A stretch of DNA of 64,000 nucleotides from a virus. Lineage: Duplodnaviria; Heunggongvirae; Uroviricota; Caudoviricetes. Both the position numbers and the translations under genes were made by a program. How positions within the stretch are numbered: position 1 is the first letter of the stretch; the number at the start of each line of letters is the position of its first letter. The stretch is from positions 37,214-101,213 of IMG/VR virus record IMGVR_UViG_3300025392_000640; one strand, given 5' to 3'. This document shows positions 1-64,000 of the stretch, in pieces. The notes under the pieces are model-generated. The model was not told where the DNA came from. It saw only the letters and a list, made by a program, of their open reading frames with translations, and made no database searches.

Positions 1-237
1 CGTCTTAGGGGCCTTAGTTACAATTACCATCTCTGGGTACTTCTCCGTTGCTGCATCTTCGATATAGAATTTGCCATGCTTATTTGTATCCACTACTTTT
101 GGGGTTTTAGTTTTCTTAACCGCTGGTTTCTTAGCTACCGCTTTTCTACCGGTTGCCTTAGCTGGTTTAACACTCTTTGCCGTTTTCTTAGTTGCGGACT
201 TCTTTACTACTCCTTTTGTTGCTGTTCTAGCCATATC
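1..237 (-). CDS. Partial CDS (N-terminus in window, continues past position 1): Lys/Ala-rich, histone H1/HU-like putative DNA-binding protein
   Basis: Reverse-strand ATG at 235-237; translation MARTATKGVVKKSATKKTAKSVKPAKATGRKAVAKKPAVKKTKTPK... has KK/AK repeats; open to window edge. Confidence 0.4.
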
Positions 238-251
238 TTAATTAGTTTAAA

Positions 252-500
252 TTACTTACTATCTTTGCCGGTCCATTTGAACCCGTACTTCTTATTCATA
301 TACTTAACCCATTGTAGGTCACTCTTAGATTCCATCCATTCGGGGTAATCACTTCTAAAAAACATTGATTCACCGCCTAACGATTTAATGTACTTTGCTG
401 GGGTAATTTTAGCCCCTACTGATTTACTACTCATATTACTTTGATTTTTATTATTAAATTTGTCCAACTCTAGTCCACTCACCATTCCATTCGTTACCAT
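252..500 (-). CDS. hypothetical protein
   Basis: 82-aa ORF; overlaps the upstream ORF by ~47 nt. Confidence 0.3.
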   Translation of the reverse strand: MVTNGMVSGLELDKFNNKNQSNMSSKSVGAKITPAKYIKSLGGESMFFRSDYPEWMESKSDLQWVKYMNKKYGFKWTGKDSK

Positions 501-753
501 TCAAATACCATTGAAAGTTCTTTTGATAGATTCCTACATTTGGTAAGCCATTCAAACGCTCCTTAGTAGTATTCGATGCCCAGCCGGCGTTACTAATACT
601 TAATATACCTAACTCATCTAATACAGCGATAGTGTTACCATGCAATTTCAACTTAAACGTACCATAATCATTAACTACGGCCATATTGGATTTCTTAAAG
701 GGCTTTCTATCTAAGAATGCCGATACTGATTCTTTTGTGATTTTTCTACTCAT
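454..753 (-). CDS. hypothetical protein
   Basis: 99-aa ORF from track, minus strand, consistent with gene orientation. Confidence 0.4.
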   Translation of the reverse strand: MSRKITKESVSAFLDRKPFKKSNMAVVNDYGTFKLKLHGNTIAVLDELGILSISNAGWASNTTKERLNGLPNVGIYQKNFQWYLNGNEWNGEWTRVGQI

Positions 754-819
754 AATTGGGGTTATATATATTTTTTAATAGCGATGCCATCTTCGTTAAT
801 GTAATAGGTCCAAACCATA

Positions 820-1017
820 CTATTTAGATTTTAAGGTTTGGAAAATAGTTTTAACAAAAGCGTACCCTACGATAAACACCATAGATAATACGATAAATTC
901 CCCTAAACTGATTGTCTGATTCATATCCTTTAATTTTATAACACTAAGATACGGCGATATAACCATATAGCAATGGAATTGGGTAAAAAAGTTTAGAAAT
1001 TGTTTCTTGAGAATCAA
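820..1017 (-). CDS. small membrane protein (hypothetical)
   Basis: 65-aa ORF with hydrophobic segment LSMVFIVGYAFV. Confidence 0.35.
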   Translation of the reverse strand: MILKKQFLNFFTQFHCYMVISPYLSVIKLKDMNQTISLGEFIVLSMVFIVGYAFVKTIFQTLKSK

Positions 1018-1135
1018 CCTGTTACATATTAAGGTTTTTTATATATGTCCAACTGGTTGATAATCAAAGGGTTAATTTTCTAAATAGGCTAGAAAAGGGA
1101 GGAACATATTAAAAAAATTATGTATGTATAACTCA

Positions 1136-1196
1136 TTGATTTTCAACACGTTAGCCGGGCGGTCATCTGGCGTGAGCTAACTAGTTGATACTCAAC
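1136..1196. repeat. Two copies of conserved TTGAnnnTCAACACGTTA palindromic element
   Basis: ttgattttcaacacgttagccgg (1136-1158) and ttgatactcaacacgtta (1179-1196); the same element recurs at about 23938, 23974, 29337, 29379, 34301, 34341, 38128, 38178, 38204, 50058 and 50350. Confidence 0.6.
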
Positions 1197-1360
1197 ACGT
1201 TATGGACCGTAGGGCTCACTCTATAACCCGCCCTCCACTCCCTAAAGTTACAAGCTTTTTTTGGTATTGCAAAACCGCTCATCACATTTAATTTTTTCTA
1301 ATATGAGCCGGCATACATATAGAAAATATCTAATATATTCTCTAATACTTTAAACCATTT

Positions 1361-1684
1361 CTAATAATTGGTATCTTTTGTTCGAACTAAACAATTCTTT
1401 AGCTTCTCTAATTCCTCTGCAGCCCCTGCTATGATTGCTTCTTGTTGGGCTATCTTATGTTCTAATAGATATATAGCCGCTTCCCTCTTTCCCCACTTGG
1501 TTGGAAATTGTAATCTATTCCCCACCGGCAGATATTCACCTCTTATCAGTTTTAGCCCATCCAAAGGTTGAACGATAACGGAAAGCTCTCCCGATTCGGA
1601 CTCTACTATTGAAGCTAAAGAATGTAAGGTACGATTAACTGCCACCTGTTGTGGTATTCCCTTAAACGCTTCCCCTGTACTCAT
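1361..1684 (-). CDS. hypothetical protein
   Basis: 107-aa ORF. Confidence 0.45.
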   Translation of the reverse strand: MSTGEAFKGIPQQVAVNRTLHSLASIVESESGELSVIVQPLDGLKLIRGEYLPVGNRLQFPTKWGKREAAIYLLEHKIAQQEAIIAGAAEELEKLKNCLVRTKDTNY

Positions 1685-1686
1685 AT

Positions 1687-2049
1687 CTATTTTGATTTCT
1701 TATAAGCCCTCTTAACTAACTTCTCATTCTCTCGGGCCTGTATTTCATAGGGATTATTCTTATACCCATATTTCAATTGATAGTGGTTATACCAACGAAA
1801 TGTTTGTTGTGCATGTGTCCATTCGTGCAATAAAGTTTTTTGGACTGATATCATTCGTTTACATTGTGACAAATTAATCCAAATAATTCCTTCCCAATCC
1901 CAATGTCCAGCTGATTCATTATTTATATCCCAATAAAATGCTATCCCAGTGCATTTACTTTCTCCTAATTTTTCGTGAGCCCAATTCCACAATTTATTAC
2001 AATCGAACTTCATACCTCTTTTGTTTGTTACTCTCATAAATATATACAA
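1687..2049 (-). CDS. ImmA/IrrE-like (DUF955, HExxH) small metallopeptidase-domain protein
   Basis: HEWTH motif followed by PYEIQARENE (E-x-E-A-x signature). Confidence 0.55.
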   Translation of the reverse strand: MYIFMRVTNKRGMKFDCNKLWNWAHEKLGESKCTGIAFYWDINNESAGHWDWEGIIWINLSQCKRMISVQKTLLHEWTHAQQTFRWYNHYQLKYGYKNNPYEIQARENEKLVKRAYKKSK

Positions 2050-2063
2050 TTGTTTTTACTATA

Positions 2064-2096
2064 CAAAGATACAAAAAATATCCGAGCTCACCAAAT
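2064..2096 (-). promoter_or_regulatory. Bacteroidetes-type promoter (-7 TAnnTTTG / -33 TTTG) for 1687..2049
   Basis: caaagatacaaaa...accaaat on + strand, i.e. TTTGGT-N-TTTTGTATCTTTG on the coding strand. Confidence 0.55.
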
Positions 2097-2489
2097 CTAA
2101 TCCCCATAAGGGTTGCATCGATTAGAGGATATCTAACGTGGCACACGCTTTCATTGAATATTCTCTAACGTAATGGGGGCTTAGGTTGCATGGCTTCTAA
2201 ATCTATCAAAATATATACAGAAAAATTTTGCCGTCTAACAAAGAATCCTTATATGCCTGCTTTCCTATCTAATATCTTTTGTCCTAAGTCTATCAATATT
2301 AAGAAAGTGTATAAATGTGGTAGAAAGTGTGTAAAAGTGGGAACGTGATGGACATCCATTTTTTAACCTCTATTCCTATCAATATTCACTACCCTATTGG
2401 ACCGGCTTGAATAAGGGGTCTTTTTGGAGTGAATAAACATCCGTGTAAAAATATTGTAAGTGGCTTGTTAGGATACCTCTATAAGGGAT

Positions 2490-2535
2490 TCTAAGGAGCA
2501 TTAAAAAGGAGTGCGGACCGAACCCACACTCCCAT
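2490..2535 (-). terminator. Rho-independent terminator downstream of 2557..2799
   Basis: Minus-strand hairpin GGAGTGTGGGTTCGGTCCGCACTCC followed by TTTTT. Confidence 0.6.
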
Positions 2536-2556
2536 TCATTTCACCATCCCAGCTCC

Positions 2557-2799
2557 TTAAACGGATTGGATTTCTTTTGTATCGAAGTTATAAATCCAAT
2601 GCCCTACGGGTTCGGTTTGTACATCATCCATAATAAAAAACTCGTATTCCGGCTCGGGGTTAAAGATTCCGTTTTGATGATATGAAGGGTATCCCCATTC
2701 TACTAACTTAGGATGTATTGTATTCCTTATAGCATCTACATCTCTAAAATTTGTAGGGAAACTATCTAAGATTCCTTTTAAGTTTTCATTTGTTATCAT
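2557..2799 (-). CDS. hypothetical protein
   Basis: 80-aa ORF. Confidence 0.45.
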   Translation of the reverse strand: MITNENLKGILDSFPTNFRDVDAIRNTIHPKLVEWGYPSYHQNGIFNPEPEYEFFIMDDVQTEPVGHWIYNFDTKEIQSV

Positions 2800-3396
2800 A
2801 TACTTTTATTTTTGTTTTGTGTTATCCTTATCTATCTTATAGTATATCCATACCTTACCCACTATATAAAGTATTAGTACTATACATGCCATTCCAAAAT
2901 CCCATAGTAGGTTAGTCCTTTCCATTGAATCCGTTTTTATTATTCCATTCCTTTTGTATCCTCTTATCCTTTATATATCCTATTAGGTTCTTTACTACCT
3001 TATATACGATAGATAGGCTGAATACTCCCATACATACTATTACTACTATACCTATTCCCTTATACATTTAGCTGATTTTAATTCCTTTTAGTTTTTCTAT
3101 TATCTTTTGTATTATGAGTGTCCAACTTCGTTTTGATTCCGTTGGATGGACTACTTCGGTGAACGATTTGATATATTTTGACATCTTTGTATTCGTTTTA
3201 GAATTACCCTATCATTTTATCTTTTTGTTCCTTTCTTTTTTGTATCCATTCCCTAACCCATATACTAATTGCGTATCCGCTTCCTATAAAAAATATACAA
3301 GCCCATCCCATTGGCTCATTCATAAAAAACGTAGTTACATCCTTCAATTCCATTTTATAAACTATTTCGTTTTGTTGCTTTAGCGTAGAAATGAAA

Positions 3397-3594
3397 TTAT
3401 AGTGAATTTCGTTTCGTTATACTTGCTACCTTATATATCCCCTCTATTTTTCCTAACATAACTCTCCAATCCTCTATTATAACCTCTACATTACCCGATT
3501 GTGTGATATGAGCTTGATGAAATTGTTCTCTTAACTCTTTCACCGTCTTATATTCACCACTTTTAATCAATTCCTTTATTTCCTCTTTATTCAT
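3397..3594 (-). CDS. hypothetical protein
   Basis: 65-aa ORF. Confidence 0.4.
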   Translation of the reverse strand: MNKEEIKELIKSGEYKTVKELREQFHQAHITQSGNVEVIIEDWRVMLGKIEGIYKVASITKRNSL

Positions 3595-3869
3595 ACCAAA
3601 CCTTTTTACTTTAATAGCTGTTTAGGCTGGCTGTAACTCAAGCCACCATTGGATTAGCTCGTTATGAGTGGCTATTTTCTACATAATAAATACTATCAAG
3701 AAAAAATTCCCCTTCGACCCGATTGAACGATTGAGGATATAATACAAGGCTGAGGATATTATTTATATTATTTATTATCTTTGTTGTCCGAGCTTATACC
3801 TATTATAGCCAATATACATATTATTAGGTATATCCACTCGCATACCATTGTTAATACTTTCATACTATA

Positions 3870-5477
3870 TTATTTATATATTTCATCTAAGCTTTCCAAA
3901 ATATTATCTTTATACTTATCCAAAAAATCATCACAATTATCATAATGCCATTCATTCAATTGATATCTTAATATTCTATCATGCAATGCACCATTATCCG
4001 AAAAATCCATCGGCATTAAATTTTTATAGTAATTCAATCTATAAATGTCATCCTCTGTCTCTGCGTATATTTTTGGTATTATGTGTTGTAATGCCCACTT
4101 ACCCTTACCATGCCCATGATTATCCCAAGTCATCCAAGGTTCAAACATACTTTCAATATAATCCCTAAATTCATTCCATTCAATCCCTAATATATCCTTT
4201 GTTCTTTTTGTTTTTGGATTTCCCTTCAATGCCGAATGTACATACGTTTTAACCAATGCGTGCAATTTAACCATTGGATTTGTATGATAATTTAATTTAC
4301 TTTGTATTCTACCTGCTTCGTAATATATATCCCTTCTATATGTTAAAGCACATTCAATACAAATGTATGCACTTCTAAAATCATTCTCATGTTGCTCTGT
4401 CTTACACTTTCTACACCATTTGTGATTTTCTTTTGTTGGATATGGGCATATATTAGCAGACATGTATTCAAAGTAACTTATAGTATCTAATTTTATTTTT
4501 AGCTCTTCTGTCAAATATATACTACCCGGTCCATTTCGTAACCAATTATACTCATATGCCACCGGAGTTCCCGTCCAATTATTATAATTTTTGTAATCAG
4601 TACTTTCAACAAAGTCCGAAACCAATTTTACACGTTTCAACCATAAAGATTCTTTATCTAATTGTTTTTGCTTTTCTATTTTTTTTAATTCTAATTCCTT
4701 TTGTATCTTTTTTTCCGTTTCTAATTTAATATACCTACATTGTGTACACTCTTGCTCTTTTAATAAAGATGCCACCTTTCTTTTTAGTATATGTCCATTC
4801 GTACACTCATACTCTATTTTTAAACAATTTTCAGTATTATAATATTTTCTAATTATTTTTTTAATGTATGGTAGTTTTTCAACATCAATTAATTTTTGAG
4901 TATCCGTTTCAGCTTTTTTGTTTTTAATTGTATTAATATGTTCTTCTAATGATAACATCCAGTTTGGTCTACCACAATATTTTAAAATCCAATGTCTTGT
5001 TTTTTTGTATTGTTTTTTATTCAAATCCAATTTGTATAACTCATCTAAGGATGAAACTTCGTTTATAAGAACTTTATAATATTCAATCATTTCATTATGA
5101 ATTGACTCTTTTATCTTATTTTTATTTGAAATATATTCAGCTCTTTTTACAGCTCTTCTTTTTAATAGGTTTGTATGAGCACATTTATCTGAACAAAATT
5201 GTCTACCTTTTGAATTTGGATTTCCACACTCTTTACAATTTGGATTTTTTCTAGCCTTTGATGATTTTTTTGCTTTATTTAATTCTAATTGTTTTTCATG
5301 TTTACATTTATCACAAAATTTTCTAGTGCCAACAAACGCAGGGTCAGTTATTATTCTACCATTTTCCCATATCAAAGTTGCTGTTAGTTTTTCTTTACAT
5401 CTTTGACATTCTACATAAGCCCTATCCCCTACCTTTAATACGGGATGTGTTATTACTTTGTAACTTTGATTTGTCAT
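3870..5477 (-). CDS. Cysteine-rich multi-zinc-ribbon protein, function unknown (possible nucleic-acid-binding or nuclease-associated)
   Basis: 535-aa ORF with many CxxC pairs (CQRCKEK, CDKCKHE, CKECGNP, CSDKCAH, CTQCRY, CRKCKTE, CIECAL); lies directly upstream of the paralog array. Confidence 0.6.
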   Translation of the reverse strand: MTNQSYKVITHPVLKVGDRAYVECQRCKEKLTATLIWENGRIITDPAFVGTRKFCDKCKHEKQLELNKAKKSSKARKNPNCKECGNPNSKGRQFCSDKCAHTNLLKRRAVKRAEYISNKNKIKESIHNEMIEYYKVLINEVSSLDELYKLDLNKKQYKKTRHWILKYCGRPNWMLSLEEHINTIKNKKAETDTQKLIDVEKLPYIKKIIRKYYNTENCLKIEYECTNGHILKRKVASLLKEQECTQCRYIKLETEKKIQKELELKKIEKQKQLDKESLWLKRVKLVSDFVESTDYKNYNNWTGTPVAYEYNWLRNGPGSIYLTEELKIKLDTISYFEYMSANICPYPTKENHKWCRKCKTEQHENDFRSAYICIECALTYRRDIYYEAGRIQSKLNYHTNPMVKLHALVKTYVHSALKGNPKTKRTKDILGIEWNEFRDYIESMFEPWMTWDNHGHGKGKWALQHIIPKIYAETEDDIYRLNYYKNLMPMDFSDNGALHDRILRYQLNEWHYDNCDDFLDKYKDNILESLDEIYK

Positions 5478-5770
5478 ACAATTACATATTTTTCTTTTAT
5501 ATAAATTAATTGGTCTCTCATTTTATCCAATGTATCAATTGTTTTAATCCTTACAAATTCTGTCATTGCTCCTTTTTTATAACCTATAAACATTCGATAT
5601 AAAGGATACCTATTATGTATATTGTTTACTACCTGCCTATCTAATTCTATATTACTATTGTCCGATAACCAAATTGAATAAGCATCACCTATTTCAGCTA
5701 TTCCAATAACCGTCAGGCCATCCTTTAATACCAATCCTTCCAGCTTCTTATAGTTTTGTATTGTTAGCAT
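5474..5770 (-). CDS. MLTI(K/E)NI-family paralog 1 (hypothetical)
   Basis: N-terminus MLTIQNYKKLEG; ~100 aa; member of tandem array. Confidence 0.6.
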   Translation of the reverse strand: MLTIQNYKKLEGLVLKDGLTVIGIAEIGDAYSIWLSDNSNIELDRQVVNNIHNRYPLYRMFIGYKKGAMTEFVRIKTIDTLDKMRDQLIYIKEKYVIV

Positions 5771-6036
5771 TTCATTAAATATTTTATTCTATCCCTTACA
5801 ATATGTGGCGTTTTCAAATCTTTTAGGGTTAGGTAGTCCGATTTGTTATTTAATTTTAATCGATATTTCCCTTTAGCAGTTCCTATCCTATTCAATTGGG
5901 CTATTATTACATTTGAATTACTTATATTCTTTAAGTGAAAAAAATATACATCAGGTGTACCAATTACAAATTCGACACGATACCGCCTACCAACATATTT
6001 TTTATTAATCTTTTGTATGTTCTCTATTATGAGCAT
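5764..6036 (-). CDS. MLTI(K/E)NI-family paralog 2
   Basis: MLIIENIQKINKK. Confidence 0.55.
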   Translation of the reverse strand: MLIIENIQKINKKYVGRRYRVEFVIGTPDVYFFHLKNISNSNVIIAQLNRIGTAKGKYRLKLNNKSDYLTLKDLKTPHIVRDRIKYLMKC

Positions 6037-6341
6037 ATCATTCCCGTTTGTATATGTAATTCTAATATAAAATTCTTTAATGTCAAATTTGATAACTTTA
6101 CATAAACATCTTGTTGCAGGTTTTCTGATGTCATTACATATCCCCTTCTATTCAATAAAGCCCTATGTAATTTATATACAATAACATCCTTTATACTTGC
6201 CACATTGTTTTCTAATAAAGGAAACACTCCAAATGTATAATGTAAACCTTCATTCTTAGCTATACCAATTATGAATTTTTGTCCACTACTTAATTTGAAC
6301 TCTTGTCCTTCTATATTTGTAAAGTTTTTTATTGTTAGCAT
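6027..6341 (-). CDS. MLTI(K/E)NI-family paralog 3
   Basis: MLTIKNFTNIEGQ. Confidence 0.6.
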   Translation of the reverse strand: MLTIKNFTNIEGQEFKLSSGQKFIIGIAKNEGLHYTFGVFPLLENNVASIKDVIVYKLHRALLNRRGYVMTSENLQQDVYVKLSNLTLKNFILELHIQTGMICS

Positions 6342-6343
6342 AA

Positions 6344-6664
6344 TTATTCAATTGACATTACTCTTTCAATACAATATATAAAAGTGTTCTTATCTTTTAT
6401 TTGCTCATAACTTAATAACATACATTTTCTATCAGTATCCTCATCCCACAATATATACCCATCATAGCCAGATGCAAACCTAGTTTTAAATCTATTCAAT
6501 ACTAATCGAATATCGCTATGTGTTTTATTTACATGTCTTATATGTAAATGATATTGCTCGTTACCCTGTTGAGTCCACATCCATATATTATATACATAAT
6601 AGTTTCCTGTTGGTATTGTTAATCTTTGATTGATTAATGTATGTGTATTTTCTATTGTTAGCAT
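6344..6664 (-). CDS. MLTI(K/E)NI-family paralog 4
   Basis: Track ORF 6344..6676 begins MHYNMLTIEN; start adjusted to the conserved MLTIENTHTLINQ. Confidence 0.55.
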   Translation of the reverse strand: MLTIENTHTLINQRLTIPTGNYYVYNIWMWTQQGNEQYHLHIRHVNKTHSDIRLVLNRFKTRFASGYDGYILWDEDTDRKCMLLSYEQIKDKNTFIYCIERVMSIE

Positions 6665-6665
6665 A

Positions 6666-6977
6666 TTATAGTGCATTTAAGTACATTTGTAATATTTCCA
6701 TAAACTCAATTGGATTTTTCATTGCGGTTTTATATAAAAATGTAGATTTGCTTCCAAATTTTCTTAATTGATATAGTGTAGTTTCAGGTGCTATGTTATC
6801 GAATGGTGCTTTCTTTCTAGTAAGTAAAACTATAATTGGAGCATGTACTGTCCCAATATCTTTAATTACTATTCTATATTCGTTTGGTGATGTCAAAACA
6901 TTCCCTATAACAAAAGTATATCCTTTTATTGTTATAGCTTTATGTATTAGTATTTCTATGTTTTGTATTGTTAGCAT
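6666..6977 (-). CDS. MLTI(K/E)NI-family paralog 5
   Basis: MLTIQNIEILIHK. Confidence 0.6.
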   Translation of the reverse strand: MLTIQNIEILIHKAITIKGYTFVIGNVLTSPNEYRIVIKDIGTVHAPIIVLLTRKKAPFDNIAPETTLYQLRKFGSKSTFLYKTAMKNPIEFMEILQMYLNAL

Positions 6978-7146
6978 ATATTAGTTTTTCCAATCACCAC
7001 TCCTTAATAGGTTTGTTATATAATCCATTGATTGTAGCGTTGTCAAAAATACAGGAGCTGGATATTCCTTGCCTTTGTATATTACTTTTGTTGGCTGCCA
7101 TACTAAACTACCATTATCTAATTCCAATTTATTCATATCATTTGTT

Positions 7147-7449
7147 TTATCCACATACTGCCTCTAACCAATATAAAGTACTACCAATACTCCTTAACTC
7201 TTCTGTGGATACATACCTTGCAGTTTGTGATGTATGTAATTTATAGTAATCTTTGTTTTCTACATTTCCACTATTTTTTGGGGTATCAATAATTCTGTCC
7301 AAATATATTGTTCTAAACATACTTCCGTGTTTTAAATAAAATTGATATTGCTTCCCACCATAATCAGTAGTTCCTATAATTTTCCAATCAAGTCTTTTTA
7401 TAGTTACTACTTGCCCTTCTATATTTTTTATGTTTTCTATTGTTAGCAT
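7147..7449 (-). CDS. MLTI(K/E)NI-family paralog 6
   Basis: MLTIENIKNIEGQ. Confidence 0.6.
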   Translation of the reverse strand: MLTIENIKNIEGQVVTIKRLDWKIIGTTDYGGKQYQFYLKHGSMFRTIYLDRIIDTPKNSGNVENKDYYKLHTSQTARYVSTEELRSIGSTLYWLEAVCG

Positions 7450-7769
7450 CCTTCAATTACTCTTAACATTGGTCCAATTAATGATTTCGGTTCTTTTAAA
7501 TGATTTATGTCTATTAATCTACTCTTATTAGTTATTATGTTTTTCAATTCGTATATGTGCATATCATCCCATTTAGTAGCATGTGTTCTACTCAAATTGA
7601 TTACAGCTTCCCTCAATAATCCGCCGGCAGGATGTGCTTCAATACATCTAAATACAAATTGATACAAATCACTAGCCGTTTGTATATTACTTAATTCCCA
7701 TTTTTCACCAGCTACTCTTAATGATTTTGCTAATGGACTTATATTATTTATGTTTTCTATTGTTAGCAT
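7443..7769 (-). CDS. MLTI(K/E)NI-family paralog 7
   Basis: MLTIENINNISPL. Confidence 0.6.
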   Translation of the reverse strand: MLTIENINNISPLAKSLRVAGEKWELSNIQTASDLYQFVFRCIEAHPAGGLLREAVINLSRTHATKWDDMHIYELKNIITNKSRLIDINHLKEPKSLIGPMLRVIEGC

Positions 7770-7770
7770 A

Positions 7771-8094
7771 TTATTTTTTTATATAACAATTCTCTAATTG
7801 TCCACCTAACATACCAGGAAACATTTTCAAATCTAATAAACCTTTTGTTAGTGTTACATAATTAGTATTTTGGTCATTATACATTCGCCATTCATTTTCT
7901 GTATCAATTGTGTATCTTAATAACTTAAACAATACCCACTTCGGATGCTTTAAAAAAGGTATAAGGCCATAATTATATTTTACTCTAATAATATAATCAT
8001 TCCTTCGTTCCTCTATACCCATAACTACCCATCTTGCTTTCGTAGTGTGTAAGGGCGTTCCGTCTAGCTTTTGTATGTTCTCTATTTTTAACAT
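7771..8094 (-). CDS. MLTI(K/E)NI-family paralog 8
   Basis: MLKIENIQKLDGT. Confidence 0.6.
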   Translation of the reverse strand: MLKIENIQKLDGTPLHTTKARWVVMGIEERRNDYIIRVKYNYGLIPFLKHPKWVLFKLLRYTIDTENEWRMYNDQNTNYVTLTKGLLDLKMFPGMLGGQLENCYIKK

Positions 8095-8408
8095 GGCATT
8101 ATACTTCTTAATGTGTTCAACATTTTATCCCTAGTCTTAATAGACTTTTTATCCAATGTAGCCCTAATCGATGCTGAACCCCTATCACTCATAGAAGTAG
8201 TAGCATACCCATCTTTGTCTATTCTACTCAATTCTATAATTACCCACTCATCATCAAATATACCAAGCTTTCTATTTACTAATATTTGATATGCTGTTTC
8301 AAATTCTTTTACATTTTGTACTGTCCAATGTTTTCGTTCCACTACATTGTTTACATCTGTTACGAATCCCTTACCAATCAATTTATCTATATTCTTTATT
8401 GTTAGCAT
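8088..8408 (-). CDS. MLTI(K/E)NI-family paralog 9
   Basis: MLTIKNIDKLIGKG. Confidence 0.6.
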   Translation of the reverse strand: MLTIKNIDKLIGKGFVTDVNNVVERKHWTVQNVKEFETAYQILVNRKLGIFDDEWVIIELSRIDKDGYATTSMSDRGSASIRATLDKKSIKTRDKMLNTLRSIMPC

Positions 8409-8409
8409 A

Positions 8410-8703
8410 CTATTCGTTTAACATTTTATCAATTAACTCTCCTATCATATAAGGCTCTATTTGATGTAAACTTACCCATCTATTTATTTTACTTTGCTCA
8501 AAATCTTTATACAATCTATAAACAGGTTCGTTTCTACCACTTACATATGTACTCTCTCTATTCAAATAAAATGTTGTAACCATACTGCCTATAAGAACTG
8601 AAAATGCATATAAATATTCTAATTCAGTTACCGCACCTATACGCCAATTGTTAATAGATGAACCTACATTTACTATCGTATCTATATTTTTTATTGTTAG
8701 CAT
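8410..8703 (-). CDS. MLTI(K/E)NI-family paralog 10
   Basis: MLTIKNIDTIVNVG. Confidence 0.6.
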   Translation of the reverse strand: MLTIKNIDTIVNVGSSINNWRIGAVTELEYLYAFSVLIGSMVTTFYLNRESTYVSGRNEPVYRLYKDFEQSKINRWVSLHQIEPYMIGELIDKMLNE

Positions 8704-8704
8704 A

Positions 8705-9028
8705 TTATGTATTTAGCTCTTGTTCGATTACTTCTAATAAGTTTGTAATATCTTTTAACCTTTCAAAATCAAAATATCGGTAGTTATTAGTATTAGTATG
8801 TTTAAAATAATATACATTGTTTCTTCCACTTATACCTTGTAATATTCTACCCAATAAAAATATATTAGTTACATTAACAGCTGAATGTATGGATGGCCTA
8901 CTTACTACAAACATATATTCTGGTATCAGTGCATTATTATTCGTTTCCATAACATTATCAATTTTCCAATTATATACATTGCTATAATTTAATTGTGTTA
9001 TTTTTTCTATGTTCTTTATTGTCAACAT
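8705..9028 (-). CDS. MLTI(K/E)NI-family paralog 11
   Basis: MLTIKNIEKITQL. Confidence 0.6.
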   Translation of the reverse strand: MLTIKNIEKITQLNYSNVYNWKIDNVMETNNNALIPEYMFVVSRPSIHSAVNVTNIFLLGRILQGISGRNNVYYFKHTNTNNYRYFDFERLKDITNLLEVIEQELNT

Positions 9029-9369
9029 TATAATATAAATTCTATTGCGTGGATTAACTTACCCATCGTATCCATTAAACTAATATCCAAATACAAAGTA
9101 CGACCGTGTGTATATGGACTCTGATAGATTTCATATTTACCGTCCATCTGCTCCCTATTCAAAACTATCATTGTAGTTGCGGATACTTTTTTATGTTGAT
9201 TAAATGTCATTGGGTCATAAAGGGTATTAAACTTAGCCAAATTTATTTCATATGCAGCAAATCCTCTTTCATTATTTTCATTAACATCAACGACTTCCCA
9301 GCTACGCTCCCAATGTGGCTGTGTAAATTGATGTCCAATTAATTTATCTATATTCTTTATTGTTAGCAT
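9028..9369 (-). CDS. MLTI(K/E)NI-family paralog 12
   Basis: MLTIKNIDKLIGHQ. Confidence 0.6.
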   Translation of the reverse strand: MLTIKNIDKLIGHQFTQPHWERSWEVVDVNENNERGFAAYEINLAKFNTLYDPMTFNQHKKVSATTMIVLNREQMDGKYEIYQSPYTHGRTLYLDISLMDTMGKLIHAIEFIL

Positions 9370-9372
9370 AAT

Positions 9373-9834
9373 TTATATTTCGTGCATACATTCTATAATT
9401 TCCTCAATACTACTTAATCTATCTTTGCTTATCCACAATGTATTTCCGTTATATTCCATTATATATCTTTTATCAGATGTCTGCCTTCTATGTAAAAGTA
9501 TTGTTTCGATTTGTGACATTTCTTTATTACCTAATGTAAACTCATAATGGGTTTCCCACTCTTTAACTCCAATTACTTTTAACCACTCACTATAATCATG
9601 TCCTTTAATCTTATCAATGTTTTCAATTGTTAAGAACATTTGTTTTCTTTTTTCGTTCTCTTGCTTTATATACTCATCTAATACTCTTTGTGCTTGCTCT
9701 AATGCTATATCTTTTATTTGTTGAGCATCTAACATAGCTTGTGTATATACAGATTGAGGCGTTCCAGCAATATTTTGTATCTTTTGTAACATTTGTTGTG
9801 TTGTCATCGTTGGTGGTGTTGGTATATGTGCCAT
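9373..9834 (-). CDS. MLTI(K/E)NI-family paralog 13 with ~55-aa Gln-rich N-terminal extension
   Basis: Internal FLTIENIDKIKGHDY after an N-terminal Q/A-rich coiled segment. Confidence 0.55.
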   Translation of the reverse strand: MAHIPTPPTMTTQQMLQKIQNIAGTPQSVYTQAMLDAQQIKDIALEQAQRVLDEYIKQENEKRKQMFLTIENIDKIKGHDYSEWLKVIGVKEWETHYEFTLGNKEMSQIETILLHRRQTSDKRYIMEYNGNTLWISKDRLSSIEEIIECMHEI

Positions 9835-9835
9835 A

Positions 9836-10156
9836 TTATAAAAAATATTCTAAATAGTTTGTAAAGACATTAATACTTTGAATGGATGGTTTTACTAAGT
9901 ACATATGTTCAGTACCACATTCTAATTTATATTGAAAGCCCGTTTGATTAGTTTCATAATGTTTGCTCAATACTATTTTTCTATCCCATCCATACTCTGC
10001 TTCCTCTACAAAAATTACATAGTGTCTCAAATGTTCTATGATTGTTGTTACCTTCCATTTAGTTGCTCCTTCAGGTCCAGCACCATACAATTCAGTACCT
10101 ACTAATTTTCTATAATTTATTATTTTTAATCCCATATTAATATTTTGGTAATACAT
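9836..10156 (-). CDS. MLTI(K/E)NI-family paralog 14 (divergent)
   Basis: MGLKIINYRKLVGTE near the N-terminus; the real start may be the internal Met. Confidence 0.5.
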   Translation of the reverse strand: MYYQNINMGLKIINYRKLVGTELYGAGPEGATKWKVTTIIEHLRHYVIFVEEAEYGWDRKIVLSKHYETNQTGFQYKLECGTEHMYLVKPSIQSINVFTNYLEYFL

Positions 10157-10463
10157 TTTCTAATTGTTTAATAAATTTATCAATTGTATCTATATCTTTA
10201 TTATATCCCTGCCATACCGCTTCGGGTGTTGATAATTGATAAGTATGCTGATTCAATCTTAATGTAACTTCCTTTTCAATTGTACGAGTCATATTATAGT
10301 ACTTCTGATTAGGTGAACTCTTAACAGGAGCTTCAGTTCTCATTTTATAAGTGTATGAGATATCATTCCCATACATAGTTAGATTTAAGTCTGTTACATA
10401 CCAAAGGTCACCATTGGACGGTATCCATTGATTCAATAACTTATCAGGGTTTTTTATTATCAT
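10137..10463 (-). CDS. MLTI(K/E)NI-family paralog 15 (divergent)
   Basis: MIIKNPDKLLNQW. Confidence 0.5.
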   Translation of the reverse strand: MIIKNPDKLLNQWIPSNGDLWYVTDLNLTMYGNDISYTYKMRTEAPVKSSPNQKYYNMTRTIEKEVTLRLNQHTYQLSTPEAVWQGYNKDIDTIDKFIKQLENVLPKY

Positions 10464-10629
10464 AAATATTATTGTCTCTTATGTAGTTTATTAATTGCAA
10501 AACACTTCTTGCTTCAATAGATGCTTCACTCAAAGGTCTTTCTCTATTGTTTTGTAGTTTTGCGTTTGCCTGTTTTTCAATTGTATCAATAAATTCTTTT
10601 GATATCAATATGTAGTCTTCGTTATTCAT
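10444..10629 (-). CDS. hypothetical protein
   Basis: 61-aa ORF. Confidence 0.4.
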   Translation of the reverse strand: MNNEDYILISKEFIDTIEKQANAKLQNNRERPLSEASIEARSVLQLINYIRDNNIYDNKKP

Positions 10630-10871
10630 TATTTATTCTTTTTATGTATATCCCACAAATACCAAATGTATGCTAACATAATAACACATACATAAAATAT
10701 AGTTTGCTTAGTGTACATTAATTTTCAATTACAATATATTTTAATCCGTTTACTTCCTCAACTCTACTAACTTTTTTACTTATTTCATCCGCACGATTCA
10801 TATCTTTATGTGCTATCCATAACATAGTTTGAACCATATATACAATTGGTGCCATAGGTTAATTATTTATA

Positions 10872-10903
10872 CAAAGATACGAAATTTATCCGATTTTACC
10901 AAA
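10872..10903 (-). promoter_or_regulatory. Bacteroidetes-type promoter
   Basis: caaagatacgaaatttatccgattttaccaaat. Confidence 0.55.
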
Positions 10904-10905
10904 TA

Positions 10906-10940
10906 AAAAAGGAGCGTTTAACTGCTCCTTTTATTCGATT
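10906..10940. terminator. Bidirectional rho-independent terminator (downstream of 11006..11503)
   Basis: aaaaaaggagcgtttaactgctccttttatt: GC stem flanked by an A-run and a T-run. Confidence 0.6.
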
Positions 10941-11005
10941 TTTCTAAACATATTGCACATATACCATCCTCATTGAGTTTAGTTCCGTGCGTTGGGCAAA
11001 TATCT

Positions 11006-11503
11006 TTATCCTTCTTCAATGTCATCAAAGTTTTGATTGTGATGTAGAATGTGATTTAACATATTAACTGCTATATGCAATCCATGTGATTCACCTTTCT
11101 TAAAGTTACGATATTCAGCCACCTTAGTAGCATCTACGAATCCTGCTTTAAGAGCATCTGCTAATCCGTGCTCAGCTTCGTAATCACACTTCTCAGCCAT
11201 TTCAACTAAGTGTACGATTCCTAATTCAATTTCCTTTTCAGTAATTGTGTTTTGTTGTTCTACAATTGGAGTAGTTAGAACGATTGGTTCATTTACTATC
11301 TTTGTAGGTTTCTTTGCTGCAGAAACTTTGATAGCTTGTTTTGTTTTTGCCATTTCTTTTCTTTTTTTAATTTGATGCAGAATAATATCTAATGCAATTA
11401 TAAATATTGCAATTCCTGCTACGATGTATATAATAGTTTGTTGCATACTAATCCATTTTTTCAAATAGGTCATCGAATAAACCTTCCTCAACTCTTTTAC
11501 CAA
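11006..11503 (-). CDS. membrane-anchored hypothetical protein
   Basis: 165-aa ORF with N-terminal TM helix IIYIVAGIAIFIIALDIIL. Confidence 0.5.
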   Translation of the reverse strand: MVKELRKVYSMTYLKKWISMQQTIIYIVAGIAIFIIALDIILHQIKKRKEMAKTKQAIKVSAAKKPTKIVNEPIVLTTPIVEQQNTITEKEIELGIVHLVEMAEKCDYEAEHGLADALKAGFVDATKVAEYRNFKKGESHGLHIAVNMLNHILHHNQNFDDIEEG

Positions 11504-11699
11504 ATGCTAATCCCAATAATTCAGTTTGAAGTTCTTGAAAATGCTTTTGTCTTTCAACTTCAGCTTTGAATTTATCCGGCGTTAATTCACTCAACTCAAC
11601 AATATCAAAATGCTGTGTTGGTATTGTAAACACTTGGTATCCACTATTTGTTTTACGAATAGTAATTCCATCCTCAATCCATTCTTTAAGATTTTCCAT
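11448..11699 (-). CDS. hypothetical protein
   Basis: 83-aa ORF. Confidence 0.4.
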   Translation of the reverse strand: MENLKEWIEDGITIRKTNSGYQVFTIPTQHFDIVELSELTPDKFKAEVERQKHFQELQTELLGLAFGKRVEEGLFDDLFEKMD

Positions 11700-13173
11700 A
11701 CTTTTGTTTTATTCTTTTTAAGAAATCAATTTCATCAATAAGTTTATCGTGTTTTTCATTTAATACATCTTCCATATTAGAATGCAAATCCAAAATAATA
11801 GAATTATCTTTCATAGAATCATAGGATTTTATAAATAAATTTTCATCTAAAATACCGTTACCATATCCAACGAGTCTCCAACCTGATGTAGAAAATACAC
11901 TTTCTTTTTTTCTATTAAAATTTAAACTTTCTTTTAAACCACTAATAGTACTAATTAGTTTTTTACTCATATATTTTTCATCACGATATCTATTCCAAAA
12001 TTCTGTATCGGTTCTTTTTGTAATGTAGTGATATTGTAAAAAATCAACAATATCATCATTCAGTTCTCCCAATGCCCAATTGTATTGACCCATATTATAA
12101 GGGTCTTTAAAATCAATATCAAATTTAGTTAATACTAATAATCCAATAATTACCATACCAATAGCAGTTGCTTCCAATGGTTCAACAAATCCGGTACTCA
12201 ATCCAACACCAATACAATTATTAATCCAATTGCTTTTATATCTACCAGGTTCAAAAGATATGGTTCGATTGCATTCAATTTCATGTCCTAATAAATTCTC
12301 AACTTCTTTTTTAGCTTCATCCGAATTTATATAATTGTTATCAAACACATAACCACATCCCCATCTACTTTGTAAAGGTATTTGCCATAACCAACCATAT
12401 TTCATAGCTATAGCCTTTGTGTATGTTGCAATATCAGTTTTGGATTGAGGTAATTGAAATGGTAATGCAGAATTAACTGTTAATCTATCTTTATATGATA
12501 TCCATTCTGTATTATATAATTTACCAATAATTAATCTTTTGAATCCGCTACAATCAAATACGAAATGGATATTTTCTACTTTTGTTTCATTTTCTAGCTC
12601 TATTGTTTTAATATCACCAAATCTATTTTGTACAAAATTAGTAATCACCCCTTCAATTCTTTTTACACCTCTACTTTCTGCAATTTTTTTAAAATAACTT
12701 GCTACTAAGTGGGCATCAAAATGAAATGAAAAATTGACCATTTGAGTATTATTTAATGAAATAGCAGATTTATTGTTATATGCCATATATTTAGATGCAA
12801 TCTTATCATTTAAATCATATCCATTTTTCATCAAAAACCCCCAATATTCACTATCACATATAGGTACATTATCTGGATTAGTTGAAAAGAAATCGTGAAT
12901 ATATTTTTTACCGTTACCATCCCAATTTTCAAAACTAACTCCTAATTTATGTGTTGCATTTGTTTCAACCATAAATTCATTATAATCTATTTTAACAAAT
13001 TGTAAAAAGTCCATCAATCTAGGAATACTACCTTCACCAGCACCCAATATACCAATATCTTCACTTTCAATTAAAGTTATATCAGCGCTACCATCATTAT
13101 ATAAATGCTGTGCCCATAATGCTGACATCCATCCAGCTGTTCCACCACCTACTATAACAATTTGTTTTTTCAT
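11686..13173 (-). CDS. Flavin-dependent (tryptophan-type) halogenase family protein
   Basis: N-terminal FAD site IVIVGGGTAGWMSA and the halogenase signature GWLWQIPL (WxWxIP). Confidence 0.8.
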   Translation of the reverse strand: MKKQIVIVGGGTAGWMSALWAQHLYNDGSADITLIESEDIGILGAGEGSIPRLMDFLQFVKIDYNEFMVETNATHKLGVSFENWDGNGKKYIHDFFSTNPDNVPICDSEYWGFLMKNGYDLNDKIASKYMAYNNKSAISLNNTQMVNFSFHFDAHLVASYFKKIAESRGVKRIEGVITNFVQNRFGDIKTIELENETKVENIHFVFDCSGFKRLIIGKLYNTEWISYKDRLTVNSALPFQLPQSKTDIATYTKAIAMKYGWLWQIPLQSRWGCGYVFDNNYINSDEAKKEVENLLGHEIECNRTISFEPGRYKSNWINNCIGVGLSTGFVEPLEATAIGMVIIGLLVLTKFDIDFKDPYNMGQYNWALGELNDDIVDFLQYHYITKRTDTEFWNRYRDEKYMSKKLISTISGLKESLNFNRKKESVFSTSGWRLVGYGNGILDENLFIKSYDSMKDNSIILDLHSNMEDVLNEKHDKLIDEIDFLKRIKQKYGKS

Positions 13174-13607
13174 TAATCTATGATTGTAATTTCATTAATT
13201 GTATCCCCAGCTTTAATAGCATCTAATACATCAAACCCTTCAGTCAATTTACCGAAGCAAGTGTGATTACCATCTAAGTGCTGCGTACCAACTCTATTGT
13301 GGCAAATAAAGAATTGAGAACCACCAGTATTTCGGCCGGCATGTGCCATACTCAATACACCTCTATCGTGATATTGCTTTGGTGCCGATACCTCACATTG
13401 AATTGTATAACCCGGTCCACCCGTACCATTTTTATTAGGGCAGCCACCTTGCACCACAAAATTTGGTATAACTCTATGGAAATTTAATCCATTGTAAAAT
13501 CCCTCACCAATTAATTTTTTAAAGTTATTAACTGTGATTGGCGTTTCGTTATCGTATAGCTCTGCTATCATAACTCCTTTTGCTGTATCTATCTTTACTT
13601 TACTCAT
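13173..13607 (-). CDS. Cyclophilin-type peptidyl-prolyl cis-trans isomerase
   Basis: FHRVIPNFVVQGGCPNKNGTGGPGYTIQCE and MAHAGRNTGGSQFFI cyclophilin motifs. Confidence 0.9.
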   Translation of the reverse strand: MSKVKIDTAKGVMIAELYDNETPITVNNFKKLIGEGFYNGLNFHRVIPNFVVQGGCPNKNGTGGPGYTIQCEVSAPKQYHDRGVLSMAHAGRNTGGSQFFICHNRVGTQHLDGNHTCFGKLTEGFDVLDAIKAGDTINEITIID

Positions 13608-14305
13608 TATACTTTTGGTTTTTTAGTGTACTTTCTTTTTGGTTTTGGTGCTGGGATTTCTCTAACTCCTGCTGCCCAATCCTTTTTAGGTATCATATGT
13701 AATCCAGTACAAAAGCCTGTTTCACTTCTACCACATCCACACTTCTTTTGTTCAGGCTCATTATACAATCCTTTATTAGTAATATCTTTTACAATAGCTG
13801 ATGTATTAATTCCCGTAACAATTGCATTCATTTCATTCAATTCGTTTTCCAAAGTAGTTTTAATTGATTGAGGTAAGTTAGCAGTATTTTCTTCCAACTT
13901 AGAAGCGATATCTTGCTTAGCTATTTCAGCCATCTTTTGTTTACCTTCCTTTGATACTCTACTTAGTGGAATTGATGCCAATGGGTCATTATCGTTTGGA
14001 AAATTCATATCAATCGTACCTATCTTTGTAGTTTTTACATTGATTGATTGGTCAGGTGCCGGAAACTCACTATTCTCAAATTCTTTTTTAAGTTCCTCTA
14101 CAATTTTATCACCTTGAATATTATTCTTAAGTAAAATTTGACGTAACTCATCATTATCAGTTATAGGTTTAATACCTGCTAACTTTTGAAATTCGTCTTT
14201 GTCAAATCCATACATTTGTGTTGGTTTTTGTTTTTTGTTTTTTTGTTTATCGTATATTAGCTTACCAATAAATGCTAATATAGCAATGAATAATAACCAT
14301 TCCAT
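13607..14305 (-). CDS. membrane-anchored hypothetical protein
   Basis: 232 aa with N-terminal TM; Cys cluster CGCGRSETGFC near the C-terminus. Confidence 0.5.
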   Translation of the reverse strand: MEWLLFIAILAFIGKLIYDKQKNKKQKPTQMYGFDKDEFQKLAGIKPITDNDELRQILLKNNIQGDKIVEELKKEFENSEFPAPDQSINVKTTKIGTIDMNFPNDNDPLASIPLSRVSKEGKQKMAEIAKQDIASKLEENTANLPQSIKTTLENELNEMNAIVTGINTSAIVKDITNKGLYNEPEQKKCGCGRSETGFCTGLHMIPKKDWAAGVREIPAPKPKRKYTKKPKV

Positions 14306-14453
14306 ATATATTTGTTTTAGTGTTTAAATAATGCTTTGAATCCTTCGAATATAATACGGAATCCTAATGATAGAACAGCAATTATCATTGATGTAACTAT
14401 TAAGTAAGCCGTAACTTCTACTATTTTATTCCAATTTATTTTTTTCATATAAA

Positions 14454-14780
14454 TTATTTAATAATCATTAATAATTCCTGCTCTCTAAATAAATAATAAT
14501 CATCATCGCCCAACTTTACTTTTTGTGCAGTACCAACTTGAGGCATCATAACCTTATCACCAACTTTTACTTCCATTGGAATTTTTACTCCATCGTTTGT
14601 GTATATACCATTTCCAACTGAAACTACAATACCAATTTTCGTATCCGTTGCCGTAGCTGTTTCAGGAATAATAATACCACCTGCTGTTTTTGCCTGAGCT
14701 ACATCTTCGGATTTAATCAATACTCTATCTGCTAATGGCTTTGCTAATTGAAATCCTTCTGTTTGTTTTACTTTACTCAT
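14454..14780 (-). CDS. groES: Co-chaperonin GroES (Cpn10) homolog
   Basis: LKPLADRVLIK...GGIIIPETA...GDKVMMPQVGTAQKV...DDDYYLF; ~100 aa. Confidence 0.8.
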   Translation of the reverse strand: MSKVKQTEGFQLAKPLADRVLIKSEDVAQAKTAGGIIIPETATATDTKIGIVVSVGNGIYTNDGVKIPMEVKVGDKVMMPQVGTAQKVKLGDDDYYLFREQELLMIIK

Positions 14781-14949
14781 TTAATATCCTTTTTGAATTA
14801 TTATGTTTAGTCTCCATTTTAACCAACCTATTTGTAAACCATACGCAGGAGAAGTAACGCCGGTTTCTAAAAAATAATCTTCCGAATGCCAACATAGTAC
14901 AAATGGTAGTATATAAAACTTACCGAATGTACTACTAAACCATATTTGC

Positions 14950-15585
14950 TTATCCCACTTTTGCATTTGGTTTCTTTTTTGGTTTTGGTTTTGATGTTTT
15001 CTTTTTATTTACATCGGATGCTATTAAAGCAGTTGTGGGTAGTTTTTCTTCGTTTGAAATCCAACACTCATCAAATCTAATAGCTTTACCTTCATCAACT
15101 AACTTAGCGTATTTATCCAAAGCCACTTTCTTAGATAATGTTCTAATCCAACCATTTTTCCAAGTACCAACATTTTCAGTTGAACCGCTCTCCTCACATA
15201 TATCGAATGATTGCTTCTCAGCATCTCTAATCAATTGCCAATTAATCTTAGAAGTACCAGTTACATAAAATCGTAATCCACCCCACTTCTCTTTTAATTG
15301 TGTTACTTTCGTAATCCATGTACCATCAGCTTTATCATTGAATTTAATCTTTAAAATTAATTCATATAATAATTTATACCATCCATCACCAACTCCAAAT
15401 TCATAGTTATATGGATTGGTTTGCTTAATGTATTTAATCTTACGAGTAAACTTTAAATGCTTATGTAAAAATGATAATACATTATTATACATAACTTCAA
15501 TCTTAGTTTGTGGCTGTGCCTTATAAGACCAAGTAAACATTTCTGGATATAACTCTACCAGCTTAGTACTATTTTCCTTTGTCAT
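14950..15585 (-). CDS. hypothetical protein
   Basis: 211-aa ORF with basic C-terminus. Confidence 0.5.
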   Translation of the reverse strand: MTKENSTKLVELYPEMFTWSYKAQPQTKIEVMYNNVLSFLHKHLKFTRKIKYIKQTNPYNYEFGVGDGWYKLLYELILKIKFNDKADGTWITKVTQLKEKWGGLRFYVTGTSKINWQLIRDAEKQSFDICEESGSTENVGTWKNGWIRTLSKKVALDKYAKLVDEGKAIRFDECWISNEEKLPTTALIASDVNKKKTSKPKPKKKPNAKVG

Positions 15586-15829
15586 CTTTTACTTTTTTCC
15601 TTTTACCCTTCAATTGCTTATCGGCAATAGTTTGCTCAGTTAATTGTTCACTAACTTCTGCTACAACTTCTACTTTCACTTCAGGTTTTTTAGTTGCTTT
15701 CCATTCGCTCTTAGGAATGAATTTCCAAGTTCCACTTTTTACTTTCTCATCAGCGTCTTGGTCAGATACTCTACGAATTTCATCTAAATCGTAAGTCTTT
15801 GTTTGTCTAATACATTTGATACACTTCAT
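15569..15829 (-). CDS. hypothetical lysine-rich protein
   Basis: 86-aa ORF. Confidence 0.4.
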   Translation of the reverse strand: MKCIKCIRQTKTYDLDEIRRVSDQDADEKVKSGTWKFIPKSEWKATKKPEVKVEVVAEVSEQLTEQTIADKQLKGKRKKVKDDKGK

Positions 15830-15858
15830 TGGTTAAGCCCTCCATGCTTTTTTAATTG

Positions 15859-16260
15859 TTATTTATTTTGTTTACCTATTGCTTTTGTTAAAGAATCAAT
15901 TACATTTACTAAACGATTGATTTCAGCATCTTTAGCTTGTAATATTGCTGTACTACTATTATTGTTAAGAGCTTCTCTTAATGTTTCAACTTTAGCTTCC
16001 AACTTTGCTAACTCAATACCTAAATCCTCTTTCGTTTGATGGAAAGTATGTTCGTATTGTGCTAACTGTCTATGACATGCTTTTTCAACTTCAATCACTT
16101 CCAATTCTCTACTTAATTTATACTTTTGAATTTCACAATCAACATCTAACATTTTTCTGCTTTTGTATAATGCTAGTTCAGAAGCAATTCTTGATTTTTG
16201 TAATTCAATTTCTTTTTGTTCTTCTTCTGTTGTAAGAACTTTTTTTCCAAATAAACTCAT
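15859..16260 (-). CDS. coiled-coil hypothetical protein
   Basis: 133 aa with heptad-like E/K/L-rich sequence. Confidence 0.45.
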   Translation of the reverse strand: MSLFGKKVLTTEEEQKEIELQKSRIASELALYKSRKMLDVDCEIQKYKLSRELEVIEVEKACHRQLAQYEHTFHQTKEDLGIELAKLEAKVETLREALNNNSSTAILQAKDAEINRLVNVIDSLTKAIGKQNK

Positions 16261-16485
16261 ATTATATTATTTTAAAAAGGGATTGTGTGGTAACTTAATT
16301 AATAAATTAATTAAAAGGTCAAAGAGTTTTGAGGGTATTGACGTTGCTAAACTTTGAACAGTTGAATATTTGAATTTTGATTGATGCTATCGCTACTATC
16401 ATTATCATATATCTTATGAATGCGCCATAATTGTTAAAGTATCAACTAACTCAATAATTTCATTACTCACACTTTCCCAAATATT

Positions 16486-16917
16486 TTATTCCAATTCGGT
16501 TATAGCGTTATGGGTATCCAATTGGTCTTGCAATGCTTCACATTGTGATTCAATTGATTTAACCATATTATCCCTATCCGCAACATTTAATTCAACTTCT
16601 TTGATTATAGATTGTGAACTATATCTTTCGGATACTCTACCCTCATCAACCGGAATAGATTTGATTTGCTTAATTACATTTTTTAATTCCGATAAAGCAA
16701 ATATTTGTGCGTACACTCCAGCATTTGCTTTATGTATTTTTGTTTTTAATTCAACCAACTCATTGGTTAATTCACTAGCTTTTGCTAATGCTTGCATTAC
16801 TGAATAACGGCGTACATTTCCTTGCTCAATTGAGTTATGAGCTTTAGCAATTTCGTATTGCTCTTTGATTTGTCCAACCAATTTGTTTTTTTGTTTTAAT
16901 GCCTGTTTAATGTTCAT
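16486..16917 (-). CDS. coiled-coil hypothetical protein
   Basis: 143-aa ORF. Confidence 0.45.
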   Translation of the reverse strand: MNIKQALKQKNKLVGQIKEQYEIAKAHNSIEQGNVRRYSVMQALAKASELTNELVELKTKIHKANAGVYAQIFALSELKNVIKQIKSIPVDEGRVSERYSSQSIIKEVELNVADRDNMVKSIESQCEALQDQLDTHNAITELE

Positions 16918-16944
16918 ACTTTTATGATTTATGATTTTATTTTA

Positions 16945-16978
16945 ACAAATATACGAATAATTTTTGAATCCACCAAAT
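16945..16978 (-). promoter_or_regulatory. Bacteroidetes-type promoter for 16486..16917
   Basis: acaaatatacgaataatttttgaatccaccaaat. Confidence 0.55.
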
Positions 16979-17173
16979 TTATTCAATATTATTTTCTAAG
17001 TAGTTTATTAGTTCTAGCTCCAATCCCTGATTTTCGATTACTTCCATTCCGTTATCATCAAATATATCGTATTGAATATAACCACTAGCGAAGTCTTCGA
17101 GAATTGTTATGGTGTATCCCTTTCCTTTGTACTTTACTTCGTAAGTTTTTTCCGTTTGTAATAGTGTGACCAT
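16979..17173 (-). CDS. hypothetical protein
   Basis: 64 aa; overlaps the 3' end of the lysin gene out of frame. Confidence 0.3.
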   Translation of the reverse strand: MVTLLQTEKTYEVKYKGKGYTITILEDFASGYIQYDIFDDNGMEVIENQGLELELINYLENNIE

Positions 17174-17678
17174 TCTTTAATGATTTTTTATGTTTATGTG
17201 ATACCTCTTTCCAATCATTAGCTTCGATATGTATTCGTGCTAATATATCTTTTAATTGAGATGAATAACTCCTTCCAACTTCTGAATAAATTCTATCTAA
17301 GTAGTGGTAGTATTCCTCTCTACTATGTGTTGGGTTAATATCTTCTGTAACACTTTGTAATAAATAATAATCCACAATACTCATATGCCAATTAGGATAA
17401 TGTGCGTATCCATTAATAGAGCTATCCGAACAAGTTACTCTTGTGTGTGGATACTTCATACCAAATAGATTGTTATTCACTTTGAAGTTTTTGGATTTGA
17501 ACCATCCACTCTCTAATATAGCCTGTGCTACTACAATATCTTTGTGTTTAAAAGGCAGTGCCCAAACATCCATTTGAATATTATGTAAGGTAACACTATC
17601 TTCGGGTGCTATTGTTGGCTCTTGTGCTTTTGTATTGCACGAAGTAAATAACAATAATGCGATTAATAGTTTTTTCAT
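17085..17678 (-). CDS. Glucosaminidase-domain (FlgJ/mannosyl-glycoprotein endo-beta-N-acetylglucosaminidase-like) cell-wall hydrolase with lipoprotein signal peptide
   Basis: MKKLLIALLLFTSC lipobox; AQAILESGWFKS...NNLFGMKYP glucosaminidase signature. Confidence 0.7.
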   Translation of the reverse strand: MKKLLIALLLFTSCNTKAQEPTIAPEDSVTLHNIQMDVWALPFKHKDIVVAQAILESGWFKSKNFKVNNNLFGMKYPHTRVTCSDSSINGYAHYPNWHMSIVDYYLLQSVTEDINPTHSREEYYHYLDRIYSEVGRSYSSQLKDILARIHIEANDWKEVSHKHKKSLKNGHTITNGKNLRSKVQRKGIHHNNSRRLR

Positions 17679-17688
17679 TTGTTTTATT

Positions 17689-18036
17689 TTAGTTTATTTT
17701 CATTGGATATTTATTCCACTCAACCTCAACCTCATCTTTAATTCCGTTTAAAGGTCTTTGTTGTTTACATTTTTTTAATAGTTCATAGGCTTCATCAAAG
17801 TTATCAAAGTATGGTACATTTTTACTATCGTAACCATCCTCACAAGCAACTCCAGTCCAATATCTAAATCCCAATAGGTTTACTTTTTTCTGAACTATGT
17901 AACTTGAAGTCTTTAACTTACCAACATCATAATAACTTCTTTTTATTATACGATATGGTCTATCCAATTCGTTTGTTGTGTACTTAATTAATCTTTGTAT
18001 CCCTATTAATACAAATACGATTATTAATATTGTCAT
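17689..18036 (-). CDS. membrane-anchored hypothetical protein
   Basis: 115 aa with N-terminal TM. Confidence 0.45.
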   Translation of the reverse strand: MTILIIVFVLIGIQRLIKYTTNELDRPYRIIKRSYYDVGKLKTSSYIVQKKVNLLGFRYWTGVACEDGYDSKNVPYFDNFDEAYELLKKCKQQRPLNGIKDEVEVEWNKYPMKIN

Positions 18037-18046
18037 ATTTTATATT

Positions 18047-19093
18047 TTAGTTATCAATATCTTTTTTAAATGGTTTGCTCCACTTTGGTTTAATCATTTT
18101 CCAAATAGTATCTTCGTATGATTTACCATCCCACATTGAGAACAATATAGAACGATATTCATTATCTTTGATTGCTAATGCAAATTCTTTTTTATCACCA
18201 TTTGATTCACCTTTATAATATTCAAAATCAATAGAGCTTCTGAATTTAATATTTTCAAAATGTGCTTTCAATTCCAATACAGTCATTCTAACCCAATTAT
18301 CAAACTCATCCGGTACTCTATCTAAGAACTCATTTAAGTTTCCATCGGTTCTCAATAATTCCCAAATATCAGTAGTTGAAAAGTTAGTTAATATTCTATG
18401 TAAACGAACATACTCATCACCTTTGATTTTCATTCTCATTCCTCTTTTGAAACGAACAACAAATCCTTCGGCATCATTTGAAATTATTCCTTTTAAAGTT
18501 TTGAAATCAGTTACTCCATCGTATTTTTTAACTACTTCAAATCCTTCACTTTCCATATTTTCAATACTACCTTCAATTCCAATTTCATTATTGTAAACTG
18601 CTAATACAACTAATTTCTCAGCTCCACCATAATCAACAACAATTCTATTTTCAGGGTATATGATTTCAAATAAGTAAGTGTAACCTGGTATCATTCCATA
18701 CTTAGTATTTTCTTTACTCAATAACTCTTTACCTTTGATAGCTTGTTCGGATGTGAAAGAACCACGTGTTGCTATATGCCACTCATCATTATAGAAAAAG
18801 CATATACCCAAGCTACCATCCATTTTTTCAAATACTTCAAATGACTGATTTGGTATTGATTCGGGTGACAATTCCTCATAGTTAAAGAATTTTGGAAATG
18901 GTTTAGCAATTAAATTACCTTCGTTATCTAAAACTAATCCCCTACATTCTAAAGTAATCGGGTCCCACAATTTTTCGTACTGAACACCTCTGCTATAATT
19001 GTATATAGATAAAGGTAAAGTTGGGTGGTCTTGTTTAATCACCCAACCTTTCTCTACATACTGCTTAAGTAATTCAAATTTATCGTATTTCAC
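18047..19093 (-). CDS. RNA ligase (Rnl1/T4 RnlA-like nucleotidyltransferase)
   Basis: Motif I KMDGSL, motif IV EGFVVRF, motif V MKIKG; 348 aa. Confidence 0.75.
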   Translation of the reverse strand: MKYDKFELLKQYVEKGWVIKQDHPTLPLSIYNYSRGVQYEKLWDPITLECRGLVLDNEGNLIAKPFPKFFNYEELSPESIPNQSFEVFEKMDGSLGICFFYNDEWHIATRGSFTSEQAIKGKELLSKENTKYGMIPGYTYLFEIIYPENRIVVDYGGAEKLVVLAVYNNEIGIEGSIENMESEGFEVVKKYDGVTDFKTLKGIISNDAEGFVVRFKRGMRMKIKGDEYVRLHRILTNFSTTDIWELLRTDGNLNEFLDRVPDEFDNWVRMTVLELKAHFENIKFRSSIDFEYYKGESNGDKKEFALAIKDNEYRSILFSMWDGKSYEDTIWKMIKPKWSKPFKKDIDN

Positions 19094-19371
19094 TTCTTTA
19101 TTTTTTTACAATATGTTTTTAATATTTCAATTTCACCATCCATATTTTCTACATGCCAATCATCTCTACCAAGAAATTCTCTTAAGTTTTTATAAGAACT
19201 CAATCCCATTTTTCTATGTGCAGGATGCGAATCTACAAACGCACCATCTAACATATTCCAATGTACTACCGATTTCCATGCAGTACGAGTCTCAATACCA
19301 ATAAACAATTCAACGGTATCGCCGGCATATATTCTATTGCCATACGAATCGTTACATATCATTTTTCTCAT
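19090..19371 (-). CDS. hypothetical protein
   Basis: 93-aa ORF inside the ligase/kinase cassette. Confidence 0.45.
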   Translation of the reverse strand: MRKMICNDSYGNRIYAGDTVELFIGIETRTAWKSVVHWNMLDGAFVDSHPAHRKMGLSSYKNLREFLGRDDWHVENMDGEIEILKTYCKKIKK

Positions 19372-19374
19372 AAC

Positions 19375-19776
19375 TTATAATTTAATTGAGAATCGATTTT
19401 TCATTTCTTCTAACTTATCATCAGGCACTCCATGCTCATTTACACCACCATGTCTATTCTCTACAATTAAACAATAAACTGTATAACCATATGTTTTAGC
19501 TAATGTAAAATAAAAATCCAATTCCCATTCTTGCGTAAATGTATTTGATACTACAATTCTCGGAACAACTTTTTCCATCCAATTCTCAACTACATCGTGA
19601 CACCAATTGTGTGCATGTTTTAATCTACTTGGTTCAAATTTATATTCACCAGTCAATTTATCAACAAAGAACATATCAGCCTCTACATATTGAGGTCCAC
19701 TACCGGATGTTAATGATTTAGCTAATGTGCTTTTACCACTACCAGGTAAACCTCTTAATAAAAATAACTCTTTCAT
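19375..19776 (-). CDS. P-loop NTPase, polynucleotide-kinase-like
   Basis: Walker A LLRGLPGSGKSTLA; 133 aa; flanked by a phosphoesterase and an RNA ligase. Confidence 0.65.
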   Translation of the reverse strand: MKELFLLRGLPGSGKSTLAKSLTSGSGPQYVEADMFFVDKLTGEYKFEPSRLKHAHNWCHDVVENWMEKVVPRIVVSNTFTQEWELDFYFTLAKTYGYTVYCLIVENRHGGVNEHGVPDDKLEEMKNRFSIKL

Positions 19777-19782
19777 AACTTT

Positions 19783-20436
19783 TTATTTATAGTTTTCAAC
19801 AATTTCGTGATGGTCTTTAACGAACAATGATTTTACAGGTCTATTTCTCATTATATGCAACACTTCGCTTAAACCAATTGGATATAACATATTACCATCC
19901 ACACCAACATCCATCATTTTACCTTCTTGTATTCTGATGTTAGAATTGAAGTGAACATGTCCATGCAAATGGATAGCACCTTTAGCCATATTATTCCAAC
20001 TTGCTATTGGAAAGTGCATTAATACAAAGTTAGCTTCACCCATCAATGGAGTTCCAACATTCCACTTTACATTCAATTCAACATATTTGTTTACTGAACT
20101 AAAAAGTGATTGGCAATTATCTCTATTGTTTTCAATGTGATGGTCGTGATTACCAGTTACGATATGTACATTCTTACATATAATTTGGTCTCTAAACTTT
20201 TGTATTTGTTCAAAGCCACCAAACGACCAATCCCCTAAATGAATTAAGATATCATCTTGCTTTACAACTTCATTAATGTTACCAACTAAATGTGAGTTCA
20301 TATACTCTAATGATTTAAACTCCCTAATTGTTGTGGGGTTATTCCATTTTGTTGTTGAACTACAAATGTTAGCATGATTATAATGCGTATCTGATGTGAA
20401 CCATAACTTCTGTCCTTTATTTAATATCAATTTCAT
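19783..20436 (-). CDS. Calcineurin-like metallophosphoesterase (putative 2',3'-phosphatase of repair cassette)
   Basis: DTHYNH, LGDWSFGG, GNHD, HGHVH metallophosphatase motifs. Confidence 0.8.
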   Translation of the reverse strand: MKLILNKGQKLWFTSDTHYNHANICSSTTKWNNPTTIREFKSLEYMNSHLVGNINEVVKQDDILIHLGDWSFGGFEQIQKFRDQIICKNVHIVTGNHDHHIENNRDNCQSLFSSVNKYVELNVKWNVGTPLMGEANFVLMHFPIASWNNMAKGAIHLHGHVHFNSNIRIQEGKMMDVGVDGNMLYPIGLSEVLHIMRNRPVKSLFVKDHHEIVENYK

Positions 20437-21034
20437 TCTCTAAACTTTTAGGGTAATATAATAATGTTGGGTTCTTCTTTTGTAAATCAATTTCAGGAAA
20501 TTGTTCTTCAAATACTTTTGTGTTAAACTTAGTAGTAATCAAATGATAACCATTCTTTGTTGGTAACACTGCTTCAACCTTTGGACCAATAGGTTCAATC
20601 TGTCCTAATGCTCCCATAATCTTAGCCAATTCAAATCCATTGTTAGTATCAATATCAACTATCCAACGCTTCTCATTTGTTTTTAATTGTCCAACAACTG
20701 AATCGAATAAGTTCTTTTGATTATGTTGTCCATCTTTAATTCTTTGTGCTAAAGCCAATAACATATCCAATGATACATCTTTATGCGATTGCTTTTGAAT
20801 ATGAATATAAGCTCTTGCTTTGAATAACTCACACAATTGAATAATCTCATCATATCGTTTTTCCAAATACTCAATACTATCAATAGAATAAGTTTTAATA
20901 GTTCTTACTGATTGATGGTTATCCCTTTCACCTTCGGGCTGGTCCTTCTTTCTTTTAAGGACGTATAACATATAAAAGTCACCATCATCGGTAAAATTTA
21001 ATAATTTTTTAATTTGTGCAATATTGTCAATCAT
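20417..21034 (-). CDS. hypothetical protein
   Basis: 205-aa ORF. Confidence 0.5.
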   Translation of the reverse strand: MIDNIAQIKKLLNFTDDGDFYMLYVLKRKKDQPEGERDNHQSVRTIKTYSIDSIEYLEKRYDEIIQLCELFKARAYIHIQKQSHKDVSLDMLLALAQRIKDGQHNQKNLFDSVVGQLKTNEKRWIVDIDTNNGFELAKIMGALGQIEPIGPKVEAVLPTKNGYHLITTKFNTKVFEEQFPEIDLQKKNPTLLYYPKSLENEIDIK

Positions 21035-21037
21035 ACT

Positions 21038-21421
21038 CTAAGGTATTAAATGTCTAATAATAATTGTTAATGATATACAAATCCATATTGTATTGAAAGC
21101 AATCAATGTAGGTAAGTCCTTTCTCATTGATGCCCAAATTAATAACGAAGATGTAAGTAGTGTTAAGAAATGAAAATACCATAACTCAATACCAAATACT
21201 AAACCAGGAATGATAATGATTGCTTTAGCAAACCATGCAAAAAATTCAATCACATTATAATCTGTCCAATAGTTTTTCACTAAGAACATTTTATATCTTT
21301 TGAATATTTTCTTAACTCCAATTCCTAAATATAAAGCAGTTAGGAATACTGCGTATGTTATTATGTATTTCATTATATATCGTATTCTGTTTCGTAATTT
21401 CCTATTCTGGTTTTTACCCAC
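21038..21421 (-). CDS. multi-pass membrane protein (hypothetical)
   Basis: 127 aa with 3-4 hydrophobic helices. Confidence 0.45.
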   Translation of the reverse strand: MGKNQNRKLRNRIRYIMKYIITYAVFLTALYLGIGVKKIFKRYKMFLVKNYWTDYNVIEFFAWFAKAIIIIPGLVFGIELWYFHFLTLLTSSLLIWASMRKDLPTLIAFNTIWICISLTIIIRHLIP

Positions 21422-21699
21422 TCGGTAAATGAATTAATTGTTTTCATAGTTCCTTTGGCATATATTCCTTTATGTAGTGTATCAATCCAATTAGTACCTT
21501 TACCATTTCCAGCTCTTTTTATTTCATAGGTTTCATTTTCCCAATCTATAATAAATGCTAAAACATAATTGGTATCATCGGGCTGACGGAATACCCACAA
21601 TTCAGGACTTATACCATCCGTTGAAAACTTATATTCATAACCCGATGGGGTTTTGAATCTTTTATCATCTATCTTTCTAAAGTTTTCTGGCTTATTCAT
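21373..21699 (-). CDS. hypothetical protein
   Basis: 108-aa ORF. Confidence 0.45.
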   Translation of the reverse strand: MNKPENFRKIDDKRFKTPSGYEYKFSTDGISPELWVFRQPDDTNYVLAFIIDWENETYEIKRAGNGKGTNWIDTLHKGIYAKGTMKTINSFTEWVKTRIGNYETEYDI

Positions 21700-22855
21700 A
21701 CGAACTGCGGTCTATGTTTATAACAAATGGGAAACGAGGAATACCATCCGGCGTTAAATTAAAATACTTAATCGTTGCTTGCTTACCTATTAGTTTCTTT
21801 TTACTTTTAAGCATCTCAGCCGTTTCTTCCCATGTCCCTTTTACATTTGATTTGAAAGGTTTACCATCTGCTGTTTCAAATACCATATACCCAGCAGTTC
21901 CAGTTCTATTACCCTCACCCTCACAAATATCTTTAATGGTATATTCCTCATCAATGAATGATTTATGTTTCAATAGGGATTTACTTCTCTTATTCTCATA
22001 CTTAGCATCTAATCTTAGTATCTGTCCTTCGTAACCTTCATTCACATACTCACCATATAATTCCATCACCTCATCTTCGTTCTCACAAATTTGAGTTGGA
22101 ACTAATACACAATGCTTTTCAAATGATTCCAACGATTCATCAAACAATTCATCCAATTCAAAACCTCTATGATTAAATGTTTTGTTTGAGCTTGGTAAAT
22201 CATAAATCCAATACTGAATATTCTTTTGTGATTCTAATAAGTCATCTTCGGTTGGTTTAGTTTTCTTCACTAAGGATACAATACTATTGAAATCATTAGC
22301 GAACTTATCAGCATATAACTCACCATCCAATATCAAATCAGGATATGATTCAAACACATCATTCAAACTACGTCTAATATGTGGTGCTGAAATAATTGGT
22401 TTACCATTTCTACTAAACATACCGTCCTTAGTTACGATACAACGAATACCATCTAATTTAGGTTGTGAAAATATTGGGTATTCAATTTTATCTTTATAGT
22501 CTTCCCACTTTGCTGCTAACATTGGTTCAAAGTATTGTTTCTCATCAATGTTATGAATACTCTCAAAGTAGCCACTCTCTAACTTTTTAGTTCTCTTAGC
22601 GATTGCTTCTTTAAGAGCCTGTTCGTTATCAGTAGTACCATTTGCTTTACCACTATTCTTACCGTATACTACAGTCCATGCATTTGTAGTAATCTGGCCA
22701 CCAACTTGTCCACTATGAGTTCGGTATCTATTATCCGATACTTCGATTGTCCACTCTTGGGTTGCCCCTGTCTTTGTTTTTTTGTAAATTGTTTCTAACT
22801 TCATATCTTTATTTTTTAACATTTTTCTAATAATTCTAAACATTCGTTCATCCAT
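21692..22855 (-). CDS. ATP-dependent DNA ligase
   Basis: Motif I KLDGIRC, motif III ILDGELY, motif IV EGQILR, motif V LLKHK. Confidence 0.8.
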   Translation of the reverse strand: MDERMFRIIRKMLKNKDMKLETIYKKTKTGATQEWTIEVSDNRYRTHSGQVGGQITTNAWTVVYGKNSGKANGTTDNEQALKEAIAKRTKKLESGYFESIHNIDEKQYFEPMLAAKWEDYKDKIEYPIFSQPKLDGIRCIVTKDGMFSRNGKPIISAPHIRRSLNDVFESYPDLILDGELYADKFANDFNSIVSLVKKTKPTEDDLLESQKNIQYWIYDLPSSNKTFNHRGFELDELFDESLESFEKHCVLVPTQICENEDEVMELYGEYVNEGYEGQILRLDAKYENKRSKSLLKHKSFIDEEYTIKDICEGEGNRTGTAGYMVFETADGKPFKSNVKGTWEETAEMLKSKKKLIGKQATIKYFNLTPDGIPRFPFVINIDRSSYE

Positions 22856-23124
22856 AATGCTGTGCTTGAAGCGCTAGTCAAATTGGGATAAGAAACAGTA
22901 ACACTGGTAAGTTGTCTCCAACCCATAACAAACATTTCATATCTACCATTTTTTTGTTCTCTAGTTAAGTAAACTTCAACTTTCTTACCTTTGTAATCAT
23001 CTTTGAATACAAATACATAATGATATCCAGATACTATCATATTGTTATGTTGTCTAAATCCAACTATTCTATTACCATTACACATCATTCCAATTATCAC
23101 ACCTATATTATCTATTTTTAACAT
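22816..23124 (-). CDS. hypothetical protein, distant member of MLTI(K/E)NI family
   Basis: N-terminus MLKIDNIGVIIG resembles the paralog-array N-terminus. Confidence 0.4.
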   Translation of the reverse strand: MLKIDNIGVIIGMMCNGNRIVGFRQHNNMIVSGYHYVFVFKDDYKGKKVEVYLTREQKNGRYEMFVMGWRQLTSVTVSYPNLTSASSTALWMNECLELLEKC

Positions 23125-23129
23125 ATTAA

Positions 23130-23480
23130 TTATTTTAATGCCTGATTAACTAAGGTTACTACATAGGTTTTAAAAAATTCAATATTCTTAAAGTGAACTG
23201 AACTCACGTACTTATCCATAAACACAGATGATTGATGACCTCTTTTATATACAGCTGCTATGTTATGCTGGTTCTTATGGTCAGCGAATATAGCTATTTG
23301 GTAAGTATTTTTGAAATAATTGCTATACATATCCAACGAATGTATTTCAAAATAATATAACAATTCAACATCACCATTTGTTTTAATTATATTAGCTTTC
23401 TCAATTGTATATATCCTACCATCCGAAGGATATATTGTTTCACCATATACTTTATCAAAATTTTGTATTTCTTTTATCAT
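23130..23480 (-). CDS. hypothetical protein
   Basis: 116-aa ORF. Confidence 0.45.
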   Translation of the reverse strand: MIKEIQNFDKVYGETIYPSDGRIYTIEKANIIKTNGDVELLYYFEIHSLDMYSNYFKNTYQIAIFADHKNQHNIAAVYKRGHQSSVFMDKYVSSVHFKNIEFFKTYVVTLVNQALK

Positions 23481-23483
23481 AAC

Positions 23484-23861
23484 TTAGTTTTTTATAACTG
23501 GAAAACATTTAGTATATTGTGATGCCAAACCTCTAGCTGCCGTAGCGAACCTACCATAACTTTGTACTGAACTGGAATGTGTACCAATACTATCCCAACT
23601 ACTTTCCCATTTATCAGGCAAAACACCATCTCTAATTTTAATACTACAAATTGCTGTTGGACTAAAACTAATTACATCTTTACGATTCACCTTACGGAAA
23701 ATGTTTTTACGATTTTCTCTATCAACTTCTATAAAGGTAATTGAACGAGCTTTAACACTACATACTTTTAATTCTTTAGCGTTATGCTTACCATTTTTAG
23801 ATACATTAACCTCAACAATTAAACCTCTACAAAACGATTCCGGTAATTGAACTGCTTTCAT
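23484..23861 (-). CDS. hypothetical protein
   Basis: 125-aa ORF. Confidence 0.45.
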   Translation of the reverse strand: MKAVQLPESFCRGLIVEVNVSKNGKHNAKELKVCSVKARSITFIEVDRENRKNIFRKVNRKDVISFSPTAICSIKIRDGVLPDKWESSWDSIGTHSSSVQSYGRFATAARGLASQYTKCFPVIKN

Positions 23862-23884
23862 ATTTTTTAACTTTTATTACATAG

Positions 23885-23917
23885 TAAAGATACGAAAAAC
23901 ACCCGAAACTACCAAAT
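23885..23917 (-). promoter_or_regulatory. Bacteroidetes-type promoter for 23484..23861
   Basis: taaagatacgaaaaacacccgaaactaccaaat; palindromic elements follow at 23938 and 23974. Confidence 0.55.
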
Positions 23918-24003
23918 GTTTTTTTGGTTGTAACGGGTTGATTTTCAACGAGTTATGAGGCTTTTATAAGTGACTGATTATCAATGAGTTATAGCCATTG
24001 ATT

Positions 24004-24969
24004 CTATTGAATTGTATTACGGATTCTTGCTTTATACTGAACAAATGATGATTTTATTTCATCTGTTACACCATTATTAAAGTTATTATCACAATCTAAT
24101 ATTTCAATTACCTGCGAGCGAAATCCCGAAGGTCTTATTTCATCTATCTTATCTCTAATTCTAAAGTTTTCATTCCATATATTTGTACCATCCACTAATC
24201 TACCATTATCAGTAATACGACCGGTATCATGCTCTCTAACATAAGTAAGTATTTTTTTGATTGATGAATGTCTTAATCCCAAATAATCCAAACTTCCAAA
24301 AAATTCCAAATCATCAATGTACTTAGATGTCATTGTAATTTTATCTTTAACTCTCTTAACAGAAGATGTTCTCATTATATATGGATGATATATACACATT
24401 ATGTTTGATTTAGCACAATGTACTAATGATGTCCAATCATGCGGAGTCTTATAAAAATTATCAGTCCAACTCCAAGGGTCTTTCCAAGGATGATTATTGG
24501 GTATTGTATATCCAGTCCATTCGCTTGTAGTTCTACCAGCTTCGTATGGATGCTGAGCTTGGAATATTCTTTTTATTTCATTTTGCTCTCCAAATATTGC
24601 AGCTGAACCATAACTAAATTCCAAATCAGGATTTTTTGTATATAGTGTTGATACAAATTCCAATGCATCTTCTGCTAAAATATCATCATCATCCAATCGT
24701 ATCATCACATCACCTTTCGATAAGTCTGGAGCATATAACCAACTATTTTGAAACATCTCATAGGGCGTTTCAGTTGTAATATACATTACTCTCTTATCTT
24801 TATTTCTTTCCTTAAAGGTTTTATAAATATAAAAATTCTTATTAGAAGCACTATCATCAAATATTAATACTTCCCAATTAGTATGGGTTTGTAATTGAAT
24901 TGATGCCAATGCTTCTTTTAAGAAATCAGGTCTATCGTATGTTCGTACTACTACTGTTACTTTCATCAA
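24004..24969 (-). CDS. Family 2 glycosyltransferase
   Basis: VTVVVRTYDRPDFLKEALASIQLQT...VLIFDDSAS and DDDDIL (GT-A fold DxD). Confidence 0.7.
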   Translation of the reverse strand: MMKVTVVVRTYDRPDFLKEALASIQLQTHTNWEVLIFDDSASNKNFYIYKTFKERNKDKRVMYITTETPYEMFQNSWLYAPDLSKGDVMIRLDDDDILAEDALEFVSTLYTKNPDLEFSYGSAAIFGEQNEIKRIFQAQHPYEAGRTTSEWTGYTIPNNHPWKDPWSWTDNFYKTPHDWTSLVHCAKSNIMCIYHPYIMRTSSVKRVKDKITMTSKYIDDLEFFGSLDYLGLRHSSIKKILTYVREHDTGRITDNGRLVDGTNIWNENFRIRDKIDEIRPSGFRSQVIEILDCDNNFNNGVTDEIKSSFVQYKARIRNTIQ

Positions 24970-25266
24970 TTATTCTTTAATCCAAAACTGCCACCATCTT
25001 TTTGCTGGAGCTGGTACACATTGTGAAAATGGGTTATCACCATAAGATACCGTTGATAGGTATTTTGCAGATAACATATTTAAAAATACTTCGTGGTATT
25101 CCGCTGGTATTGTATCAAAGTCTGCTTCAATTTTAATACTTAATTGATGTGCTCCACCATTAGGTACTACCAATGTTAATGTTTGATTTAATGTAACCAA
25201 CTGCGAGCTTTTCATATTTAAGTTGTTCCCACCACCTAAATACAATTCAGTTTCTTTCTTTGCCAT
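24970..25266 (-). CDS. hypothetical protein
   Basis: 98-aa ORF. Confidence 0.45.
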   Translation of the reverse strand: MAKKETELYLGGGNNLNMKSSQLVTLNQTLTLVVPNGGAHQLSIKIEADFDTIPAEYHEVFLNMLSAKYLSTVSYGDNPFSQCVPAPAKRWWQFWIKE

Positions 25267-25269
25267 AAC

Positions 25270-25734
25270 TTATTTTTTGTATCGTTTTTCTAATCTATCG
25301 TATGCTATTGCAGTTTCGTATGTGTGTGGTATATTAACAGCAGAACAACTCATAGGTTTACCACAATTTTTGTAGTAGTTATTAATATAACCCATCATAT
25401 TAGCTGCTCCAATTGGATTAGCTGAATGTACATAGACTTGTGGTAACTCAATACCCTTATCAATACTTTCATTAACCAACCACTTAGCGCAATCATACCC
25501 AGTTTTTTCACTAATGTTATCATAATCAATTTTATAATTATCTTTAACATTATTAAAATACTCACGCATAGCAGTATCACCTAAATCGTGGTCTAATGAA
25601 ATCACTTCGTAATTTTCTAAACCATTCAATCGGATATGCGATACAAATTCATCATAGTTTTTAACTAACTTCCACCTATCATCATTTGGTATTCTCACAT
25701 CATCCAAATACAACCACAATTTTTTGTTCTCCAT
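25270..25734 (-). CDS. hypothetical protein
   Basis: 154-aa ORF. Confidence 0.5.
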   Translation of the reverse strand: MENKKLWLYLDDVRIPNDDRWKLVKNYDEFVSHIRLNGLENYEVISLDHDLGDTAMREYFNNVKDNYKIDYDNISEKTGYDCAKWLVNESIDKGIELPQVYVHSANPIGAANMMGYINNYYKNCGKPMSCSAVNIPHTYETAIAYDRLEKRYKK

Positions 25735-26525
25735 TATATAAAATTTAATTCTCTAGTTTCAAAATCATAATCAAAGGTTATTGGATTATTAACAGCCTCA
25801 TATCTTAAGTTACAGCTACTACCATTAAAGGTATAGATATCACCCCATTCATCTTTATAAGGTATAGTTCCGTATCCGTATCCTTCGTGGATATGGCCTC
25901 CAAAATGTAAGTGAGGTTTTACTTCATGCAATCTATGATACAAATCTTGACAACCTACATTTTGATTTGTATTTTGTGCTCTATCATTGTAACCATAAAT
26001 CGGAGTATGTGTGATAACGATATCAGTATCCATTGGTATTTTATTCCAACATTCTGCTATATCATGTCCTCTATCTTTATTGTAAGCCCAACCACGACCG
26101 AATGATGGTGAATAGGGCGAACCCCATATCTTTATGTTATCAAACTCAATAGTACTATTCTCTAAATAAAATGTATTGTTATCCAATCCACTTAACATAT
26201 CAGTCAACCATTGTGGTCTACCTTCTGCTAAATCTAATGGGTCATACATCCTACCGTCAAAGTGTGCCAACTTATCAGCTAACATTGTTTCACTTTGAAA
26301 ACTAATGTCGTGATTTCCAGCTATGAATATTTTGTATTGATAATCCTGCTTACTGAACCATTTTATAAATTGCTCTATCTCATGCTTCCTACCCAAAGAT
26401 GAAATATCGCCACTATGGATTAATATATCTCCACCTGGCAATTTACCATTAAGCTGATTGTGTTTATTGTGGGTATCACTTATACCCGTAATCCTAAATT
26501 TCATAACCTTTATTAATTCATTCAC
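25734..26525 (-). CDS. Calcineurin-like metallophosphoesterase
   Basis: GISDTHNKH, IHSGDIS, AGNHD, GGHIHEGYG motifs. Confidence 0.8.
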   Translation of the reverse strand: MNELIKVMKFRITGISDTHNKHNQLNGKLPGGDILIHSGDISSLGRKHEIEQFIKWFSKQDYQYKIFIAGNHDISFQSETMLADKLAHFDGRMYDPLDLAEGRPQWLTDMLSGLDNNTFYLENSTIEFDNIKIWGSPYSPSFGRGWAYNKDRGHDIAECWNKIPMDTDIVITHTPIYGYNDRAQNTNQNVGCQDLYHRLHEVKPHLHFGGHIHEGYGYGTIPYKDEWGDIYTFNGSSCNLRYEAVNNPITFDYDFETRELNFI

Positions 26526-26575
26526 AAATATACGAAAAAACTACGAAAGTACCAAATTAAAGTCTTTCGTAGTTC
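26524..26575 (-). promoter_or_regulatory. Promoter for 25734..26525 overlapping a hairpin terminator
   Basis: acaaatatacgaaaaaactacgaaagtaccaaat; inverted repeat aactacgaaag/ctttcgtagtt followed by a minus-strand T-run. Confidence 0.5.
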
Positions 26576-26699
26576 TCTCCGTATTTATTTTTCATATATT
26601 CGTAATAGCGATGTAGCTTATTACCATTGTAAAGAAAGTATGCGATATGAATATCAAACCACTTCTCTAATTTTACTATAACCTTTTTCATATATTTTT

Positions 26700-26954
26700 T
26701 TAAAAGAATAATGTCACTAAGTTATTATCATCAATCCCAATATTAATTTGATGTCCTAAGTTTAGGATTCTTTGAATAGGTTCTTGGTCTAAATCATTAT
26801 CATTTAAAGTTACACCGTAACTTGCGTTAGATTCACTTACAGTTGTAATTTGAGAAAATGGAAATGTACCATTAGTATCTAATCTTTGTAAGACATAATT
26901 ATGTGGTTCACCTTCTAAACCAGCATTTACAATTTGTGCTAAAATTTGCTCCAT
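26700..26954 (-). CDS. hypothetical protein
   Basis: 84-aa ORF. Confidence 0.4.
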   Translation of the reverse strand: MEQILAQIVNAGLEGEPHNYVLQRLDTNGTFPFSQITTVSESNASYGVTLNDNDLDQEPIQRILNLGHQINIGIDDNNLVTLFF

Positions 26955-26977
26955 AAAATATTGTTTTTAAATAAGTA

Positions 26978-27337
26978 TTAGTTTAGACAAATTCCTTTCA
27001 AAATTTCATCAGCCTCAGCTATCCTTTGCTTCTTCTCTTTAAGTTTATCAACCATACTCTTAGCTACCAATACTTGCTCCAATAAATGTGTTCTAAAATC
27101 GGTGATACCTTTTTTAGCTTCCACTTCCTCACAAAAGTTATCAATTGATTGATTTATTAAGTCAACCAAATGATTATCTTCTGGATTCATACAACTATCT
27201 AACATATTTAATAAAGATGCTGATATAGCTGCTTTTGTTTGATGCTCTACATTAGGAGATTCTAACACATTACAAAGTATTACTAACATAGTAAATCTTT
27301 GTGCATTTAAGTTTTGTATTTTACTTTCGGAACTCAT
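26978..27337 (-). CDS. hypothetical protein
   Basis: 119-aa ORF. Confidence 0.45.
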   Translation of the reverse strand: MSSESKIQNLNAQRFTMLVILCNVLESPNVEHQTKAAISASLLNMLDSCMNPEDNHLVDLINQSIDNFCEEVEAKKGITDFRTHLLEQVLVAKSMVDKLKEKKQRIAEADEILKGICLN

Positions 27338-27338
27338 A

Positions 27339-27542
27339 TTACTTTTGTTTAGGAATTAATAATGATAAAAATGCAATTAAATAAAACTTAGGTACTTCAA
27401 ATTGAGCTCTAACAAATAGATACAATTGAAATCCAGTTTCATATACTTCATCGTTACCTGCTTTCTTCATATTACTATTGACTGTATATACTATTGGAAA
27501 ACTTAATAGTAACCACAACCCTATAAATGTTAATATACTCAT
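27339..27542 (-). CDS. small membrane protein
   Basis: 67 aa with two hydrophobic helices. Confidence 0.4.
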   Translation of the reverse strand: MSILTFIGLWLLLSFPIVYTVNSNMKKAGNDEVYETGFQLYLFVRAQFEVPKFYLIAFLSLLIPKQK

Positions 27543-27557
27543 GTTTATAAATATTGT

Positions 27558-28013
27558 TTACCAAGATGAATTGTAATAAAATCCTTCACCATCATCTTCC
27601 AATGCTTCCTCTAATATTTTAATAGTGTTTTTGATTTGTTCAAAATACCACTCATCATAACCAACACTACCAAAAAAGAAACCACTTGCAGATGGCAATA
27701 AATCCTCAGCCAATGAATTATCCGCATCCACTTTCTTACAAAGTTCTAACAATTCTTTTAACTTATCACCACTAACCCAATAATCACCACAATCATCCTC
27801 ACCATTTTGAACATTGTCTACGAACCAACGATGAATTTGATTAGCCTTTCTCCAATATCCAACTTCTTCTTCGATATACTTTACTCTACTAGCTTTAATA
27901 TTCTCAACAGGCTTTCCACCCTTAGTAATTACTACTTCGGTCCTTTCTTCGGGTTTCATAAAATCCCAATTTTTAACATAGGTTTTCTTACTTAAATACA
28001 TGTCTAATCCCAT
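27558..28013 (-). CDS. hypothetical protein
   Basis: 151-aa ORF. Confidence 0.45.
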   Translation of the reverse strand: MGLDMYLSKKTYVKNWDFMKPEERTEVVITKGGKPVENIKASRVKYIEEEVGYWRKANQIHRWFVDNVQNGEDDCGDYWVSGDKLKELLELCKKVDADNSLAEDLLPSASGFFFGSVGYDEWYFEQIKNTIKILEEALEDDGEGFYYNSSW

Positions 28014-28326
28014 AACTTTAATTTTTATTTTTGTTTATAATTTATTTATCTTTTAATCTTTTGAATACAGCGATAATTTCCGGCTTCTCTAATTTTTTTA
28101 AGAAAGCTTTCAATTTATCATCTAATAATTTTTTTTGTTTTTTAGTCATAACTTAAATTTTAAAGTTCTTCAATTACACCGAAACATTCGGCGATGAAAA
28201 ACAAACATCCACCAATGAATACACTATTGTACATTAATGCTGCACAACCAAACATTCTAATACCTGATTTCAATACACTTATTCTAAAGTGTTTCTTTGA
28301 ATTACTTTCTTTCATTTCCATAATTT

Positions 28327-28668
28327 TTACTTTTTATTTTTTATTTCTATAATATGTTTACAATCACGCCCTCTACCAAAACCATGCGCCGGACAACTAC
28401 AAGTCCACACACCATCATCATTAACTACTTTGTATGAATTACCTTTACTACCTTTCACTTTATACTCTACCTTAGTATTAGTTTTAGCTTCCCAAGGTTT
28501 AGGCATACCATACTCAATTCTATCCCACATACTTTCCAACTCAGTCCATCCATAATATCTATCAACCTCAACCCAACCACTACTATCTTTACCAGTACAC
28601 ACAATCCACTTTTTGCCTGTAATTGGTGATTCAAAACAAAGTGGTGGTAAATGCGATTTTATTCTCAT
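28327..28668 (-). CDS. SWIM-type zinc-finger protein
   Basis: C-terminal WTCSCPAHGFGRGRDCKHI (CxC...CxH). Confidence 0.5.
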   Translation of the reverse strand: MRIKSHLPPLCFESPITGKKWIVCTGKDSSGWVEVDRYYGWTELESMWDRIEYGMPKPWEAKTNTKVEYKVKGSKGNSYKVVNDDGVWTCSCPAHGFGRGRDCKHIIEIKNKK

Positions 28669-28672
28669 TGTA

Positions 28673-28888
28673 TTATCTATATAAAGTTACAAAATGTCCG
28701 AAGTGTTTATCGAACGTGTTTACTAAATGCTCATAATCACCAGCCATCATTTCGGTTTGAATAGCTTTACCATCCAATCCTAATTGTTTAGCTAAATTAC
28801 TAGCCGTACCAATCAATACGAAAGCGTTACCATCAGGTCCCGTCAAATCAATTGAAATTCCTAAACTTTTTTTTTTACTTTTTATCAT
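28673..28888 (-). CDS. hypothetical protein
   Basis: 71-aa ORF. Confidence 0.4.
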   Translation of the reverse strand: MIKSKKKSLGISIDLTGPDGNAFVLIGTASNLAKQLGLDGKAIQTEMMAGDYEHLVNTFDKHFGHFVTLYR

Positions 28889-28900
28889 AACTTAGTTTTA

Positions 28901-29251
28901 TTATTTAATGTAAGAAGGTCCATAAACACCATATTGTGCAGTACCATCCATAATGTTACCTCTAGCGTGCTTAGCCGGAGCTTTCCACGTTGCGGCTTTT
29001 AACAAGTCACCTTTCTTAATAGGTTCACCTTTTAATACATCATCCACTCTACTAATAAAACCCCAACAACTACTACCATGCCAAATACGGATAAATTTAT
29101 TACCAATCTCAACCACCACCGGCTGATATTGATTCGGCATATTTGCTTTCTCATAATAGGCTTTACGCTCACTATCTAATTTCTCAATAAATTTAGCTAC
29201 AATAGGGTTACTTTCTAAGTACTTAATAGCTTTTACATCGGTTGTTCTCAT
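28901..29251 (-). CDS. hypothetical protein
   Basis: 116-aa ORF. Confidence 0.45.
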   Translation of the reverse strand: MRTTDVKAIKYLESNPIVAKFIEKLDSERKAYYEKANMPNQYQPVVVEIGNKFIRIWHGSSCWGFISRVDDVLKGEPIKKGDLLKAATWKAPAKHARGNIMDGTAQYGVYGPSYIK

Positions 29252-29275
29252 AATTCTTAATTTTTATTATACCCA

Positions 29276-29306
29276 AAACTACAACTATTACTTGAAACTA
29301 CCAAAT
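29276..29306 (-). promoter_or_regulatory. Variant Bacteroidetes-type promoter for 28901..29251, with the upstream palindromic element at 29337-29395
   Basis: aaaactacaactattacttgaaactaccaaat; then aaaattctttattgattatcaacacgttagccgg. Confidence 0.5.
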
Positions 29307-29495
29307 TTTAAGGTAAAAATCTTTAAAAATTCTTTATTGATTATCAACACGTTAGCCGGATGTCCCAAAAACCCCACGTAACTCGTTGATAATCAATTTA
29401 ATACATATTAGCCACTTTTTAGCCCTTTTTAGGGGGGTCTAATGGGTTTTAAGGTCAATACCTAACCCAACCCGAAAGGACTTAAAAAAAGGGGT

Positions 29496-29858
29496 CTATT
29501 CGAACCCCTTTCTATCATTCCAAACTTCATTTAGTTTATCCAATATTAGCTTATTATAACCTTCCAATCCAAAATACCCTAACACATATAAAATATCGTT
29601 ATCTGTATATTTTAATTGTAAACTATCATTTATATTTTCGATATCCAATTCCTCTACAAATTCACTAAATTCTTTTGATTTATAATAATCTTCTACCAGC
29701 TTTTCGATATCCTCAATTTCAGCTTCGGTTGGTATATAGTTTTCATCCTCACCATACTTTGCCATTAGCTCAGTATATTCAAATGGGGATATACCAAACA
29801 TATCTTCCATTTCCTGTTCCGATAAATTGTTCAATAGTTTTTCTTTTATCTTACTCAT
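29496..29858 (-). CDS. acidic hypothetical protein
   Basis: 120-aa E/D-rich ORF. Confidence 0.45.
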   Translation of the reverse strand: MSKIKEKLLNNLSEQEMEDMFGISPFEYTELMAKYGEDENYIPTEAEIEDIEKLVEDYYKSKEFSEFVEELDIENINDSLQLKYTDNDILYVLGYFGLEGYNKLILDKLNEVWNDRKGFE

Positions 29859-29859
29859 A

Positions 29860-30471
29860 TTATATGTTTTCTTCTTTATAAAGTTTTTCCAATCTCTTAG
29901 GTAACTTATCGTAATTCATTCTAAAGTTAGCCGGCATTGCTGCTACTATTCTTTTATTAGTGTATGGAGTATTATTAGGTTTGCTCCACTTACGAGTTTG
30001 TTTCATCCAGTTATAGAATTGTAAGTAAGCATTAGCTCTCTTAGTGTATCTTTCAGTATCAATACTCAATCCCCACTCCTTAATCATTTTAACTGAACGC
30101 TTCTCATTATCCAATTCCAACCCAATGGATATTTCAAATGCTCTTTCTAATGTTTGAGGTCTTTTATACTTACCTTCCAACCACTCATCAATAACAGGTA
30201 TTGCTTTACCTGCTACTTTCCATAAATGAAATCCATCTTGCCATTGTGTAAGGTGACAATATTCATGTACTAATATTTCTAATCCATCTTCCTTAGCCAT
30301 TGAACAAGCTAAAATAGGTTGCTCACCATCATCAAAGTATCCACTACATCTAATAGTAGGTGATAACTTTACATACTTTACATTCTTAATATGATTCTTA
30401 ACTCCCAATCTTTTACATTCATCCTTTACGTGTTGAATAAATGCTAAATCATTTTTTGTGTACTTCTTCAT
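29860..30471 (-). CDS. putative HExxH zinc metallopeptidase-like protein
   Basis: ILVHEYCHLTQWQDG. Confidence 0.5.
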   Translation of the reverse strand: MKKYTKNDLAFIQHVKDECKRLGVKNHIKNVKYVKLSPTIRCSGYFDDGEQPILACSMAKEDGLEILVHEYCHLTQWQDGFHLWKVAGKAIPVIDEWLEGKYKRPQTLERAFEISIGLELDNEKRSVKMIKEWGLSIDTERYTKRANAYLQFYNWMKQTRKWSKPNNTPYTNKRIVAAMPANFRMNYDKLPKRLEKLYKEENI

Positions 30472-30492
30472 ACTTAATTTTTTGTTACTTTA

Positions 30493-30525
30493 CAAAGATA
30501 CGAAATTAATTCGAATCCACCAAAT
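30493..30525 (-). promoter_or_regulatory. Bacteroidetes-type promoter for 29860..30471
   Basis: caaagatacgaaattaattcgaatccaccaaat; 20-nt spacer between TTTG and TATCTTTG on the coding strand. Confidence 0.6.
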
Positions 30526-30526
30526 T

Positions 30527-30901
30527 TTATTTAAACTCAACACCATGCCTTTCTTTGAACTTATCCTCTACTAACTTAGCTGCTTTATTGTAACCATTTT
30601 TGATTAACATTAAACGAGCTAATGTATCGGCTTCCCTTTCATCATTCTCATTCTTTTCTTCACTATGTCCTAATTTAAAATGTGCTACCTCATGCGCTTC
30701 AATCCATTTTAGAACATCCTTACTTAGTTTTTGCTCACCATCAATCAATACAATATAATCAGTAGGGACCATAAACCCAAAACCAAATTTATCAAAGATA
30801 GGTTTAACTACATCATATCGGTAATCTTCCTTACCAATTATATTGACCAACACATCATCATCAAACTCACTTCTAAATTGTTTAGTTTTCATATTGTTCA
30901 A
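30527..30901 (-). CDS. ImmA/IrrE-family (DUF955) metallopeptidase-domain protein
   Basis: HEVAHFKLGH followed by EREADTLARLML. Confidence 0.6.
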   Translation of the reverse strand: MNNMKTKQFRSEFDDDVLVNIIGKEDYRYDVVKPIFDKFGFGFMVPTDYIVLIDGEQKLSKDVLKWIEAHEVAHFKLGHSEEKNENDEREADTLARLMLIKNGYNKAAKLVEDKFKERHGVEFK

Positions 30902-31601
30902 ATATCTTTTTATATTGTTTATTTAATGCTTTACAAACTCTTTTACTAACTCCTTTATTGAATCTACTATATTCCCAATTGGTACTTAAGTAAGCTTGTA
31001 TCTCATCAGGTATCACAGCGGCTGTATAACCCATATCCAATAAGTTACCTTCAAACTTTAAGTAATCCTGCCATTCAATAGTTTCAGTAATCTCATCCAC
31101 CAATGCTTTATACTCTTTGTTAGTTGCGTATAAACCATGACAAACTTCGTGGTCAAAAGTAGTATCTTCCAATGATGGTGCTCCAATAATGTAAGCGTTC
31201 ATATTTCGTTTATTCTTTTTATTGAACATTTTACTTTCAATATTCCAAATAATATTCTTCATCACTTCATCATAAGGACTCTTCCAATTATCAGGCATTG
31301 AACGAACTCCATCATACATTTTCTTTGTATTCTTCTCACTACCTTCGTAGCACTCCCAAGCAGTTTTTAAAGGTATATTAAATCCACCCCAATCGTATGT
31401 ATAAGTAAACACATCACCATGCTCTCTACTATACCATTCAATATAGTCCCAAACATTAAAGTGCTTACCTCTAAAATCTTCGTTAGGTGATTCATAGAAC
31501 TCCTGTACTCTCATAAATAACATTGCTCTATGATAATGGTCTTTCACTATCACAGCGAATACATTCGGTCTAACTTCCTCTATCTTATAATCTACTTTCA
31601 T
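30882..31601 (-). CDS. hypothetical protein with HExxH motif
   Basis: FDHEVCHGLYATN; 239 aa. Confidence 0.45.
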   Translation of the reverse strand: MKVDYKIEEVRPNVFAVIVKDHYHRAMLFMRVQEFYESPNEDFRGKHFNVWDYIEWYSREHGDVFTYTYDWGGFNIPLKTAWECYEGSEKNTKKMYDGVRSMPDNWKSPYDEVMKNIIWNIESKMFNKKNKRNMNAYIIGAPSLEDTTFDHEVCHGLYATNKEYKALVDEITETIEWQDYLKFEGNLLDMGYTAAVIPDEIQAYLSTNWEYSRFNKGVSKRVCKALNKQYKKIFEQYEN

Positions 31602-31606
31602 TTGTT

Positions 31607-31822
31607 TTAATTTAAATATTCTTTTACTTCACGTATTAATACTACTATCATAATCCATATCCAAAATACAAATATCCCAATAATTGATATAGGTGGTATT
31701 AAAAATATAATTCTTGCCAATTTAGTATTAATCCAATACCAATCAGCGTCATCAAATAATGATTTCATACCCAATGCACAAATTGTGTTGAATATAAATG
31801 CGATTAAAAATATTCCTATCAT
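31607..31822 (-). CDS. small membrane protein
   Basis: 71 aa with two TM helices. Confidence 0.4.
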   Translation of the reverse strand: MIGIFLIAFIFNTICALGMKSLFDDADWYWINTKLARIIFLIPPISIIGIFVFWIWIMIVVLIREVKEYLN

Positions 31823-31833
31823 ATACTTTATTT

Positions 31834-32208
31834 TTAATACACAATGTGTATAGGTTCTTTAATCTTTACACGTCCACCATTCTTTTTACCCCAACCCTGA
31901 TTAGGGTCATCCTCACTTCGGGTTGTTGGTATATTGCCCTCAAAGTACTTCTCTAAGATAACAGCGATACCATTACTATCATCGTTATCAAACATAAGGT
32001 CACATACATCGTACCAATCCATTTTCCATTCAAAAGAATTTTCAAATGTAGAATCGGTGAACACTCTACCATATGAATTATAATGACCTCTCATTTCCTC
32101 AATTACTTTACCATTCTTTAATAGATATAATCTACATGCATCGCCATCAAACGAAGATGATGCAACTGGTAATCCACTCTCTTTACAAATAAAACTGAAA
32201 CATCCCAT
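31834..32208 (-). CDS. hypothetical protein
   Basis: 124-aa ORF. Confidence 0.45.
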   Translation of the reverse strand: MGCFSFICKESGLPVASSSFDGDACRLYLLKNGKVIEEMRGHYNSYGRVFTDSTFENSFEWKMDWYDVCDLMFDNDDSNGIAVILEKYFEGNIPTTRSEDDPNQGWGKKNGGRVKIKEPIHIVY

Positions 32209-32382
32209 AATTTTTTATTTTAATTTTTTGATTAATTCGTTTGCTGTTTTTGCTGATAAATAAATTGATTCATCACGTTTTCCACCAAAGAACGCAACTT
32301 GAGTATTTCTATCAATAGCGTACCATAACTTTTGGTATTCATTATACCATAACACATAATTTGTTAGCATGTTTTTTATTTT

Positions 32383-32619
32383 TTAATTTGTTACAAAATC
32401 ATATAAATCGTTTACTGAATAGATACCATCCTTACTACTCATAGTATCTATATCAGAAATTGTTTCAACATTACAACCTTCGTTTATCTCATCGTAGGTA
32501 CAATTGATATTACAACTACCTTCAACACAATACCAGCGTTTACCACTACGTGTTTCATATACTAAAATAGTACCTCTATTTCGAGTACCGTAAAATCCAT
32601 TTACTTCATACAAATTCAT
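32383..32619 (-). CDS. hypothetical Cys-containing small protein
   Basis: 78-aa ORF. Confidence 0.4.
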   Translation of the reverse strand: MNLYEVNGFYGTRNRGTILVYETRSGKRWYCVEGSCNINCTYDEINEGCNVETISDIDTMSSKDGIYSVNDLYDFVTN

Positions 32620-32640
32620 ATTCTTATTTTTTATTGTTTA

Positions 32641-33084
32641 TTAAATACCTTGCTCTCTACGAAGGTCATATTCTTCCTTATCGTATTCCGAATACTCAAC
32701 CACTTTCAAGTAAGGTTTGAAATCAGTTTCATAATAACCATTGAGGTTAGCTAAGTTAATCATTGAATTGATAAACGATTGACGAGCAAAAGTCATATCA
32801 GATGAACCAAACCCCTGGTCTTCCGGCCAATCAGAATAATCTTCTCTTAATTCATCCAATGCCTCATATACGGCATCTAAATAAGTTATCACTCTACCAG
32901 TGTACTTACCCACAACTGGAAAAGCATTTTTAATAACATCGTAGCCCTCAATCAATGGAGCGGTTTCAAATACCCTAATTGGGTCAAACGGTAAACTCAT
33001 ATACTTAATTTTTATTTTTTTATTACAATTATTTATCACCCCATAATTTTTTACGAGCTTCTTCACTACGCAATTTTGCTTCAA
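32641..33084 (-). CDS. hypothetical protein
   Basis: 147-aa ORF. Confidence 0.45.
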   Translation of the reverse strand: MKQNCVVKKLVKNYGVINNCNKKIKIKYMSLPFDPIRVFETAPLIEGYDVIKNAFPVVGKYTGRVITYLDAVYEALDELREDYSDWPEDQGFGSSDMTFARQSFINSMINLANLNGYYETDFKPYLKVVEYSEYDKEEYDLRREQGI

Positions 33085-33742
33085 TTTCTTCAGCTTCCGA
33101 ATCTTTAACTACGCAATTAGATGGATTAGCTACTTTAATTACATACTTAGCATTTGAATAATCTTTACCTTCTTTAGCTAAGTACCTTTGTGTTTTACGA
33201 TTCTTATAAGGTATTCTCAAATTCTTTAAAATATGTGAGAAACTATTTGAACCCGTAATACTTCTATAATAAGATTGTATTTCACTATAACTTGCCGCAC
33301 CTTTCTTATCAACAAAATCTAAGATAGCTTGAGAAGCATAGCCTGGCGTTTTTAACTTTCTTAAGTGGATACGATAATCATCAATAACAGAAGTTTCGTT
33401 TTGTTTCAATGTACAATAATCATCAAACTTTTTTAATTCTTCCGATGCTTTTATTACCCCAATACCATAATTCATAGCATCTTCATCAGCTTCTTCGTTA
33501 CTTACATAATGCGAACTAACTTCTATTTCCTCATCAATAGCTTCTAAACCAATTCTATAATTCAATTCACACTGCAACTTATCTAACAAAGATACATTCA
33601 ATTCCTTATCACACATCATACCTTTAGAGGCGGTAATACCTAACGAATAAATGAGTTCGTTAATCTCTTTAATACTTAAATTCATATTCTTAATTTTTAT
33701 TTTAAATGTTATACCATAATTTATGTACATACTCATAACCAA
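33029..33742 (-). CDS. hypothetical protein
   Basis: 237-aa ORF. Confidence 0.45.
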   Translation of the reverse strand: MVMSMYINYGITFKIKIKNMNLSIKEINELIYSLGITASKGMMCDKELNVSLLDKLQCELNYRIGLEAIDEEIEVSSHYVSNEEADEDAMNYGIGVIKASEELKKFDDYCTLKQNETSVIDDYRIHLRKLKTPGYASQAILDFVDKKGAASYSEIQSYYRSITGSNSFSHILKNLRIPYKNRKTQRYLAKEGKDYSNAKYVIKVANPSNCVVKDSEAEEIEAKLRSEEARKKLWGDK

Positions 33743-34064
33743 ATCCTAACTCATCAGCCAATTTTTGAAACAGGCGCTCTCTTATTATACTATCATACAC
33801 ATAAAGGTATTCATATACATCCCTACCAACAAACAATTCATTCAATAAACCTACAAATGTAGCTTTTGGGTTAATACCTTCACCCATATCATCGGTTGGG
33901 TAATTACTAATGTACCATTCTTTAACAGTTATCATATTACTTATTTTTATTTTTATTGTAAACAAATTGAAACACTTCAGCGAATCCACCACAACCACAC
34001 CAATCATATTTATAAAAAGTCTTAGTACCAAAAGTAGGTGATGAAATTGTTTCGGCGTTTCCAC
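33702..34064 (-). CDS. hypothetical protein
   Basis: 120 aa; overlaps neighbours, start uncertain. Confidence 0.35.
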   Translation of the reverse strand: METPKQFHHLLLVLRLFINMIGVVVVDSLKCFNLFTIKIKISNMITVKEWYISNYPTDDMGEGINPKATFVGLLNELFVGRDVYEYLYVYDSIIRERLFQKLADELGFGYEYVHKLWYNI

Positions 34065-34230
34065 CTAACTTAGATTCATTCATATCTTTTACCTTAAGGA
34101 AATTCTTATAGGCTGATAACATAGTTTTACATTTATACTTACTAGTCAACATTAAGTAAGCGATAGATGGATACTTTTTAAGGAAATTGGTACAATTTTC
34201 CTCATTCACCGAAAACACTAATTTATTCAT
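33937..34230 (-). CDS. hypothetical protein
   Basis: 97 aa; overlaps 33702..34064 in another frame, only one likely real over the overlap. Confidence 0.35.
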   Translation of the reverse strand: MNKLVFSVNEENCTNFLKKYPSIAYLMLTSKYKCKTMLSAYKNFLKVKDMNESKLGGNAETISSPTFGTKTFYKYDWCGCGGFAEVFQFVYNKNKNK

Positions 34231-34249
34231 ATTTCTTAATTTTATATAG

Positions 34250-34281
34250 TAAAACTACGAATAATCCCCGAAACTGCCAAA
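34250..34281 (-). promoter_or_regulatory. Variant promoter with upstream palindromic elements at 34301-34320 and 34341-34365
   Basis: aaaactacgaataatccccgaaactgccaaat, then aaaattctttattgagaatcaatgagttac. Confidence 0.5.
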
Positions 34282-34475
34282 TTTGGCACAAAAATTCTTT
34301 ATTGAGAATCAATGAGTTACATATATGTTTTTTTATAATATCCTAACGTGTTGATTATCAATAAAGAATTTTATCCATTTTAAGGGTATTTTTAACCGAT
34401 TTTAGGGTGTCTACCTTATTTTGGGGTAAATACCCATTTTAGGGATAAAAAGGGGTAAAATACCCCTTATTTTCA

Positions 34476-34802
34476 CTAATCAAACCATTGAGAACGATTA
34501 GTCTTAACATGCTTTACATATAGTTCGGGTTCTTTTACCTTAATACCTTTGGCAGCCTCCTTAATCTTTTGAGCTTTAGTAATTTCACCTTCCTTACCCA
34601 GCTTTTTGGCATCCCTCAATTGTTTAGTAGTCAGTTTACCACCATTGGCAACTGATGCGAATTTCTTAACGTGATATTGGTCTAATGGAACTGCTCCTTT
34701 CTTTAGGTATTCAGCTTTACTATCCAAATACTCAAAGAACTCATCTTCCGATAATCCTTTTAATTGTTCATCCGTTAATTCGTTTTGTGGATTATATTTC
34801 AT
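34476..34802 (-). CDS. hypothetical protein
   Basis: 108-aa ORF. Confidence 0.45.
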   Translation of the reverse strand: MKYNPQNELTDEQLKGLSEDEFFEYLDSKAEYLKKGAVPLDQYHVKKFASVANGGKLTTKQLRDAKKLGKEGEITKAQKIKEAAKGIKVKEPELYVKHVKTNRSQWFD

Positions 34803-34804
34803 AT

Positions 34805-35029
34805 CTATTCATTTACAATTTCTGCTTCAGGTATTTCTATTACTAAATAGTGTGTATCTTCAGGTCCTCTTAATAACTTCTCACAATGATAAAAGTCACA
34901 TAAGTCCTGCGCTGATACTTTATTTGAGAATAGGGCTTGAACTACTGAACTATCAGCTTTGAACTTTCGTTTCACTATCCAAACCGAACCATTAGCGTTA
35001 ATAACTTCTATTTGCATACTTTTTTCCAA
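34805..35029 (-). CDS. hypothetical protein
   Basis: 74-aa ORF. Confidence 0.4.
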   Translation of the reverse strand: MEKSMQIEVINANGSVWIVKRKFKADSSVVQALFSNKVSAQDLCDFYHCEKLLRGPEDTHYLVIEIPEAEIVNE

Positions 35030-35397
35030 TTTTGTTCCTCTACTTCATAAGCTTCTATTTCGTAGGGATGTGTTTTATATGTGTGTCCCATATCATAATA
35101 TCTCTGCATCCAAGCGGGCGATTGTAAATAGTGAGAGTATTCATGCACTATTGTTCGGGCTAAATCTTCTTTACCTTTAATATTTTTAGTATAAATAATA
35201 ATTTCGTTTTCTGCAAAATCATACTCACCTCTCCACAGGTTATCATAGCCTGTGGATTCGGGTGAATACTCTATTGATAGGTAAGGGGTGTGCTTCTGAT
35301 ACTTACTCTCTCCTAATAACTCTATAGTCTTCTCTAAAAATTGATATGCCTGTTTCTCTATTCTATCTCTAATCATTTTTTTATTTTTTTCTTTCAT
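35008..35397 (-). CDS. ImmA/IrrE-like (HExxH...ExEA) metallopeptidase-domain protein
   Basis: IVHEYSHYLQ and PYEIEAYEVEE. Confidence 0.55.
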   Translation of the reverse strand: MKEKNKKMIRDRIEKQAYQFLEKTIELLGESKYQKHTPYLSIEYSPESTGYDNLWRGEYDFAENEIIIYTKNIKGKEDLARTIVHEYSHYLQSPAWMQRYYDMGHTYKTHPYEIEAYEVEEQNWKKVCK

Positions 35398-35875
35398 TTA
35401 AAGTCATTGCAAAACTTACATCGTATCTAAATTCTCCCTTATAAAAAGAATTTCCTTTTGTATGATGGTCCATAATTCTTACTAATTTATCTCTCATAGA
35501 ATCAACATCTTTTGTTTGTATTGGATATGCCTCATACATACCTTTAAATTTATTCCAATCTCTACCATCATAACTACTTTCATCATATAAAGATTTATGA
35601 TAGCCACGTAATTCTCTAAGTAATTTGTCTTCCAAATTAGCTCCCTTTGAATCAGCTTTCCAAACAGAACTAAATTCCCAATGAATAACATCACTTACAA
35701 ATTTATACAATGGACATTGAATATTATTTCTATTCGTTTCAAATAAAGACCATGCTATCTCTCTATTTCGCATCCAAGGATTTGCTGACATTCCTACTTT
35801 GAATATGTGATGTCCACCTACATAAAAATCTAATAGATAAATTGCATGATTACCACCTTCAAAATTATTTGCCAT
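35381..35875 (-). CDS. hypothetical protein
   Basis: 164-aa ORF. Confidence 0.45.
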   Translation of the reverse strand: MANNFEGGNHAIYLLDFYVGGHHIFKVGMSANPWMRNREIAWSLFETNRNNIQCPLYKFVSDVIHWEFSSVWKADSKGANLEDKLLRELRGYHKSLYDESSYDGRDWNKFKGMYEAYPIQTKDVDSMRDKLVRIMDHHTKGNSFYKGEFRYDVSFAMTLNERKK

Positions 35876-35877
35876 TA

Positions 35878-36081
35878 CTAGTCTTTTTTAATATTAACAT
35901 TTGATTTAAATAATATACCACTTAAGATATTAATACCCACAGCTTCATATAAACTGATTTGTGGCGTACCAAATAAATGTGGTAATAAGGCATTCCATAA
36001 TAACATTGTAGGAATTGCCAAAATCAATGCGGATAATATTAATAACCCAACTACTAATAGTAATGCTTCTATACTTTTCAC
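35878..36081 (-). CDS. small membrane protein
   Basis: 67 aa, hydrophobic. Confidence 0.4.
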   Translation of the reverse strand: MKSIEALLLVVGLLILSALILAIPTMLLWNALLPHLFGTPQISLYEAVGINILSGILFKSNVNIKKD

Positions 36082-36326
36082 TATGCTATAATTTTGTTTG
36101 TGATTTTTAAAATTGTTTCTTCTTCCTCTTTAGTTAATCTCCAACTATTACCAACTAACTTTAATACTTCCGTATCAAAATCCGTTTCAGGTTCTTTCGA
36201 TGGAATAGCATGTTCAAGTTGTGTTGGTGCATAACCAGCTTCATAAAGTTCATCTGCTAATTCCTGTTTTTCATATCCCATCATACTATTTAGGATATCA
36301 TCAATATCAAATTCAATACTTGCCAT
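36081..36326 (-). CDS. acidic hypothetical protein
   Basis: 81-aa ORF. Confidence 0.4.
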   Translation of the reverse strand: MASIEFDIDDILNSMMGYEKQELADELYEAGYAPTQLEHAIPSKEPETDFDTEVLKLVGNSWRLTKEEEETILKITNKIIA

Positions 36327-36347
36327 AATTTTTATTTTTTTTATTTT

Positions 36348-36617
36348 TTAAAATTCATACTCATTACAAAAACAATTTGCCTTACACATTACCAACAAAT
36401 AAATGTTGTTTCTACAATCCATATCTGCTCTACTAAGTGCAAGATATAAGTTATTATCAACTACGGCCTGAACGAATCCACCACCTGCGTAAGAACTCTT
36501 ATCTCTTGTACACATAATAGAAACCATAACATCCAAAATATGTTCACTTACATTTGTGAATCCATACTCAATAGCGAATTTAGTAGCTCGCTCTCTACAT
36601 TTTTCTCTAATATCCAT
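36348..36617 (-). CDS. hypothetical Cys-rich protein
   Basis: 89-aa ORF. Confidence 0.4.
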   Translation of the reverse strand: MDIREKCRERATKFAIEYGFTNVSEHILDVMVSIMCTRDKSSYAGGGFVQAVVDNNLYLALSRADMDCRNNIYLLVMCKANCFCNEYEF

Positions 36618-36628
36618 ATACTTTAATT

Positions 36629-36943
36629 TTAATTGTGTTTCATTCCTCTACATACCCCATAACCACTTCGTTGTGATAATCTATACAAACGAGCGGCATC
36701 TTCAGCGGGCATAATTTGAATCTCATTACCTGTTTTATGGTTAGCGATAGCTACTCCACCTACTTTAGCTACCGTACTACAACTTACACAATTCGTATAA
36801 CCATACTTTGTATATCGTAACTCCGGCATATCACCACCACATTTTTTACAACTTATCATTTTTAACTTCATAAAATTTGTTTTACTATTAATAAAAGAAA
36901 CTATTCCATGCAATCCAATTAGGTATTTTGTATCTAACACCAA
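36629..36943 (-). CDS. C4 zinc-ribbon protein (TraR/DksA-like spacing)
   Basis: CKKCGG-x17-CVSC. Confidence 0.4.
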   Translation of the reverse strand: MVLDTKYLIGLHGIVSFINSKTNFMKLKMISCKKCGGDMPELRYTKYGYTNCVSCSTVAKVGGVAIANHKTGNEIQIMPAEDAARLYRLSQRSGYGVCRGMKHN

Positions 36944-37139
36944 CTAACTCCTTCTTAGGAAATTTATCGTATGGTGATACTACTGATTCAAATATACTAT
37001 TTGATTTACCTACACTTACCAATCTTGCTCTACAAGTTGGTGATTGATTTTGAGAAACTTCTTTCCCAATTACTGATTTTAAATCTGATACTAAATTCAT
37101 ATTCTTAATTTTAAAGTTTGTGATAAATTGTTTCACCAT
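36888..37139 (-). CDS. hypothetical protein
   Basis: 83-aa ORF. Confidence 0.35.
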   Translation of the reverse strand: MVKQFITNFKIKNMNLVSDLKSVIGKEVSQNQSPTCRARLVSVGKSNSIFESVVSPYDKFPKKELVGVRYKIPNWIAWNSFFY

Positions 37140-37644
37140 TTGAAAATACAGCCGTTACTCCGTATTTTTCTGAATAGTCATCGTAAAGAGCTTCTAACTT
37201 CTCTACAATTTCATTCTTAAGTTTCTCAGCTTTCTTCTCAGCCAACTTAGCGTACTTAGTAGCTGCTGATTTTGATAACTTACCATACCAAGCGATATCT
37301 TCAATATAGAAATCATTGTTATCATATTGAGCATCACCATTGATACTATAATCAACATTCCAATCTAAGTTTACACCTTCATAGTAACCACTACGAATTA
37401 CAGGCGTTACACATACTTCTACATAGAAGTCTTTGTATTGGTGATACTTTCTGATTGAACCTAATGTACGAGATGGAAAACTTCTTAATTCATGTTTATC
37501 CGTTTTACCATAATCTACATAATCAGGGTTATTACTTAATTCTGATTTTAAGTTATCTACTAAATCTTCATAATCATATTCATTTTCTAAACGAACTGCG
37601 AAAATTGCCGAAGCATTTTCATTGTGGAAATTTGATGTTGCCAT
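37111..37644 (-). CDS. hypothetical protein
   Basis: 177-aa ORF. Confidence 0.45.
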   Translation of the reverse strand: MATSNFHNENASAIFAVRLENEYDYEDLVDNLKSELSNNPDYVDYGKTDKHELRSFPSRTLGSIRKYHQYKDFYVEVCVTPVIRSGYYEGVNLDWNVDYSINGDAQYDNNDFYIEDIAWYGKLSKSAATKYAKLAEKKAEKLKNEIVEKLEALYDDYSEKYGVTAVFSNGETIYHKL

Positions 37645-37798
37645 ATTCTTAATTTTTATTTTTTATTATTTTTTACGAGCCCACTCTTTCTGAGCTTTTT
37701 TCTTTTTGTTTGGGATAACCTTAGCTTTGAACCTACCATCAAACAAACCGGCTTCTTTCTGCTCAGTTCGTTTTAAGGTTCGTTGATAATCCACTTTG

Positions 37799-38044
37799 TT
37801 ACTTTGTTTCATAGTTAGTACCTTTTACATAGGGAGCGCCCCATTTACCATTATCTAATTCAATCCATAACCAATTCAAATAGTCATCAGTTACACTACT
37901 TTGTAAATTCTCATTAAAGAATGTTAAAGCCTTAATAAACTTCATTCTTTGTTTAGCCAATTGAGGATTAATACTTACTTCAATCATAGCATCGTTTAAG
38001 TGTGAACCAACTACAATACCTAAATGTCTTTCAAAACTACTCAT
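37799..38044 (-). CDS. hypothetical protein
   Basis: 81-aa ORF. Confidence 0.4.
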   Translation of the reverse strand: MSSFERHLGIVVGSHLNDAMIEVSINPQLAKQRMKFIKALTFFNENLQSSVTDDYLNWLWIELDNGKWGAPYVKGTNYETK

Positions 38045-38066
38045 ATTTTTAATTTTTGTTACGATG

Positions 38067-38223
38067 TAAAGATACGAACATTTTTCATACTAACAAGCTT
38101 TTTTTCAATTATTTTTAAAAATTCTTTATTGAAAATCAACACGTTACGGGAGTGATTTTGGGGCAAAAAATAACCCATTGAAAATCAATGAGTTATGAAT
38201 GTGTTGAAAATCAATGAGTTACG
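38067..38223 (-). promoter_or_regulatory. Promoter (38067-38100) plus three tandem copies of the TTGAAAATCAAYRMGTTA element (38128, 38178, 38204)
   Basis: taaagatacgaaca...; ttgaaaatcaacacgttacgg, ttgaaaatcaatgagttatg, ttgaaaatcaatgagttacg. Confidence 0.55.
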
Positions 38224-38228
38224 TCATA

Positions 38229-38534
38229 TTAATAATTTTCGTAATACCAAGCCCTTATTTTAGCCCCTAATTCCATATCATTAGGATATTGTTTAACCCA
38301 ATTCTTAGGAATAGTTATATGCTCTCTACTTTCAGCACTCCCTTTTATGTAACAATCCCTACATAATTGTCCAGCTCCTTCAATATATCCAGTTCTGAAA
38401 TCAACGTGTGTAGTTTTTAATGTGGTAGTTTTACAACCACAAAGGATACAATCCTCATAAATGTCATCGTTATTTCCTACAGATGTAACTAATCCGTTTT
38501 CATCTATATTAAGTGGTACGTGTTGGCTTCCCAT
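38229..38534 (-). CDS. Cys-rich hypothetical protein
   Basis: 101 aa with CILCGC...CRDC. Confidence 0.45.
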   Translation of the reverse strand: MGSQHVPLNIDENGLVTSVGNNDDIYEDCILCGCKTTTLKTTHVDFRTGYIEGAGQLCRDCYIKGSAESREHITIPKNWVKQYPNDMELGAKIRAWYYENY

Positions 38535-38555
38535 AAGTTTAATGTTTTATTTATA

Positions 38556-38589
38556 CAAATATACGAAATTATTTTGAATCCACCAAATT
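38556..38589 (-). promoter_or_regulatory. Bacteroidetes-type promoter for 38229..38534
   Basis: acaaatatacgaaattattttgaatccaccaaat. Confidence 0.55.
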
Positions 38590-39003
38590 TATGTTTTCTG
38601 TGTACCATTCCAATATCTCCTCACCAGCTTTTATATCCCTTAAAGCAAATCCTCTATCACTTAAATTTTGTCTTTCTCTATCAGGCCATGCAGAATTACA
38701 AAAACTAAATCCGTGGAATAGAAAATTTAATCCTTTATATAATCGTATTACTTTGAATCCACATTCATCATTAATAAAGTAGGCATCTAATAATTCGAAT
38801 ACTTCCTTTGGTATTAAATGTAATTTATCATTTGGTATAAGATATATCCCACTATCATATTCCCACGCTGGAAACACTCTATCACCTTTGGGTATATCTT
38901 TAATAGCAAATACACCAACGCCATTAATAGGTGAAACGCCAATCTTAGTTTTTATATTCTTACTTAAATGATATAGTACTTCTTCGGTTATATCCGTTTC
39001 CAT
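38569..39003 (-). CDS. SET-domain-like protein (putative protein lysine methyltransferase)
   Basis: GVGVFAIKDIPKGDRVFPAWEY at the N-terminus and ALRDIKAGEEILEWY at the C-terminus. Confidence 0.5.
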   Translation of the reverse strand: METDITEEVLYHLSKNIKTKIGVSPINGVGVFAIKDIPKGDRVFPAWEYDSGIYLIPNDKLHLIPKEVFELLDAYFINDECGFKVIRLYKGLNFLFHGFSFCNSAWPDRERQNLSDRGFALRDIKAGEEILEWYTENINLVDSK

Positions 39004-40514
39004 TATTCTTTAATATATTTAAAAAATTCTTCGTTAGTCATATATTCTTTATGTATCTTACCATATTCCTTTTCCATTAGTTTAGAAAAATAATAAGCTT
39101 TATCCAATTTATCGGCGGTTATTAATTCACGTTCAATCATTTTTTTATCTTTGAGTAAACCTGCCATTTCTAATATATGACACCATATTCCCCACCCACT
39201 CATACCATGCCCATCTTTAAAATCCAACATATTTAATAATCTATGTTTTGATATTTCAATAAGTTCTTTATTATAATCAGTTATTACCATTTCATTTTTA
39301 ATAAATTTCCAAAATGTAGTATCATTTCTACCAGACAAATAGTGCATTTGTAAAAGGTCTCTGGTATCATCAATCATCTTATTTACACCTTCATTATATT
39401 TTCTTTTGCTAATTTCGCATTTTATAGATTCATTTGATTTTAAATAATGATTTATAAAATTAGTAATTCCTATTAAGGATATATGAATAGATGTAGCTTG
39501 TAATGGTTCTAAAAAATGAGAAGCTAATCCAAATGATACAACATTATTATACCAAGTATTTTCATATCTACCAGCTTCAAATTTAATTTCTCTAATTGAA
39601 TCTATTTCTTGTCCTAGTTTTCTTTCTACCTCATCTATTGCTTTGCTTTTTGTTTGAAATCCATCACAATAAACATATCCATTTCCATATCTTTCCTGCA
39701 AAGGTATTTTCCACATCCAACCGGCATTCATTGTTTCTGCTAAAGTTTCAAATCTAACATTCTTAGATGTTATTTCAGTTGAAAATGGTATAGCTGTATT
39801 TACAGGTAAATTTTCTTTATAAGAAATCCATTTATTTTTTGTCTTACCTATTAATATTCTATTAAATCCACTACAATCAAACCACATATCAGCAGAAAGA
39901 TTTTGACCATTTGATAATTTAATATTTTTTACATATTCATTTTCATCAAAGTTTACATCAGTAATTTCACTATCTATTACTTTAACTCCAAACTTTAAAC
40001 AAATATCCTTAAAATATTTACCAACTTCATGTCCGTCAAAATGATATGAATATGTATTATGTCCTAATGTAAGTGCACCAGTTTCTCCTCTTTTTGTTTT
40101 TTTAGAAAATGGTGTAATTTTATTTTCTAATAAATGATATTGTAAAGAAGCCATATCACCTCTACCATTTTTTAATATAGAACCAAAGAATGCTATATCA
40201 ATATGATTGTGGGATGTCATTGATGCATTTATGGGCGAGTATGTATATTTACCATCACCTTTCCAATTTTTTAATTTAATTCCCAATTTAATAGTTCCCT
40301 TAGTTTTTTTAAGCATATCAACTTCATCAACTAAATTTTCAGGCCATTCTTGATTTATAAACCAAGGGAAAGAACCTGTTGAACCTTCACCCGCTCCAAT
40401 GATACCATATTTAGAACTTTCAATAACTGTCACTTCATGCCCTACAGTTTCTTTTATCAAAGTTGCTGCAGCTATCCAACCTGCCGTTCCACCACCTACT
40501 ATAACAATTTTCAT
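39003..40514 (-). CDS. Flavin-dependent (tryptophan-type) halogenase family protein, second copy
   Basis: KIVIVGGGTAGWIAA FAD motif and AGWMWKIPL (WxWxIP). Confidence 0.8.
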   Translation of the reverse strand: MKIVIVGGGTAGWIAAATLIKETVGHEVTVIESSKYGIIGAGEGSTGSFPWFINQEWPENLVDEVDMLKKTKGTIKLGIKLKNWKGDGKYTYSPINASMTSHNHIDIAFFGSILKNGRGDMASLQYHLLENKITPFSKKTKRGETGALTLGHNTYSYHFDGHEVGKYFKDICLKFGVKVIDSEITDVNFDENEYVKNIKLSNGQNLSADMWFDCSGFNRILIGKTKNKWISYKENLPVNTAIPFSTEITSKNVRFETLAETMNAGWMWKIPLQERYGNGYVYCDGFQTKSKAIDEVERKLGQEIDSIREIKFEAGRYENTWYNNVVSFGLASHFLEPLQATSIHISLIGITNFINHYLKSNESIKCEISKRKYNEGVNKMIDDTRDLLQMHYLSGRNDTTFWKFIKNEMVITDYNKELIEISKHRLLNMLDFKDGHGMSGWGIWCHILEMAGLLKDKKMIERELITADKLDKAYYFSKLMEKEYGKIHKEYMTNEEFFKYIKE

Positions 40515-40520
40515 ATTGTA

Positions 40521-41201
40521 TTATTTTATTTGTTCTAATTGAAATACACCACCTTCTCCAGTTGCTTTATCATATCCATTATGATTTTTTGTATAGCTAA
40601 AATTATAAAATGGTTTGATTACTATTTCATTTTCTTCTAACCATTTTTTTAATGCCATTTCATTACCTTCGGATTCAAAAGGTCTGAATTTAATTGGATT
40701 ACTATAATAACCTTCCACAAATTCACTAATAACTTTTATTACATTCTTATCACAAATAAAAAATTGGTCATTAATCCTATCAGTACCTATCCAATCCTGT
40801 CCATCAAAGTATTTATCGGGGCAATGAAATGTATTTGGTTCTAATTGAGATAAAAAATATTCAGATATACTTTCATTATTAAAATTTAAATCACATCTAC
40901 TTTTTATATACCAAGCATAATCTTCTTCAATAGATTCTATTACACTTTTTAAATTCCAAAATTGCCAAAAACCAGATTGACCTGCTTCATTCTTTCTATG
41001 CTCATACCACTTTGTAGTTGTAATATCTATTGGTGGTGTTGTATATATTTTTTTGATTTTCCATTTACTATTTAACCAATCTGGTTTGTAATGTGTAAAA
41101 CAAGAAACATAGGTATCATAATCTCCTATGTTTTTTAAATGATTTGTTTTTATCTCATCATTACCTCTATATGGGCCGGCCAATAATATTGCTACTTTCA
41201 T
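40521..41201 (-). CDS. hypothetical protein in halogenase operon
   Basis: 226 aa; 6-nt gap to the upstream gene. Confidence 0.5.
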   Translation of the reverse strand: MKVAILLAGPYRGNDEIKTNHLKNIGDYDTYVSCFTHYKPDWLNSKWKIKKIYTTPPIDITTTKWYEHRKNEAGQSGFWQFWNLKSVIESIEEDYAWYIKSRCDLNFNNESISEYFLSQLEPNTFHCPDKYFDGQDWIGTDRINDQFFICDKNVIKVISEFVEGYYSNPIKFRPFESEGNEMALKKWLEENEIVIKPFYNFSYTKNHNGYDKATGEGGVFQLEQIK

Positions 41202-41917
41202 TACATTTTAGTTATACATCCACAATTATCAAAATAGTTTTCAATATATTTTCTATCACCACTACCTGCTTCTTTATAACTAGAAATAAATGGAGATAAT
41301 TCATTCACATCAATTACATCAAACCATTTTTGAAGATATGGATTTGATATCATTTTATCACATATAGAAAACATTTCAGCATTTGAAAGATTTTCTTTTT
41401 GTTGTACATACCCCCACCCCAATAAAACTTCAGGTGTATTCATTGGTCTAACATCGTTTAATAAATTTGAAAATGTTTTATTAAACATATCTTTTAAATT
41501 ATCAGTAGTACCAGCAATTATATGGTCTCCAATATGAAATGGATAATGATAATCAATTGGTCTAAAATACATAGAACTGCATATTAGTTTACTATCATCC
41601 AATTTTACTTTACCCAAATCACTCCAATATTCATCACCTCGTACTTTAATACTATATTTAGTTTCTACTAAATTCAATCCAGCCAATGAAGAAATTATTT
41701 GATATTCTAAATTTTGCATCCCATTTTTTCCAACAAAATCAGGAATTTCATTTTGATTTGATTTAACAATTTTCCAATTGGATGGAACTTCAAATGGTAT
41801 AACATATTCTTCCCAAGTTGAAATTATAACATTCCAATCGGAATAATTACTTAACCACATTTGTAGTTTATCATCTTCACATCTACCCTGTATAACAATT
41901 GTTAAATCAGAAATCAT
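41201..41917 (-). CDS. hypothetical protein in halogenase operon
   Basis: 238 aa; start and stop codons overlap its neighbours. Confidence 0.5.
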   Translation of the reverse strand: MISDLTIVIQGRCEDDKLQMWLSNYSDWNVIISTWEEYVIPFEVPSNWKIVKSNQNEIPDFVGKNGMQNLEYQIISSLAGLNLVETKYSIKVRGDEYWSDLGKVKLDDSKLICSSMYFRPIDYHYPFHIGDHIIAGTTDNLKDMFNKTFSNLLNDVRPMNTPEVLLGWGYVQQKENLSNAEMFSICDKMISNPYLQKWFDVIDVNELSPFISSYKEAGSGDRKYIENYFDNCGCITKM

Positions 41918-41918
41918 T

Positions 41919-42542
41919 TTATTTGTTTACAATCCAGAATCTTCTACTCCATTGATTGAATACTTTATTACCGGTATCAGTCCAATCGTAATGATGTTGA
42001 TATGCGTTTAACGAACCATCGGTAAACTTTTCATATTTAATTGGAAATTGCTTAAATATATCTTCAACGTGAGAAGTTGATGGAGTACCACCAATATCAG
42101 ATAAAGATTGGTCAACACCACTTTCATGTCTAAAATATATTTCAGAATCGTTACTATCATAAACCACAGTTTCAAAAAACATTAAATCACAATTATTAAT
42201 ACAATTAATTAAATGCTCTTTGTGAAAGTTTTCCAAATGATAATACAATCCAAAATTAATTATAATATCCCAATGTCCCCAATTCCAATCTGAAGAATCT
42301 AAGTTAAAACACTCAGCTGTTACTTGTGGATAGTTTTCTTTTATACCATTTACATTTTCTTGTCTACCCTCAACGCAATGTACCGTTGCACCTAATTCCG
42401 CAAAGTATGCAGCAATGTATCCGTTAAATCCACCCAATTCTAATATACGTTTTCCTTTGAAAAATTCAGCTGGGTATTTGGAAAGTATAAAATTTATCCT
42501 GTTCACTTGCCAATCAGGATGATAGGTTGTTTCTTTTATCAT
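41919..42542 (-). CDS. Class I SAM-dependent methyltransferase
   Basis: RILELGGFNGYIAAYFAELGATVHCVE (motif I). Confidence 0.7.
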   Translation of the reverse strand: MIKETTYHPDWQVNRINFILSKYPAEFFKGKRILELGGFNGYIAAYFAELGATVHCVEGRQENVNGIKENYPQVTAECFNLDSSDWNWGHWDIIINFGLYYHLENFHKEHLINCINNCDLMFFETVVYDSNDSEIYFRHESGVDQSLSDIGGTPSTSHVEDIFKQFPIKYEKFTDGSLNAYQHHYDWTDTGNKVFNQWSRRFWIVNK

Positions 42543-42569
42543 AAATTGTTTTTTAATAAGTATTTAGTA

Positions 42570-43112
42570 TTATATTTTTACTATCCAGCTACCATCTTTA
42601 AATGTAGCATCAACTTTGTCATCAAATATAATTCCTAAGTTGTGTCTAATATTACCCCAACCATAATCATGCCCACATACAAATCCACCGGGTTTAATTA
42701 TAGTTTTATAATGAGTCATATCATAGTGGACTCCTTCTAATGTATGAGAACCATCTATATAAACAACATCCCATTGTTGCTCTTTCAAAATAGAAAAGGC
42801 GTTTTGGGATGTATCTCTTATTGATTTTATATTAGGAATTGATAGTGTATTCTTTAGGAATTGCTGATACACTTTATCGAATGGTGCATATGAACAAGCT
42901 AAATCATTCGGGTCATAATCATTTACATATGGGTCTATCGATATCACTTCTTTAAAGTTATCCGCAAACATTAATGTACTTTCACCAACATAGCTTCCAA
43001 TTTCAATCATACTCATTTCCGAAGTTGGACGGATATTATTAATCCATTCAATCATTTGTTCTAAACCTTCTCTTTGTTCAGAACCACGCATTTCATAAAA
43101 TTGGTCTTTCAT
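42570..43112 (-). CDS. Class I SAM-dependent methyltransferase (TylF/O-MT-like)
   Basis: MIEIGSYVGESTLMFA and DGSHTLEGV. Confidence 0.7.
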   Translation of the reverse strand: MKDQFYEMRGSEQREGLEQMIEWINNIRPTSEMSMIEIGSYVGESTLMFADNFKEVISIDPYVNDYDPNDLACSYAPFDKVYQQFLKNTLSIPNIKSIRDTSQNAFSILKEQQWDVVYIDGSHTLEGVHYDMTHYKTIIKPGGFVCGHDYGWGNIRHNLGIIFDDKVDATFKDGSWIVKI

Positions 43113-43113
43113 A

Positions 43114-43602
43114 CTATAACTTAACTAAATGGTCAGCCGCATAAGTTGCGATTGGACCTAATGATTTATATCTTACTTCATATCCCATACCTTCTACCAA
43201 ACCAACTGCTTGCCTAAACACTTCATTTGATTTATACTTTGGGTCTGGATTAATATCAATATCAATCCATCTTGGTTTTGGAATACCAGCTTCTTTTAAA
43301 AATTCTGCGGTTTCAATAGCGTACCATATTTCATTTAATAAACGAACTGAACGAGTGTATTCTCTTTCGGTTTTCCATCTTCTATATAAAACATGCGCAC
43401 CTTTCCCCTTACGATACAAAGCAACTACTACCGCATAGGTTGTTTTATCCGAATGATTTTGCGAATCACATCCAATTAGGATTTCAACATTGTGGTTTTC
43501 ATTTTCTTCCATGTACTTTTGGACATAAGGAACTAATTCTAATTCCTCTTTGTCATACAATCTTTTGTATTTCATAATAAGGGTTTTGTTGTTGTACCCC
43601 AA
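43114..43602 (-). CDS. YkuK/DUF458-like RNase H-fold protein
   Basis: ILIGCDSQNHSDKTTYAVVVALYRKGKGAH resembles the YkuK family core. Confidence 0.45.
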   Translation of the reverse strand: MGYNNKTLIMKYKRLYDKEELELVPYVQKYMEENENHNVEILIGCDSQNHSDKTTYAVVVALYRKGKGAHVLYRRWKTEREYTRSVRLLNEIWYAIETAEFLKEAGIPKPRWIDIDINPDPKYKSNEVFRQAVGLVEGMGYEVRYKSLGPIATYAADHLVKL

Positions 43603-43675
43603 AAGAGACTCGAACTCTTACATCTTACGATACCGGCTTCTAAGACCGGTGTGGCTACCATTACACCATCGGGGC
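43595..43675 (-). tRNA. tRNA-Leu (anticodon UAG)
   Basis: Hand-folded: acceptor GCCCCGA/TTGGGGT, anticodon loop CTTAGAA, long variable arm, T-loop GTTCGAGTC. Confidence 0.7.
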
Positions 43676-43690
43676 TATTTAAAAGAACTA

Positions 43691-43770
43691 CTGCTGTTAG
43701 AGCAGGATTCGAACCATGCAAAGGGAGATTCGGAAAGTAACACAATGCTTGCAAGCTGGTGGTCAACCCC
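43691..43770 (-). ncRNA. tRNA-like element with canonical GGTTCGAATCC T-loop motif but no foldable cloverleaf (pseudo-tRNA?)
   Basis: ggattcgaacc at 43706-43716; 3' hairpin CTGCTCTAACAGCAG plus U-rich tail; no acceptor pairing found. Confidence 0.3.
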
Positions 43771-43844
43771 ATATTACTTTTCTATTTCTTAATCCCTGCC
43801 CACGAGACGAGTGGGTGTGTTTGCCGAAGTCATAACTGAGATGA

Positions 43845-44069
43845 CTAATTTTCACCATCTAACAATTTATTATCTTTATTAATGTTAAATGTTGCATTAT
43901 GAAAGATTCTGATTTGGTCACTACGATAGTGCCTAACTATACCACCTTCACACAATACAACACACCAAATATCATTTTCCAACATCCCACTATCGGTAAC
44001 ATAAATAGCGTAACCATCTTTGTTACCCTCAACTACAACGGGTATTGGCTTTTGAAATTCTAACATCAT
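43845..44069 (-). CDS. hypothetical protein embedded in tRNA region
   Basis: 74-aa ORF. Confidence 0.4.
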   Translation of the reverse strand: MMLEFQKPIPVVVEGNKDGYAIYVTDSGMLENDIWCVVLCEGGIVRHYRSDQIRIFHNATFNINKDNKLLDGEN

Positions 44070-44082
44070 AATAGATAATTTG

Positions 44083-44170
44083 CGGAGAGTCAGGGATTCG
44101 AACCCCAGATACCGTTTCCAGTATGACGGTTTTCAAGACCGTTCCATTCAACCACTCTGGCAACTCTCCG
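44083..44170 (-). tRNA. tRNA-Ser (UGA)
   Basis: Acceptor GGAGAGT/ACTCTCC, anticodon loop CTTGAAA, long variable arm, T-loop GGTTCGAATCC. Confidence 0.8.
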
Positions 44171-44178
44171 TTTTTATA

Positions 44179-44436
44179 CTAATAGATATTATCTTCCTTA
44201 GAAATCCTAAAATCTATACTACTTTGCCTTCTTCTAGCTTCTTCTGCTTCTTTAACCCATCTAATCCAAGTTAAAGCAACATCAATAGGTGCTAAAATCC
44301 AAGCCATAACAATAACCATAATAGTATCTAACTCTGGTGATTGTGAAGTTACACTACCATCATATCTTTTATTCAAATTTTTAAATAGCTGATAAAAACA
44401 ATAGATAACACAAATAATGTAATAACCAATAAACAT
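44179..44436 (-). CDS. small membrane protein
   Basis: Track ORF 44179..44460 trimmed to the internal Met so the start lies downstream of the promoter. Confidence 0.4.
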   Translation of the reverse strand: MFIGYYIICVIYCFYQLFKNLNKRYDGSVTSQSPELDTIMVIVMAWILAPIDVALTWIRWVKEAEEARRRQSSIDFRISKEDNIY

Positions 44437-44456
44437 AACTTTCTTTTTTAATTTTA

Positions 44457-44490
44457 TCAAAGATACGATAATATTTTCACATTACCAAAT
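44457..44490 (-). promoter_or_regulatory. Bacteroidetes-type promoter
   Basis: caaagatacgataatattttcacattaccaaat. Confidence 0.55.
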
Positions 44491-44497
44491 CTTTTTG

Positions 44498-44568
44498 TTC
44501 CCCCTCAAGGATTCGAACCTCAACTATATGGACCAAAACCACATGTACTACCGTTATACTAAAGGGGA
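44498..44568 (-). tRNA. tRNA-Gln (UUG)
   Basis: U1-A72 acceptor TCCCCTT/AGGGGGA, anticodon loop TTTTGGT. Confidence 0.8.
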
Positions 44569-44709
44569 GTGTCTCAAGCATTCTACTTCCCGCAGTGCGA
44601 AATTGTATCTTACTTAGCCCATCGCTAGCGGTATGGGTACTTGAGTGTGTGAATGAAAAACATCTATTCTTCTTGCGGCCTGTTCACAATGGCCCACTTA
44701 TCTTTATCG

Positions 44710-44782
44710 AGCAGCGAAAGAGATTCGAACTCTCTCGTCCAGCTTGGAAGGCTGGCGTGCTACCATTGAACACCACCGCTGC
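44710..44782 (-). tRNA. tRNA-Gly (UCC)
   Basis: Acceptor GCAGCGG/TCGCTGC, anticodon loop CTTCCAA. Confidence 0.8.
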
Positions 44783-44890
44783 TTTTGTGTAGGTTTTTCT
44801 TTCACATTTAGCCCAAACACCAGTGAATCAATGTTTGGATTTTGAACCGAGTGCCCAATAAGGGGCTTTACAACCTACAAACTCTGTCAG

Positions 44891-44963
44891 AGCGGAAGAC
44901 CAGGCTCGAACTGGCCACCTATGCCTTGGCAAGGCATCGCTCTACCGAATGAGCTACTTCCGC
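44891..44963 (-). tRNA. tRNA-Gly (GCC)
   Basis: Acceptor GCGGAAG/CTTCCGC, anticodon loop TTGCCAA. Confidence 0.85.
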
Positions 44964-44971
44964 AATTTTTG

Positions 44972-45045
44972 TGGGAAAGACTGGGTTCGAACCAGTGACC
45001 TCAAAATTATGAGTTTTTTGCTCTAACCAACTGAGCTACATTCCC
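44972..45045 (-). tRNA. tRNA with CAU anticodon (elongator Met or Ile2/lysidine)
   Basis: Acceptor GGGAATG/CTTTCCC with one U-U mismatch, anticodon loop CTCATAA, all-AU anticodon stem. Confidence 0.7.
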
Positions 45046-45162
45046 AATAAAGATTATATTCATTCTGCCGTTAGTAGTCTATTTACCATTAACTACCACG
45101 TGTATCTAGTCAGACTTCTTTGGGGTTGGTATCGTTCCCTTCATATAATCTTTAAATAAGGT

Positions 45163-45252
45163 GCCGGTGGTGAGATTGGTTACTCACACGAAGTCCCTTT
45201 CGGATGAATCGCCCTTTCTAGTTCGGATGCGTCTAAATTCCGCCACACCGGC
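45163..45252 (-). ncRNA. tRNA-like structured element (perfect 7-bp terminal helix GCCGGTG/CACCGGC, non-canonical T-loop TAACCAAT)
   Basis: Hand fold: terminal helix, D-like hairpin GCG-GAATTTAGA-CGC, hairpin CGAAAGGGACTTCG, T-like stem GTGAG/CTCAC; no standard anticodon arm. Confidence 0.3.
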
Positions 45253-45269
45253 ATATATCTTTTAATCTT

Positions 45270-45569
45270 TTAATCTTTTAATTCATTAATAAGACTATCT
45301 ATCATATCATCACCTAAAGAAATTTGATGTAGGTTTTTTATTTTTAAATAGTTTTCTAAATACATTGATGCGGTTACTAACTTGTCACCTTTTTGTATCT
45401 CTATTTTAATAATACCGCTTGTGTTTGTTGTTTCGGATGGTGTGATTTTTTTAGTCAAACTTTCAATTTTTTCGGCTATCGTATCCAAATCATTTTTATC
45501 TATTTCAACAGTATTAACATCATCTCCATATCCATAATCTATGAGTATGTTTTTAATTTTTTCTTTCAT
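45270..45569 (-). CDS. hypothetical protein
   Basis: Track ORF 45270..45608 overlaps tRNA-Ala; start moved to the internal Met (MKEKIKN). Confidence 0.4.
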   Translation of the reverse strand: MKEKIKNILIDYGYGDDVNTVEIDKNDLDTIAEKIESLTKKITPSETTNTSGIIKIEIQKGDKLVTASMYLENYLKIKNLHQISLGDDMIDSLINELKD

Positions 45570-45584
45570 AACTTTTTGTTTAGT

Positions 45585-45657
45585 GGAGAATGAGGGAGTC
45601 GAACCCACGACCTTCTGAATGCAAATCAGACGCTCTAGCCAACTGAGCTAATTCCCC
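45585..45657 (-). tRNA. tRNA-Ala (UGC)
   Basis: Acceptor GGGGAAT (G3-U70 wobble present), anticodon loop TTTGCAT. Confidence 0.8.
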
Positions 45658-45667
45658 ATATTTATCG

Positions 45668-45753
45668 TGCCTCAAGTGGGAGTCGAACCCACACGAACTT
45701 TTCGGTTCACAGGATTTTAAGTCCTGCGTGGCTACCAATTACACCATCGAGGC
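45668..45753 (-). tRNA. tRNA-Leu (UAA)
   Basis: Acceptor GCCTCGA/TTGAGGC, anticodon loop CTTAAAA, long variable arm. Confidence 0.8.
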
Positions 45754-45759
45754 AGTTTG

Positions 45760-45831
45760 TAGTCCGGCGTGGAATCGAACCACGAACCAAATCTTAGAAG
45801 GATTTTGTTATATCCATTTAACTACCAGACC
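45760..45831 (-). tRNA. tRNA-Arg (UCU)
   Basis: Anticodon loop CTTCTAA, T-arm CGTGG-TTCGATT-CCACG. Confidence 0.8.
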
Positions 45832-46027
45832 AAAAAATAGATGAGAGGGTTATTACGTCTAATAACTCCAAAGTTTCTACCGGCCGTTTATGGAATATGC
45901 GCACTGACCATAAACTAAGCTTTCGTCTGCATCTCATCTCAAAAAACATCAAATGGGATTCCAACCCATACTTTCGGGCAATTACTCCCGATGTGCTAAC
46001 GTCAGTTACACTATTGATATTTTTATG

Positions 46028-46101
46028 CGGAACGTAGGGAACTCGAATCCCTGACCTCTACAGTGACAGTGTAGCATTCTAACCAACTGAACTAACGCTC
46101 C
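46028..46101 (-). tRNA. tRNA-Asp (GUC)
   Basis: Acceptor GGAGCGT/ACGTTCC, anticodon loop CTGTCAC. Confidence 0.8.
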
Positions 46102-46176
46102 GTAATTACTAATTCATCTTTATTTGCACCACCACGTCATGCGTAGGTTGACATATACCTCAATGAATTAGTTCTG

Positions 46177-46250
46177 AGCCTAAGGTGAGATTCGAACTCA
46201 CGACTCCGAAATTACAAATTTCGTACTCTGGCCAACTGAGTTACTCAGGC
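46177..46250 (-). tRNA. tRNA-Thr (UGU)
   Basis: Acceptor GCCTGAG/CTTAGGC, anticodon loop TTTGTAA. Confidence 0.8.
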
Positions 46251-46258
46251 TTATATTG

Positions 46259-46330
46259 TAGTCCCGAGCGGAATCGAACCGCCCTTTTCAGGATGAAAAC
46301 CTAACGTCCTAACCGATAGACGACGGGACC
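46259..46330 (-). tRNA. tRNA-Glu (UUC)
   Basis: Anticodon loop TTTTCAT, T-arm GGCGG-TTCGATT-CCGCT. Confidence 0.8.
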
Positions 46331-46350
46331 ATATTATTTAAAAGAACATT

Positions 46351-46384
46351 ACAAATATACGATAATTTTTTCAAACTACCAAAT
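46351..46384 (-). promoter_or_regulatory. Bacteroidetes-type promoter immediately upstream of tRNA-Glu and the downstream tRNA block
   Basis: acaaatatacgataattttttcaaactaccaaat. Confidence 0.55.
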
Positions 46385-46393
46385 TTGTTTTTG

Positions 46394-46482
46394 CGGAGAG
46401 CGGAGTATTCGAAACTCGCCCAACTTAATGGGTTCTCGTTTAGCAAACGAGCGGGGAACACCTTTGCCCTCCTTCACTCTCC
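46394..46482 (-). tRNA. tRNA-Ser (GCU)
   Basis: Acceptor GGAGAGT/GCTCTCC, anticodon loop TTGCTAA, long variable arm. Confidence 0.75.
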
Positions 46483-46484
46483 AA

Positions 46485-46559
46485 TGGTGTGACCGAAGAG
46501 AATCGAACTCTTACATAAAGTGCCACAAACTTTCGCCCTACCATTAGGCTACGGCCACC
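46485..46559 (-). tRNA. tRNA-His (GUG) with encoded G-1 and 3' CCA
   Basis: GGTGGCCG... 5' end (extra G-1), anticodon loop TTGTGGC, 3' ...CGGTCACACCA. Confidence 0.8.
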
Positions 46560-46565
46560 ATGTTG

Positions 46566-46640
46566 TAGCGTGAACAAGATTCGAACTTGTGTCTGAGCCT
46601 TATGAGAGCTCCGTAAGAAAACCAACTCTACCATCACGCT
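46566..46640 (-). tRNA. tRNA with CAU anticodon (Met/Ile2), second copy
   Basis: A1-U72 acceptor AGCGTGA/TCACGCT, anticodon loop CTCATAA. Confidence 0.75.
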
Positions 46641-46707
46641 ATTTGTGGAATTGAACCACCTTCCCAGCTTAATGCCGGGCGATACATCCAGTATCCTTCA
46701 CCGGTTG
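46641..46707 (-). ncRNA. Truncated tRNA-like fragment (T-arm plus anticodon-like hairpin, no 3' acceptor strand)
   Basis: GGTGGTTCAATTCCAC T-arm abuts the 5' end of the adjacent tRNA; hairpin CCCGG-CATTAAG-CTGGG. Confidence 0.3.
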
Positions 46708-46778
46708 AGGCGTGTATTGGAATCGAACCAATCTAAAAGGATTTGCAGTCCTCCACCTAGCCACTCGGACAACTCGCC
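46708..46778 (-). tRNA. tRNA-Cys (GCA)
   Basis: Acceptor GGCGAGT (one A-A mismatch), anticodon arm GAGGA-CTGCAAA-TCCTT, T-arm ATTGG-TTCGATT-CCAAT; overall similar to bacterial tRNA-Cys. Confidence 0.65.
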
Positions 46779-47321
46779 TTATCGGTTTAGTTTATTAATA
46801 CATTCATCTATCTTATCTCTCAATCTTCCGCCACGTCCAAAATCACCATCAACTTGTACATGCCTCCACATTGGAATACGATGTTTCATCCATTTGAACT
46901 CTGCACTCAATTTCATATCATCAATTGCAATCCAGTTACTAATCTTATTATCCTTAACCCATTTTACAATCTGATGTGCTCTCTCAAACTCTAAGGATGG
47001 ATTACTCATCTTATTCCAAATTCCCAGCTTTCTACTACTCATATGTGTTGTGATATCAATCAATGGAGCATGAATACCAAACTCAATAAATGTATCACTC
47101 ATTTGCCTAAGAGTAAAGTGCAACTTCCAATCTGATGATAATACTAATTCTGCATTAGTCTTGTCACAAATTTCTTGCAATGCTTCACAATCCTCTTTTA
47201 CTAATGGGTAAGGTATTGTAAACTCATTCATAGTATTTTCGTTTATCTTCACTTTACCATCATCCCATGTTGCCCAAGCTAATGGCCCATCAACATCAAT
47301 AAAAATAATTTTCTTTCTCAT
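46779..47321 (-). CDS. HAD-superfamily phosphatase-like protein (embedded in tRNA cluster)
   Basis: N-terminal IIFIDVDGPL (HAD motif I) and WIAIDD (motif IV-like). Confidence 0.55.
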   Translation of the reverse strand: MRKKIIFIDVDGPLAWATWDDGKVKINENTMNEFTIPYPLVKEDCEALQEICDKTNAELVLSSDWKLHFTLRQMSDTFIEFGIHAPLIDITTHMSSRKLGIWNKMSNPSLEFERAHQIVKWVKDNKISNWIAIDDMKLSAEFKWMKHRIPMWRHVQVDGDFGRGGRLRDKIDECINKLNR

Positions 47322-47347
47322 AACTTTAATTTTTAATTTTTTAATTG

Positions 47348-47421
47348 TACTCTCTAAGAGACTCGAACTCCTAACCCCTTCGTCCGTAGCGAAGTGCTCT
47401 AATCCATTGAGCTAAGAGAGC
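47348..47421 (-). tRNA. tRNA-Arg (ACG)
   Basis: Anticodon arm CTTCG-CTACGGA-CGAAG. Confidence 0.8.
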
Positions 47422-47427
47422 TATTTG

Positions 47428-47496
47428 CACGCAGTGAAGGAATCGAACCCTCTCGTAAAGATTTGGAGTCTTTTTAGCTACCATAGCCTACCACGT
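47428..47496 (-). tRNA. tRNA-Trp (CCA)
   Basis: A1-U72 acceptor ACGTGGT, anticodon arm AAAGA-CTCCAAA-TCTTT; short D region. Confidence 0.65.
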
Positions 47497-47503
47497 ATGT
47501 TTG

Positions 47504-47577
47504 TTGGAATAGCGAGATTCGAACTTGCCACCTTCTCGGTATCAGCGAGATGCTCTAACCAAATGAGCTATATTCCA
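47504..47577 (-). tRNA. tRNA-Ile (GAU)
   Basis: Acceptor TGGAATA/TATTCCA, anticodon loop CTGATAC. Confidence 0.75.
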
Positions 47578-47587
47578 ATTTTTAAAG

Positions 47588-47662
47588 TAGGGTAAAGAGG
47601 ACTCGAACCTCCACGATGTCTTGCTCCCAAAGCAAGCGGCCTAGCCATTGGCCCATTACCCT
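47588..47662 (-). tRNA. tRNA-Pro (UGG)
   Basis: Acceptor AGGGTAA/TTACCCT, anticodon loop TTTGGGA. Confidence 0.8.
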
Positions 47663-47668
47663 ATATTG

Positions 47669-47742
47669 TTCCCCCGGTAGGATTCGAACCTACAACCCAC
47701 CGGGTAAAAGCCGGTTACTCTAGCCAATTGAGCTACAAGGGA
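47669..47742 (-). tRNA. tRNA-Lys (UUU)
   Basis: Anticodon arm ACCGG-CTTTTAC-CCGGT, T-arm GTAGG-TTCGAAT-CCTAC. Confidence 0.8.
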
Positions 47743-47792
47743 TTCTTTTGTCACTCTTGTCACTTTCCATAATCATTGTTTTTAATTGTTAG

Positions 47793-47864
47793 TGGTAATG
47801 AGTGGAATCGAACCACTGCTACTAAGTCTTCAGCCTAGCGCTCTACCAACTGAGCTACATCACC
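47793..47864 (-). tRNA. tRNA-Phe (GAA)
   Basis: Acceptor GGTGATG/CATTACC, anticodon loop CTGAAGA. Confidence 0.85.
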
Positions 47865-47928
47865 TTGCCTTTTTTAGCGTTTTTGAATAGAACGCAAGGA
47901 CAGTACGACCTGAAAACTATTAGGGTTG

Positions 47929-48009
47929 TGGGAGTAAGAAGACTCGAACTTCTGAAGCCGATGGCGTTTGATTTACAGTCAAATGTGATTGCCGCTACAC
48001 GATACTCCC
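47929..48009 (-). tRNA. tRNA-Tyr (GUA)
   Basis: Acceptor GGGAGTA/TACTCCC, anticodon loop CTGTAAA, long variable arm. Confidence 0.8.
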
Positions 48010-48014
48010 AATTG

Positions 48015-48086
48015 TAGAAGTGGAGAATTATGATATCCCGTCCTCTTGGATGTAAGCCAAGCGCTCTCCCTCTGAGCTACACTTCT
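48015..48086 (-). tRNA. tRNA-Val (UAC) with non-canonical T-loop
   Basis: Perfect acceptor AGAAGTG/CACTTCT, D-arm GCTC-AGAGGGA-GAGC, anticodon loop CTTACAT; T-loop ATCATAA lacks TTC. Confidence 0.6.
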
Positions 48087-48114
48087 ATTTTCCACAATGT
48101 CAAAGAACCAAATG

Positions 48115-48187
48115 CGTTAGTGATAGGATTCGAACCTATGGCCACTTGATTAACAGTCAAGAGCTCTACCAGCTGAGCTACACCAAC
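48115..48187 (-). tRNA. tRNA-Asn (GUU)
   Basis: Acceptor GTTGGTG/CACTAAC, anticodon loop CTGTTAA. Confidence 0.85.
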
Positions 48188-48199
48188 ATTTATTTACAA

Positions 48200-48247
48200 A
48201 CATCCCAAAAACAAAAAACCTCTAACTTTTTTATCGGTTAGAGGTCT
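48200..48247 (-). terminator. Rho-independent terminator (minus strand) just upstream of the tRNA cluster
   Basis: Hairpin cctctaac/gttagagg; minus strand has stem followed by TTTTTTGTTTTTGGG. Confidence 0.55.
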
Positions 48248-48261
48248 TTCAATATTGTTAT

Positions 48262-48430
48262 AAAATTTTACACTTTATCCCCAATTATCATCCTCTAACT
48301 TCGTACTAATATAATCCACTTTGCCTAAATTTGCTTGTGCCGGATTACTTATCGTACTAAACATACGAATCCCACACCATTCATTTCTCAATGTAGGTTG
48401 CGAACAATTTGTATGTAGTGTTAAAGTTTT
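48262..48430 (-). CDS. small hypothetical protein (below track threshold)
   Basis: ~55-codon minus ORF MKTLTLHTNCSQPTLRNEW... ending before the terminator. Confidence 0.3.
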
Positions 48431-48574
48431 CATCTTTGTTATGTTAATAAGTATATAATAATTTTATTTTCAGTTTTTTTAATTCTTATAAGCCTAAATC
48501 GGGAAGTATATTGCTATACTCCCCTCTCTAAGTTGTAATAAAAATTAAGATATGAAACGAACAACCTTTCAGTT

Positions 48575-48665
48575 GTTAGTAGAGCGGGACCAATGATTCG
48601 AACATCATCCTCTCACCTGGTCGGTAAGTGTGCTACCATTACACCAATTCCGCTTATGTGGAAAG
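48575..48665 (-). ncRNA. tRNA-like/pseudo-tRNA (T-arm TGATG-TTCGAAT-CATTG, acceptor with mismatch, aberrant anticodon loop)
   Basis: Hand fold; a degenerate partial copy of its 5' half (gtgtgctac.attacac) recurs at 48915-48950. Confidence 0.3.
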
Positions 48666-49902
48666 TTTTTCGAGTTGGAGAGGAACTTTCCGAGCGCTGC
48701 CGAAACCCCATAATACATTTTCGTATTGATTACTTTGCTTTAAGCCTTTTACAGCTTTGGCGAAATCCAATCTAAACCACATTAGGCTTCCTACTTTTAA
48801 GTTTCTAGTTTAAGTCCCAAACCAACTTGCTCTCACTAATGCGAACACAATGTTAAACAGACTACGATGAGCGGTTAAAGGTTCTGCCCCCCTCCTCTCC
48901 ACTGGAATGTGAAGTGTGCTACTATTACACTAAAACCGCTTATAAATGGATGAGAATACTCCAATGGGTGATTCAGCTTTAGAAGGATTATTGAGTTCCC
49001 TTCGTTTCCACTTCCTTTTGAGAAGTACCAAATCAATGCAGGTCATTATAGATAACCACTCTTAAAGTTGTAACTTACTCACCTATTACTCCCCTTATTC
49101 AATCCTGCCGAACTGATTCAACCTTGCGGGTCTATAAGCTTTTCGTAGATATCACATCCGCCTTGCGAGCGTTTGTGGCTGGGAACAACTCCCAACTATG
49201 TATGCACCTTTCGGTTACAACTGATGAACACTTTTGCTTTATGTTTATTTATAGTTTTTTACGCCGAAGTAAAAATAAAGTTTTGGTTCGTAGATTGATT
49301 CAGGTAGCGGTTCATCACCAGCTCTGTCCCCTTTTGAAGAACAGAATACTATACTACCCAATGCGTTATCTCAACGCCATACTTCAAGTCATCTTCATCA
49401 ATAGGGATTGGTGTCCCACATTGAAGGATAGTAACGGCACCACCCGTACACAGTCTTACCTTACGTCTTTTCAGATAGCTTGGTGTTAAGACCACTTTGG
49501 TATTGAATCACGCAATAGTAAAAAGGGATTAGCTTTTTATATCTTACATAAATCCTATGAGTTATTCTTATTGCTGTTCCCAGCTCAACTAAGGAATCTA
49601 CAGTTCCCTAGTCATCCCAACTCGTCAATGATAGTGTTACCCCCACCTACAAAGCCAGAATGATATCTCACTTGCCTACTCAAGCTCATAAGTCCACAGA
49701 CCTATAAACCGCAGAATGTTTAACCAAACATCCCACTTTATCCTACTTTCGTAGTTTATTTAACGACCATAGGCGGCCGTTTGTTCACTATATAACACAA
49801 GGTTATTATGTGAAGTATTTTTAATAATTTAAAGAACTAATTTGATTCTCAATTTTGTTTTCTGGTCAAACCAATCAACTACTTTATTTTTGAATCTTAG
49901 TA

Positions 49903-50337
49903 AAGATACGAAGAATATTTTATTCCACCAAATCTTTTTTTATTTTTGTTGAAACATTTTCGGCTGTGTTTACTTACACCATTTATACTTCCTACTTCTG
50001 AATCAACTTAGTAAAGATACGATAAATTTTTCAATCTACCAAATCTTTTTTTAACTTATTGATAATCAACAAGTTAGTTAAGATATCCGGCTTTCTTCCC
50101 TATTGGATAGGTCACTCAATCGGTTTTATTATTGATGGCTTCAACCTTAACTTTGTTAAAGATACGATAAATATTTCAATCTACCAAATCTTTTTTTGTT
50201 GCGGGGGATGGATTCGAACCACCGACCTAAAGGTTATGAGCCTTCCGAGCTACCTCTGCTCTACCCCACGATATATAAAGAACTTTTATCTCTTTTGATT
50301 TAATCAAAGATACGAATAAATTCCGAATCTACCAAAT
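49903..50337 (-). promoter_or_regulatory. Array of four tandem promoter copies (49903-49933, 50013-50044, 50157-50189, 50305-50337) interleaved with palindromic elements and a tRNA
   Basis: taaagatacgaagaat...ccaccaaat; taaagatacgataaat...ctaccaaat (twice); caaagatacgaataaa...ctaccaaat. Confidence 0.55.
50199..50270 (-). tRNA. Initiator-type tRNA-fMet (CAU)
   Basis: C1-A72 mismatch; CGTGGGGTAGAGCAG...CTCATAA...GGTCGGTGGTTCGAATCCATCCCCCGCAA closely parallels bacterial tRNA-fMet. Confidence 0.75.
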
Positions 50338-50431
50338 CTTTTTTAAGTCATTGAAAATCAATGAGTTATAAACATAGGATTTATAAGTATATGTAAATAT
50401 ACAAAAAGTATCCGAATTTACAAAATTTATT

Positions 50432-51133
50432 TTACTTATTTTTTGAAAGCATTGCTACCAATGATGTAGCTGCTTTTTTAACAGGACTTTTATCATCATA
50501 TTTCAAAGCGGATGTCACTTTGATATCTTTACCTGTAATTGGATTTCTAACTGTTTTGTTAGCTATATCCTTTGGTAACGATGATGCTAATTTAGCCATA
50601 TCAGGTTGTTTTGCTTTTTGCCCAACACCTCTCTTAAATGTAAATGTACTCTTAGGTCCACTTTTCATTTTAGAATAAGCCTGTTGAATTGTATCAGGAT
50701 GCATTTTACCCATATTTTCGGTATGGCCATCTCTATATAATAAGAAAGCGTTTCCCTTTGTTTGTTCACCAGCATATAATACTGAATCTTGTCCGTATTT
50801 ATTACCAAGTTCATGTGCATCTTTAATACTGATATTAGGAACAAAGAAAGATTCTTCGATACTATCTTTTAATTTTTCTTCAGGACATTGTGCATAATTC
50901 ATATTAGAATCCGTACATTCTCTCCATCTTCCTTCAACTTTAAAGAAACCAAGTCCTTTACCTCTAAGGTCAGATTCCAATTTCTTATTAAGTTCTCTAT
51001 TTTCCTTTGGAGTGTTCAAATATCTAAATGCAGTCATCATCGCCCAACTTGTAGTATTCTTTTGCTGTTGTACGTGTTGATATACTCTACTTAAAGAGGC
51101 TTCATCTAAATTATGTATTTTACAATTTCCCAT
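50432..51133 (-). CDS. hypothetical protein
   Basis: 233-aa ORF. Confidence 0.5.
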   Translation of the reverse strand: MGNCKIHNLDEASLSRVYQHVQQQKNTTSWAMMTAFRYLNTPKENRELNKKLESDLRGKGLGFFKVEGRWRECTDSNMNYAQCPEEKLKDSIEESFFVPNISIKDAHELGNKYGQDSVLYAGEQTKGNAFLLYRDGHTENMGKMHPDTIQQAYSKMKSGPKSTFTFKRGVGQKAKQPDMAKLASSLPKDIANKTVRNPITGKDIKVTSALKYDDKSPVKKAATSLVAMLSKNK

Positions 51134-51341
51134 CTATTATCTGATATAAATATAAAGTTTCTTGAGTTTCGATAATACTTCTTATTTTTTGTAATCTATC
51201 CTTTATTCCATTGATTCTTTCCATAGTAGACCACATACCCATATTATTCACTGGTTTATAGCTTTCCCAATACTCTAATGCTTCCATTAGTTCGGATTCT
51301 TCTATTTCCAGTTGTTGTATGTAAAATTCTTTAGGATTCAT
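51120..51341 (-). CDS. hypothetical protein
   Basis: 73-aa ORF. Confidence 0.45.
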   Translation of the reverse strand: MNPKEFYIQQLEIEESELMEALEYWESYKPVNNMGMWSTMERINGIKDRLQKIRSIIETQETLYLYQIIDGKL

Positions 51342-51345
51342 CTAT

Positions 51346-51379
51346 ACAAATATACGAAAAATATAGGAATTTACCAAAT
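51346..51379 (-). promoter_or_regulatory. Bacteroidetes-type promoter for 51120..51341
   Basis: acaaatatacgaaaaatataggaatttaccaaat. Confidence 0.55.
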
Positions 51380-51646
51380 CTAATCCCCAATCAGATTGTT
51401 TTCCTCTTTTTGGATTTTATTTAAACGCTTCGTAAGTAAAAAGTAAGATATAAAAAAAGATGCCGAGATAGAATAGAATACGATATCTGCTATCCAATAC
51501 GAACCTGTTAGATTCATTATTAGTTTGAATAGGGCATCGTAGCCAAACGGCAGAAAGAACATCGCCAACATCAGTGATGTATCTTTGAATAACATTAATC
51601 GGGTCTCCTTCGTCTGGAGTTGCTTGAATTTCTTTTGTACTATCAC
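51380..51646 (-). CDS. small membrane protein (alternative overlapping frame 51417..51656 exists)
   Basis: 88-aa hydrophobic ORF. Confidence 0.35.
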   Translation of the reverse strand: MIVQKKFKQLQTKETRLMLFKDTSLMLAMFFLPFGYDALFKLIMNLTGSYWIADIVFYSISASFFISYFLLTKRLNKIQKEENNLIGD

Positions 51647-51702
51647 CTTCGCTCATGTGTGGTTTGGTTTCGTGAAACTTATAACTTATTTTGTTATAAG
51701 TA

Positions 51703-52029
51703 TTAATTTAATGATTTTTGTAACTTTTGTATCTCCGCACATTTTTCATATGCTTCAATCTCAATCATATATTCCATCAACCTATCTAAAGTTTGGTCTA
51801 TATCTTCTTTTGAAATACTAAAATCAACAATCAATCCCGGTTGTACATCTTTTAACTTTGCTGGTTCTTTTGGTTTAGTAACTAACTTAAGAATTATTTT
51901 ATTTTTTGATTTACTTTCAATAAAATCAAAAACATTATCATAGATACTATCCATTATAATACCTCTATTCTCCTCTGCCCAATCTCTAATCGGAGTACCT
52001 GGTTCTATGTATATCTTTTTAGCTGCCAA
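51703..52029 (-). CDS. hypothetical protein
   Basis: 108-aa ORF. Confidence 0.45.
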   Translation of the reverse strand: MAAKKIYIEPGTPIRDWAEENRGIIMDSIYDNVFDFIESKSKNKIILKLVTKPKEPAKLKDVQPGLIVDFSISKEDIDQTLDRLMEYMIEIEAYEKCAEIQKLQKSLN

Positions 52030-52612
52030 TTTTTTGCTTATTGATTCGTTTTTCTAGTTCTCTTTTTATACTAGCTTCTCTCATTTTAAGCTTTGTTTCT
52101 TCTGAGAATGGTTTTCTTTTTTTACCTAGTTTAGATAATGATATATTCAGTTTGTGTTCTTCTGTATATTTTTTGCCTAATTTAGATTTTGTTAATTTTT
52201 CTAAATGTTCTGGTGATAATTTATATTCTCTATTTTTATTGGAAAAGCGAATTGCTTCTTTATTAGCTTCGCTCATTATTTTACCTTTATGTATTTTAGA
52301 TAGTTTTAATCTAGTTTCTAATGAAGGATTGAGATGTCCATCACCACCATCGGTTTTATTCACTAATGTACCAGTTTCTAAATCAATTCTTCCGTATTCT
52401 AATATTAATTGAACTTCCTTTTTACATGCAGTTTCCCAATCTAGCCCATCTTCTATAATTTCAACTATATATCCAACTTTATTAACAACTTTCTGCCAAT
52501 GGTTATTTCTTCCTCTTTTACTATAAGCTCTTTGATATTTAGAATCACTACCAATACCAATATAAAATACTTCGTTGCTATCTTTTCTTATATGTTTATA
52601 GATATATGCCAT
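52019..52612 (-). CDS. GIY-YIG homing endonuclease with NUMOD3-like repeats
   Basis: AYIYKHIRKDSNEVFYIGIGSD (GIY-YIG) and C-terminal repeated SPEHLEKLTKSKLGKKY / TEEHKLNISLSKLGKK / SEETKLKMREA modules. Confidence 0.8.
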   Translation of the reverse strand: MAYIYKHIRKDSNEVFYIGIGSDSKYQRAYSKRGRNNHWQKVVNKVGYIVEIIEDGLDWETACKKEVQLILEYGRIDLETGTLVNKTDGGDGHLNPSLETRLKLSKIHKGKIMSEANKEAIRFSNKNREYKLSPEHLEKLTKSKLGKKYTEEHKLNISLSKLGKKRKPFSEETKLKMREASIKRELEKRINKQKIGS

Positions 52613-52627
52613 ATTCTAGCATAAATA

Positions 52628-53254
52628 TTATATTTTGGGGAATAAAATGTTTTCCATAAAGTACTTAGCCTTATCTTCTCCAATTAAAGCTTTTAATGCT
52701 GAGAATGTTCTTGGATTAGTGGCCTGTATTGTACAATATTGATTTTGTTTCTCTATAATAGCTTCTTCATCGCCTTTCCTTTCCAACCAAAGTAAAGAAT
52801 TTAGATACCATTCGTATTTTTCCAACACCCATTTTTTAAATTCCAAAAATTCTTCCACACTTTCAGGTGCCATCATTATAAATCTATCACTAAATACAGT
52901 TGCCCATTGTGGTATAGGTTTGCGATTACCAATATTCATTCCATCATCAAATGGGTATTGATTAATACCGGGGCTTAAATCCATATATGCCCCAGTAATT
53001 TTTTTACCAGTGGTTATCACATCAAACCCAAAGATAGGTTCAGGAGACCACTTATGCGGAAAGGTAGTAAAGTGTAATACCTCTATCTTAGAATCCGAAT
53101 ATCTTTCAACATGCGCCATTCTGAATAAATCGGATGAAAATCTATGATTAGTCCAACCATAGTTTTCAGTTTCCATAGGTTCTAAACCCGGCGCTGTTGT
53201 AACTAAATCTAATAGCTCTTGTGCTATTGTATCTAACATTACTTTATTGTCCAT
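52628..53254 (-). CDS. Ferredoxin-dependent bilin reductase family protein (PcyA/PebA-like)
   Basis: FRMAHVE, VLHFTTFP, PIFGFDVI and AYMDLSP align with the conserved PcyA core motifs FRKMHLE, ILHCVMFP, PLFGCDIV and AIADLSP. Confidence 0.75.
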   Translation of the reverse strand: MDNKVMLDTIAQELLDLVTTAPGLEPMETENYGWTNHRFSSDLFRMAHVERYSDSKIEVLHFTTFPHKWSPEPIFGFDVITTGKKITGAYMDLSPGINQYPFDDGMNIGNRKPIPQWATVFSDRFIMMAPESVEEFLEFKKWVLEKYEWYLNSLLWLERKGDEEAIIEKQNQYCTIQATNPRTFSALKALIGEDKAKYFMENILFPKI

Positions 53255-53783
53255 CTATAATTGTTTGTAATTCATCAAAAATAGCCATATTAAAATCCAA
53301 TCCTTTATTAGCCTCATCAGCCCATTCATCTTTTTGGATTGCTCTAATAGTTCCAGCTACTTCTCTCATATCACCATCAAAGGTATATAATCTTCCACTA
53401 CCAGGCACATTCTTCTTCATCATTTGTCCACCAAACATAATAGCTAAGTAGTTCAAATAAATGTGAGGAAGTATATCTTCATCTGAAAGTCCTTTAAGGT
53501 AATCGCAATATGATTGTGTTGATTCTAATAATTGAATCTCTAATACCTGCCCTTCTTCTGCTTCAAATAATTCTTTAATATCTTCGTAAACCGCATCTAC
53601 TCTATTTAGTGATGGATGTGGTAGGGTTCTACTTTTTTCAATTGCATCAAATATTCCTAATTGTTGGCAAAGATGCGCAATATATTCTTCTTTAGTTAAT
53701 TCACCTTTAAACATTCTTTGGTTAAAAGGCTTTTGTTCAGCTTCTCTATGCTTATCGGCAATTGCTTCTTTAAGTGGTAACAT
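53244..53783 (-). CDS. ho1: Heme oxygenase
   Basis: LPLKEAIADKHREAEQKPFNQRMFKGELTKEEYIAHL and HIYLNYLAIMFGGQMMKK match the HO-1 family helices. Confidence 0.8.
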   Translation of the reverse strand: MLPLKEAIADKHREAEQKPFNQRMFKGELTKEEYIAHLCQQLGIFDAIEKSRTLPHPSLNRVDAVYEDIKELFEAEEGQVLEIQLLESTQSYCDYLKGLSDEDILPHIYLNYLAIMFGGQMMKKNVPGSGRLYTFDGDMREVAGTIRAIQKDEWADEANKGLDFNMAIFDELQTIIDGQ

Positions 53784-53863
53784 ATTTTTATAATTTAATT
53801 TTTAGATAATACTCTGCCTAGCCATACTAAATATAGCCCTAATAATAGAAAAATTTAGTTAAA

Positions 53864-54058
53864 CTAAAATTCTCCTTCTGTATGTACTGTGTTGTCATCC
53901 CAGCCATCTCTACCTGCCATTTTAGTTAAATCCTCCTCACTAAACAAATCTTCTCCTTTGTAATCAGGATGTTTTTCGTTCATGTAATCAAACCCTCTAA
54001 CCCATGCCCAGCTTAGTAACGCCATTGAAGCAACAACAAAAATAATAGCCACGACCAT
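53864..54058 (-). CDS. small membrane protein
   Basis: 64 aa with N-terminal TM. Confidence 0.4.
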   Translation of the reverse strand: MVVAIIFVVASMALLSWAWVRGFDYMNEKHPDYKGEDLFSEEDLTKMAGRDGWDDNTVHTEGEF

Positions 54059-54274
54059 TGTATATATTTTGTTTGTTTGTCTACTTCTTTTCGGACTTCT
54101 AGTCCCACTAACCTAACGCTTTTTCTTAAATAAATCTGATAATTTTTTACCTTCCTTTATTATATTTCCGTTATCATCCATTGTTGGTGCAATATACATA
54201 TGATATGCGATGAACAATCCACAAGCAATAAAACAAAGACCGATAATTGTAAATGTACCCATAACTATTAAATT

Positions 54275-54616
54275 TTAATTTTTCCAAATAACTTGTATTC
54301 CAACTATGCAAGCTGCCAATCCAATACAAATCAAAGTTTTTAATGTAAATGGTTCTTTAAACATTACCCAACTCATTGTACTGAAAGTAATAATACCAAT
54401 TCCAAATCCAATCAATCGGGATGGCCATAATTCACCACCATAATAATCAACTATATTAGTTACTGATTGAATGAACAACCACAATCCTAACATAGCAGTT
54501 AGATATACCAACCAAGGATATTGTTTATTCCATCCATATTTTACACTACCTTGCAATTGTAGGAAAGATAATATCTGTCCAGCCAAACCCCATAACATTC
54601 CGTATATTAATTTCAT
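54275..54616 (-). CDS. multi-pass membrane protein
   Basis: Track ORF 54275..54652 trimmed to the internal Met downstream of the promoter; 3-4 TM helices. Confidence 0.45.
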   Translation of the reverse strand: MKLIYGMLWGLAGQILSFLQLQGSVKYGWNKQYPWLVYLTAMLGLWLFIQSVTNIVDYYGGELWPSRLIGFGIGIITFSTMSWVMFKEPFTLKTLICIGLAACIVGIQVIWKN

Positions 54617-54621
54617 AGATA

Positions 54622-54653
54622 CAAAGATACGAAAAATATCTGATATTACCAAA
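54622..54653 (-). promoter_or_regulatory. Bacteroidetes-type promoter (variant -33)
   Basis: caaagatacgaaaaatatctgatattaccaaag. Confidence 0.5.
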
Positions 54654-55248
54654 GTTTATTTCCACCAAATCCACTACTTCCACTAATACCAGGTCCCGGC
54701 GAATATCCAGTTGGTTTAGAATAATGGGATGGACGTCTAACAATATCTTGCATTCTACTAATAAAGGATAGAATATCTCTTGTTACCGAATCACTACTTA
54801 AACCATTAGCTATTGTTTGTATAAAAATAGATGGATTAGATAAATGATTTTTAGTTATCGTAGTATTCAAATCATATGGTGTCATTTTATCATCATACTT
54901 TGGTGGTGGGAGTATCTTAATGTGCATATCCATATCATCGGTAAATAGGGTAACTCTTGAAAAAGGTTCTTTATCATCAATAGGGTGTACCCAAGCCGTA
55001 TATACATTACCTTCATCAATGTAATCAACATGAGTATGCATTATGATAAAACTAGCTCCCATCACATCAAATTTAGTACCAACTAATTTATCCCAATTTG
55101 ATATCTCTACAGTTTTTTTCTCATTCATATTTTTTTCTTTACCAATAGCATCGGCAAGTACACATGCTAAATGATTACCACCTATTAGGTACTCAATATC
55201 TACATCATATGTATCCTTACCGCAATATGTACAAATTACTTCTTTCAT
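54646..55248 (-). CDS. hypothetical protein
   Basis: 200-aa ORF. Confidence 0.45.
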   Translation of the reverse strand: MKEVICTYCGKDTYDVDIEYLIGGNHLACVLADAIGKEKNMNEKKTVEISNWDKLVGTKFDVMGASFIIMHTHVDYIDEGNVYTAWVHPIDDKEPFSRVTLFTDDMDMHIKILPPPKYDDKMTPYDLNTTITKNHLSNPSIFIQTIANGLSSDSVTRDILSFISRMQDIVRRPSHYSKPTGYSPGPGISGSSGFGGNKLW

Positions 55249-55607
55249 TACTTTATAATTCCATGTGGTATTGGTTTACCATCCTCATCAATTGATACAA
55301 ATACTATCTTATCTATTTTGATAATTGTTTTCTTTGTATCTTTATTTCTCACTTCACAAGCTATCGTTATTGATGTCCTTCCAAATTGAACTAACTCACA
55401 ACCTATCTCTATTATATCACCTAATTTAGCAGATGATACAAAGTTCACCTCACTCATTGCTTTAGTAACTATACTTCTAGTATTTAATTGACATATACAA
55501 AAGATAGCTGCTTCTTCATCAATCCATTTTAGTACTTGTCCGCCAAAGAGCGTTCCTCTTGCGTTTAAATCTTCGTACTTAATTAATTTTCGGGTTCTAA
55601 AGTTCAT
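55248..55607 (-). CDS. Hotdog-fold acyl-CoA thioesterase
   Basis: DLNARGTLFGGQVLKWIDEEAAI signature. Confidence 0.7.
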   Translation of the reverse strand: MNFRTRKLIKYEDLNARGTLFGGQVLKWIDEEAAIFCICQLNTRSIVTKAMSEVNFVSSAKLGDIIEIGCELVQFGRTSITIACEVRNKDTKKTIIKIDKIVFVSIDEDGKPIPHGIIK

Positions 55608-55842
55608 CGTTTAATCTTTTAATATCTACACAATCATCTTTACCAATATCATCAAATGATTTCCATTGAGTAAATTTCTTACCTACTCTTGGTAGGCTAT
55701 GGTGCTCTCTATGTCCACACCATTTACATTCTTTAACTACTACTCTAACAACATCCCTACCTAATGGATGTCCTTTACATTCATGCTTTTCCTTACGGTA
55801 TTCCCAGTTGTGGCAACCGATATAGCAAAAGGGGTTTATCAT
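55597..55842 (-). CDS. Cys/His-rich small protein
   Basis: 81 aa with CYIGCHNWEY...HECKGH...CKWCGHREHH. Confidence 0.4.
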   Translation of the reverse strand: MINPFCYIGCHNWEYRKEKHECKGHPLGRDVVRVVVKECKWCGHREHHSLPRVGKKFTQWKSFDDIGKDDCVDIKRLNDEL

Positions 55843-55852
55843 AATTTATATT

Positions 55853-57109
55853 TTAGTATCTATTGAATCCAATTGTTGGTCTACCTTTATCTTCACTCTT
55901 ATACTCAACCTCAGCCAAGTTATATATCTCCGTTAGGGTCATTGGTTTTGTAACTGTGTACTCATAACCCAAATGATTAACTAATGCTTGAGAATCTTCT
56001 ATTGGTAACGCCTCAAACTTATGTTCTGCAATCAATCTTCCTTTTCTTAGGAGGGCCTCATCAATCTTAGCTTTATCCATATTGAATGTTGCTACAATCT
56101 GAATGTTTAAGATATCACTTAAGATACCATCCGTAATGTTAAGGATATTTGATACTCCGTTACCACCACCATTTTGTCTATCCGTAATTACTCTTTCCGC
56201 ATCTTCAATGAATAGTACCGAACCTGCGTTTTGAATTAAGAATGGTGTCATCTCAGGCGATGTGATGAAATCTGCTAAGAATGGTGGAATGAATAGTACT
56301 CTTTTATTCTTAATCTTAGATGCTAAGTACTTTAAGTAGTGAGTCTTTCCAGTGCCAGGCGTTCCGTGCAATAGTACTAACCCTTTACTCTTAGGTTCAT
56401 TTAACTTATGTATAATCTTTTCGTGAATTGGTTTGAATGATTTACCATATCCCAATTCAATATCCAACTTCTGCTTTGGTAACTCAAAGGTTGTTGTATC
56501 ATAACCTCTATTTGTTTGTATTACTAAGGCAATATTGTTTTCTTTCTCTCTACGTTTTTTAGCCAACCCAGAGAATTGTTCTGTTACTTCATTAAAATCT
56601 TTTGGTGATGCATTTCCAGATAAACTAACATTAATACCTCTATCACTTCTATATGATTTCGTAACTGATGCTCCCCACTTCTTAGCAATACTATCTACCA
56701 TTAATAAGATAATACCATCCTTACATACTTTCTCAAATACTTTGTTTTGGAAATGACCGGAAGTCATATACATTTCCTTATTGAATATCTCAACAAATCC
56801 CAACTTAGGAATAAGTTCTAATGTAGGTTCTTGCTTAACTTGAAACTCATCTGAAATTCTAAAGTATGAAGATGCTGCTCTACCTGTTTTATTAGTTATG
56901 TACATACCAATTGGAAAATCATCGTAATCTGATGGCTTGTATGGTTGACCTGTTGTTACATTTGAGTTACCATCCGATGTCGAATCATTCATAATACTTT
57001 CTCTGATTGCTAACTTAACCTCATGCGGAAGGACTTCCAAATCATCCAATTCTAATAATGTTTCCAATTCCGATTCCGTCAATTTTCTAGGTGTTATTGG
57101 TTTCCCCAT
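55853..57109 (-). CDS. AAA+ ATPase
   Basis: Walker A LLHGTPGTGKTHYL and Walker B VLFIEDAE; ~200-aa N-terminal domain of unknown function. Confidence 0.75.
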   Translation of the reverse strand: MGKPITPRKLTESELETLLELDDLEVLPHEVKLAIRESIMNDSTSDGNSNVTTGQPYKPSDYDDFPIGMYITNKTGRAASSYFRISDEFQVKQEPTLELIPKLGFVEIFNKEMYMTSGHFQNKVFEKVCKDGIILLMVDSIAKKWGASVTKSYRSDRGINVSLSGNASPKDFNEVTEQFSGLAKKRREKENNIALVIQTNRGYDTTTFELPKQKLDIELGYGKSFKPIHEKIIHKLNEPKSKGLVLLHGTPGTGKTHYLKYLASKIKNKRVLFIPPFLADFITSPEMTPFLIQNAGSVLFIEDAERVITDRQNGGGNGVSNILNITDGILSDILNIQIVATFNMDKAKIDEALLRKGRLIAEHKFEALPIEDSQALVNHLGYEYTVTKPMTLTEIYNLAEVEYKSEDKGRPTIGFNRY

Positions 57110-57127
57110 TTTCTTTTATTTTGTTGA

Positions 57128-57160
57128 TTACAAATATACGATTAATTTCCAATTCCACCA
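57128..57160 (-). promoter_or_regulatory. Bacteroidetes-type promoter for the AAA+ gene; hairpin terminator at about 57163-57200
   Basis: acaaatatacgattaatttccaattccaccaaat. Confidence 0.55.
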
Positions 57161-57264
57161 AATAAAAAACTCCCTAATTTTATTATTAGAGAGTCTTTTT
57201 TTAAGTGTGTTTTAGATGTATTCCTTTTTTCTGATTTTGTTTTCTTGTAGCTTTAGCCATTCGA

Positions 57265-57486
57265 TTACGATTGTGTTTTTTGGATTCTTTCTTTGTCATT
57301 GTTACGAAGTTTTTTATTAAACCTATAACCCCTTACCAATTCACCAATCGATAATTTTAGAATAACATATATGTACCAAATCGTTACTATTGGTAACATA
57401 AATATAAGTATGCCTCCCAATATTATATGTGCTAAAACCTTTATTCCCATTTCTATTAAAGTGCAAATGATTCTCCACATCCACAT
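57265..57486 (-). CDS. small membrane protein
   Basis: 73-aa hydrophobic ORF. Confidence 0.35.
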   Translation of the reverse strand: MWMWRIICTLIEMGIKVLAHIILGGILIFMLPIVTIWYIYVILKLSIGELVRGYRFNKKLRNNDKERIQKTQS

Positions 57487-57788
57487 GTCCTACTAGCGTT
57501 TGGATTTTCCCATTGAAACCCTCTACCATTTAATCCATCCGAATAGGTAAGCTCAGTACCATATAAGTAAAGTACCGATTTTCTATCTATAACTACCTTC
57601 AATCCACCATCTACTTCTACAACTTCATCTGTAGGTTCTATCTTATCATCAAAATCCATTGTGTAAGATAATCCACTACAACCACCACCCTTAACACCCA
57701 CTCTTAGGTGATGTGTATCTGGCGTTATACCACCTTCCATCATAAGGGCTATAACATGGTTAAGTGCCTTTTCTGATAGAGTTACCAT
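57456..57788 (-). CDS. iscA: A-type Fe-S cluster carrier (IscA/HesB/SufA family)
   Basis: VGVKGGGCSGLSY and C-terminal CGCGESF. Confidence 0.85.
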   Translation of the reverse strand: MVTLSEKALNHVIALMMEGGITPDTHHLRVGVKGGGCSGLSYTMDFDDKIEPTDEVVEVDGGLKVVIDRKSVLYLYGTELTYSDGLNGRGFQWENPNASRTCGCGESFAL

Positions 57789-57789
57789 A

Positions 57790-58098
57790 TTACTCAGTTT
57801 CGTGATTCATATAATCTTCGAACTCTTTAGCTCCTTTAGGATTCACTTCCTTTAAATGCTCTAAAGATAATTCGTATCTACCATTCACCGATTGTAAGTT
57901 AAAGATTTCATCGTTAAGTGAATCAACTGCAGATTGCATATTCTCACCACTAAACTCAACTTCCTTACCATCTTCGGCTTTAATCTCAATCTTATCTCCA
58001 GCCTTATATTTCTTAATCACTTCGTTCTGCTTCCAAATTGTAAATAATAACAACCCACTGGCTGCTAATTGTAATAAACCATTGATGTACTTTTTCAT
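57790..58098 (-). CDS. membrane-anchored hypothetical protein
   Basis: 102 aa with N-terminal TM. Confidence 0.45.
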   Translation of the reverse strand: MKKYINGLLQLAASGLLLFTIWKQNEVIKKYKAGDKIEIKAEDGKEVEFSGENMQSAVDSLNDEIFNLQSVNGRYELSLEHLKEVNPKGAKEFEDYMNHETE

Positions 58099-58108
58099 CC
58101 GTTTCGTT

Positions 58109-58297
58109 TTATTTGTTATTAAACTTTTGTTCCTTATAAATTGCGTTAAGTACTTCCTTTCTTCTCTTTACAGAAGGTTTGGTAAATACTTGCCTATCTC
58201 TTAATTCTCTAACTACCCCTATCTTATTGTGTTTGTTTTTATACACCTTAAGGGCTTGTTCTATTGAGTTAAACTTTGTTGTATCTACTATTATCAT
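58109..58297 (-). CDS. hypothetical protein
   Basis: 62-aa ORF. Confidence 0.35.
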   Translation of the reverse strand: MIIVDTTKFNSIEQALKVYKNKHNKIGVVRELRDRQVFTKPSVKRRKEVLNAIYKEQKFNNK

Positions 58298-58704
58298 ACG
58301 TGCTTATCTTCAAATGTTAAAGGTTCTAATCCGTTCTTAGTTCTATAATCATTGATTGCTGCTTTGATAGCATCCTCAGCAAGTACCGAACAATGAATCT
58401 TAACGGGAGGTAAACATAACTCCTCAACTAAATCCATATTATCAATAGTTACGGCTTCATCTAAACTCTTTCCTTTCAACCATTCAGTTGCTAAAGAACT
58501 AGCTGCGATTGCCGAACCACATCCAAAGGTTTTGAACTTAGCATCCGTAATGATGTTATCCTCAACTTGGATTTGTAATCTCATCACATCACCACATTCA
58601 GGTGCTCCTACTAAGCCCGTACCTACATTTGGTTTACTTTTATCCAATGTTCCTACATTCTTAGGATTCTCATAATGTCCAATTACTTTTTCACTATACG
58701 CCAT
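58294..58704 (-). CDS. iscU: Fe-S cluster assembly scaffold IscU/NifU-like
   Basis: GAPECGDVMRL, FKTFGCGSAIAASS and PPVKIHCSVLAEDAI. Confidence 0.9.
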   Translation of the reverse strand: MAYSEKVIGHYENPKNVGTLDKSKPNVGTGLVGAPECGDVMRLQIQVEDNIITDAKFKTFGCGSAIAASSLATEWLKGKSLDEAVTIDNMDLVEELCLPPVKIHCSVLAEDAIKAAINDYRTKNGLEPLTFEDKHV

Positions 58705-58854
58705 AGTTTATTGTTTTTGATTTTTATAATATTCATATATTCCAATTCCCATTGTTAGTATGATGGCTTGTATTTTTAATAGTAGTAGTTTCATACCTAT
58801 AATTATTACTATCAAAAATTTTTAACCTACGACTCCCCCAAAGGGGTTCGTTCA

Positions 58855-59049
58855 CTAATCTCCGAATAGGTTTATACTAGCTAAACTCACTCCACCCTTA
58901 CCATCATCTGCGAATAGTTGTAATTCACCTGTTTGGGGATTAAACATTTTACGCTGAAGTAACTTTTTATCGGTTTCATCCAACGATTGAGATACTAATG
59001 CTCTATTTAGTTTTTCGAGTTCTTCTAACTGCTTTGGGTCTAATATCAT
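58855..59049 (-). CDS. hypothetical protein
   Basis: 64-aa ORF. Confidence 0.35.
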   Translation of the reverse strand: MILDPKQLEELEKLNRALVSQSLDETDKKLLQRKMFNPQTGELQLFADDGKGGVSLASINLFGD

Positions 59050-59380
59050 CTTTTGGTTTTTCTGAATATTCTTTAAGTAACTTAATACGATGTGCTAATT
59101 CGTATTCTTCTGTCTCTACTGCCCATTCCATCATCATATCTAAACTTTCAACTAAATCATCTTTCCTAATTTTAGTGTTTAAGATAGTTCTTCCAACTTT
59201 CTCTTTAACTACTATTTTGAAAGCATCAAGTTCCTCCAATCTTTTATAAACAAGCTCCTCAGATGCTGCCACAATCTCTCCCATTAGCATAGGTTTGTTT
59301 GTTTCCATCCAATCGGAAAGATTGGTAGCATCGACTTTAAACTCTAATATCTCTCTTTCTCCTTCCATTATTATTTCCAA
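59003..59380 (-). CDS. hypothetical protein
   Basis: 125-aa ORF. Confidence 0.45.
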   Translation of the reverse strand: MEIIMEGEREILEFKVDATNLSDWMETNKPMLMGEIVAASEELVYKRLEELDAFKIVVKEKVGRTILNTKIRKDDLVESLDMMMEWAVETEEYELAHRIKLLKEYSEKPKDDIRPKAVRRTRKTK

Positions 59381-59748
59381 ATAGGTTCGATGTATAAATT
59401 AACCTCATAAAGGTCTTTATATCCACTTTCCATTGGCTCGATACCATCGATTCTCCACTGCATCTTCTCAAAGAAGATTTTACCGCCCAATGTGTAACAA
59501 GGGCCACCTTCAAAATCAAACAAGGTGATATCACCATGCTTATTTGTAGATTTACGGATGAATTGTGATTCACCTAATACTCTTACTTTATTCAAATGAA
59601 TCCTTTCAATTGAACGCTCTAATCCATAACGGCTTTTTACGATTTCCATAATTAGCTTTTGTTGTTTTTGTTGTTTATAATTGTGTTTACTAATTCCTTT
59701 TCTTCCAATGATAAATGCTGATAAAATTCGGTATCTAAAGTTACCCAA
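59371..59748 (-). CDS. hypothetical protein
   Basis: 125-aa ORF. Confidence 0.45.
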   Translation of the reverse strand: MGNFRYRILSAFIIGRKGISKHNYKQQKQQKLIMEIVKSRYGLERSIERIHLNKVRVLGESQFIRKSTNKHGDITLFDFEGGPCYTLGGKIFFEKMQWRIDGIEPMESGYKDLYEVNLYIEPIWK

Positions 59749-59861
59749 CTTCTACTTTCTTCCATTATTGGTAATCCACTATCATCACAAGGCATTACTC
59801 CCAATGGACCTGCCCAGCAGTTAATAGATTCCAATTTAATAAATTTTTCCATACTCTATGT

Positions 59862-60380
59862 TTACAGTAAATATTCCAAACCTTTAGTATTTGGTTTTTT
59901 TAACTGTATATCTATTATTGATTGTGGCGTTTTTACTTTACTATTCTTTTGATACCACCAATATAAGTCCTCTAAAGTCCCCTTTCCTCTCTGTCTTTCC
60001 ATAGCTTTATCCCACAAATCTTGTCCGAACTCCTTCTTTAGTTCCATTTGTAGTTTAAATAGGGTTATATACTCTTCCCGGCCTGCTTCTAACTCCAATT
60101 TAATAGCCTTTAACCTTTTCATCCTACCAGCTTCTAATGCCACTTGTTTCCTATTAGATTCATCCGTACCACCATAGTTCTTATAGGTTATATTATATTC
60201 ATGCTTAGCGGCCTCTCTCATTTGAACAGCCTCATTAAACATATATGAATAATCAAAGTCACCATTACGAATTTTTAGTAATAGTGGTGCGTCTGCTTTT
60301 AGTGGTTTGTTTGGTCTTCCTTTTGTCCACCATCTGAATTTGTTGTAGCTCATTTCTATTAGCTTTAATAGCCTTAACAA
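59862..60380 (-). CDS. hypothetical protein
   Basis: 172-aa ORF. Confidence 0.5.
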   Translation of the reverse strand: MLRLLKLIEMSYNKFRWWTKGRPNKPLKADAPLLLKIRNGDFDYSYMFNEAVQMREAAKHEYNITYKNYGGTDESNRKQVALEAGRMKRLKAIKLELEAGREEYITLFKLQMELKKEFGQDLWDKAMERQRGKGTLEDLYWWYQKNSKVKTPQSIIDIQLKKPNTKGLEYLL

Positions 60381-60407
60381 TGGCTGTTATTAAATAATGA
60401 TTCATAA

Positions 60408-60440
60408 CAAAGATACTATTAATTTCTCAATCTACCAAAT
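60408..60440 (-). promoter_or_regulatory. Bacteroidetes-type promoter for 59862..60380
   Basis: caaagatactattaatttctcaatctaccaaat. Confidence 0.5.
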
Positions 60441-60441
60441 T

Positions 60442-60918
60442 TTAATCCCTTAACCAACTTACAATTACTATAAACAATACAAATACGAATAGTATAAGTG
60501 CGAATACTGCAAACCCATAAGAACCCGTATTATCATCTTCGTTCCATTCTCCATTTGCTTTCTGAACTTTATGTTGTAGTTCTTCTTCACTATTTGCTCT
60601 AATGGTATCGTATCTATGTGTATTGTTATTTAATACAATCAAATACCATAACATCATATTATTATTGTAATAACTAACAGGATGGTAATTATATTCATGC
60701 ACATAATAAGTGTGATTAATACTACCACTACTCAATCTACCAGCAGTATATGAACGAGTTGGAGATGAATAACTACGAGCCGATGAACTATAACTACTTC
60801 TTACACCCGATGATGTACTCATTCTAGCTCCACCACCCATACTAATACCCCCACCACCTCTAGCATTAACACATAATGTCCATAATAAAATACCTAATAC
60901 TAATAATAACTTTTTCAT
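60442..60918 (-). CDS. secreted/membrane Gly-Ser-rich protein
   Basis: Signal peptide MKKLLLVLGILLWTLCVNA, GGGG/SS-rich region, C-terminal TM. Confidence 0.5.
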   Translation of the reverse strand: MKKLLLVLGILLWTLCVNARGGGGISMGGGARMSTSSGVRSSYSSSARSYSSPTRSYTAGRLSSGSINHTYYVHEYNYHPVSYYNNNMMLWYLIVLNNNTHRYDTIRANSEEELQHKVQKANGEWNEDDNTGSYGFAVFALILFVFVLFIVIVSWLRD

Positions 60919-60979
60919 TTTTAAATCTATTGATTAGAAGATAGTAGGGGAATCGAACCCCTACCCGTTCCAAACTATC

Positions 60980-61831
60980 TTATTGTTTTAATTGTAAAAT
61001 CATTCCACCCCCACCACCAACTACGGATGGTTGAACTCCATTCCATCTACTTGCTTTGATATACTCAACATAAGTAGGTGTTAATACTTGCTGAATTTTC
61101 TTAACTGCCTCAGCTTCACCCATTGCGTTAATTACTTTCGTTGCACTATCACCTCTTGCTTTAGCAATTTGTTTGTTAGCCTCAGCGATTGAACTTTGTA
61201 ACTGCATCTTAGAAGTCTCAGCGTCTTGCTTTGCTCTAATCTTAGCGTTAATGGCATCTGATAAACTCTTATCGGTTGGAACAGGTTGTTTTAAGATACT
61301 AAAGTTATCTACAATGAAACCATCTTTCTCAAATCGTTCAGTTACATTCTTACGAACTGCCGATTCAAAGCCAGGCAAATTGTTTAAGATACTATCAACA
61401 GTTAATAAACCACTCACATCCTGCATTGAACCTCTAACTACATTTCTTAAATAAGTGTTAGTAATACTCTCTAAATCATCCGTCTTATACTTTAAATAAA
61501 TCTTAGATGCTTTGGTTGGATTAACACGATAGTTTAAACCGATATCCATTTTGAAACCGGCACCACCATTACAACTAACTACAATTGCTTCATCAACTGC
61601 TTTACCTTCGTTAGCATCTTCTGTCCAAGCTACGTGTTGTTGTGTTGTTGGGATTGTTACGATATATGTAAAACCCGGAGTGTAAAATTGAAACCCTGTT
61701 AATAAAGGTAAACTATCTATACCTCTATAATCACCACTATTGTCAATCTTAAAACCTACTTCGGTTGGACTGATGCGTGTACAGCTACTTAATATTAATA
61801 CTGCTGCCACAAAAGATAATACTCTTTTCAT
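60980..61831 (-). CDS. SPFH/band-7 domain lipoprotein
   Basis: Lipobox LILSSC; coiled C-terminal AKIRAKQDAETSKMQLQSSIAEANKQIAKARG typical of HflK/C and stomatin-like proteins. Confidence 0.6.
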   Translation of the reverse strand: MKRVLSFVAAVLILSSCTRISPTEVGFKIDNSGDYRGIDSLPLLTGFQFYTPGFTYIVTIPTTQQHVAWTEDANEGKAVDEAIVVSCNGGAGFKMDIGLNYRVNPTKASKIYLKYKTDDLESITNTYLRNVVRGSMQDVSGLLTVDSILNNLPGFESAVRKNVTERFEKDGFIVDNFSILKQPVPTDKSLSDAINAKIRAKQDAETSKMQLQSSIAEANKQIAKARGDSATKVINAMGEAEAVKKIQQVLTPTYVEYIKASRWNGVQPSVVGGGGGMILQLKQ

Positions 61832-61832
61832 A

Positions 61833-62054
61833 CTATTTTGTTTTGTTTTTGTTTAAAATTTTAAATGCGATTTTGTAAAAGATAATAAATGGAATAATTA
61901 AAAGCCATAGTAAAGTTCCTAAAATACACAATAATATGTATTTCACATGCCAATCACCATATCTATCCATATAAGTTTCATCACCTTCTTTTGTTTTCAT
62001 AAATGCTATAAATGTAGCACAATATAAAACACTAATGAATATATAACCTATCAT
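61833..62054 (-). CDS. small membrane protein
   Basis: 73 aa with 2 TM. Confidence 0.4.
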   Translation of the reverse strand: MIGYIFISVLYCATFIAFMKTKEGDETYMDRYGDWHVKYILLCILGTLLWLLIIPFIIFYKIAFKILNKNKTK

Positions 62055-62055
62055 A

Positions 62056-62253
62056 CTAATCTTTGTTTAATGATTTAATAATTTCTTTAATTTCATAAAA
62101 TGTAAATGTACATATTGCAACTAACAATAAGAAACCCACACCATTCCATAATGTAGATGCTAAGTTCATTAATCTAAATGCCATTTTAATCCCACATAAA
62201 ATCACTAATACGATTCCAGCGATTAACACTGCGTTTATAATTCCGTTCTTCAT
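62056..62253 (-). CDS. small membrane protein
   Basis: 65 aa with 2 TM. Confidence 0.4.
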   Translation of the reverse strand: MKNGIINAVLIAGIVLVILCGIKMAFRLMNLASTLWNGVGFLLLVAICTFTFYEIKEIIKSLNKD

Positions 62254-62393
62254 ATTACTTTTTGTTTAAAATAATTTTTAATTGAGATTCCTTTAGAATT
62301 TTTTTAGGTTCAACCTTCTCTTTAGGTTTATCCTCTGGTAGTTTATAATTCTTAACCAGCTTTTCCATCCATTCGTTTTGTTTATTATTCATA

Positions 62394-62636
62394 CTATCCG
62401 ATTTTTTTACCTTTTAATACTTCCTCTCTTAAGTGTTCGTTTATTTCTTCTAAATTAACTTGTCTACCACTATTAAATTCAACAGATAACCAACCAAATA
62501 GAAATCCTAAACTCACCTCAACAGTCCTTACTAAAACAGGATGTCCTTCATCGTTTCTTTTAAGATAACCACTATGGCCAATTTCAAATCCGATGAATGA
62601 CCTTAACTTGCTAAGTATGTTTAACTTTACTTTCAT
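62394..62636 (-). CDS. hypothetical protein
   Basis: 80-aa ORF. Confidence 0.4.
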   Translation of the reverse strand: MKVKLNILSKLRSFIGFEIGHSGYLKRNDEGHPVLVRTVEVSLGFLFGWLSVEFNSGRQVNLEEINEHLREEVLKGKKIG

Positions 62637-62640
62637 TTTA

Positions 62641-63267
62641 TTATTTTAAATTGTTCATTTTAATTGCATGTAAAAATTCCTGTCTTACTAAGTTATCCTT
62701 CTCTACAAATGCTCCACTAAATTTATTAGTAGTCATCATACTATCAGGATGTTGTACACCCCTCATACCACAACAAAGATGATGTCCACTAATTGATACT
62801 GCTACATCTTCACACTGCAATTTTTCACTAAGGAATTTATGTATCTGAGCCGTTAGGGATTCCTGCATTTGAGGTCTCCTACTAAACCACTCAACTACTC
62901 TATTCAATTTACTCAATCCAATAACATTCTCTTTAGGTATGTAAGCCACAGCTGCATATCCGTAGAAAGGTAAGTTATGATGCGCACACATTGAATTAAC
63001 TTTGATACCAGTCTGAATAACTACACCATTATAACCTTCTTCATTTGGAAACACAGTGATATCAGGTTCCTTTGTTATACTACCTTTAATCAAATCATCC
63101 AACCAAGCTTTAGCTACTCTCTTAGGAGTATCTATTGTTTGAGGGTCAGCTTCATAATCAAAACCTAATGATTCTAAAAACTTACCATAGTACTTAGCTG
63201 CCTCATCCAATCGTTTACTCTTTTCGAACTTATCAATTACTTCGTTTCCGTTTGCTTTATTTAACAT
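62641..63267 (-). CDS. folE: GTP cyclohydrolase I
   Basis: SMCAHHNLPFYG, QESLTAQI and HHLCCGMRGVQ. Confidence 0.85.
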   Translation of the reverse strand: MLNKANGNEVIDKFEKSKRLDEAAKYYGKFLESLGFDYEADPQTIDTPKRVAKAWLDDLIKGSITKEPDITVFPNEEGYNGVVIQTGIKVNSMCAHHNLPFYGYAAVAYIPKENVIGLSKLNRVVEWFSRRPQMQESLTAQIHKFLSEKLQCEDVAVSISGHHLCCGMRGVQHPDSMMTTNKFSGAFVEKDNLVRQEFLHAIKMNNLK

Positions 63268-63271
63268 ATTT

Positions 63272-63502
63272 TTAATTTCTATCTATCAAAGAATCAACTA
63301 ATACATAACCAAAGAACATAATACCAATAGGTAAATTTACAGAGTACCAAAGTGCTACTGCAATTCCTAATCCAATAACTGTCTTTATGGCTTTTAAACC
63401 ATCTTTAATTAATCTCTTATACCAATACTGAAAATAATTATCTTTCATATTATTTGTTTTAATTTTCGTAAGCTTTAACGGATGGTAATCCACTATACTC
63501 AC
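63272..63502 (-). CDS. small membrane protein
   Basis: 76 aa with 2 TM. Confidence 0.4.
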   Translation of the reverse strand: MSIVDYHPLKLTKIKTNNMKDNYFQYWYKRLIKDGLKAIKTVIGLGIAVALWYSVNLPIGIMFFGYVLVDSLIDRN

Positions 63503-63686
63503 AATATAATTCTTCTCTTTGCTTTTCTAATTGTTCTTTAATTTGTTCTGAAAAATATATTCCATCAATTTCCATGTCAGCCAATATAATTGTTTCGTTC
63601 ATATTATTCATACTTAATTGTTTATTTTGTAATCTATAAATGCTACCATTGCAATCATTATACAAAGCAGTGAAACTATTGCCCAT
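63459..63686 (-). CDS. hypothetical protein
   Basis: 75-aa ORF. Confidence 0.35.
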   Translation of the reverse strand: MGNSFTALYNDCNGSIYRLQNKQLSMNNMNETIILADMEIDGIYFSEQIKEQLEKQREELYCEYSGLPSVKAYEN

Positions 63687-63799
63687 TGTGTATCTAAATT
63701 ATGTATTATAGCAGTTAGCGAAACTCCAAATGTTATTCCACTCAATACTATCAATCCTGCTCGTCCTATTGATTTTAATACTTTAATCACTTTATTCAT
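63614..63799 (-). CDS. small membrane protein
   Basis: 61 aa, hydrophobic. Confidence 0.35.
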   Translation of the reverse strand: MNKVIKVLKSIGRAGLIVLSGITFGVSLTAIIHNLDTQWAIVSLLCIMIAMVAFIDYKINN

Positions 63800-64000
63800 A
63801 CTTAATATGTTTGTTTAATAACTCAATCATTTTTCTTTTATCTGAAAATGTTGGTCTTTCGTTTACAAATGTATCCATCTCATCATCACTCATTACCTCA
63901 CATAGATAATCGTATTCATCATCATTGATACGATACAGGCCTTTAATGTGGTTATCAAATACATCTAACATACCACCTTTAGATTTTATACCCTTATCTT
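63793..64000 (-). CDS. Partial CDS (C-terminal part; continues beyond window end)
   Basis: Minus-strand frame open from the window edge to the stop at about 63793. Confidence 0.35.

Follow-up and report, generated by a model that had tools for sequence, protein, structure and literature searches.

The stretch of phage DNA analysed here (64,000 nt; hereafter the window) carries a series of small, strongly diverged genes that begin almost alike. We consider it probable that these genes form an operon-like cassette array of an undescribed family, in which the conserved start acts as a substrate for recombination. Recombination between start boxes, homologous or guided by microhomology, would take place both inside one genome and between relatives that infect the same cell; it would expand, contract and reshuffle the array while leaving each gene intact, in the manner of a genomic accordion or a cassette deck. 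The same exchanges would homogenise the boxes across the array genes.

The array and its protein family

The ORF listing of the 64-kb window places 15 consecutive paralogs on the minus strand between positions 5474 and 10463, with a family domain of 88-113 aa. Neighbouring genes abut or overlap by no more than about 20 nt. The ORF list and the family HMM thus uphold the count given in a preliminary description of this DNA; however, the run is broken by a 57-aa ORF with a GTG start (6981..7154, minus strand). This ORF matches neither the family HMM nor a broader profile, and a 68%-identical copy lies within the arrays of contigs L006 and L019. The strong divergence previously noted for the remainder of each protein is borne out by identities of 15-33% among the paralogs.

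Member 1 (10137..10463; 108 aa, MIIKNPDKLL...) has a divergent start and matches the family HMM with E 1.4e-13; its orthologue is the first gene of the arrays in L004, L054, L063 and L065. The start of member 2 (9836..10135; 99 aa from the ATG at 10135, MGLKIINYRKLVG; E 2.9e-20) was set by the family alignment, the longest ORF extending to 10156. Member 3 (9373..9834) has its family domain at 9373-9639 (MFLTIENIDKIKG; E 6e-22, residues 72-158), preceded by the Gln-rich N-terminal extension already recognised in the preliminary description; the extension measures 65 aa and is conserved in four homologues (P0007, P0095, P0104 and P0135). The start box is exact in members 4 (9028..9369; 113 aa), 6 (8410..8703; 97 aa), 7 (8088..8408; 106 aa), 9 (7443..7769; 108 aa), 10 (7147..7449; 100 aa), 11 (6666..6977; 103 aa), 12 (6344..6664; 106 aa from the ATG at 6664), 13 (6027..6341; 104 aa) and 15 (5474..5770; 98 aa), the last gene of the array. 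Member 5 (8705..9028; 107 aa) has the box variant ATGTTGACAATA, member 8 (7771..8094; 107 aa) reads MLKIENIQKLDG, ATGTTAAAAATA, and member 14 (5764..6036; 90 aa) reads ATGCTCATAATA. All lie on the minus strand; from member 4 onward they were assigned with the HMM, complemented by AF2 models for members 6 and 10. The protein of member 7 recurs on 5 further metagenome contigs. Orthogroup 1, to which member 8 belongs, is represented on 6 contigs, where 5 different genes follow it.

With a profile built from the 15 members, E-values for the members themselves range from 1e-13 to 2e-27, and one further match, at E 5e-6, is a gene left out of the model (22816..23124, minus strand; 102 aa, MLKIDNIGVIIGMMC; broader HMM 4.8e-15), in agreement with its earlier designation as a distant relative. 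This gene is orthologous to a conserved single-copy gene of many related phages. Together with a divergent member next to it (23130..23480, minus strand; 116 aa; broad HMM E 7e-4) it forms a conserved pair: L027-L036, which hold the orthologues, likewise have 'MLVIKNPxD...' and then 'MLTIKNIDKVINMTCYGR'. A third minus-strand gene (54646..55248; 200 aa; broad HMM E 4e-6) has the family domain internally, at residues ~57-160 (...VEISNWDKLVG...).

The preliminary description had proposed a search for MLTIxNI arrays elsewhere. An exhaustive profile search at E<=1e-3 yields 315 cluster representatives, nearly all of ~100 aa and with an MLTIxN start, and the relatives are likewise arranged in tandem, on viral contigs (IMG/VR and metagenome data) that reach 274-300 kb. 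Conservation among ~250 members of the family is highest in the first 12 residues, MLTIxN(I)xK(L/I)xG. This multigene family is phage-restricted and undescribed: searches of Pfam, PHROGs, NCBIfam, PADLOC, PDB and BFVD gave no match, and the first reading of the sequence had recognised no described family; 16 members compared with known defence and anti-defence families (PADLOC, PHROGs, Pfam) showed nothing better than E 0.005; and none of 17 motif matches in 185,579 bacterial and archaeal genomes is a family member.

Modelling indicates that the array members have one common fold, that of small alpha+beta proteins of ~100 aa. The AF2 model of member 10 (pLDDT 87.8, pTM 0.79) has a short helix at residues 7-10, six strands and a C-terminal helix, and that of member 6 (pLDDT 79.1) has the same topology; in both, the first 10 residues are modelled less confidently than the core. 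We rejected the possibility that these are unrelated proteins with merely a shared start context, since homology extends along the full length and two members have the same predicted fold. The array protein was also compared with the alpha+beta fold of type III secretion chaperones (CesT/SicP/SycH; topology alpha-beta3-alpha-beta2-alpha): scores are weak, identity is 3-17% and the order of helices differs; Foldseek gave nothing at E<0.1, and membership is not claimed. Most likely, the array proteins are variable binding modules directed against changing host targets, in anti-defence or host takeover, and their constant N-terminal segment most likely contacts a common partner.

The start box and whole-gene gain or loss

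The start box spans positions +1 to +21 (ATGCTAACAATAnAAAAYATA) and is nearly fixed in the array genes. Its 12-mer ATGCTAACAATA has 9 exact copies, every one at the start of a family gene (5770, 6341, 6664, 6977, 7449, 7769, 8408, 8703 and 9369), as compared to a mean of 1.2 matches and a maximum of 5 in dinucleotide shuffles. Among the recurrence sites initially reported, seven are exact, but 9028 carries the variant seen in member 5, and the copies at 5770 and 6341 had been overlooked. Likewise, the conservation ascribed to the first ~20 nt and the upstream junction holds for the +1 to +21 block; the junction is not specifically conserved but only A/T-rich, with A residues at -12, -11, -5 and -3 and T residues at -4 and -1. 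Junctions between array genes have neither structure nor inverted repeats.

Codon choice shows the box to be constrained at synonymous sites, against the genome's own usage. In 82 non-seed members, CTA makes up 46/72 Leu codons (64%) at codon 2, as opposed to 8.4% elsewhere in the window, ACA 56/58 Thr codons in the box (42% genome-wide) and ATA 72/77 Ile codons in the box (38% genome-wide); the loci come partly from a motif-seeded search, and with the seeds excluded the remaining genes still share the seeds' genomes. A C at +4 is present in 80% of family genes and in 0/86 other phage genes, an anomaly that points to some sequence-specific constraint on the box. In a codon-unbiased retrieval, array-type genes again have CTA, whereas the dispersed orthologue has TTA or TTG. 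More generally, array genes use CTA/ACA/ATA and dispersed members the genome-typical TTA/ATT, codon 2 of the gene at 22816-23124 being TTA rather than CTA. Homogenisation of boxes by exchange would account for this difference. The phage encodes a tRNA-Leu(UAG) (43594..43675, minus strand) that reads CUA, a codon rare elsewhere and used at array codon 2, and the two may be linked.

In related phages the array locus is syntenic, lying between orf83 and orf120, with 5-15 members and a scrambled order of orthogroups. Four indels between near-identical contigs (L018/L022, L020/L008, L054/L056 and L054/L060-61) each correspond to the loss or gain of exactly one gene, with breakpoints within the start box; the sequences compared are all metagenome assemblies, and it is improbable, though conceivable, that repeats of 12-21 nt led to false joins. 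Crossovers inside the box yield in-frame hybrid starts. One of the readings originally put forward, that cassettes are exchanged by using the conserved start for recombination, thus gains direct comparative support from the unit-precise indels and the scrambled order. The array orthologues also evolve fast at the protein level: their dN/dS has a median of ~0.40 and a maximum of 1.2, versus 0.04-0.19 for flanking genes (rough pairwise NG86 values on short AT-rich genes). Between the window and L004, dS is ~0.4-0.5 for array orthologues and >1.1 for the flanks. The raised dN/dS is compatible with an anti-defence arsenal.

Array genes are probably co-transcribed. A candidate promoter region (10663..10879, minus strand, intergenic) contains two Bacteroidetes-type -7 boxes (10872-10879 and 10663-10670) that are pattern matches to the TAHHTTTG consensus (PMC6847099). 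Upstream of it, a consensus scan places a terminator-like hairpin (10907..10932, minus strand), which may mark where the transcription unit before the array stops. In the same type of scan the next such hairpin on the coding strand is at 2507..2533 (minus strand), downstream of the array and of the zinc-ribbon gene considered below, and no terminator-like site is found on the minus strand within the array; promoter-like matches in the array are not commoner than in shuffles. Translation would probably proceed by coupling or reinitiation, given that stop codons in the window's array lie at -20 to +7 nt relative to the next ATG and that no Shine-Dalgarno sequence is found at the starts.

The gene for a 535-aa multi-zinc-ribbon protein (3870..5477, minus strand) overlaps the last array member by 4 nt. 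It had been placed directly upstream of the array but, relative to transcription, lies on the downstream side. The protein has no sequence match in Pfam, NCBIfam or PDB. Its C-terminus is tentatively HNH/EndoVII-like (beta-beta-alpha-Me), as suggested by a single profile match, to phrog_1035 'endonuclease VII' (E 2e-6, residues 351-515), and by a QHIIP...N482...N486...N495 motif invariant in 21 homologues. The gene is a recurrent but not constant neighbour: it follows the array in 3/8 related locus versions examined, being present at the 3' end in L063/L064 and L065-L068 and absent from L004, L005, L008 and L017. The orthologue of array member 15 adjoins it in L065 and is one gene off in L063. 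The protein is probably a mobile nuclease and may stimulate exchange locally. In a bolder version of the recombination reading, which we hold to be improbable, selection would maintain the box as the site at which a phage-encoded system shuffles cassettes. The putative nuclease would cut at or near boxes or gene junctions, and further boxes, of the same genome or of relatives infecting the same cell, would serve as templates for repair. If so, ever different decks of host-targeting (anti-defence) modules of ~100 aa would arise in the phage population; in function this would be comparable to integrons or to antigenic-variation cassettes, but contained in the first seven codons of each gene.

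Other explanations for the conserved start

A possible, though not a likely, role of the box is primarily that of an RNA element, with recombination as a side effect. It might signal translation initiation or reinitiation in this family alone, take part in coupling, be a processing site, or be an operator at which an RNA-binding regulator or an endoribonuclease of the phage controls every cistron of the polycistronic mRNA, with T4 RegA or RegB as the model. Synonymous sites fixed across divergent phages, a +4 C found in this family alone, stops a few nucleotides from the next ATG with no Shine-Dalgarno sequence, and a phage-encoded tRNA serving CUA are all in line with such a role, as is the A/C-rich, unstructured character of the box (MFE -1.4 kcal/mol versus -3.3 for internal windows). 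However, other phage genes are equally unstructured at initiation although they have A or G at +4 and AAA for codon 2; ordinary initiation therefore does not require the box. Moreover, dispersed members retain the peptide but not the codons, which fits homogenisation within arrays, and the window yielded neither a regulator nor a complementary RNA, which also counts against an RNA element. A function in RNA and one in recombination are not exclusive and can coexist.

It is rather unlikely that the box has no role and simply reflects concerted evolution, peptide selection and gene conversion keeping the 5' ends alike and the indels being ordinary, non-adaptive unequal crossovers. This account differs from the favoured one, in which the box is a recombination substrate, solely on whether that property is selected. 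The hybrid boxes imply that conversion and crossover do occur there, and array genes have codons in common that dispersed members lack. Furthermore, third-position differences in codons 2-5 of close orthologues are no rarer than elsewhere, in a sample made up mostly of dispersed orthogroups. Yet the same synonymous codons are kept in phages whose flanks are saturated at synonymous sites; drift and conversion alone should have fixed different box variants in each lineage, hence the persistence of these codons argues against a box without function.

Finally, we find it very unlikely that MLTIxNIxKLxG is a capsid-targeting sequence on packaged internal or ejected proteins with variable bodies as injected anti-defence effectors, the preliminary reading of packaged or injected effectors being unsupported and mildly disfavoured: despite a T4-like gene neighbourhood (Rnl1-type RNA ligase, Cpn10, Kyano_Gp96) and the lower confidence of the N-terminal 10 residues relative to the core in the AF2 models, homology spans the entire protein, the motif is internal in 13/~148 representatives (~9%) and in 54646-55248 and sometimes lacks its Met, residues 5-20 contain no conserved Glu (position 5 of the motif is K in 36%, E in 29%, or Q) and no (L/I)xE-type protease site follows the motif, and the array lies among auxiliary or early-type genes, outside any structural module.

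Comparison with known systems

Integrons combine a tyrosine-recombinase integrase with an attC hairpin for each cassette. As in the array, promoterless same-strand cassettes stand behind one promoter, and whole units are gained, lost and reordered. Unlike integron cassettes, those of the array all belong to one family, with no integrase and no attC hairpins; the neighbour is a putative HNH-type nuclease, sometimes missing. No recombinase was found near the array in family searches of the tested neighbours, nor in the Pfam-annotated gene calls of the matching contig. Accordions of large eukaryotic DNA viruses, such as poxvirus K3L and, reportedly, the tandem ankyrin paralogue arrays of Bodo saltans virus, likewise involve host-interaction genes amplified, contracted and diversified by recombination between copies. 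Those amplifications are recent, however, whereas the array belongs to a different virus realm with a bacterial host, its copies are ancient (15-33% identity) and recombination is confined to a short 5' box.

The T-even internal proteins IPI/II/III and Alt carry a capsid-targeting sequence (PMC3012670). Here too, a large phage has very diverse small proteins headed by a constant N-terminal peptide of ~10-12 residues; the T-even examples that are known act as anti-restriction effectors. But the internal proteins are unrelated past the targeting sequence, a peptide removed by the prohead protease, while the array proteins have one predicted fold, no cleavage motif and a motif that can be internal.

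T4-type phages shuffle modules of their hyperplastic regions by way of PeSLs (Arbiol et al. 2010, PMC2839356; PMC4122927). Like the start boxes, PeSLs are short conserved repeats that act as recombination substrates in a large myovirus, where they are interspersed with small non-essential ORFs and give insertions, deletions and replacements between close relatives. They differ in being intergenic cassettes of a sigma-70-like early promoter and a stem-loop terminator, flanking unrelated ORFans, whereas the array repeat is the first 21 coding nucleotides of homologous genes, intragenic and unstructured, with no promoter or terminator for each gene. As with PeSLs, recombination at the repeat explains indels between close relatives, namely the four unit-precise ones described above.

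A phage-restricted family of small proteins

Fifteen minus-strand ORFs lie in a row between positions 5474 and 10463, with domain lengths of 88-113 aa and a single interruption, a 57-aa non-family ORF with a GTG start (6981-7154, minus strand). A copy of this ORF with 68% identity lies inside the arrays of two related contigs (L006 and L019); thus, it travels with arrays. The array proteins can be aligned end to end, at 15-33% identity, and share W22, Y35, L50-x-R52, Y69 and an amphipathic C-terminal helix beyond the N-terminus. A profile made from the fifteen members recovered each of them at E values of 1e-13 to 2e-27 and picked up an outlier at 22816-23124 (E 5e-6), bearing out the preliminary description of a paralogous array with a distant relative. 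A wider profile brings in 23130-23480 and 54646-55248, so that the family totals 18 copies in the 64-kb window; the largest single array is that of 15. The genes at 23130-23480 and 22816-23124 (minus strand, within 21692-23480) form a conserved pair of divergent members, found again in at least 10 IMG/VR contigs; the pair immediately precedes the gene for an ATP-dependent DNA ligase, with an overlap of 40 nt. One array gene (9373-9834, minus strand) encodes a 65-aa Gln-rich N-terminal extension (9640-9834, minus strand) containing MLQKIQNIAG, which resembles a degenerate version of the common start peptide and gave a weak second match with the first HMM. Possibly, the extension is what remains of an upstream paralogue that became fused to the gene.

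Searched exhaustively with HMMER, 1.84 billion cluster representatives yielded 315 at E<=0.001, nearly all of about 100 aa and starting with MLTI(K/E/Q)N. The family comprises at least 315 clusters at 50% identity and is annotated nowhere. The only matches in a word-indexed search were metagenome entries labelled "hypothetical protein". Array members gave nothing significant against Pfam, PHROGs, PADLOC and NCBIfam, the best match of the family profile to PDB sequences had an E value of 0.21, and one member compared by tblastn with 50,697 GenBank phages had no match, in keeping with the initial remark that no described family could be recognized. When 185,579 genomes of bacteria and archaea were scanned for the motif, 17 matches came up, all due to chance and none a family member, and 21 of 22 motif matches in IMG/VR fell within family arrays. 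Two long repeat proteins (cluster representatives P0025 and P0031) were rejected as homologues since they match profile positions ~23-60 only, six or seven times each; we treat the resemblance as motif-level, to repeated beta-hairpins.

Whether members share a core fold had been left to structure prediction. Models of the members at 7147-7449 (pLDDT 87.8, from only 16 sequences) and 8410-8703 (pLDDT 79.1, from 66 sequences) display the same topology, in which a coil (residues 1-6) leads into a short helix (7-10), then an antiparallel sheet of five to six strands, and finally a helix at the C-terminus. Foldseek comparison of the models with PDB and BFVD gave no match at E<=0.001. The family is thus new, restricted to phages and built on one fold. 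Isoelectric points of the 15 array copies spread from 5.3 to 10.2, ruling out a uniform class of DNA mimics. We infer that the family proteins are variable binders of host factors.

The window is AT-rich (~30% GC) and bears all its genes on the minus strand. It encodes 25 tRNAs, two tryptophan halogenases, a T4 Rnl1-type RNA ligase, Cpn10, a prolyl isomerase and a DNA ligase, and so belongs to the genome of a large phage. Metagenome contigs of 101 kb or longer contain an identical copy of the region; megablast against the 50,697 GenBank phages gave no match. The tRNA cluster (43594-50270, minus strand) represents most amino acids and includes a tRNA-Leu(UAG) (43594-43675, minus strand), the reader of the genome-rare CUA that serves as codon 2 of the array genes, as well as three tRNAs with a CAU anticodon, of which one is perhaps a tRNA-Ile that reads AUA. 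The two FAD-dependent halogenases (11686-13173 and 39003-40514, both minus strand; Pfam E 2e-113) are paralogous, with 37% mutual identity, and have their nearest phage relatives in cyanophages and Pelagibacter phage HTVC008M (~32-34% identity). Auxiliary genes near the array (13173-14780 and 17085-19093, minus strand) specify Cpn10/GroES, the peptidyl-prolyl isomerase, a glucosaminidase and the RNA ligase; related contigs have additional Band_7, 2OG-Fe(II) oxygenase and Kyano_Gp96 domains. Another small pair of paralogues (1687-2049 and 35008-35397, both minus strand; 33% identity over 96 aa) has no relation to the array family; its 1687-2049 copy forms the conserved flank on the downstream side of the locus.

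Nucleotide conservation of the start box

Both the gene start and the upstream junction had been described as conserved. In a logo of 110 unique members, information is high from +1 to +21 relative to the ATG, where the sequence reads ATGCTAACAATAnAAAAYATA (the start box); upstream of the ATG, the same logo contains a weak A/T preference and nothing more. Thus, the claim stands for the start and not for the junction. The 12-mer ATGCTAACAATA occurs 9 times, against 1.2 expected, every time at a family start. Codon usage in the box was analyzed in 82 members, excluding the search seeds. Leu at codon 2 is CTA in 46 of 72 cases (8.4% genome-wide), Thr is ACA in 56 of 58 (42% genome-wide), Ile is ATA in 72 of 77 (38% genome-wide), and AAC makes up 54% of Asn codons (23% genome-wide). 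The synonymous positions of the box are therefore constrained at the nucleotide level.

General initiation preferences do not explain the box, because 80% of family genes have C at +4 (the first base of codon 2), a base that none of the other 86 window genes has at this position; those genes favor A or G there and AAA as second codon. The 86 genes lack Shine-Dalgarno sequences and have A at 71-80% between -12 and -10. A-rich, SD-less initiation of this type is the pattern described for Bacteroidetes (PMC6847099); these start contexts are a hint, not proof, of a Bacteroidota host. Like the other initiation regions of the window, the box is unstructured, which discounts a hairpin or attC-like structure at the array junctions.

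A codon-unbiased search for ML-T-I-x-N-I-D-K identified two kinds of genes: array-type genes, which use CTA/ACA/ATA/AAC, and a dispersed, conserved orthologue, MLTIKNIDKVINMTCYGR (corresponding to 22816-23124), which uses TTA or TTG, often ATT, and AAT. Thus, the nucleotide identity of the box is a property of array-resident genes.

Whole-gene turnover with crossovers in the box

The array is flanked by the conserved genes orf83 upstream (11448-11699) and orf120/orf107 downstream (1361-2049), which also bracket the arrays of the related contigs L004 and L005/L020. In L054/L055, L063 and L065, an array occupies the corresponding site, downstream of the Cpn10 and prolyl isomerase genes. Copy numbers vary, from 15 in the window to 12 in L054/L055 and in L063, 10 in L004, 8 in L065 and 5 in L005. 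Clustering 216 members at >=40% identity produced 71 orthogroups (OG), whose order is scrambled between related arrays: 18 14 3 20 26 6 4 1 9 11 16 5 7 24 35 in the window, 18 14 25 12 7 27 1 21 6 13 in L004 and ...3 43 19 36 28 5 15 37 30 12 1 4 32 in L018. Within one OG, the gene next downstream varies, with up to five alternatives across six contigs. The 15 window copies belong to 15 different OGs, no two alike, so the duplications are old. No terminator-like sites were found inside the tightly packed array.

Four indels, each of exactly one gene, separate near-identical contigs of different metagenomes. L018 and L022 have identical flanks; in L018, ATGCTAACAATAAAAAAC is joined to ATACAA, an OG1 gene follows, and then ATGCTAACAATAGAAAAT is joined to CAATAT, and in L022 ATGCTAACAATAAAAAAC is joined directly to CAATAT. 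In L022, one gene's box is fused in frame to the next gene's body, giving a hybrid gene. L008 has an additional gene, flanked on both sides by ATGCT(T/A)ACAATAGAAAACATA, between two genes that abut in L020. A 310-nt gene present in L054 and not in L056 spans from one TATGCTAACAATA to the next. Finally, a 331-nt gene of L060 and L061 is absent from L054. The L054 product starts with ATGTTG followed by ACAATAGAAAAT, and the same gene in L060 starts with ATGCTA; therefore, the crossover took place between +6 and +12 of the box. In all four indels, both ends fall inside a 21-nt window of a ~320-nt unit, a confinement not expected by chance. Hence, whole genes have been gained, lost and reordered among natural relatives through crossovers in the box. 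The one-gene indels and the scrambled OG order support the earlier suggestion that the conserved start could be a recombination handle for cassette exchange.

Array proteins evolve fast: pairwise NG86 estimates for 101 pairs of array orthologues gave a median dN/dS of 0.40 (maximum 1.2), compared to 0.04-0.19 for orf83 and orf120 on either side. When the window is compared with L004, dS is 1.6 or saturated in the flanks and ~0.4-0.5 in shared array OGs; tentatively, this suggests that cassettes passed from lineage to lineage after the divergence of the backbones.

Genes otherwise 100% or ~95% identical (L018:7600-7700 versus L022; OG13 in L020 versus L008) contain 35-45 nt patches of dense, mostly non-synonymous substitutions. 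These mosaics suggest allele exchange or focused diversification. Judged by eye, the mismatches are not obviously adenine-specific, which gives no support to a diversity-generating retroelement as their cause; no reverse transcriptase was matched among the window ORFs put through family searches.

A putative nuclease, interpretation and known systems

The gene for the 535-aa multi-zinc-ribbon protein (3870-5477, minus strand), initially placed directly upstream of the array, is in fact downstream, overlapping the last member by 4 nt. As noticed at the outset, the protein is rich in CxxC pairs, several being present; it has a weak treble-clef match (DUF2116). Residues 351-515 match PHROG 1035, "endonuclease VII" (E 2e-6), and QHIIP...N...N...N, a motif typical of beta-beta-alpha-Me (HNH-type) nucleases, is invariant in 21 homologues. 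Assignment of the C-terminus as an HNH-type nuclease domain is tentative, because it finds no confirmation in sequence searches of Pfam, NCBIfam and PDB. In L063/L064 (a 300-kb contig) and L065-L068, homologues with 56-74% identity come immediately after the array, which argues against a one-off insertion. The gene is absent from L004, L005/L020, L008 and L017, and the L054 gene calls include no protein of about this size downstream of the array. Between two array genes, L055 has a 59-aa ORF (L055:5342-5521) that L054 lacks and that matches residues 1-37 of the 535-aa protein at 56% identity; 462-463-aa homologues in L063 and L065 do not have this N-terminal segment, which thus behaves as a separable module or remnant. 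Mobile homing-type nucleases, which stimulate local exchange, are usually recognized by their presence or absence at a fixed site; by this pattern, the 535-aa protein may be one of them.

The array probably operates as a cassette deck or accordion with the box as the recombination substrate, and exchanges between boxes would in turn homogenize them. The box might be kept for recombination; selection for an RNA-level function is also a candidate, as is selection on the peptide combined with gene conversion and nothing else. A reading of the MLTIxN peptide as a capsid-targeting signal of internal proteins is less likely, since 13 of ~148 representatives, as well as 54646-55248, carry the motif internally, and no cleavage-type site follows it.

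The array is a clear natural example of accessory-gene turnover in large phages, with a conserved coding start doubling as crossover point, so that whole genes are added, lost or reordered with reading frames intact. Because its dN/dS is raised, its cassettes are polymorphic within populations and its genes have an operon layout, the family is a strong candidate for a diversified arsenal of counter-defence or host takeover, carried by freshwater-type large phages whose translation signals are Bacteroidota-like. Experimenters now have a defined 21-nt element and a defined small fold to work with.

The closest described process is the PeSL-mediated modular shuffling of T4-type hyperplastic regions (PMC2839356); however, the intergenic promoter/terminator cassette that characterizes PeSLs is absent from the array locus. 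In protein logic, the closest parallel is with T-even internal proteins, in which a constant targeting peptide is borne by diverse anti-restriction bodies (PMC3012670), but there the tag is cleavable and the proteins are unrelated, which is not so here. Unlike an integron, the locus has no attC sites, and no integrase was matched by the neighbouring genes put through family searches or listed in the Pfam-annotated gene calls of the matching contig. Modular shuffling of this general kind is thus best filed as already known, and the undescribed family and the use of a coding-sequence start box as shuffling point as new.

Follow-up and report, generated by a model that had tools for sequence, protein, structure and literature searches.

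A predicted RNA-repair cassette of a metallophosphoesterase, a polynucleotide kinase and a T4-type RNA ligase in a large freshwater phage

Organization of the locus

The window, namely the whole stretch of 64,000 nucleotides analyzed here, comes from a large freshwater phage in which genes for a calcineurin-type metallophosphoesterase, a predicted RNA 5'-kinase and a T4-type RNA ligase are neighbors (Table 1). All eight ORFs that the original prediction placed between 18047 and 22855 are present at those coordinates, tightly packed on the minus strand, with gaps or overlaps of -20 to +10 nt between successive genes. This spacing suggests that they plausibly form a single co-oriented block. The gene order is phosphoesterase, kinase, 93-aa ORF and ligase, each being a separate gene, and given their co-orientation and near-contiguity the phosphoesterase, kinase and ligase are probably expressed jointly. 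Their adjacency is not a chance occurrence: the identical block is found in independent metagenome contigs (L005-L007) and the neighborhood recurs widely.

Table 1. Genes and RNA features of the window considered in this study
Feature	Coordinates	Strand	Size	Remarks
Rnl1-family ATP-dependent RNA ligase, T4 gp63-like	18047..19093	minus	348 aa	GTG start
Small YopX-like beta-barrel protein	19090..19371	minus	93 aa
[quoted passage not shown]
Calcineurin-type metallophosphoesterase	19783..20436	minus	217 aa
AEP (primase-polymerase)-like protein	20417..21034	minus	205 aa	phrog_14949; structure model
Small hydrophobic ORF	21038..21421	minus	127 aa as listed	111-127 aa as called in related contigs
Small ORF	21373..21699	minus	108 aa
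ATP-dependent DNA ligase	21692..22855	minus	387-aa ORF	370-383 aa as called elsewhere
cREC (cyclic-phosphate-processing receiver) domain protein	25270..25734	minus	154 aa	PF20274 5.7e-23
Second metallophosphoesterase, abutting cREC	25734..26525	minus	263 aa	Metallophos 1.3e-10; phrog_1649
Array of tRNA genes	43594..50270	minus	26 genes	Rfam adds 48015-48086
"Swiss-army-knife" (SAK) HAD phosphatase of RNA-repair systems	46779..47321	minus		PF18143 HAD_SAK_2 9.6e-20
GOLLD RNA within the tRNA array	48947-49361			Rfam 304.8 bits

Elsewhere in the window, the 26 tRNAs counted previously are recovered by combining 25 ARAGORN predictions with a single additional Rfam hit. The SAK-HAD phosphatase, with an N-terminal FIDVDGP motif, is flanked by genes for tRNA-Cys and tRNA-Arg. 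cREC domains are predicted to resolve 2',3'-cyclic phosphates and have been reported as linked to RNA ligases (PMC7824862, PMC9503650); hence, the cREC protein is a candidate auxiliary end-healing enzyme, and its pairing with the second metallophosphoesterase is also seen in L006 and L007.

Sequence analysis of the three core proteins

Domain calls were judged against Pfam gathering scores, and every motif previously claimed for the ligase, kinase and phosphoesterase was located in the translations. The ligase belongs to the Rnl1 family (Pfam RNA_lig_T4_1, 3.8e-16, 60.1 bits versus a gathering score of 28.3; phrog_562, T4 gp63-type, 2e-72 over residues 13-346) and matches the T4 Rnl1 structures 2c5u/5tt6 (1e-15, residues 30-242). 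In the alignment with T4 Rnl1 the ECRG, KFFN, KxDGSL, FE..P.NRIV, EGxV and KIK elements all correspond, such that the Rnl1-specific ECRG/KFF residues are retained beside all the nucleotidyl-transferase motifs. KMDGSL lies at position 90, EGFVV at 209 and MKIKG at 221, with Lys90 the predicted AMP-accepting residue. The match to TIGR02308 scores 82 bits, far under the NCBIfam equivalog cut-off of 242, and the C-terminal domain gave no pairwise alignment with the tRNA-specificity domain of T4 Rnl1. The closest relatives of this ligase, from Streptomyces and Tenacibaculum phages, are paired with a canonical T4-type Pnk.

The kinase bears GLPGSGKST at residue 9 and is recovered by AAA_33 (9.9e-13, 49 bits versus gathering 27), phrog_2071 (1.6e-36) and the "polynucleotide kinase" family phrog_505 (2e-9). 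Its family profile retrieves T4 Pnk (1ly1/1ltq, ~1e-6), Pnkp1 (4xrp, 2e-5), and PSTK and CthPnk (4gp7, 4e-4), i.e. polynucleotide kinases and PSTK rather than dNMP kinases. Thus, the profile searches gave neither of the identities named beforehand as arguing against RNA repair, a dNMP kinase or a DNA-specific ligase. D34, invariant in the family, aligns with Asp35 of T4 Pnk, and in the profile alignment the position of T4 Pnk Arg38 is occupied by Phe in the window kinase. Among homologs with 41-52% identity there are fusions with Rnl1 ligase (P0318, P0334, P0339), HD (P0274, P0286) and CNPase (P0285) domains.

The metallophosphoesterase (Metallophos 1.5e-5, 26 bits versus gathering 21.5; phrog_547 4.8e-41) displays SDTHYNH, LGDWSF, GNHDH and HGHVH at positions 15, 67, 95 and 158. 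As these metal-binding motifs are all kept in an alignment of four phages, the active site is intact, and we predict it to be an end-healing enzyme acting on 2',3'-cyclic or 3' phosphates. It does not belong to the Pnkp/lambda phosphatase clade, since GDWSFGG takes the place of GDxxDRG, and no sequence match to the phosphatase domains of CthPnkp or Pnkp1 was obtained. Its only structural relative by sequence, and the closest solved one, is aq_1665 (1xm7, 2.3e-15 by profile), annotated as a "hypothetical protein", and its clade has no characterized member.

Other genes of the block

The 93-aa YopX-like ORF is a lineage-specific passenger, being missing from all 80 of the kinase-anchored loci described below. 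Pfam, PHROG and NCBI profile searches yielded no family matches for the two small ORFs preceding the DNA ligase in Table 1; both are kept in L005-L008, the hydrophobic one in position. The DNA ligase shows DNA_ligase_A_M (1.7e-16) and DNA_ligase_OB_2 (1.1e-8) domains past the Pfam gathering scores, matches phrog_114 (1.6e-78) and PRK09125 (7e-35), and contains the KLDG, DGEL, EGQIL and LLKHK motifs. A DNA ligase is seldom found near the kinase, with one inside 3 kb at just one of the 80 loci, and this gene is best read as an ordinary replicative-type enzyme that neighbors the RNA pathway without belonging to it.

Conservation of the gene neighborhood

For 80 kinase-anchored IMG/VR loci, we counted the neighbors lying up to 3 kb from the kinase. 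A phosphoesterase is present in 46, most commonly directly upstream, and an RNA ligase in 37 (Rnl1 in 20, Rnl2-type in 20), these ligases being of the RNA-ligase families Rnl1 and PF09414/PHA02142. The phosphoesterase-kinase pair followed by an RNA ligase occurs in many phages, both uncultured and cultured, the latter including E. coli phage LL12, Vibrio phage Brizo and Pseudomonas phage PN09; in the Vequintavirus LL12 the same kinase and phosphoesterase families adjoin an Rnl1-like ligase. In L019 the order E-phosphoesterase-kinase-Rnl2-type ligase represents a non-orthologous swap that keeps the chemistry, as does the pairing of the closest ligase relatives with a canonical Pnk. The constant element is the phosphoesterase-kinase pair, joined in related phages by an Rnl1 or an Rnl2-type ligase as interchangeable partners. 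Further, all three proteins match successive parts of the fused phage family phrog_8238 (a 737-position profile with the order kinase-phosphoesterase-ligase), albeit modestly (6e-15, 4e-6 and 4e-4).

An AEP-like protein associated with RNA-repair genes

The original prediction envisaged a possible Hen1-like partner at 20417-21034; however, the 205-aa protein encoded there models as an AEP-like fold carrying conserved DxD…H…D/E residues, and not as a methyltransferase. Its sequence resembles none of the Pfam AEP families, nor Prim-Pol. Based on the model, it is possible that it functions as a repair nucleotidyltransferase or a primase-like enzyme. In three divergent Bacteroidota-type phage clades, which share ~30-40% identity, its gene is surrounded by those for RNA ligases, kinases, phosphatases and CCA-adding enzymes, with other neighbors including the cREC protein and the SAK-HAD phosphatase. 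Its analogs are the ligase-associated repair nucleotidyltransferases RlaP, CCA-adding enzyme and Thg1, and the AEP polymerase domain of LigD. A predicted nucleotidyltransferase-type fold next to RNA ligases and polynucleotide kinases is the setting in which RlaP and Thg1 have been described (PMC7824862, PMC2904730); the fold here is AEP-like and not Pol-beta or Thg1.

Whether this association is functional is, in our assessment, evenly balanced against the alternative that it is purely positional, arising from a shared variable, insertion-prone region, with the protein being a primase-like replication factor or another accessory factor unrelated to RNA repair. In many loci, L009 and L018 among them, RNA-repair genes are absent from the vicinity of the protein; HNH and NUMOD homing endonucleases commonly adjoin it; its correlation with the kinase is weak in PolA-anchored crAss-like loci (odds ratio 2.2, p = 0.14); and the kinase-phosphoesterase-ligase triad of proteobacterial phages does without it. 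Against a positional explanation, repair genes flank it on both sides and in several shuffled orders across the three clades, and in 22 of 36 deduplicated loci a repair gene is found no more than 2 kb away, compared to 10.5 ± 2.6 expected from circular shifts of the same loci (0 of 5000 shifts reached 22). Moreover, an essential primase would not be expected to be as patchy as this protein, which just 25 of 70 closely related crAss-like loci contain.

A possible heal-and-seal pathway

[quoted passage not shown] We consider it likely that the three core genes specify a three-protein heal-and-seal pathway for RNA broken in this manner. The metallophosphoesterase would open and remove the cyclic phosphate, or remove a 3' phosphate, to generate a 3'-OH; the kinase, as its family assignment suggests, would transfer an NTP phosphate onto the 5'-OH with Asp34 as the general base; and the ligase, going by its motifs, would be adenylylated on Lys90, activate the 5'-phosphate of its presumed RNA substrate and seal the break. 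The RNAs mended are probably tRNAs cut by host defense nucleases. The T4 Pnkp and Rnl1 tRNA repair pathway counters the PrrC anticodon nuclease, and from this paradigm we infer a comparable anti-anticodon-nuclease role here. Such a pathway would complement the phage's own tRNAs, the cREC protein with its adjoining phosphoesterase and the SAK-HAD phosphatase; the 93-aa passenger and the DNA ligase, presumably serving DNA replication, would lie outside it, with the AEP-like protein as a frequent neighbor.

It is also conceivable, though unlikely, that only the kinase and ligase repair RNA, with the metallophosphoesterase serving elsewhere, perhaps in the breakdown of cyclic (oligo)nucleotide immune signals or in protein dephosphorylation, and 3'-end healing being left to cREC and the second phosphoesterase or to the SAK-HAD phosphatase. 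Anti-signaling roles have been proposed for some phage calcineurin-like enzymes (PMC7824862), the phosphoesterase is neither of a characterized clade nor of the Pnkp/lambda type, and the window offers three other candidate 3'-end processors. Flavobacterium phage immuto has an orthologue without kinase or ligase, but even there it abuts tRNA genes. The position of the phosphoesterase directly beside the kinase in the commonest arrangement, its adjoining the kinase in phages as unrelated as LL12 and Brizo and its match to the middle of phrog_8238 favor instead its participation in the three-protein pathway. That the block from DNA ligase to RNA ligase is a PNKP- or LigD-like DNA-end repair or replication module, in which the ligases join DNA ends that the phosphoesterase and kinase have cleaned, the AEP-like protein being responsible for fill-in or priming, appears improbable: T4-type polynucleotide kinases do use DNA as well as RNA, the AEP-like protein abuts an ATP-dependent DNA ligase in L075, L076 and L114 (~660 nt from one in the window) and lies near DNA polymerase A and ThyX in crAss-like phages, and homing endonucleases are frequent neighbors, but the kinase keeps company with RNA ligases far more often than with DNA ligases, is fused to RNA ligase, HD and CNPase domains, and the remaining neighbors are tRNA enzymes.

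Relationship to known RNA-repair systems

The identification of an RNA ligase, a P-loop kinase and a metallophosphoesterase stands, the three being of the Rnl1 family, of the polynucleotide kinase clade and with an intact active site, respectively; membership in the Pnkp/Hen1 systems does not. As in Pnkp/Hen1 of Clostridium thermocellum and Pnkp1-Rnl-Hen1 of Capnocytophaga gingivalis (PMC4411300), a kinase, a metallophosphoesterase and an ATP-dependent ligase are combined, Pnkp1 and CthPnk are retrieved by the kinase profile, and the ligase is a separate polypeptide, as it is in Pnkp1-Rnl-Hen1. Unlike in Pnkp systems, the three activities reside on separate proteins, the phosphoesterase lacks GDxxDRG and is of a different clade, the ligase is Rnl1-type rather than a Pnkp ligase, and no Hen1 methyltransferase was found. 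The three chemical steps, ligase family and kinase clade are shared with T4 Pnkp and Rnl1; in T4, however, the kinase is fused to a DxDxT (HAD) phosphatase and the genes are unlinked, whereas the window has a stand-alone kinase and, as phosphatase, a binuclear metallophosphoesterase. The fused phrog_8238 proteins differ in that the window has separate genes with the phosphoesterase first.

[quoted passage not shown] As the phosphoesterase-kinase-RNA ligase arrangement matches these predictions, the cassette belongs to a kind already predicted in other phages and is not a Pnkp/Hen1 system. The nearest counterpart is the Escherichia phage V5/Proteus phage Mydo type (Iyer et al. 2022, PMC9503650; Iyer et al. 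2021, PMC7824862), which likewise brings together a T4-like tRNA ligase, a small nucleotide/polynucleotide kinase and a calcineurin-like phosphoesterase, with cREC in the same genome. The sirtuin and MazG genes of that type were not found in the scanned parts of the window. The block, unlike those of proteobacterial phages, holds the AEP-like protein and the YopX-like ORF, and, in a further departure from the V5/Mydo type, cREC is found at a distance of 5 kb, where it pairs with the second phosphoesterase.

Components of the predicted RNA-repair cassette

The original prediction read this region as an RNA-repair cassette; that core reading holds, and we consider the finding to be real. All the ORFs lie on the minus strand at the coordinates then assigned, every sequence motif quoted for them was located, and between consecutive genes of the cassette there are overlaps of up to 20 nt or gaps no longer than 10 nt. 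The ligase passes the cut-off of the Pfam family RNA_lig_T4_1 (PF09511; 60.1 bits, cut-off 28.3), matches the T4 gp63-type family phrog_562 over nearly its full length (2e-72; profile positions 19-372 of 377), and stays below the threshold of the NCBIfam equivalog TIGR02308 (82.4 bits, threshold 242.25; profile span 33-367 of 373). The sequences of the T4 RNA ligase 1 crystal structures (2c5u/5tt6) align with its residues 30-242 at about 1e-15, pairing the nucleotidyltransferase motifs K90-MDGSL (I), F142-E143 (III), E209-G210 (IV) and K222-I-K224 (V), and likewise FE…P-NRIV and EGFV, with those of T4 Rnl1. It also displays the Rnl1-specific N-terminal elements ECRG (49-52) and KFFN (68-71), the counterparts of Arg54, Lys75 and Phe77, which are essential in the T4 enzyme. 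As its score falls far below the equivalog threshold, and as its C-terminal third is aligned at the profile level only (the pairwise alignment with T4 Rnl1 ends at residue 242, leaving out the C-terminal helical domain on which tRNA specificity depends), the protein is best classified as a divergent member of the Rnl1 (T4 RnlA) family, an assignment by alignment from which tRNA specificity does not follow. The closest ligases from sequenced phages are those of Streptomyces phages (35-38% identity) and Tenacibaculum phage pT24 (33%), and both Streptomyces phage Daubenski and pT24 have a gene annotated as Pnk at a distance of 0.8-1.5 kb from that of the ligase.

The kinase matches Pfam AAA_33, phrog_2071 (annotated as 'ATPase'; 1.6e-36) and the polynucleotide-kinase family PHROG 505 (2e-9). 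As a single sequence it recovers only P-loop similarities from PDB; a family profile built from 51 homologues recovers, over spans of about 105-120 residues, T4 polynucleotide kinase (1ly1, 8.5e-7; 1ltq, 1.6e-6), Capnocytophaga Pnkp1 (4xrp, 2.1e-5), the C. thermocellum Pnk domain (4gp7, 3.6e-4) and seryl-tRNA(Sec) kinase, and its adenylate-kinase-type matches are confined to the P-loop. That loop reads G9-LPGSGKST; D34, invariant across the 51 family members, aligns with the general base Asp35 of T4 Pnk, Phe37 occupies the position of T4 Pnk Arg38, and a conserved E106-N-R108-H segment beyond the T4 Pnk-aligned region may provide the lid arginine. An exhaustive search yielded 8326 homologues, most of which are about 130 aa long and stand alone. 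The multi-domain ones, which share 41-52% identity with the window kinase, include fusions to Rnl1-type ligases (P0318, P0334, P0339), to HD phosphohydrolases (P0274, P0286), an arrangement familiar from Runella HD-Pnk, and to a CNPase 2',3'-cyclic phosphodiesterase (P0285). By family assignment the enzyme thus belongs to the polynucleotide 5'-kinase clade of T4 Pnk, CthPnk and Pnkp1, with RNA as its predicted substrate; the fusions lend indirect support to phosphorylation of RNA 5'-OH ends. The alternative that it is a dNMP kinase, raised with the original prediction, is excluded because close homologues are fused to RNA-repair domains and the profile matches are polynucleotide and tRNA kinases. 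Three two-domain homologues (P0356, P0297, P0250) were considered as phosphoesterase-kinase fusions and dismissed: none of the three matches the window phosphoesterase in BLASTP, so that their extra domains must be something else, HD-like in some cases.

The phosphoesterase scores above the Pfam Metallophos cut-off and matches phrog_547 (5e-41). Its two-metal motifs (DxH, GD, GNH[DE], H and GHxH) identify it as a member of the calcineurin-like superfamily, and the metal-binding residues D16/H18, G68-D69, G95-N-H-D98, H141 and G159-H-x-H162 are invariant in a four-phage alignment. Aquifex aq_1665, a 'hypothetical protein', is the sole structure matched by sequence (3e-4 with the single sequence, 2.3e-15 with a profile). 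Because the profile fails to match the phosphatase domains of CthPnkp or Pnkp1 (PDB, E <= 0.1), and because motif II reads LGDWSFGG, without the DRG of the lambda-type GDxxDRG found in the Pnkp/Hen1 phosphatase, the protein is related to the Pnkp phosphatase at the level of the superfamily and not of the family. Its gene context suggests a role at RNA 3' ends. The closest cultured orthologue, in Flavobacterium phage immuto (5931-6692, 59% identity), adjoins a run of tRNA genes; no homologues of the window kinase or Rnl1 were found in that phage.

Features of the window discussed in the text
Feature	Position	Strand	Remarks
Rnl1-type RNA ligase	18047-19093	-	348 aa
93-aa ORF	19090-19371	-
P-loop kinase	19375-19776	-	133 aa
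Phosphoesterase	19783-20436	-	217 aa
AEP-like protein (E)	20417-21034	-	205 aa; phrog_14949
DNA ligase	21692-22855	-	standard ATP-dependent type by Pfam, PHROG, NCBIfam and motifs
cREC domain protein	25270-25734	-	abuts second metallophosphoesterase
Second metallophosphoesterase	25734-26525	-	stop/start shared at position 25734 with cREC gene
SAK HAD phosphatase of RNA-repair systems	46779-47321	-	PF18143, 9.6e-20; N-terminal FIDVDGP; between tRNA-Cys and tRNA-Arg
GOLLD RNA, full-length	48947-49361	-	Rfam RF02032, 304.8 bits (gathering score 150); inside tRNA gene array
RNase H-like protein and two methyltransferases			beside tRNA array
Tryptophan-halogenase-like FAD enzyme	11686-13173	-	PF04820, 2e-113
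Tryptophan-halogenase-like FAD enzyme	39003-40514	-	PF04820, 2.5e-94
SET-domain protein	38569-39003	-
S-adenosylmethionine lyase-like protein	50432-51133	-
Ferredoxin-dependent bilin reductase	52628-53254	-
SPFH/Band-7 protein	60980-61831	-

Conservation of the cassette and comparison with Pnkp/Hen1

Neighborhoods combining a phosphoesterase, a kinase and an RNA ligase have been described in the literature as a predicted RNA-repair system, and calcineurin-like phosphatases have been noted in jumbo-phage RNA repair (PMC7824862). The present cassette is a further example of this already predicted, widespread phage neighborhood. Successive segments of a single fused phage family, phrog_8238, are matched by the kinase, phosphoesterase and ligase, in that order, and the triad recurs in unrelated cultured phages, namely E. 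coli Vequintavirus LL12, Vibrio phage Brizo (Demerecviridae) and Pseudomonas Otagovirus PN09. We further surveyed 80 IMG/VR loci, anchored on kinase homologues of 54-67% identity, with custom HMMs. Within 3 kb of the kinase, 46 of these loci contain a phosphoesterase, 37 an RNA ligase (Rnl1 in 20, Rnl2-type in 20), eight a cREC domain and four a CCA-adding enzyme, counts that are lower bounds because many of the loci are incomplete. Phosphoesterase-kinase, the order of the window, is the most frequent arrangement; in the 217-kb contig L019 an Rnl2-type ligase (PF09414 with a PHA02142 OB domain) replaces the Rnl1 of this block, and the 93-aa ORF is absent. These patterns show a conserved core formed by phosphoesterase and kinase, with the ligase exchanged freely, and this conservation recommends the uncharacterized phosphoesterase clade for biochemical study.

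The 93-aa ORF between ligase and kinase matches no family and has homologues in only 30 clusters, with one weak match in a cultured phage. None of the 80 kinase-anchored loci has a homologue of it within 3 kb, and its homologues elsewhere lack RNA-repair neighbors; we treat it as a passenger, with a YopX-like fold as a candidate.

The original prediction had also likened the cassette to bacterial Pnkp/Hen1 systems, and this part does not stand. Unlike Pnkp/Hen1, in which kinase, phosphatase and ligase form one polypeptide (or Pnkp1 plus Rnl), the window encodes them as three separate genes with an extra ORF between kinase and ligase, and its phosphoesterase is from another clade. Moreover, whereas Pnkp/Hen1 includes the Hen1 2'-O-methyltransferase as a partner, the two unnamed ORFs of the block appear AEP-like and YopX-like in fold, neither being a methyltransferase, so a Hen1-like partner is rejected for both and the Hen1-like nature considered for ORF 20417-21034 is clearly refuted. 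A methyltransferase near the tRNA array (41919-42542) has no match in PDB.

The most likely mode of action is the classical heal-and-seal route. The phosphoesterase would turn 2',3'-cyclic or 3'-phosphate ends into 3'-OH, the kinase would phosphorylate the 5'-OH, and the Rnl1-type ligase would seal the break via Lys90-AMP, the last two steps being those expected from the families to which these enzymes are assigned. The T4 paradigm, together with the linkage of the genes and the domain fusions, leads us to infer the phosphoesterase step, an RNA (tRNA) substrate and an anti-defense purpose.

A putative AEP-like protein in RNA-repair neighborhoods

The most interesting residue of the analysis is the family of ORF 20417-21034 (phrog_14949; E hereafter), an unannotated family embedded in RNA-repair neighborhoods and resembling the archaeo-eukaryotic primases (AEP). 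Searches with E recovered no Pfam, NCBIfam or PDB sequence match, even with an 80-sequence profile, and none of the 80 family members matches a Pfam family; hhalign against a Prim-Pol alignment gave a probability of 0.3%, and BFVD returned only uncharacterized viral proteins. Two metagenomic searches found 6653 and 1816 homologues, and among sequenced phages the family is confined to those of Bacteroidota or gut samples (Cellulophaga phi17:2, Tenacibaculum pT24, Prevotella Lak and crAss-like phages). An AlphaFold model from a diverse alignment is confident (pLDDT 89, pTM 0.82). On it we equated, by inspection and not by superposition, a candidate DxD of AEP motif I (W124-IVD127-I-D129, at the end of strand 124-128), a candidate motif II sGxH (G162-Y-H164, at the start of strand 163-167) and a candidate acidic residue of motif III (position 183, D or E in 75 of 80 sequences, strand 183-185). 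The conserved residues would thus fit the AEP motifs on successive strands, a correspondence drawn from the model and without support from sequence profiles.

To examine the context of E, we scanned 158 IMG/VR loci, drawn from three clades of its family, with HMMs for repair genes and verified the neighbors by Pfam. A core RNA-repair gene lies within 3 kb of E in 34/80 loci of the window-like clade, 5/15 of the Cellulophaga-phage-like clade and 34/63 of the crAss-like and other clade, and all 74 such repair genes, counted over deduplicated loci, are on the same strand as E. The gene orders are shuffled between loci.

Gene orders around homologues of ORF 20417-21034 (E; PE, phosphoesterase; L numbers, phage loci or metagenome contigs)
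Order	Locus
E-PE-kinase-ORF-Rnl1	window
E-PE-kinase-Rnl2-type ligase	L019
Rnl1-E-PE-kinase	L068, L070
kinase-E-Rnl1	L057, L093
Rnl2-type ligase-E-Pnkp	L105
Rnl2-type ligase-E-kinase-PE	L112
Rnl2-type ligase-Pnkp-E	L020
PE-CCA enzyme-E	L049
CCA enzyme-E	L059
E-CCA enzyme-PARP-like-DNA ligase	Cellulophaga phage phi17:2 (L002), 6001-10404
E directly abutting DNA ligase	L075, L076, L114

The phi17:2 locus, with its CCA-adding-type tRNA nucleotidyltransferase, WGR-PARP-like protein and ATP-dependent DNA ligase, looks like another variant of an end-repair neighborhood. Against a functional link between E and RNA repair it must be counted that many loci have no repair gene near E, that E often also has homing endonucleases, DNA polymerase A and ThyX beside it, that proteobacterial cassettes lack E entirely, and that the presence of E and of the kinase is weakly correlated in 70 PolA-anchored crAss-like loci (25 and 39; odds ratio 2.2, p = 0.14). 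In favor of the link, the nearest repair gene is within 2 kb of E in 22 of 36 deduplicated loci that extend at least 9 kb to either side; circular shifts within each locus give an expectation of 10.5 ± 2.6, with no shift among 5000 attaining 22, a figure that is not a true probability as the loci are related. That E is a repair nucleotidyltransferase is a tentative and somewhat unlikely reading; the remaining likelihood is shared by a primase-like replication factor and other roles. In the crAss-like phages of the PolA survey E is an accessory gene, which counts against an essential replicative primase there. Similarly, we would propose only with considerable doubt that the proteins form a new AEP-fold nucleotidyltransferase family dedicated to RNA repair in Bacteroidota phages.

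As a repair nucleotidyltransferase, the protein would rebuild nucleotides lost at the break, for instance upon RloC-type wobble-base excision or 3' trimming, before the kinase, phosphatase and ligase encoded nearby heal and seal. With it, phage tRNA repair would gain a fourth activity, derived from a primase, beside RlaP, CCA-adding enzymes and Thg1, and the resistance of phages to nucleases that excise nucleotides, instead of only cleaving, would be accounted for. With thousands of unannotated metagenomic relatives, a confident model and recurrence among RNA-repair genes, the family is the more interesting lead.

Several further observations concern these loci. Downstream of PolA in crAss-like loci (L260-L339), closely related gut phages vary independently for the AEP-like protein (25/70) and the small AAA_33 kinase (39/70), which marks this region as an accessory-gene hot spot. 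Band-7 proteins are encoded within 3 kb of E homologues in 17 related loci, and the SAK HAD family occurs 3-6 kb from E homologues in many related contigs (e.g. L021, L031, L046).

Genomic setting and probable host

The window is AT-rich (about 31% G+C) and its coding is uniformly on the minus strand. As no Shine-Dalgarno-like motif precedes any of nine consecutive genes (17689-22855, minus strand), and as the closest phage matches are from Flavobacterium, Cellulophaga and Tenacibaculum phages, a Bacteroidota host is indicated. A promoter/terminator scan found fewer sigma-70-like sites than in shuffled sequences, the consensus being of the wrong type for this probable host. At the DNA level only the phosphoesterase finds a match (66%, to Flavobacterium phage immuto), and an identical gene block is present in the independent metagenome contigs L005-L007. 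The ATP-dependent DNA ligase predicted near the block is confirmed; such a ligase is seldom near the kinase elsewhere (within 3 kb in one of the 80 kinase-anchored loci), and the two small ORFs separating it from E gave no matches.

The 26 tRNAs counted originally correspond to 25 genes called by ARAGORN at 43.6-50.3 kb and one added by Rfam. The two finders disagree in detail: the Rfam tRNA at 48015-48086 (-) is missed by ARAGORN, and tRNA-Gly(acc) of ARAGORN at 48582-48653 (-) is not listed by Rfam at gathering score. The presence of GOLLD, a large structured RNA without a known function, fits a lake-derived phage. The cREC protein and its adjoining phosphoesterase resemble a further candidate module that would process 2',3'-cyclic phosphates. 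Together with the SAK phosphatase, the RNase H-like protein, the methyltransferases, GOLLD and the tRNA array, this pair indicates a phage heavily invested in RNA maintenance, much as had been surmised. tRNA-cleaving defense systems are widespread, and phage countermeasures decide the winner; here one uncultured, environmentally abundant phage lineage joins three candidate countermeasures: a full tRNA set, a predicted three-gene heal-and-seal pathway and several spare end-processing enzymes. The occurrence of two tryptophan-halogenase-like enzymes in one phage window represents unusual auxiliary gene content.

What the first reader, a model, noticed from the sequence alone, without database searches (positions are those of the whole stretch)
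38569..43112. Operon combining a flavin-dependent halogenase, a SET-domain protein, two SAM methyltransferases and two unknown enzymes; a second halogenase at 11686-13173
Two paralogous about 500-aa proteins carry the GGGTAGW FAD site and the WxWxIP signature (GWLWQIPL / AGWMWKIPL) of tryptophan-type flavin-dependent halogenases. The copy at 39003-40514 lies in a gap-free co-directional block: SET-like protein (38569-39003), halogenase, two unknown 226- and 238-aa proteins, then two class I SAM-dependent methyltransferases (one TylF-like with DGSH). Spacing of 0-27 nt implies co-transcription from the promoter at about 38556. This looks like a small tailoring pathway (halogenation plus methylation of an aromatic, peptide or sugar substrate), which is unusual in a phage. 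A Cys-rich 101-aa ORF (38229-38534) sits just downstream and could be a substrate peptide, though that is speculative. The other halogenase abuts a cyclophilin gene. WxWxIP proteins without the catalytic Lys/Glu pair may be non-halogenating, so activity is unproven.
Basis: partly seen in the sequence, partly recalled or inferred. Interest (0 to 1): 0.8.

Follow-up and report, generated by a model that had tools for sequence, protein, structure and literature searches.

The report
Phage halogenase, SET and sugar-enzyme island
The genes are real: two flavin-dependent halogenase homologues, a SET methyltransferase, two SAM methyltransferases and two glycosyltransferase-like proteins, but they form a shuffled cargo island in a lake phage, not one fixed pathway, and halogenase genes in phages are already known.

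Summary

Both halogenases keep the catalytic Lys (K76). Hal2 keeps the Glu (E334). Hal1 has Gln (Q339), and this Gln is conserved across a large, intact phage clade.

Relatives are lake-metagenome phage contigs of up to 306 kb. They share a backbone: RNaseH-like gene, then a variable island, then SET and a zinc-ribbon-like ORF. In 40 complete islands I found 21 architectures with 0-4 halogenase copies. The sugar-type genes, the halogenases and SET each occur without the others. A halogenase sits directly upstream of SET in 57 of 66 informative loci, and the pairing recurs in one distant phage.

The proposed promoter at 38556 lies downstream of the block. The Cys-rich ORF is a backbone gene, not a substrate peptide.

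Phage halogenases (VirX1; Syn9 tandem pair with dioxygenases) are already known. The SET pairing, the Lys/Gln clade and the copy-number variation are new details. The substrate is unknown.

The parts
43114..43602 (-). RNaseH-like (PF04308) gene. It is the conserved upstream border of the island. The likely true start is the ATG at 43575, just after tRNA-Leu.
   Evidence: Pfam 81.6 bits. It is 77-87% identical in relatives at the same position. Sequence read.
42570..43112 (-). Class I SAM methyltransferase (Methyltransf_24, with the DGSH motif at residues 120-123).
   Evidence: Pfam 56 bits, plus a sub-threshold RMNT_CmcI match. It occurs in many but not all related islands.
41919..42542 (-). 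Class I SAM methyltransferase (Methyltransf_23).
   Evidence: Pfam 33.2 bits. It lies directly upstream of GT-A-like genes in the phage glycan clusters L002 and L003. It also lies directly upstream of halogenase arrays that have no GT genes.
41201..41917 (-). WavE-like protein (LPS-core synthesis family), a presumed sugar-transfer enzyme. It carries an invariant IKVRGDE motif (D95, E96).
   Evidence: Pfam PF07507 29.6 bits against a cutoff of 27, covering profile positions 38-173 of 305. The L003 homologue scores 43.9 bits. Family alignment.
40521..41201 (-). 226-aa protein with a GT-A (nucleotide-sugar transferase) fold and no sequence-family assignment.
39003..40514 (-). Hal1, a flavin-dependent halogenase homologue. 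GGGTAG at residues 7-12, K76 (40287-40289), WMWKIP at 266-271, and Q339 (39498-39500) in place of the PrnA Glu346.
   Evidence: Pfam 317.2 bits. PDB alignments. Column counts. Codons checked.
38569..39003 (-). SET-domain protein of 144 aa. Its start overlaps the Hal1 stop (TAATG). It has GVGVFA, C102-N103-S104 and EILEWY134.
   Evidence: Pfam 29.3 bits covering 104 of 105 profile positions. It has 681 homologues, the top 120 at 69% identity or more. Invariant residues. The family profile retrieves Pfam SET proteins.
38229..38534 (-). Cys-rich 101-aa ORF (CxxC...CxxC, zinc-ribbon-like). It is the conserved downstream backbone gene and not part of the variable cargo.
   Evidence: It is 43-86% identical in relatives and is present whether or not a halogenase is there. 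No family hit.
38170..38196 (-). Terminator-like hairpin followed by a T-run. This is the first plausible transcript end downstream of the block.
   Evidence: The number of such sites is no higher than in shuffles, so this is weak evidence.
11686..13173 (-). Hal2, a flavin-dependent halogenase homologue with the full Lys/Glu pair (K76 at 12946-12948, E334 at 12172-12174) and WLWQIP.
   Evidence: Pfam 380.1 bits. The best PDB match is Xcc4156 (6y1w) at 239 bits, with PrnA at 227 bits. The same gene order appears in the metagenome contig L023.
13173..13607 (-). Cyclophilin-type peptidyl-prolyl isomerase. Its stop overlaps the Hal2 start.
   Evidence: Pfam 144.3 bits. Adjacency is confirmed in L023 but is not seen in the distant relative L024.

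Best explanation
The block is the variable cargo island of an uncultured lake phage whose relatives include contigs of 163 and 306 kb. The window's gene set (RNA ligase, DNA ligase, GroES-like protein, a large tRNA array) suggests to me a T4-like phage, but no structural or hallmark gene was examined. The island lies between the tRNA/GOLLD-RNA array with its RNaseH-like gene and a conserved run of small genes that begins with SET and the zinc-ribbon-like ORF. It is a mosaic of at least two cassettes that assort independently. (a) A sugar-tailoring cassette: two SAM methyltransferases, a WavE-like protein and a GT-A-fold protein. By inference it builds or methylates a glycan on the host envelope or on a phage protein. 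(b) Hal1 followed by SET. Hal1 and Hal2 most likely work as two-component flavin-dependent halogenases. A host flavin reductase would supply FADH2, since no reductase gene was found in the window. FADH2, O2 and halide would give hypohalous acid at the flavin. The WxWxIP motif would keep the substrate away from the flavin, and Lys76 would deliver the halogen to an electron-rich aromatic carbon. Hal2 has the full Lys/Glu pair. Hal1 belongs to a large, intact phage clade with Lys/Gln. This points to a more activated substrate (phenol-, indole- or pyrrole-like, free or as a protein side chain) or to slower chemistry. Neither protein keeps the tryptophan-binding elements of PrnA/RebH, so 'tryptophan halogenase' is only a family label. 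What is shown: gene identities, motifs, the GT-A fold, backbone synteny and the combinatorial island contents. What is inferred: enzyme activity, the FADH2 source, the substrate class and the biological role.
For: Family and motifs. Lys is present in every Hal1-family sequence that covers that position (133 of 135; two are N-terminally truncated), and Gln replaces Glu in 128 of the 135 aligned sequences. In the 80 SET loci, 98 of 98 halogenase genes keep WxWxIP and have no internal stop, with 67 Gln and 31 Glu. The isolated cyanophage S-RIM44 also has FLEPLQAT. Backbone synteny with a variable island. There are 21 architectures in 40 complete islands, with halogenase copy numbers of 0 (7 islands), 1 (16), 2 (15), 3 (1) and 4 (1). 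The GT-A and Methyltransf_23 pair sits in glycan clusters without halogenases. Another island state carries a GT29 sialyltransferase and a CMP-sugar synthetase instead. GT-A fold. A halogenase lies immediately upstream of SET in 57 of 66 loci, and a Hal2-like gene is followed by a SET-like gene in the distant phage L024. No flavin reductase was found among window ORFs of 130 aa or more. Literature: the PrnA E346Q mutant is about 100-fold slower and the Glu is absent in phenol halogenases (PMC8407142).
Against: No activity, substrate or transcript data exist. SET is nearly a fixed backbone gene at the island border, so its adjacency to halogenases could simply reflect an insertion hot spot. The distant recurrence (L024) is a single case. 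Some architectures recur: Methyltransf_23, WavE, then two halogenases and SET account for 9 of the 40 islands. This is also compatible with a modular shared pathway. The 80 loci are not phylogenetically independent. The Gln variant might mean reduced or different chemistry. The T4-like assignment rests on gene content only.
Confidence: 0.6

Rival explanations
1. One dedicated tailoring pathway. The glycosyltransferase-like proteins, methyltransferases, halogenase and SET all decorate one substrate, and related phages carry variant tailoring sets for the same scaffold.
For: The genes are packed tightly in one direction with overlapping stop and start codons. Orders such as Methyltransf_23, WavE, (p64), halogenase, halogenase, SET recur in 9 of 40 complete islands. 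Tailoring sets of natural-product clusters also vary combinatorially (general knowledge).
Against: Every component occurs without the others. GT-A plus Methyltransf_23 occurs without a halogenase. Four halogenases occur without any GT, with SET present in one case and absent in another. SET occurs with methyltransferases only or with a sialyltransferase and a CMP-sugar synthetase. No scaffold-forming enzyme (NRPS, PKS, precursor peptide) is present in the island. The Cys-rich ORF is a backbone gene.
Confidence: 0.15
2. A protein-modification module. Hal1 and SET (in relatives, together with the conserved 64-aa protein and Asp/Asn-hydroxylase-like or 2OG oxygenases) halogenate and methylate side chains of a host or virion protein during infection.
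For: SET domains are best known as protein-lysine methyltransferases (general knowledge). A halogenase lies directly upstream of SET in 57 of 66 loci, and the pairing recurs in distant L024. Hal2 is translationally coupled to a cyclophilin, which is a protein-folding enzyme. Relatives add PF05118 and 2OG oxygenases. Iyer et al. 2010 linked phage clusters of halogenases and dioxygenases to peptide modification. In Syn9 the tandem halogenases follow the tail-fibre genes.
Against: No target has been identified. No Hal-SET fusion was seen among the 150 best-scoring representatives listed, out of 291 matching clusters. The 64-aa protein is absent from this window. Characterised relatives (VirX1, BrvH, the Xcc enzymes) act on small aromatics in vitro. 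SET may simply be a backbone gene.
Confidence: 0.15
3. Passenger or decaying genes. The halogenase homologues are transient acquisitions without function, as was proposed for P-SSM2 prnA in 2005, or they are non-halogenating flavoproteins.
For: Sullivan et al. 2005 listed phage prnA among 'hypothesized transient genes'. Hal1 lacks the catalytic Glu. One relative (L006) has the Hal1 orthologue split into two ORFs.
Against: More than 1800 homologues have E of 1e-20 or better. In the SET loci, 98 of 98 copies are intact with all motifs. Lys is present in every sequence that covers the position, and the Gln is itself conserved. Copy number expands to as many as four. VirX1 is active.
Confidence: 0.05

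Closest known systems
VirX1, the flavin-dependent halogenase of cyanophage Syn10 (PDB 6QGM)
   Same: It is a phage-encoded, stand-alone Trp_halogenase-family enzyme with GxGxxG, WxWxIP and the catalytic Lys, and its natural substrate is unknown. It matches Hal1 at 130 bits and Hal2 at 163 bits. It is characterised as an active halogenase with a wide substrate range that prefers iodide.
   Different: VirX1 is no closer to Hal1 or Hal2 than bacterial enzymes are: the best matches are 9LUQ at 199 bits and Xcc4156 at 239 bits. VirX1 uses a Lys/Glu pair, whereas Hal1 has Lys/Gln. Tblastn found no SET homologue in any of the 50,697 GenBank phage records searched.
Cyanophage Syn9 gp41/gp42 tandem halogenases with a dioxygenase array (Iyer et al. 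2010, PMC2938197)
   Same: Tandem halogenase paralogues lie in a phage hypervariable region together with other tailoring enzymes. Relatives of this window likewise combine halogenases with 2OG or PF05118 oxygenases.
   Different: In this lineage the partner genes are SET, SAM methyltransferases and glycosyltransferase-like genes. Copy number ranges from 0 to 4 at one fixed locus next to a tRNA array. The hosts are freshwater and the phage has about 30% G+C.
Bacterial 'group C' halogenases with unknown natural substrates (Xcc4156 6Y1W, BrvH 6FRL)
   Same: They are about 500 aa long and are the best or near-best structural-database relatives of Hal2. They lack the Trp3 and Trp4 substrate motifs of true tryptophan halogenases.
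   Different: The bacterial genes sit next to TonB-dependent receptor, SapC and JmjC-like genes. No relative above 39% identity was found in 185,579 species genomes by the pattern scan.
Phage and giant-virus glycan gene sets (P-SSM2 LPS clusters; chlorovirus capsid-glycan enzymes)
   Different: Here there is only a four-gene cassette, with no sugar-nucleotide synthesis genes alongside. The target glycan is unknown.
Small viral and prokaryotic SET proteins (for example chlorovirus vSET; recalled from my own knowledge)
   Same: They are minimal stand-alone SET domains of about 120-150 aa with a GxG motif and a C-terminal catalytic Tyr motif.
   Different: This protein has C-N-S where the canonical N-H-S motif would be. 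It has no sequence match in the PDB. Its neighbour is a halogenase, and its substrate is unknown.

Membership tests
Flavin-dependent halogenase (Pfam PF04820) | Profile match above the curated cutoff | tested here: met
   Hal1 scores 317.2 bits and Hal2 380.1 bits against a cutoff of 21. PHROG 2928 'tryptophan halogenase' matches at E 2.8e-96 and 6.4e-103.
Flavin-dependent halogenase (Pfam PF04820) | GxGxxG FAD-binding motif and WxWxIP motif | tested here: met
   Hal1 has GGGTAG at 7-12 and WMWKIP at 266-271. Hal2 has GGGTAG at 9-14 and WLWQIP starting at residue 261.
Flavin-dependent halogenase (Pfam PF04820) | Catalytic lysine (PrnA K79) | tested here: met
   K76 in both proteins aligns with the Lys of PrnA, PyrH and 9LUQ. 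It is invariant in alignment A3.
Flavin-dependent halogenase (Pfam PF04820) | Active-site glutamate (PrnA E346) - Hal2 | tested here: met
   Hal2 has E334 in VEPLEAT.
Flavin-dependent halogenase (Pfam PF04820) | Active-site glutamate (PrnA E346) - Hal1 | tested here: not met
   Hal1 has Q339 in LEPLQAT (codon CAA). The same Gln occurs in 128 of 135 family members and in 35 of 35 Hal1-like genes in the SET loci. This Glu is not universal in the family: it is absent in phenol halogenases.
Flavin-dependent halogenase (Pfam PF04820) | Tunnel motif Fx.Px.Sx.G, also written FX[DE]PX[EFL] | tested here: inconclusive
   Hal1 FLEPLQATS fails the last position of FX[DE]PX[EFL] and has Ala and Ser where the motif has Ser and Gly. 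Hal2 FVEPLEATA passes FX[DE]PX[EFL] but has Ala and Ala at the Ser and Gly positions. The motif definitions come from PMC8407142.
Flavin-dependent halogenase (Pfam PF04820) | Halogenating activity with FADH2, O2 and halide | not testable with these tools
   This needs enzyme assays.
True tryptophan 5-, 6- or 7-halogenases (PrnA, RebH, PyrH) | Conserved tryptophan-binding residues and C-terminal substrate module | tested here: not met
   The alignments to PrnA end at residue 425-429 of 538. PrnA H101 and F103 align with Thr and Pro in Hal2. The motif region resembles the 'group C' enzymes that lack the Trp3 and Trp4 motifs.
SET-domain methyltransferase (PF00856) | Profile match above the cutoff, with a family profile that retrieves recognised SET proteins | tested here: met
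   The match is 29.3 bits against a cutoff of 22.4 and covers profile positions 1-104 of 105. The family profile finds 291 representative clusters, and the 10 longer ones I tested match Pfam SET at 22.2-77.9 bits, nine of them above the 22.4-bit cutoff.
SET-domain methyltransferase (PF00856) | GxG SAM-binding motif and C-terminal catalytic Tyr motif | tested here: met
   GVGVFA (G28, G30) and EILEWY134 are invariant in 19 homologues. The comparison with the canonical motifs rests on my own knowledge.
SET-domain methyltransferase (PF00856) | Canonical NHS-x-x-PN motif and SET fold | tested here: inconclusive
   The motif is C102-N103-S104-A-W-P-D rather than N-H-S. The AF2 model was poor (pLDDT 51.2), so the fold could not be checked. 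There is no PDB sequence match.
GT-A glycosyltransferases | GT-A (nucleotide-diphospho-sugar transferase) fold - 226-aa protein | tested here: met
GT-A glycosyltransferases | DxD metal and nucleotide-sugar binding motif; membership of a sequence-defined family | tested here: inconclusive
   There is an invariant D104 in KSRCDLN and an invariant N144-D145, but no clear DxD. No Pfam, NCBIfam or PHROG family matches. The fold is shared with sugar-nucleotidyltransferases.
WavE LPS-core synthesis family (PF07507) | Profile match above the cutoff - 238-aa protein | tested here: met
   The match is 29.6 bits against a cutoff of 27, but it covers only profile positions 38-173 of 305. A homologue in L003 scores 43.9 bits. 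The profile-profile comparison with the 226-aa family is not significant.
TylF-type sugar O-methyltransferase | Match to the TylF family profile | tested here: not met
   The only hits are Methyltransf_24 at 56 bits, Methyltransf_23 at 18 bits and RMNT_CmcI at 17 bits, the last below its cutoff of 23.2.
RiPP-type cluster with a precursor peptide | An adjacent small ORF that co-varies with the tailoring enzymes and has a variable core | tested here: not met
   The 101-aa ORF has a conserved 4-Cys pattern. It is kept in all relatives, including the 7 complete islands without a halogenase. The recurrent 64-aa ORF of relatives is highly conserved rather than variable, and it is absent from the window.

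The most novel reading that the evidence does not exclude
The conserved pair of halogenase and SET (in relatives, together with a conserved 64-aa protein and hydroxylases) is a phage-encoded protein post-translational modification system. It would halogenate aromatic side chains and methylate lysines of a host or virion protein. The 0-4 copy halogenase array, with alternating Lys/Glu and Lys/Gln active sites, would then reflect an arms race over that target. This would be the first viral enzymatic protein halogenation, and the Lys/Gln clade would be a new catalytic subclass.
Probability: 0.12. Interest if true: 0.85.

Novelty: new variant of a known kind. Interest (0 to 1): 0.5.

Why it matters
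Phage halogenase genes are common in aquatic viromes, yet the natural substrate and the role in infection are not known for any of them. This lineage offers a natural experiment at one fixed locus. Copy number runs from 0 to 4. A SET methyltransferase is an almost constant neighbour. A large, intact clade replaces the textbook catalytic Glu with Gln. That gives concrete enzymes and mutants to test (Hal1 Q339E, Hal2 E334Q) and a candidate functional partner. It also shows that the same hot spot alternately carries glycan-tailoring genes, which bears on how large lytic phages diversify their host-interaction chemistry. For biocatalysis, Lys/Gln halogenases are, as far as I know, an unexplored class.

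Tried and rejected
- Megablast of the block against 50,697 phage records gave no match.
- The single-sequence Hal1 scan of IMG/VR found nothing.
- Tblastn of SET and of the 226-aa protein against GenBank phages gave no match.
- PDB sequence searches for SET, the WavE-like protein, Methyltransf_24 and Methyltransf_23 found nothing useful.
- The AF2 model of SET from a shallow alignment was too poor to use (pLDDT 51).
- The profile-profile test for distant paralogy between the WavE-like and GT-A-like proteins was not significant. BLASTP between the two also gave nothing.
- The promoter scan was no better than shuffles. TATAAATA is not enriched.
- PADLOC gave no meaningful defence-system hit.
- I looked for Hal-SET fusion proteins as Rosetta-stone evidence and saw none among the 150 best SET-family representatives listed.
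- I looked for the relatives' 64-aa ORF in the window with tblastn and with an HMM. It is absent.
- I looked for a flavin reductase among window ORFs of 130 aa or more and found none.
- Literature searches for PDB codes 9LUQ, 9LTB and 9LU2 and for WavE were uninformative.
- The afdb50 fold library was not available.
- I rejected the Cys-rich ORF as a substrate peptide, the promoter at 38556 as the operon promoter, and the idea that halogenases are rare in phages.

Full report
OBSERVATION. Reading in the direction of transcription, the block is:
- RNaseH-like, 43114-43602 (PF04308, 81.6 bits)
- Methyltransf_24, 42570-43112 (56 bits, with the DGSH motif)
- Methyltransf_23, 41919-42542 (33.2 bits)
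- WavE-like, 41201-41917 (29.6 bits, cutoff 27)
- a 226-aa protein with no family, 40521-41201
- Hal1, 39003-40514 (Trp_halogenase, 317.2 bits)
- SET, 38569-39003 (29.3 bits, cutoff 22.4)
- a Cys-rich 101-aa ORF, 38229-38534.

Junctions are 1-nt overlaps (TAATG) or gaps of 1, 6 and 27 nt. Hal2 (11686-13173, 380.1 bits) overlaps the stop of a cyclophilin gene (13173-13607, 144.3 bits). Hal1 and Hal2 are 37% identical.

Two details of the observation fail. First, the 'promoter at about 38556' lies downstream of the SET stop codon, so it cannot drive a minus-strand block. Consensus promoter hits are no more frequent than in shuffled sequence, and the TATAAATA at 38548-38555 is not an enriched motif. 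Second, the packed block really begins at the RNaseH-like gene, which directly follows tRNA-Leu of a 25-26-gene tRNA array.

CATALYTIC RESIDUES. Alignments to solved halogenases and a 135-sequence family alignment place K76 of both proteins on PrnA K79. PrnA E346 (EPLES) aligns with E334 in Hal2 (EPLEA) but with Q339 in Hal1 (EPLQA, codon CAA).

The Gln is not a sign of decay. It occurs in 128 of 135 Hal1-family sequences, and the Lys is present in every sequence that covers that position (133 of 135). In 80 related loci, 98 of 98 halogenase genes keep WxWxIP and have no internal stop, with 67 Gln and 31 Glu. All 35 genes that are at least 50% identical to Hal1 carry Gln. The annotated 'tryptophan halogenase' of the isolated cyanophage S-RIM44 is also of the Gln type.

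According to the literature held here, PrnA E346Q is about 100-fold slower, and the Glu is absent from phenol halogenases (PMC8407142). Neither protein keeps the tryptophan-binding elements of PrnA: the alignments stop near PrnA residue 425-429 of 538, and H101 and F103 align with Thr and Pro in Hal2. Their motif pattern resembles the 'group C' enzymes (BrvH, Xcc, VirX1), whose natural substrates are unknown (PMC8269204). So they are flavin-dependent halogenase homologues, but 'tryptophan' is only the family label.

The 238-aa protein matches the WavE LPS-core family, and a homologue scores 43.9 bits. A profile-profile test for kinship between the two unknowns was not significant.

SET. The Pfam match covers the whole domain. 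The family has 681 homologues, and the top 120 are at least 69% identical. GVGVFA, C102-N103-S104 and EILEWY134 are invariant. A family profile searched against 1.84 billion representatives finds 291 clusters. Most are stand-alone proteins of about 140 aa. The longer ones I tested match Pfam SET, and none of the 150 listed is fused to a halogenase. The structure model failed (pLDDT 51).

COMPARATIVE CONTEXT. Hal1 has more than 1800 metagenomic homologues. The contigs that carry them are mostly from lake metagenomes and reach 163 and 306 kb. They share a backbone with the window: an RNaseH-like gene (77-87% identity) on one side, and SET, the Cys-rich ORF and a run of small ORFs (43-99% identity) on the other, with a variable island in between. 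Examples of island content:
- Methyltransf_23, WavE, GT-A, a 64-aa ORF, halogenase, Hal1 (93% identical), SET
- PF05118-like, Methyltransf_24, a 253-aa ORF, Methyltransf_21, the 64-aa ORF, AdoMet_dc, halogenase, SET
- Methyltransf_23, the 64-aa ORF, halogenase, 2OG oxygenase, then three more halogenases, with no SET
- the 64-aa ORF, a 60-aa ORF, four halogenases, SET
- PNP_UDP, Methyltransf_24, Methyltransf_23, a 66-aa ORF, SET
- GT29 sialyltransferase, a CMP-sugar synthetase fused to RraA, SET.

A scan of metagenome contigs with the SET profile gave 80 loci. Among 66 loci with enough upstream sequence, a halogenase lies directly upstream of SET in 57 and on either side in 59. Among 40 complete islands there are 21 architectures, with 0 halogenases in 7 islands, 1 in 16, 2 in 15, 3 in 1 and 4 in 1. 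The window's exact architecture is not among them. In a distant IMG/VR phage (L024), a Hal2-like gene (45% identity, Glu type) is followed directly by a SET-like gene (30% identity, Pfam SET 31.4 bits), and both sit among a 2OG oxygenase, a sulfotransferase and a Hint-domain protein. No relative above 39% identity was found in 185,579 species genomes by the pattern scan.

INTERPRETATION. The data do not support an obligate six-enzyme pathway. They support a cargo hot spot where cassettes are exchanged. One cassette is of the sugar-tailoring type (methyltransferases, WavE-like, GT-A, and in other phages a sialyltransferase with a CMP-sugar synthetase). The other is a halogenase cassette of variable copy number. 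SET sits at the downstream border and is the most constant neighbour of the halogenases. That adjacency, together with its single distant recurrence, is the best hint of a functional link. An insertion hot spot next to a backbone gene would produce the same pattern. The Cys-rich ORF is a backbone gene with a conserved CxxC...CxxC pattern and is retained in islands that have no halogenase, so it is not a candidate substrate.

The mechanism I commit to is inferred from the family. Hal1 and Hal2 are two-component halogenases that use host-supplied FADH2, since no reductase was found among window ORFs of 130 aa or more. They deliver halogen through Lys76 to an electron-rich aromatic. The Lys/Gln type acts on more activated substrates or acts more slowly. 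Whether the substrate is a metabolite or a protein side chain remains open. The SET, cyclophilin and hydroxylase neighbours lean toward proteins. The in-vitro behaviour of the nearest characterised enzymes leans toward small aromatics.

COMPARISON WITH WHAT IS KNOWN. Phage 'tryptophan halogenase' genes have been noted since 2005 (P-SSM2, PMC1079782). They occur in 20 of 153 cyanophage genomes in one survey (PMC10452541) and in 69 GenBank phage records here. VirX1 of Syn10 is a characterised viral halogenase. Iyer et al. (2010) described the Syn9 cluster of two tandem halogenases and ten dioxygenases and proposed that it modifies peptides or secondary metabolites. The finding is therefore a new variant of a known kind. 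What I did not find described is the pairing with SET (one literature search, and no SET homologue in GenBank phages), the large Lys/Gln clade, and the 0-4 copy variation at a fixed locus beside a tRNA/GOLLD array.

VERDICT. The enzyme-level interpretation is largely right, but the pathway, promoter, rarity and substrate-peptide parts are not. Interest is moderate (0.5). It would rise sharply if halogenase and SET proved to be a protein-modification system.

Noticed in passing
window 48947-49361 (-): A full-length GOLLD RNA (RF02032, 304.8 bits, model positions 1-416 of 416) is embedded in the tRNA array. This fits a lake-phage origin.
   Followed up: no
window 43594-50270 (-): An array of 25 tRNA genes was called by ARAGORN. 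Rfam adds one more at 48015-48086. An uncalled tRNA-like remnant with a GGTTCGAATCC T-arm lies at about 43690-43790. The array runs straight into the RNaseH-like gene that heads the block.
   Followed up: partly
window 52628-53783 (-): A heme oxygenase (53244-53783) and a ferredoxin-dependent bilin reductase (52628-53254) form an overlapping pair. This is a cyanophage-style auxiliary gene pair in a phage with about 30% G+C.
   Followed up: no
window 50432-51133 (-): An S-adenosylmethionine lyase family protein (PF23780, 42.8 bits) is encoded in the same phage region as at least three SAM-dependent methyltransferases (Methyltransf_24, Methyltransf_23, SET). The two activities would compete for SAM unless they are separated in time.
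   Followed up: no
window 18047-26525 and 46779-47321 (-): There is an RNA-repair-like gene set: RNA ligase, an AAA_33 kinase, metallophosphoesterases, an ATP-dependent DNA ligase, a cREC_REC domain and a HAD_SAK_2 protein.
   Followed up: no
L007:2113-2307, L012:9805-9999, L015:6598-6792 and about 40 of loci L032-L111: A conserved 64-66-aa ORF (consensus INDGHYLELMDRLH...HPL...AYQxxGNKxPE) usually sits directly upstream of the first halogenase. It remains next to SET in islands that have no halogenase. It is absent from this window by tblastn and by HMM search.
   Followed up: partly
L006:4500-6027: The closest Hal1 orthologue after L007 (85-96% identity) is split into ORFs of 107 and 383 aa. 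This is either a frameshift or an assembly error.
   Followed up: no
L024:384-7516 and L027:3717-13225: Distant marine phage contigs place SET-like genes among other tailoring-type genes. L024 has a 2OG oxygenase, a sulfotransferase, a Hint/intein-domain protein and a Hal2-like halogenase. L027 has a carbamoyltransferase, a Hint/intein-domain protein and a radical SAM enzyme.
   Followed up: partly
L025:7104-8997 (and L026): In these relatives the same island position holds a GT29 sialyltransferase and a CMP-sugar cytidylyltransferase fused to RraA, followed by SET. There is no halogenase.
   Followed up: partly
window 38100-38230 (-): The motif ACTCATTGATTTTCAA (and a variant GTTGATTTTCAA) is repeated two to three times in the intergenic region after the Cys-rich ORF. 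It overlaps the terminator-like hairpin.
   Followed up: no
window 24004-24969, 58294-58704, 62641-63267, 14454-14780 (-): Other cargo genes in the window are a GT2 glycosyltransferase, a NifU/IscU-like protein, GTP cyclohydrolase I and a GroES-like co-chaperonin. The GroES-like call rests on reading the sequence only.
   Followed up: no
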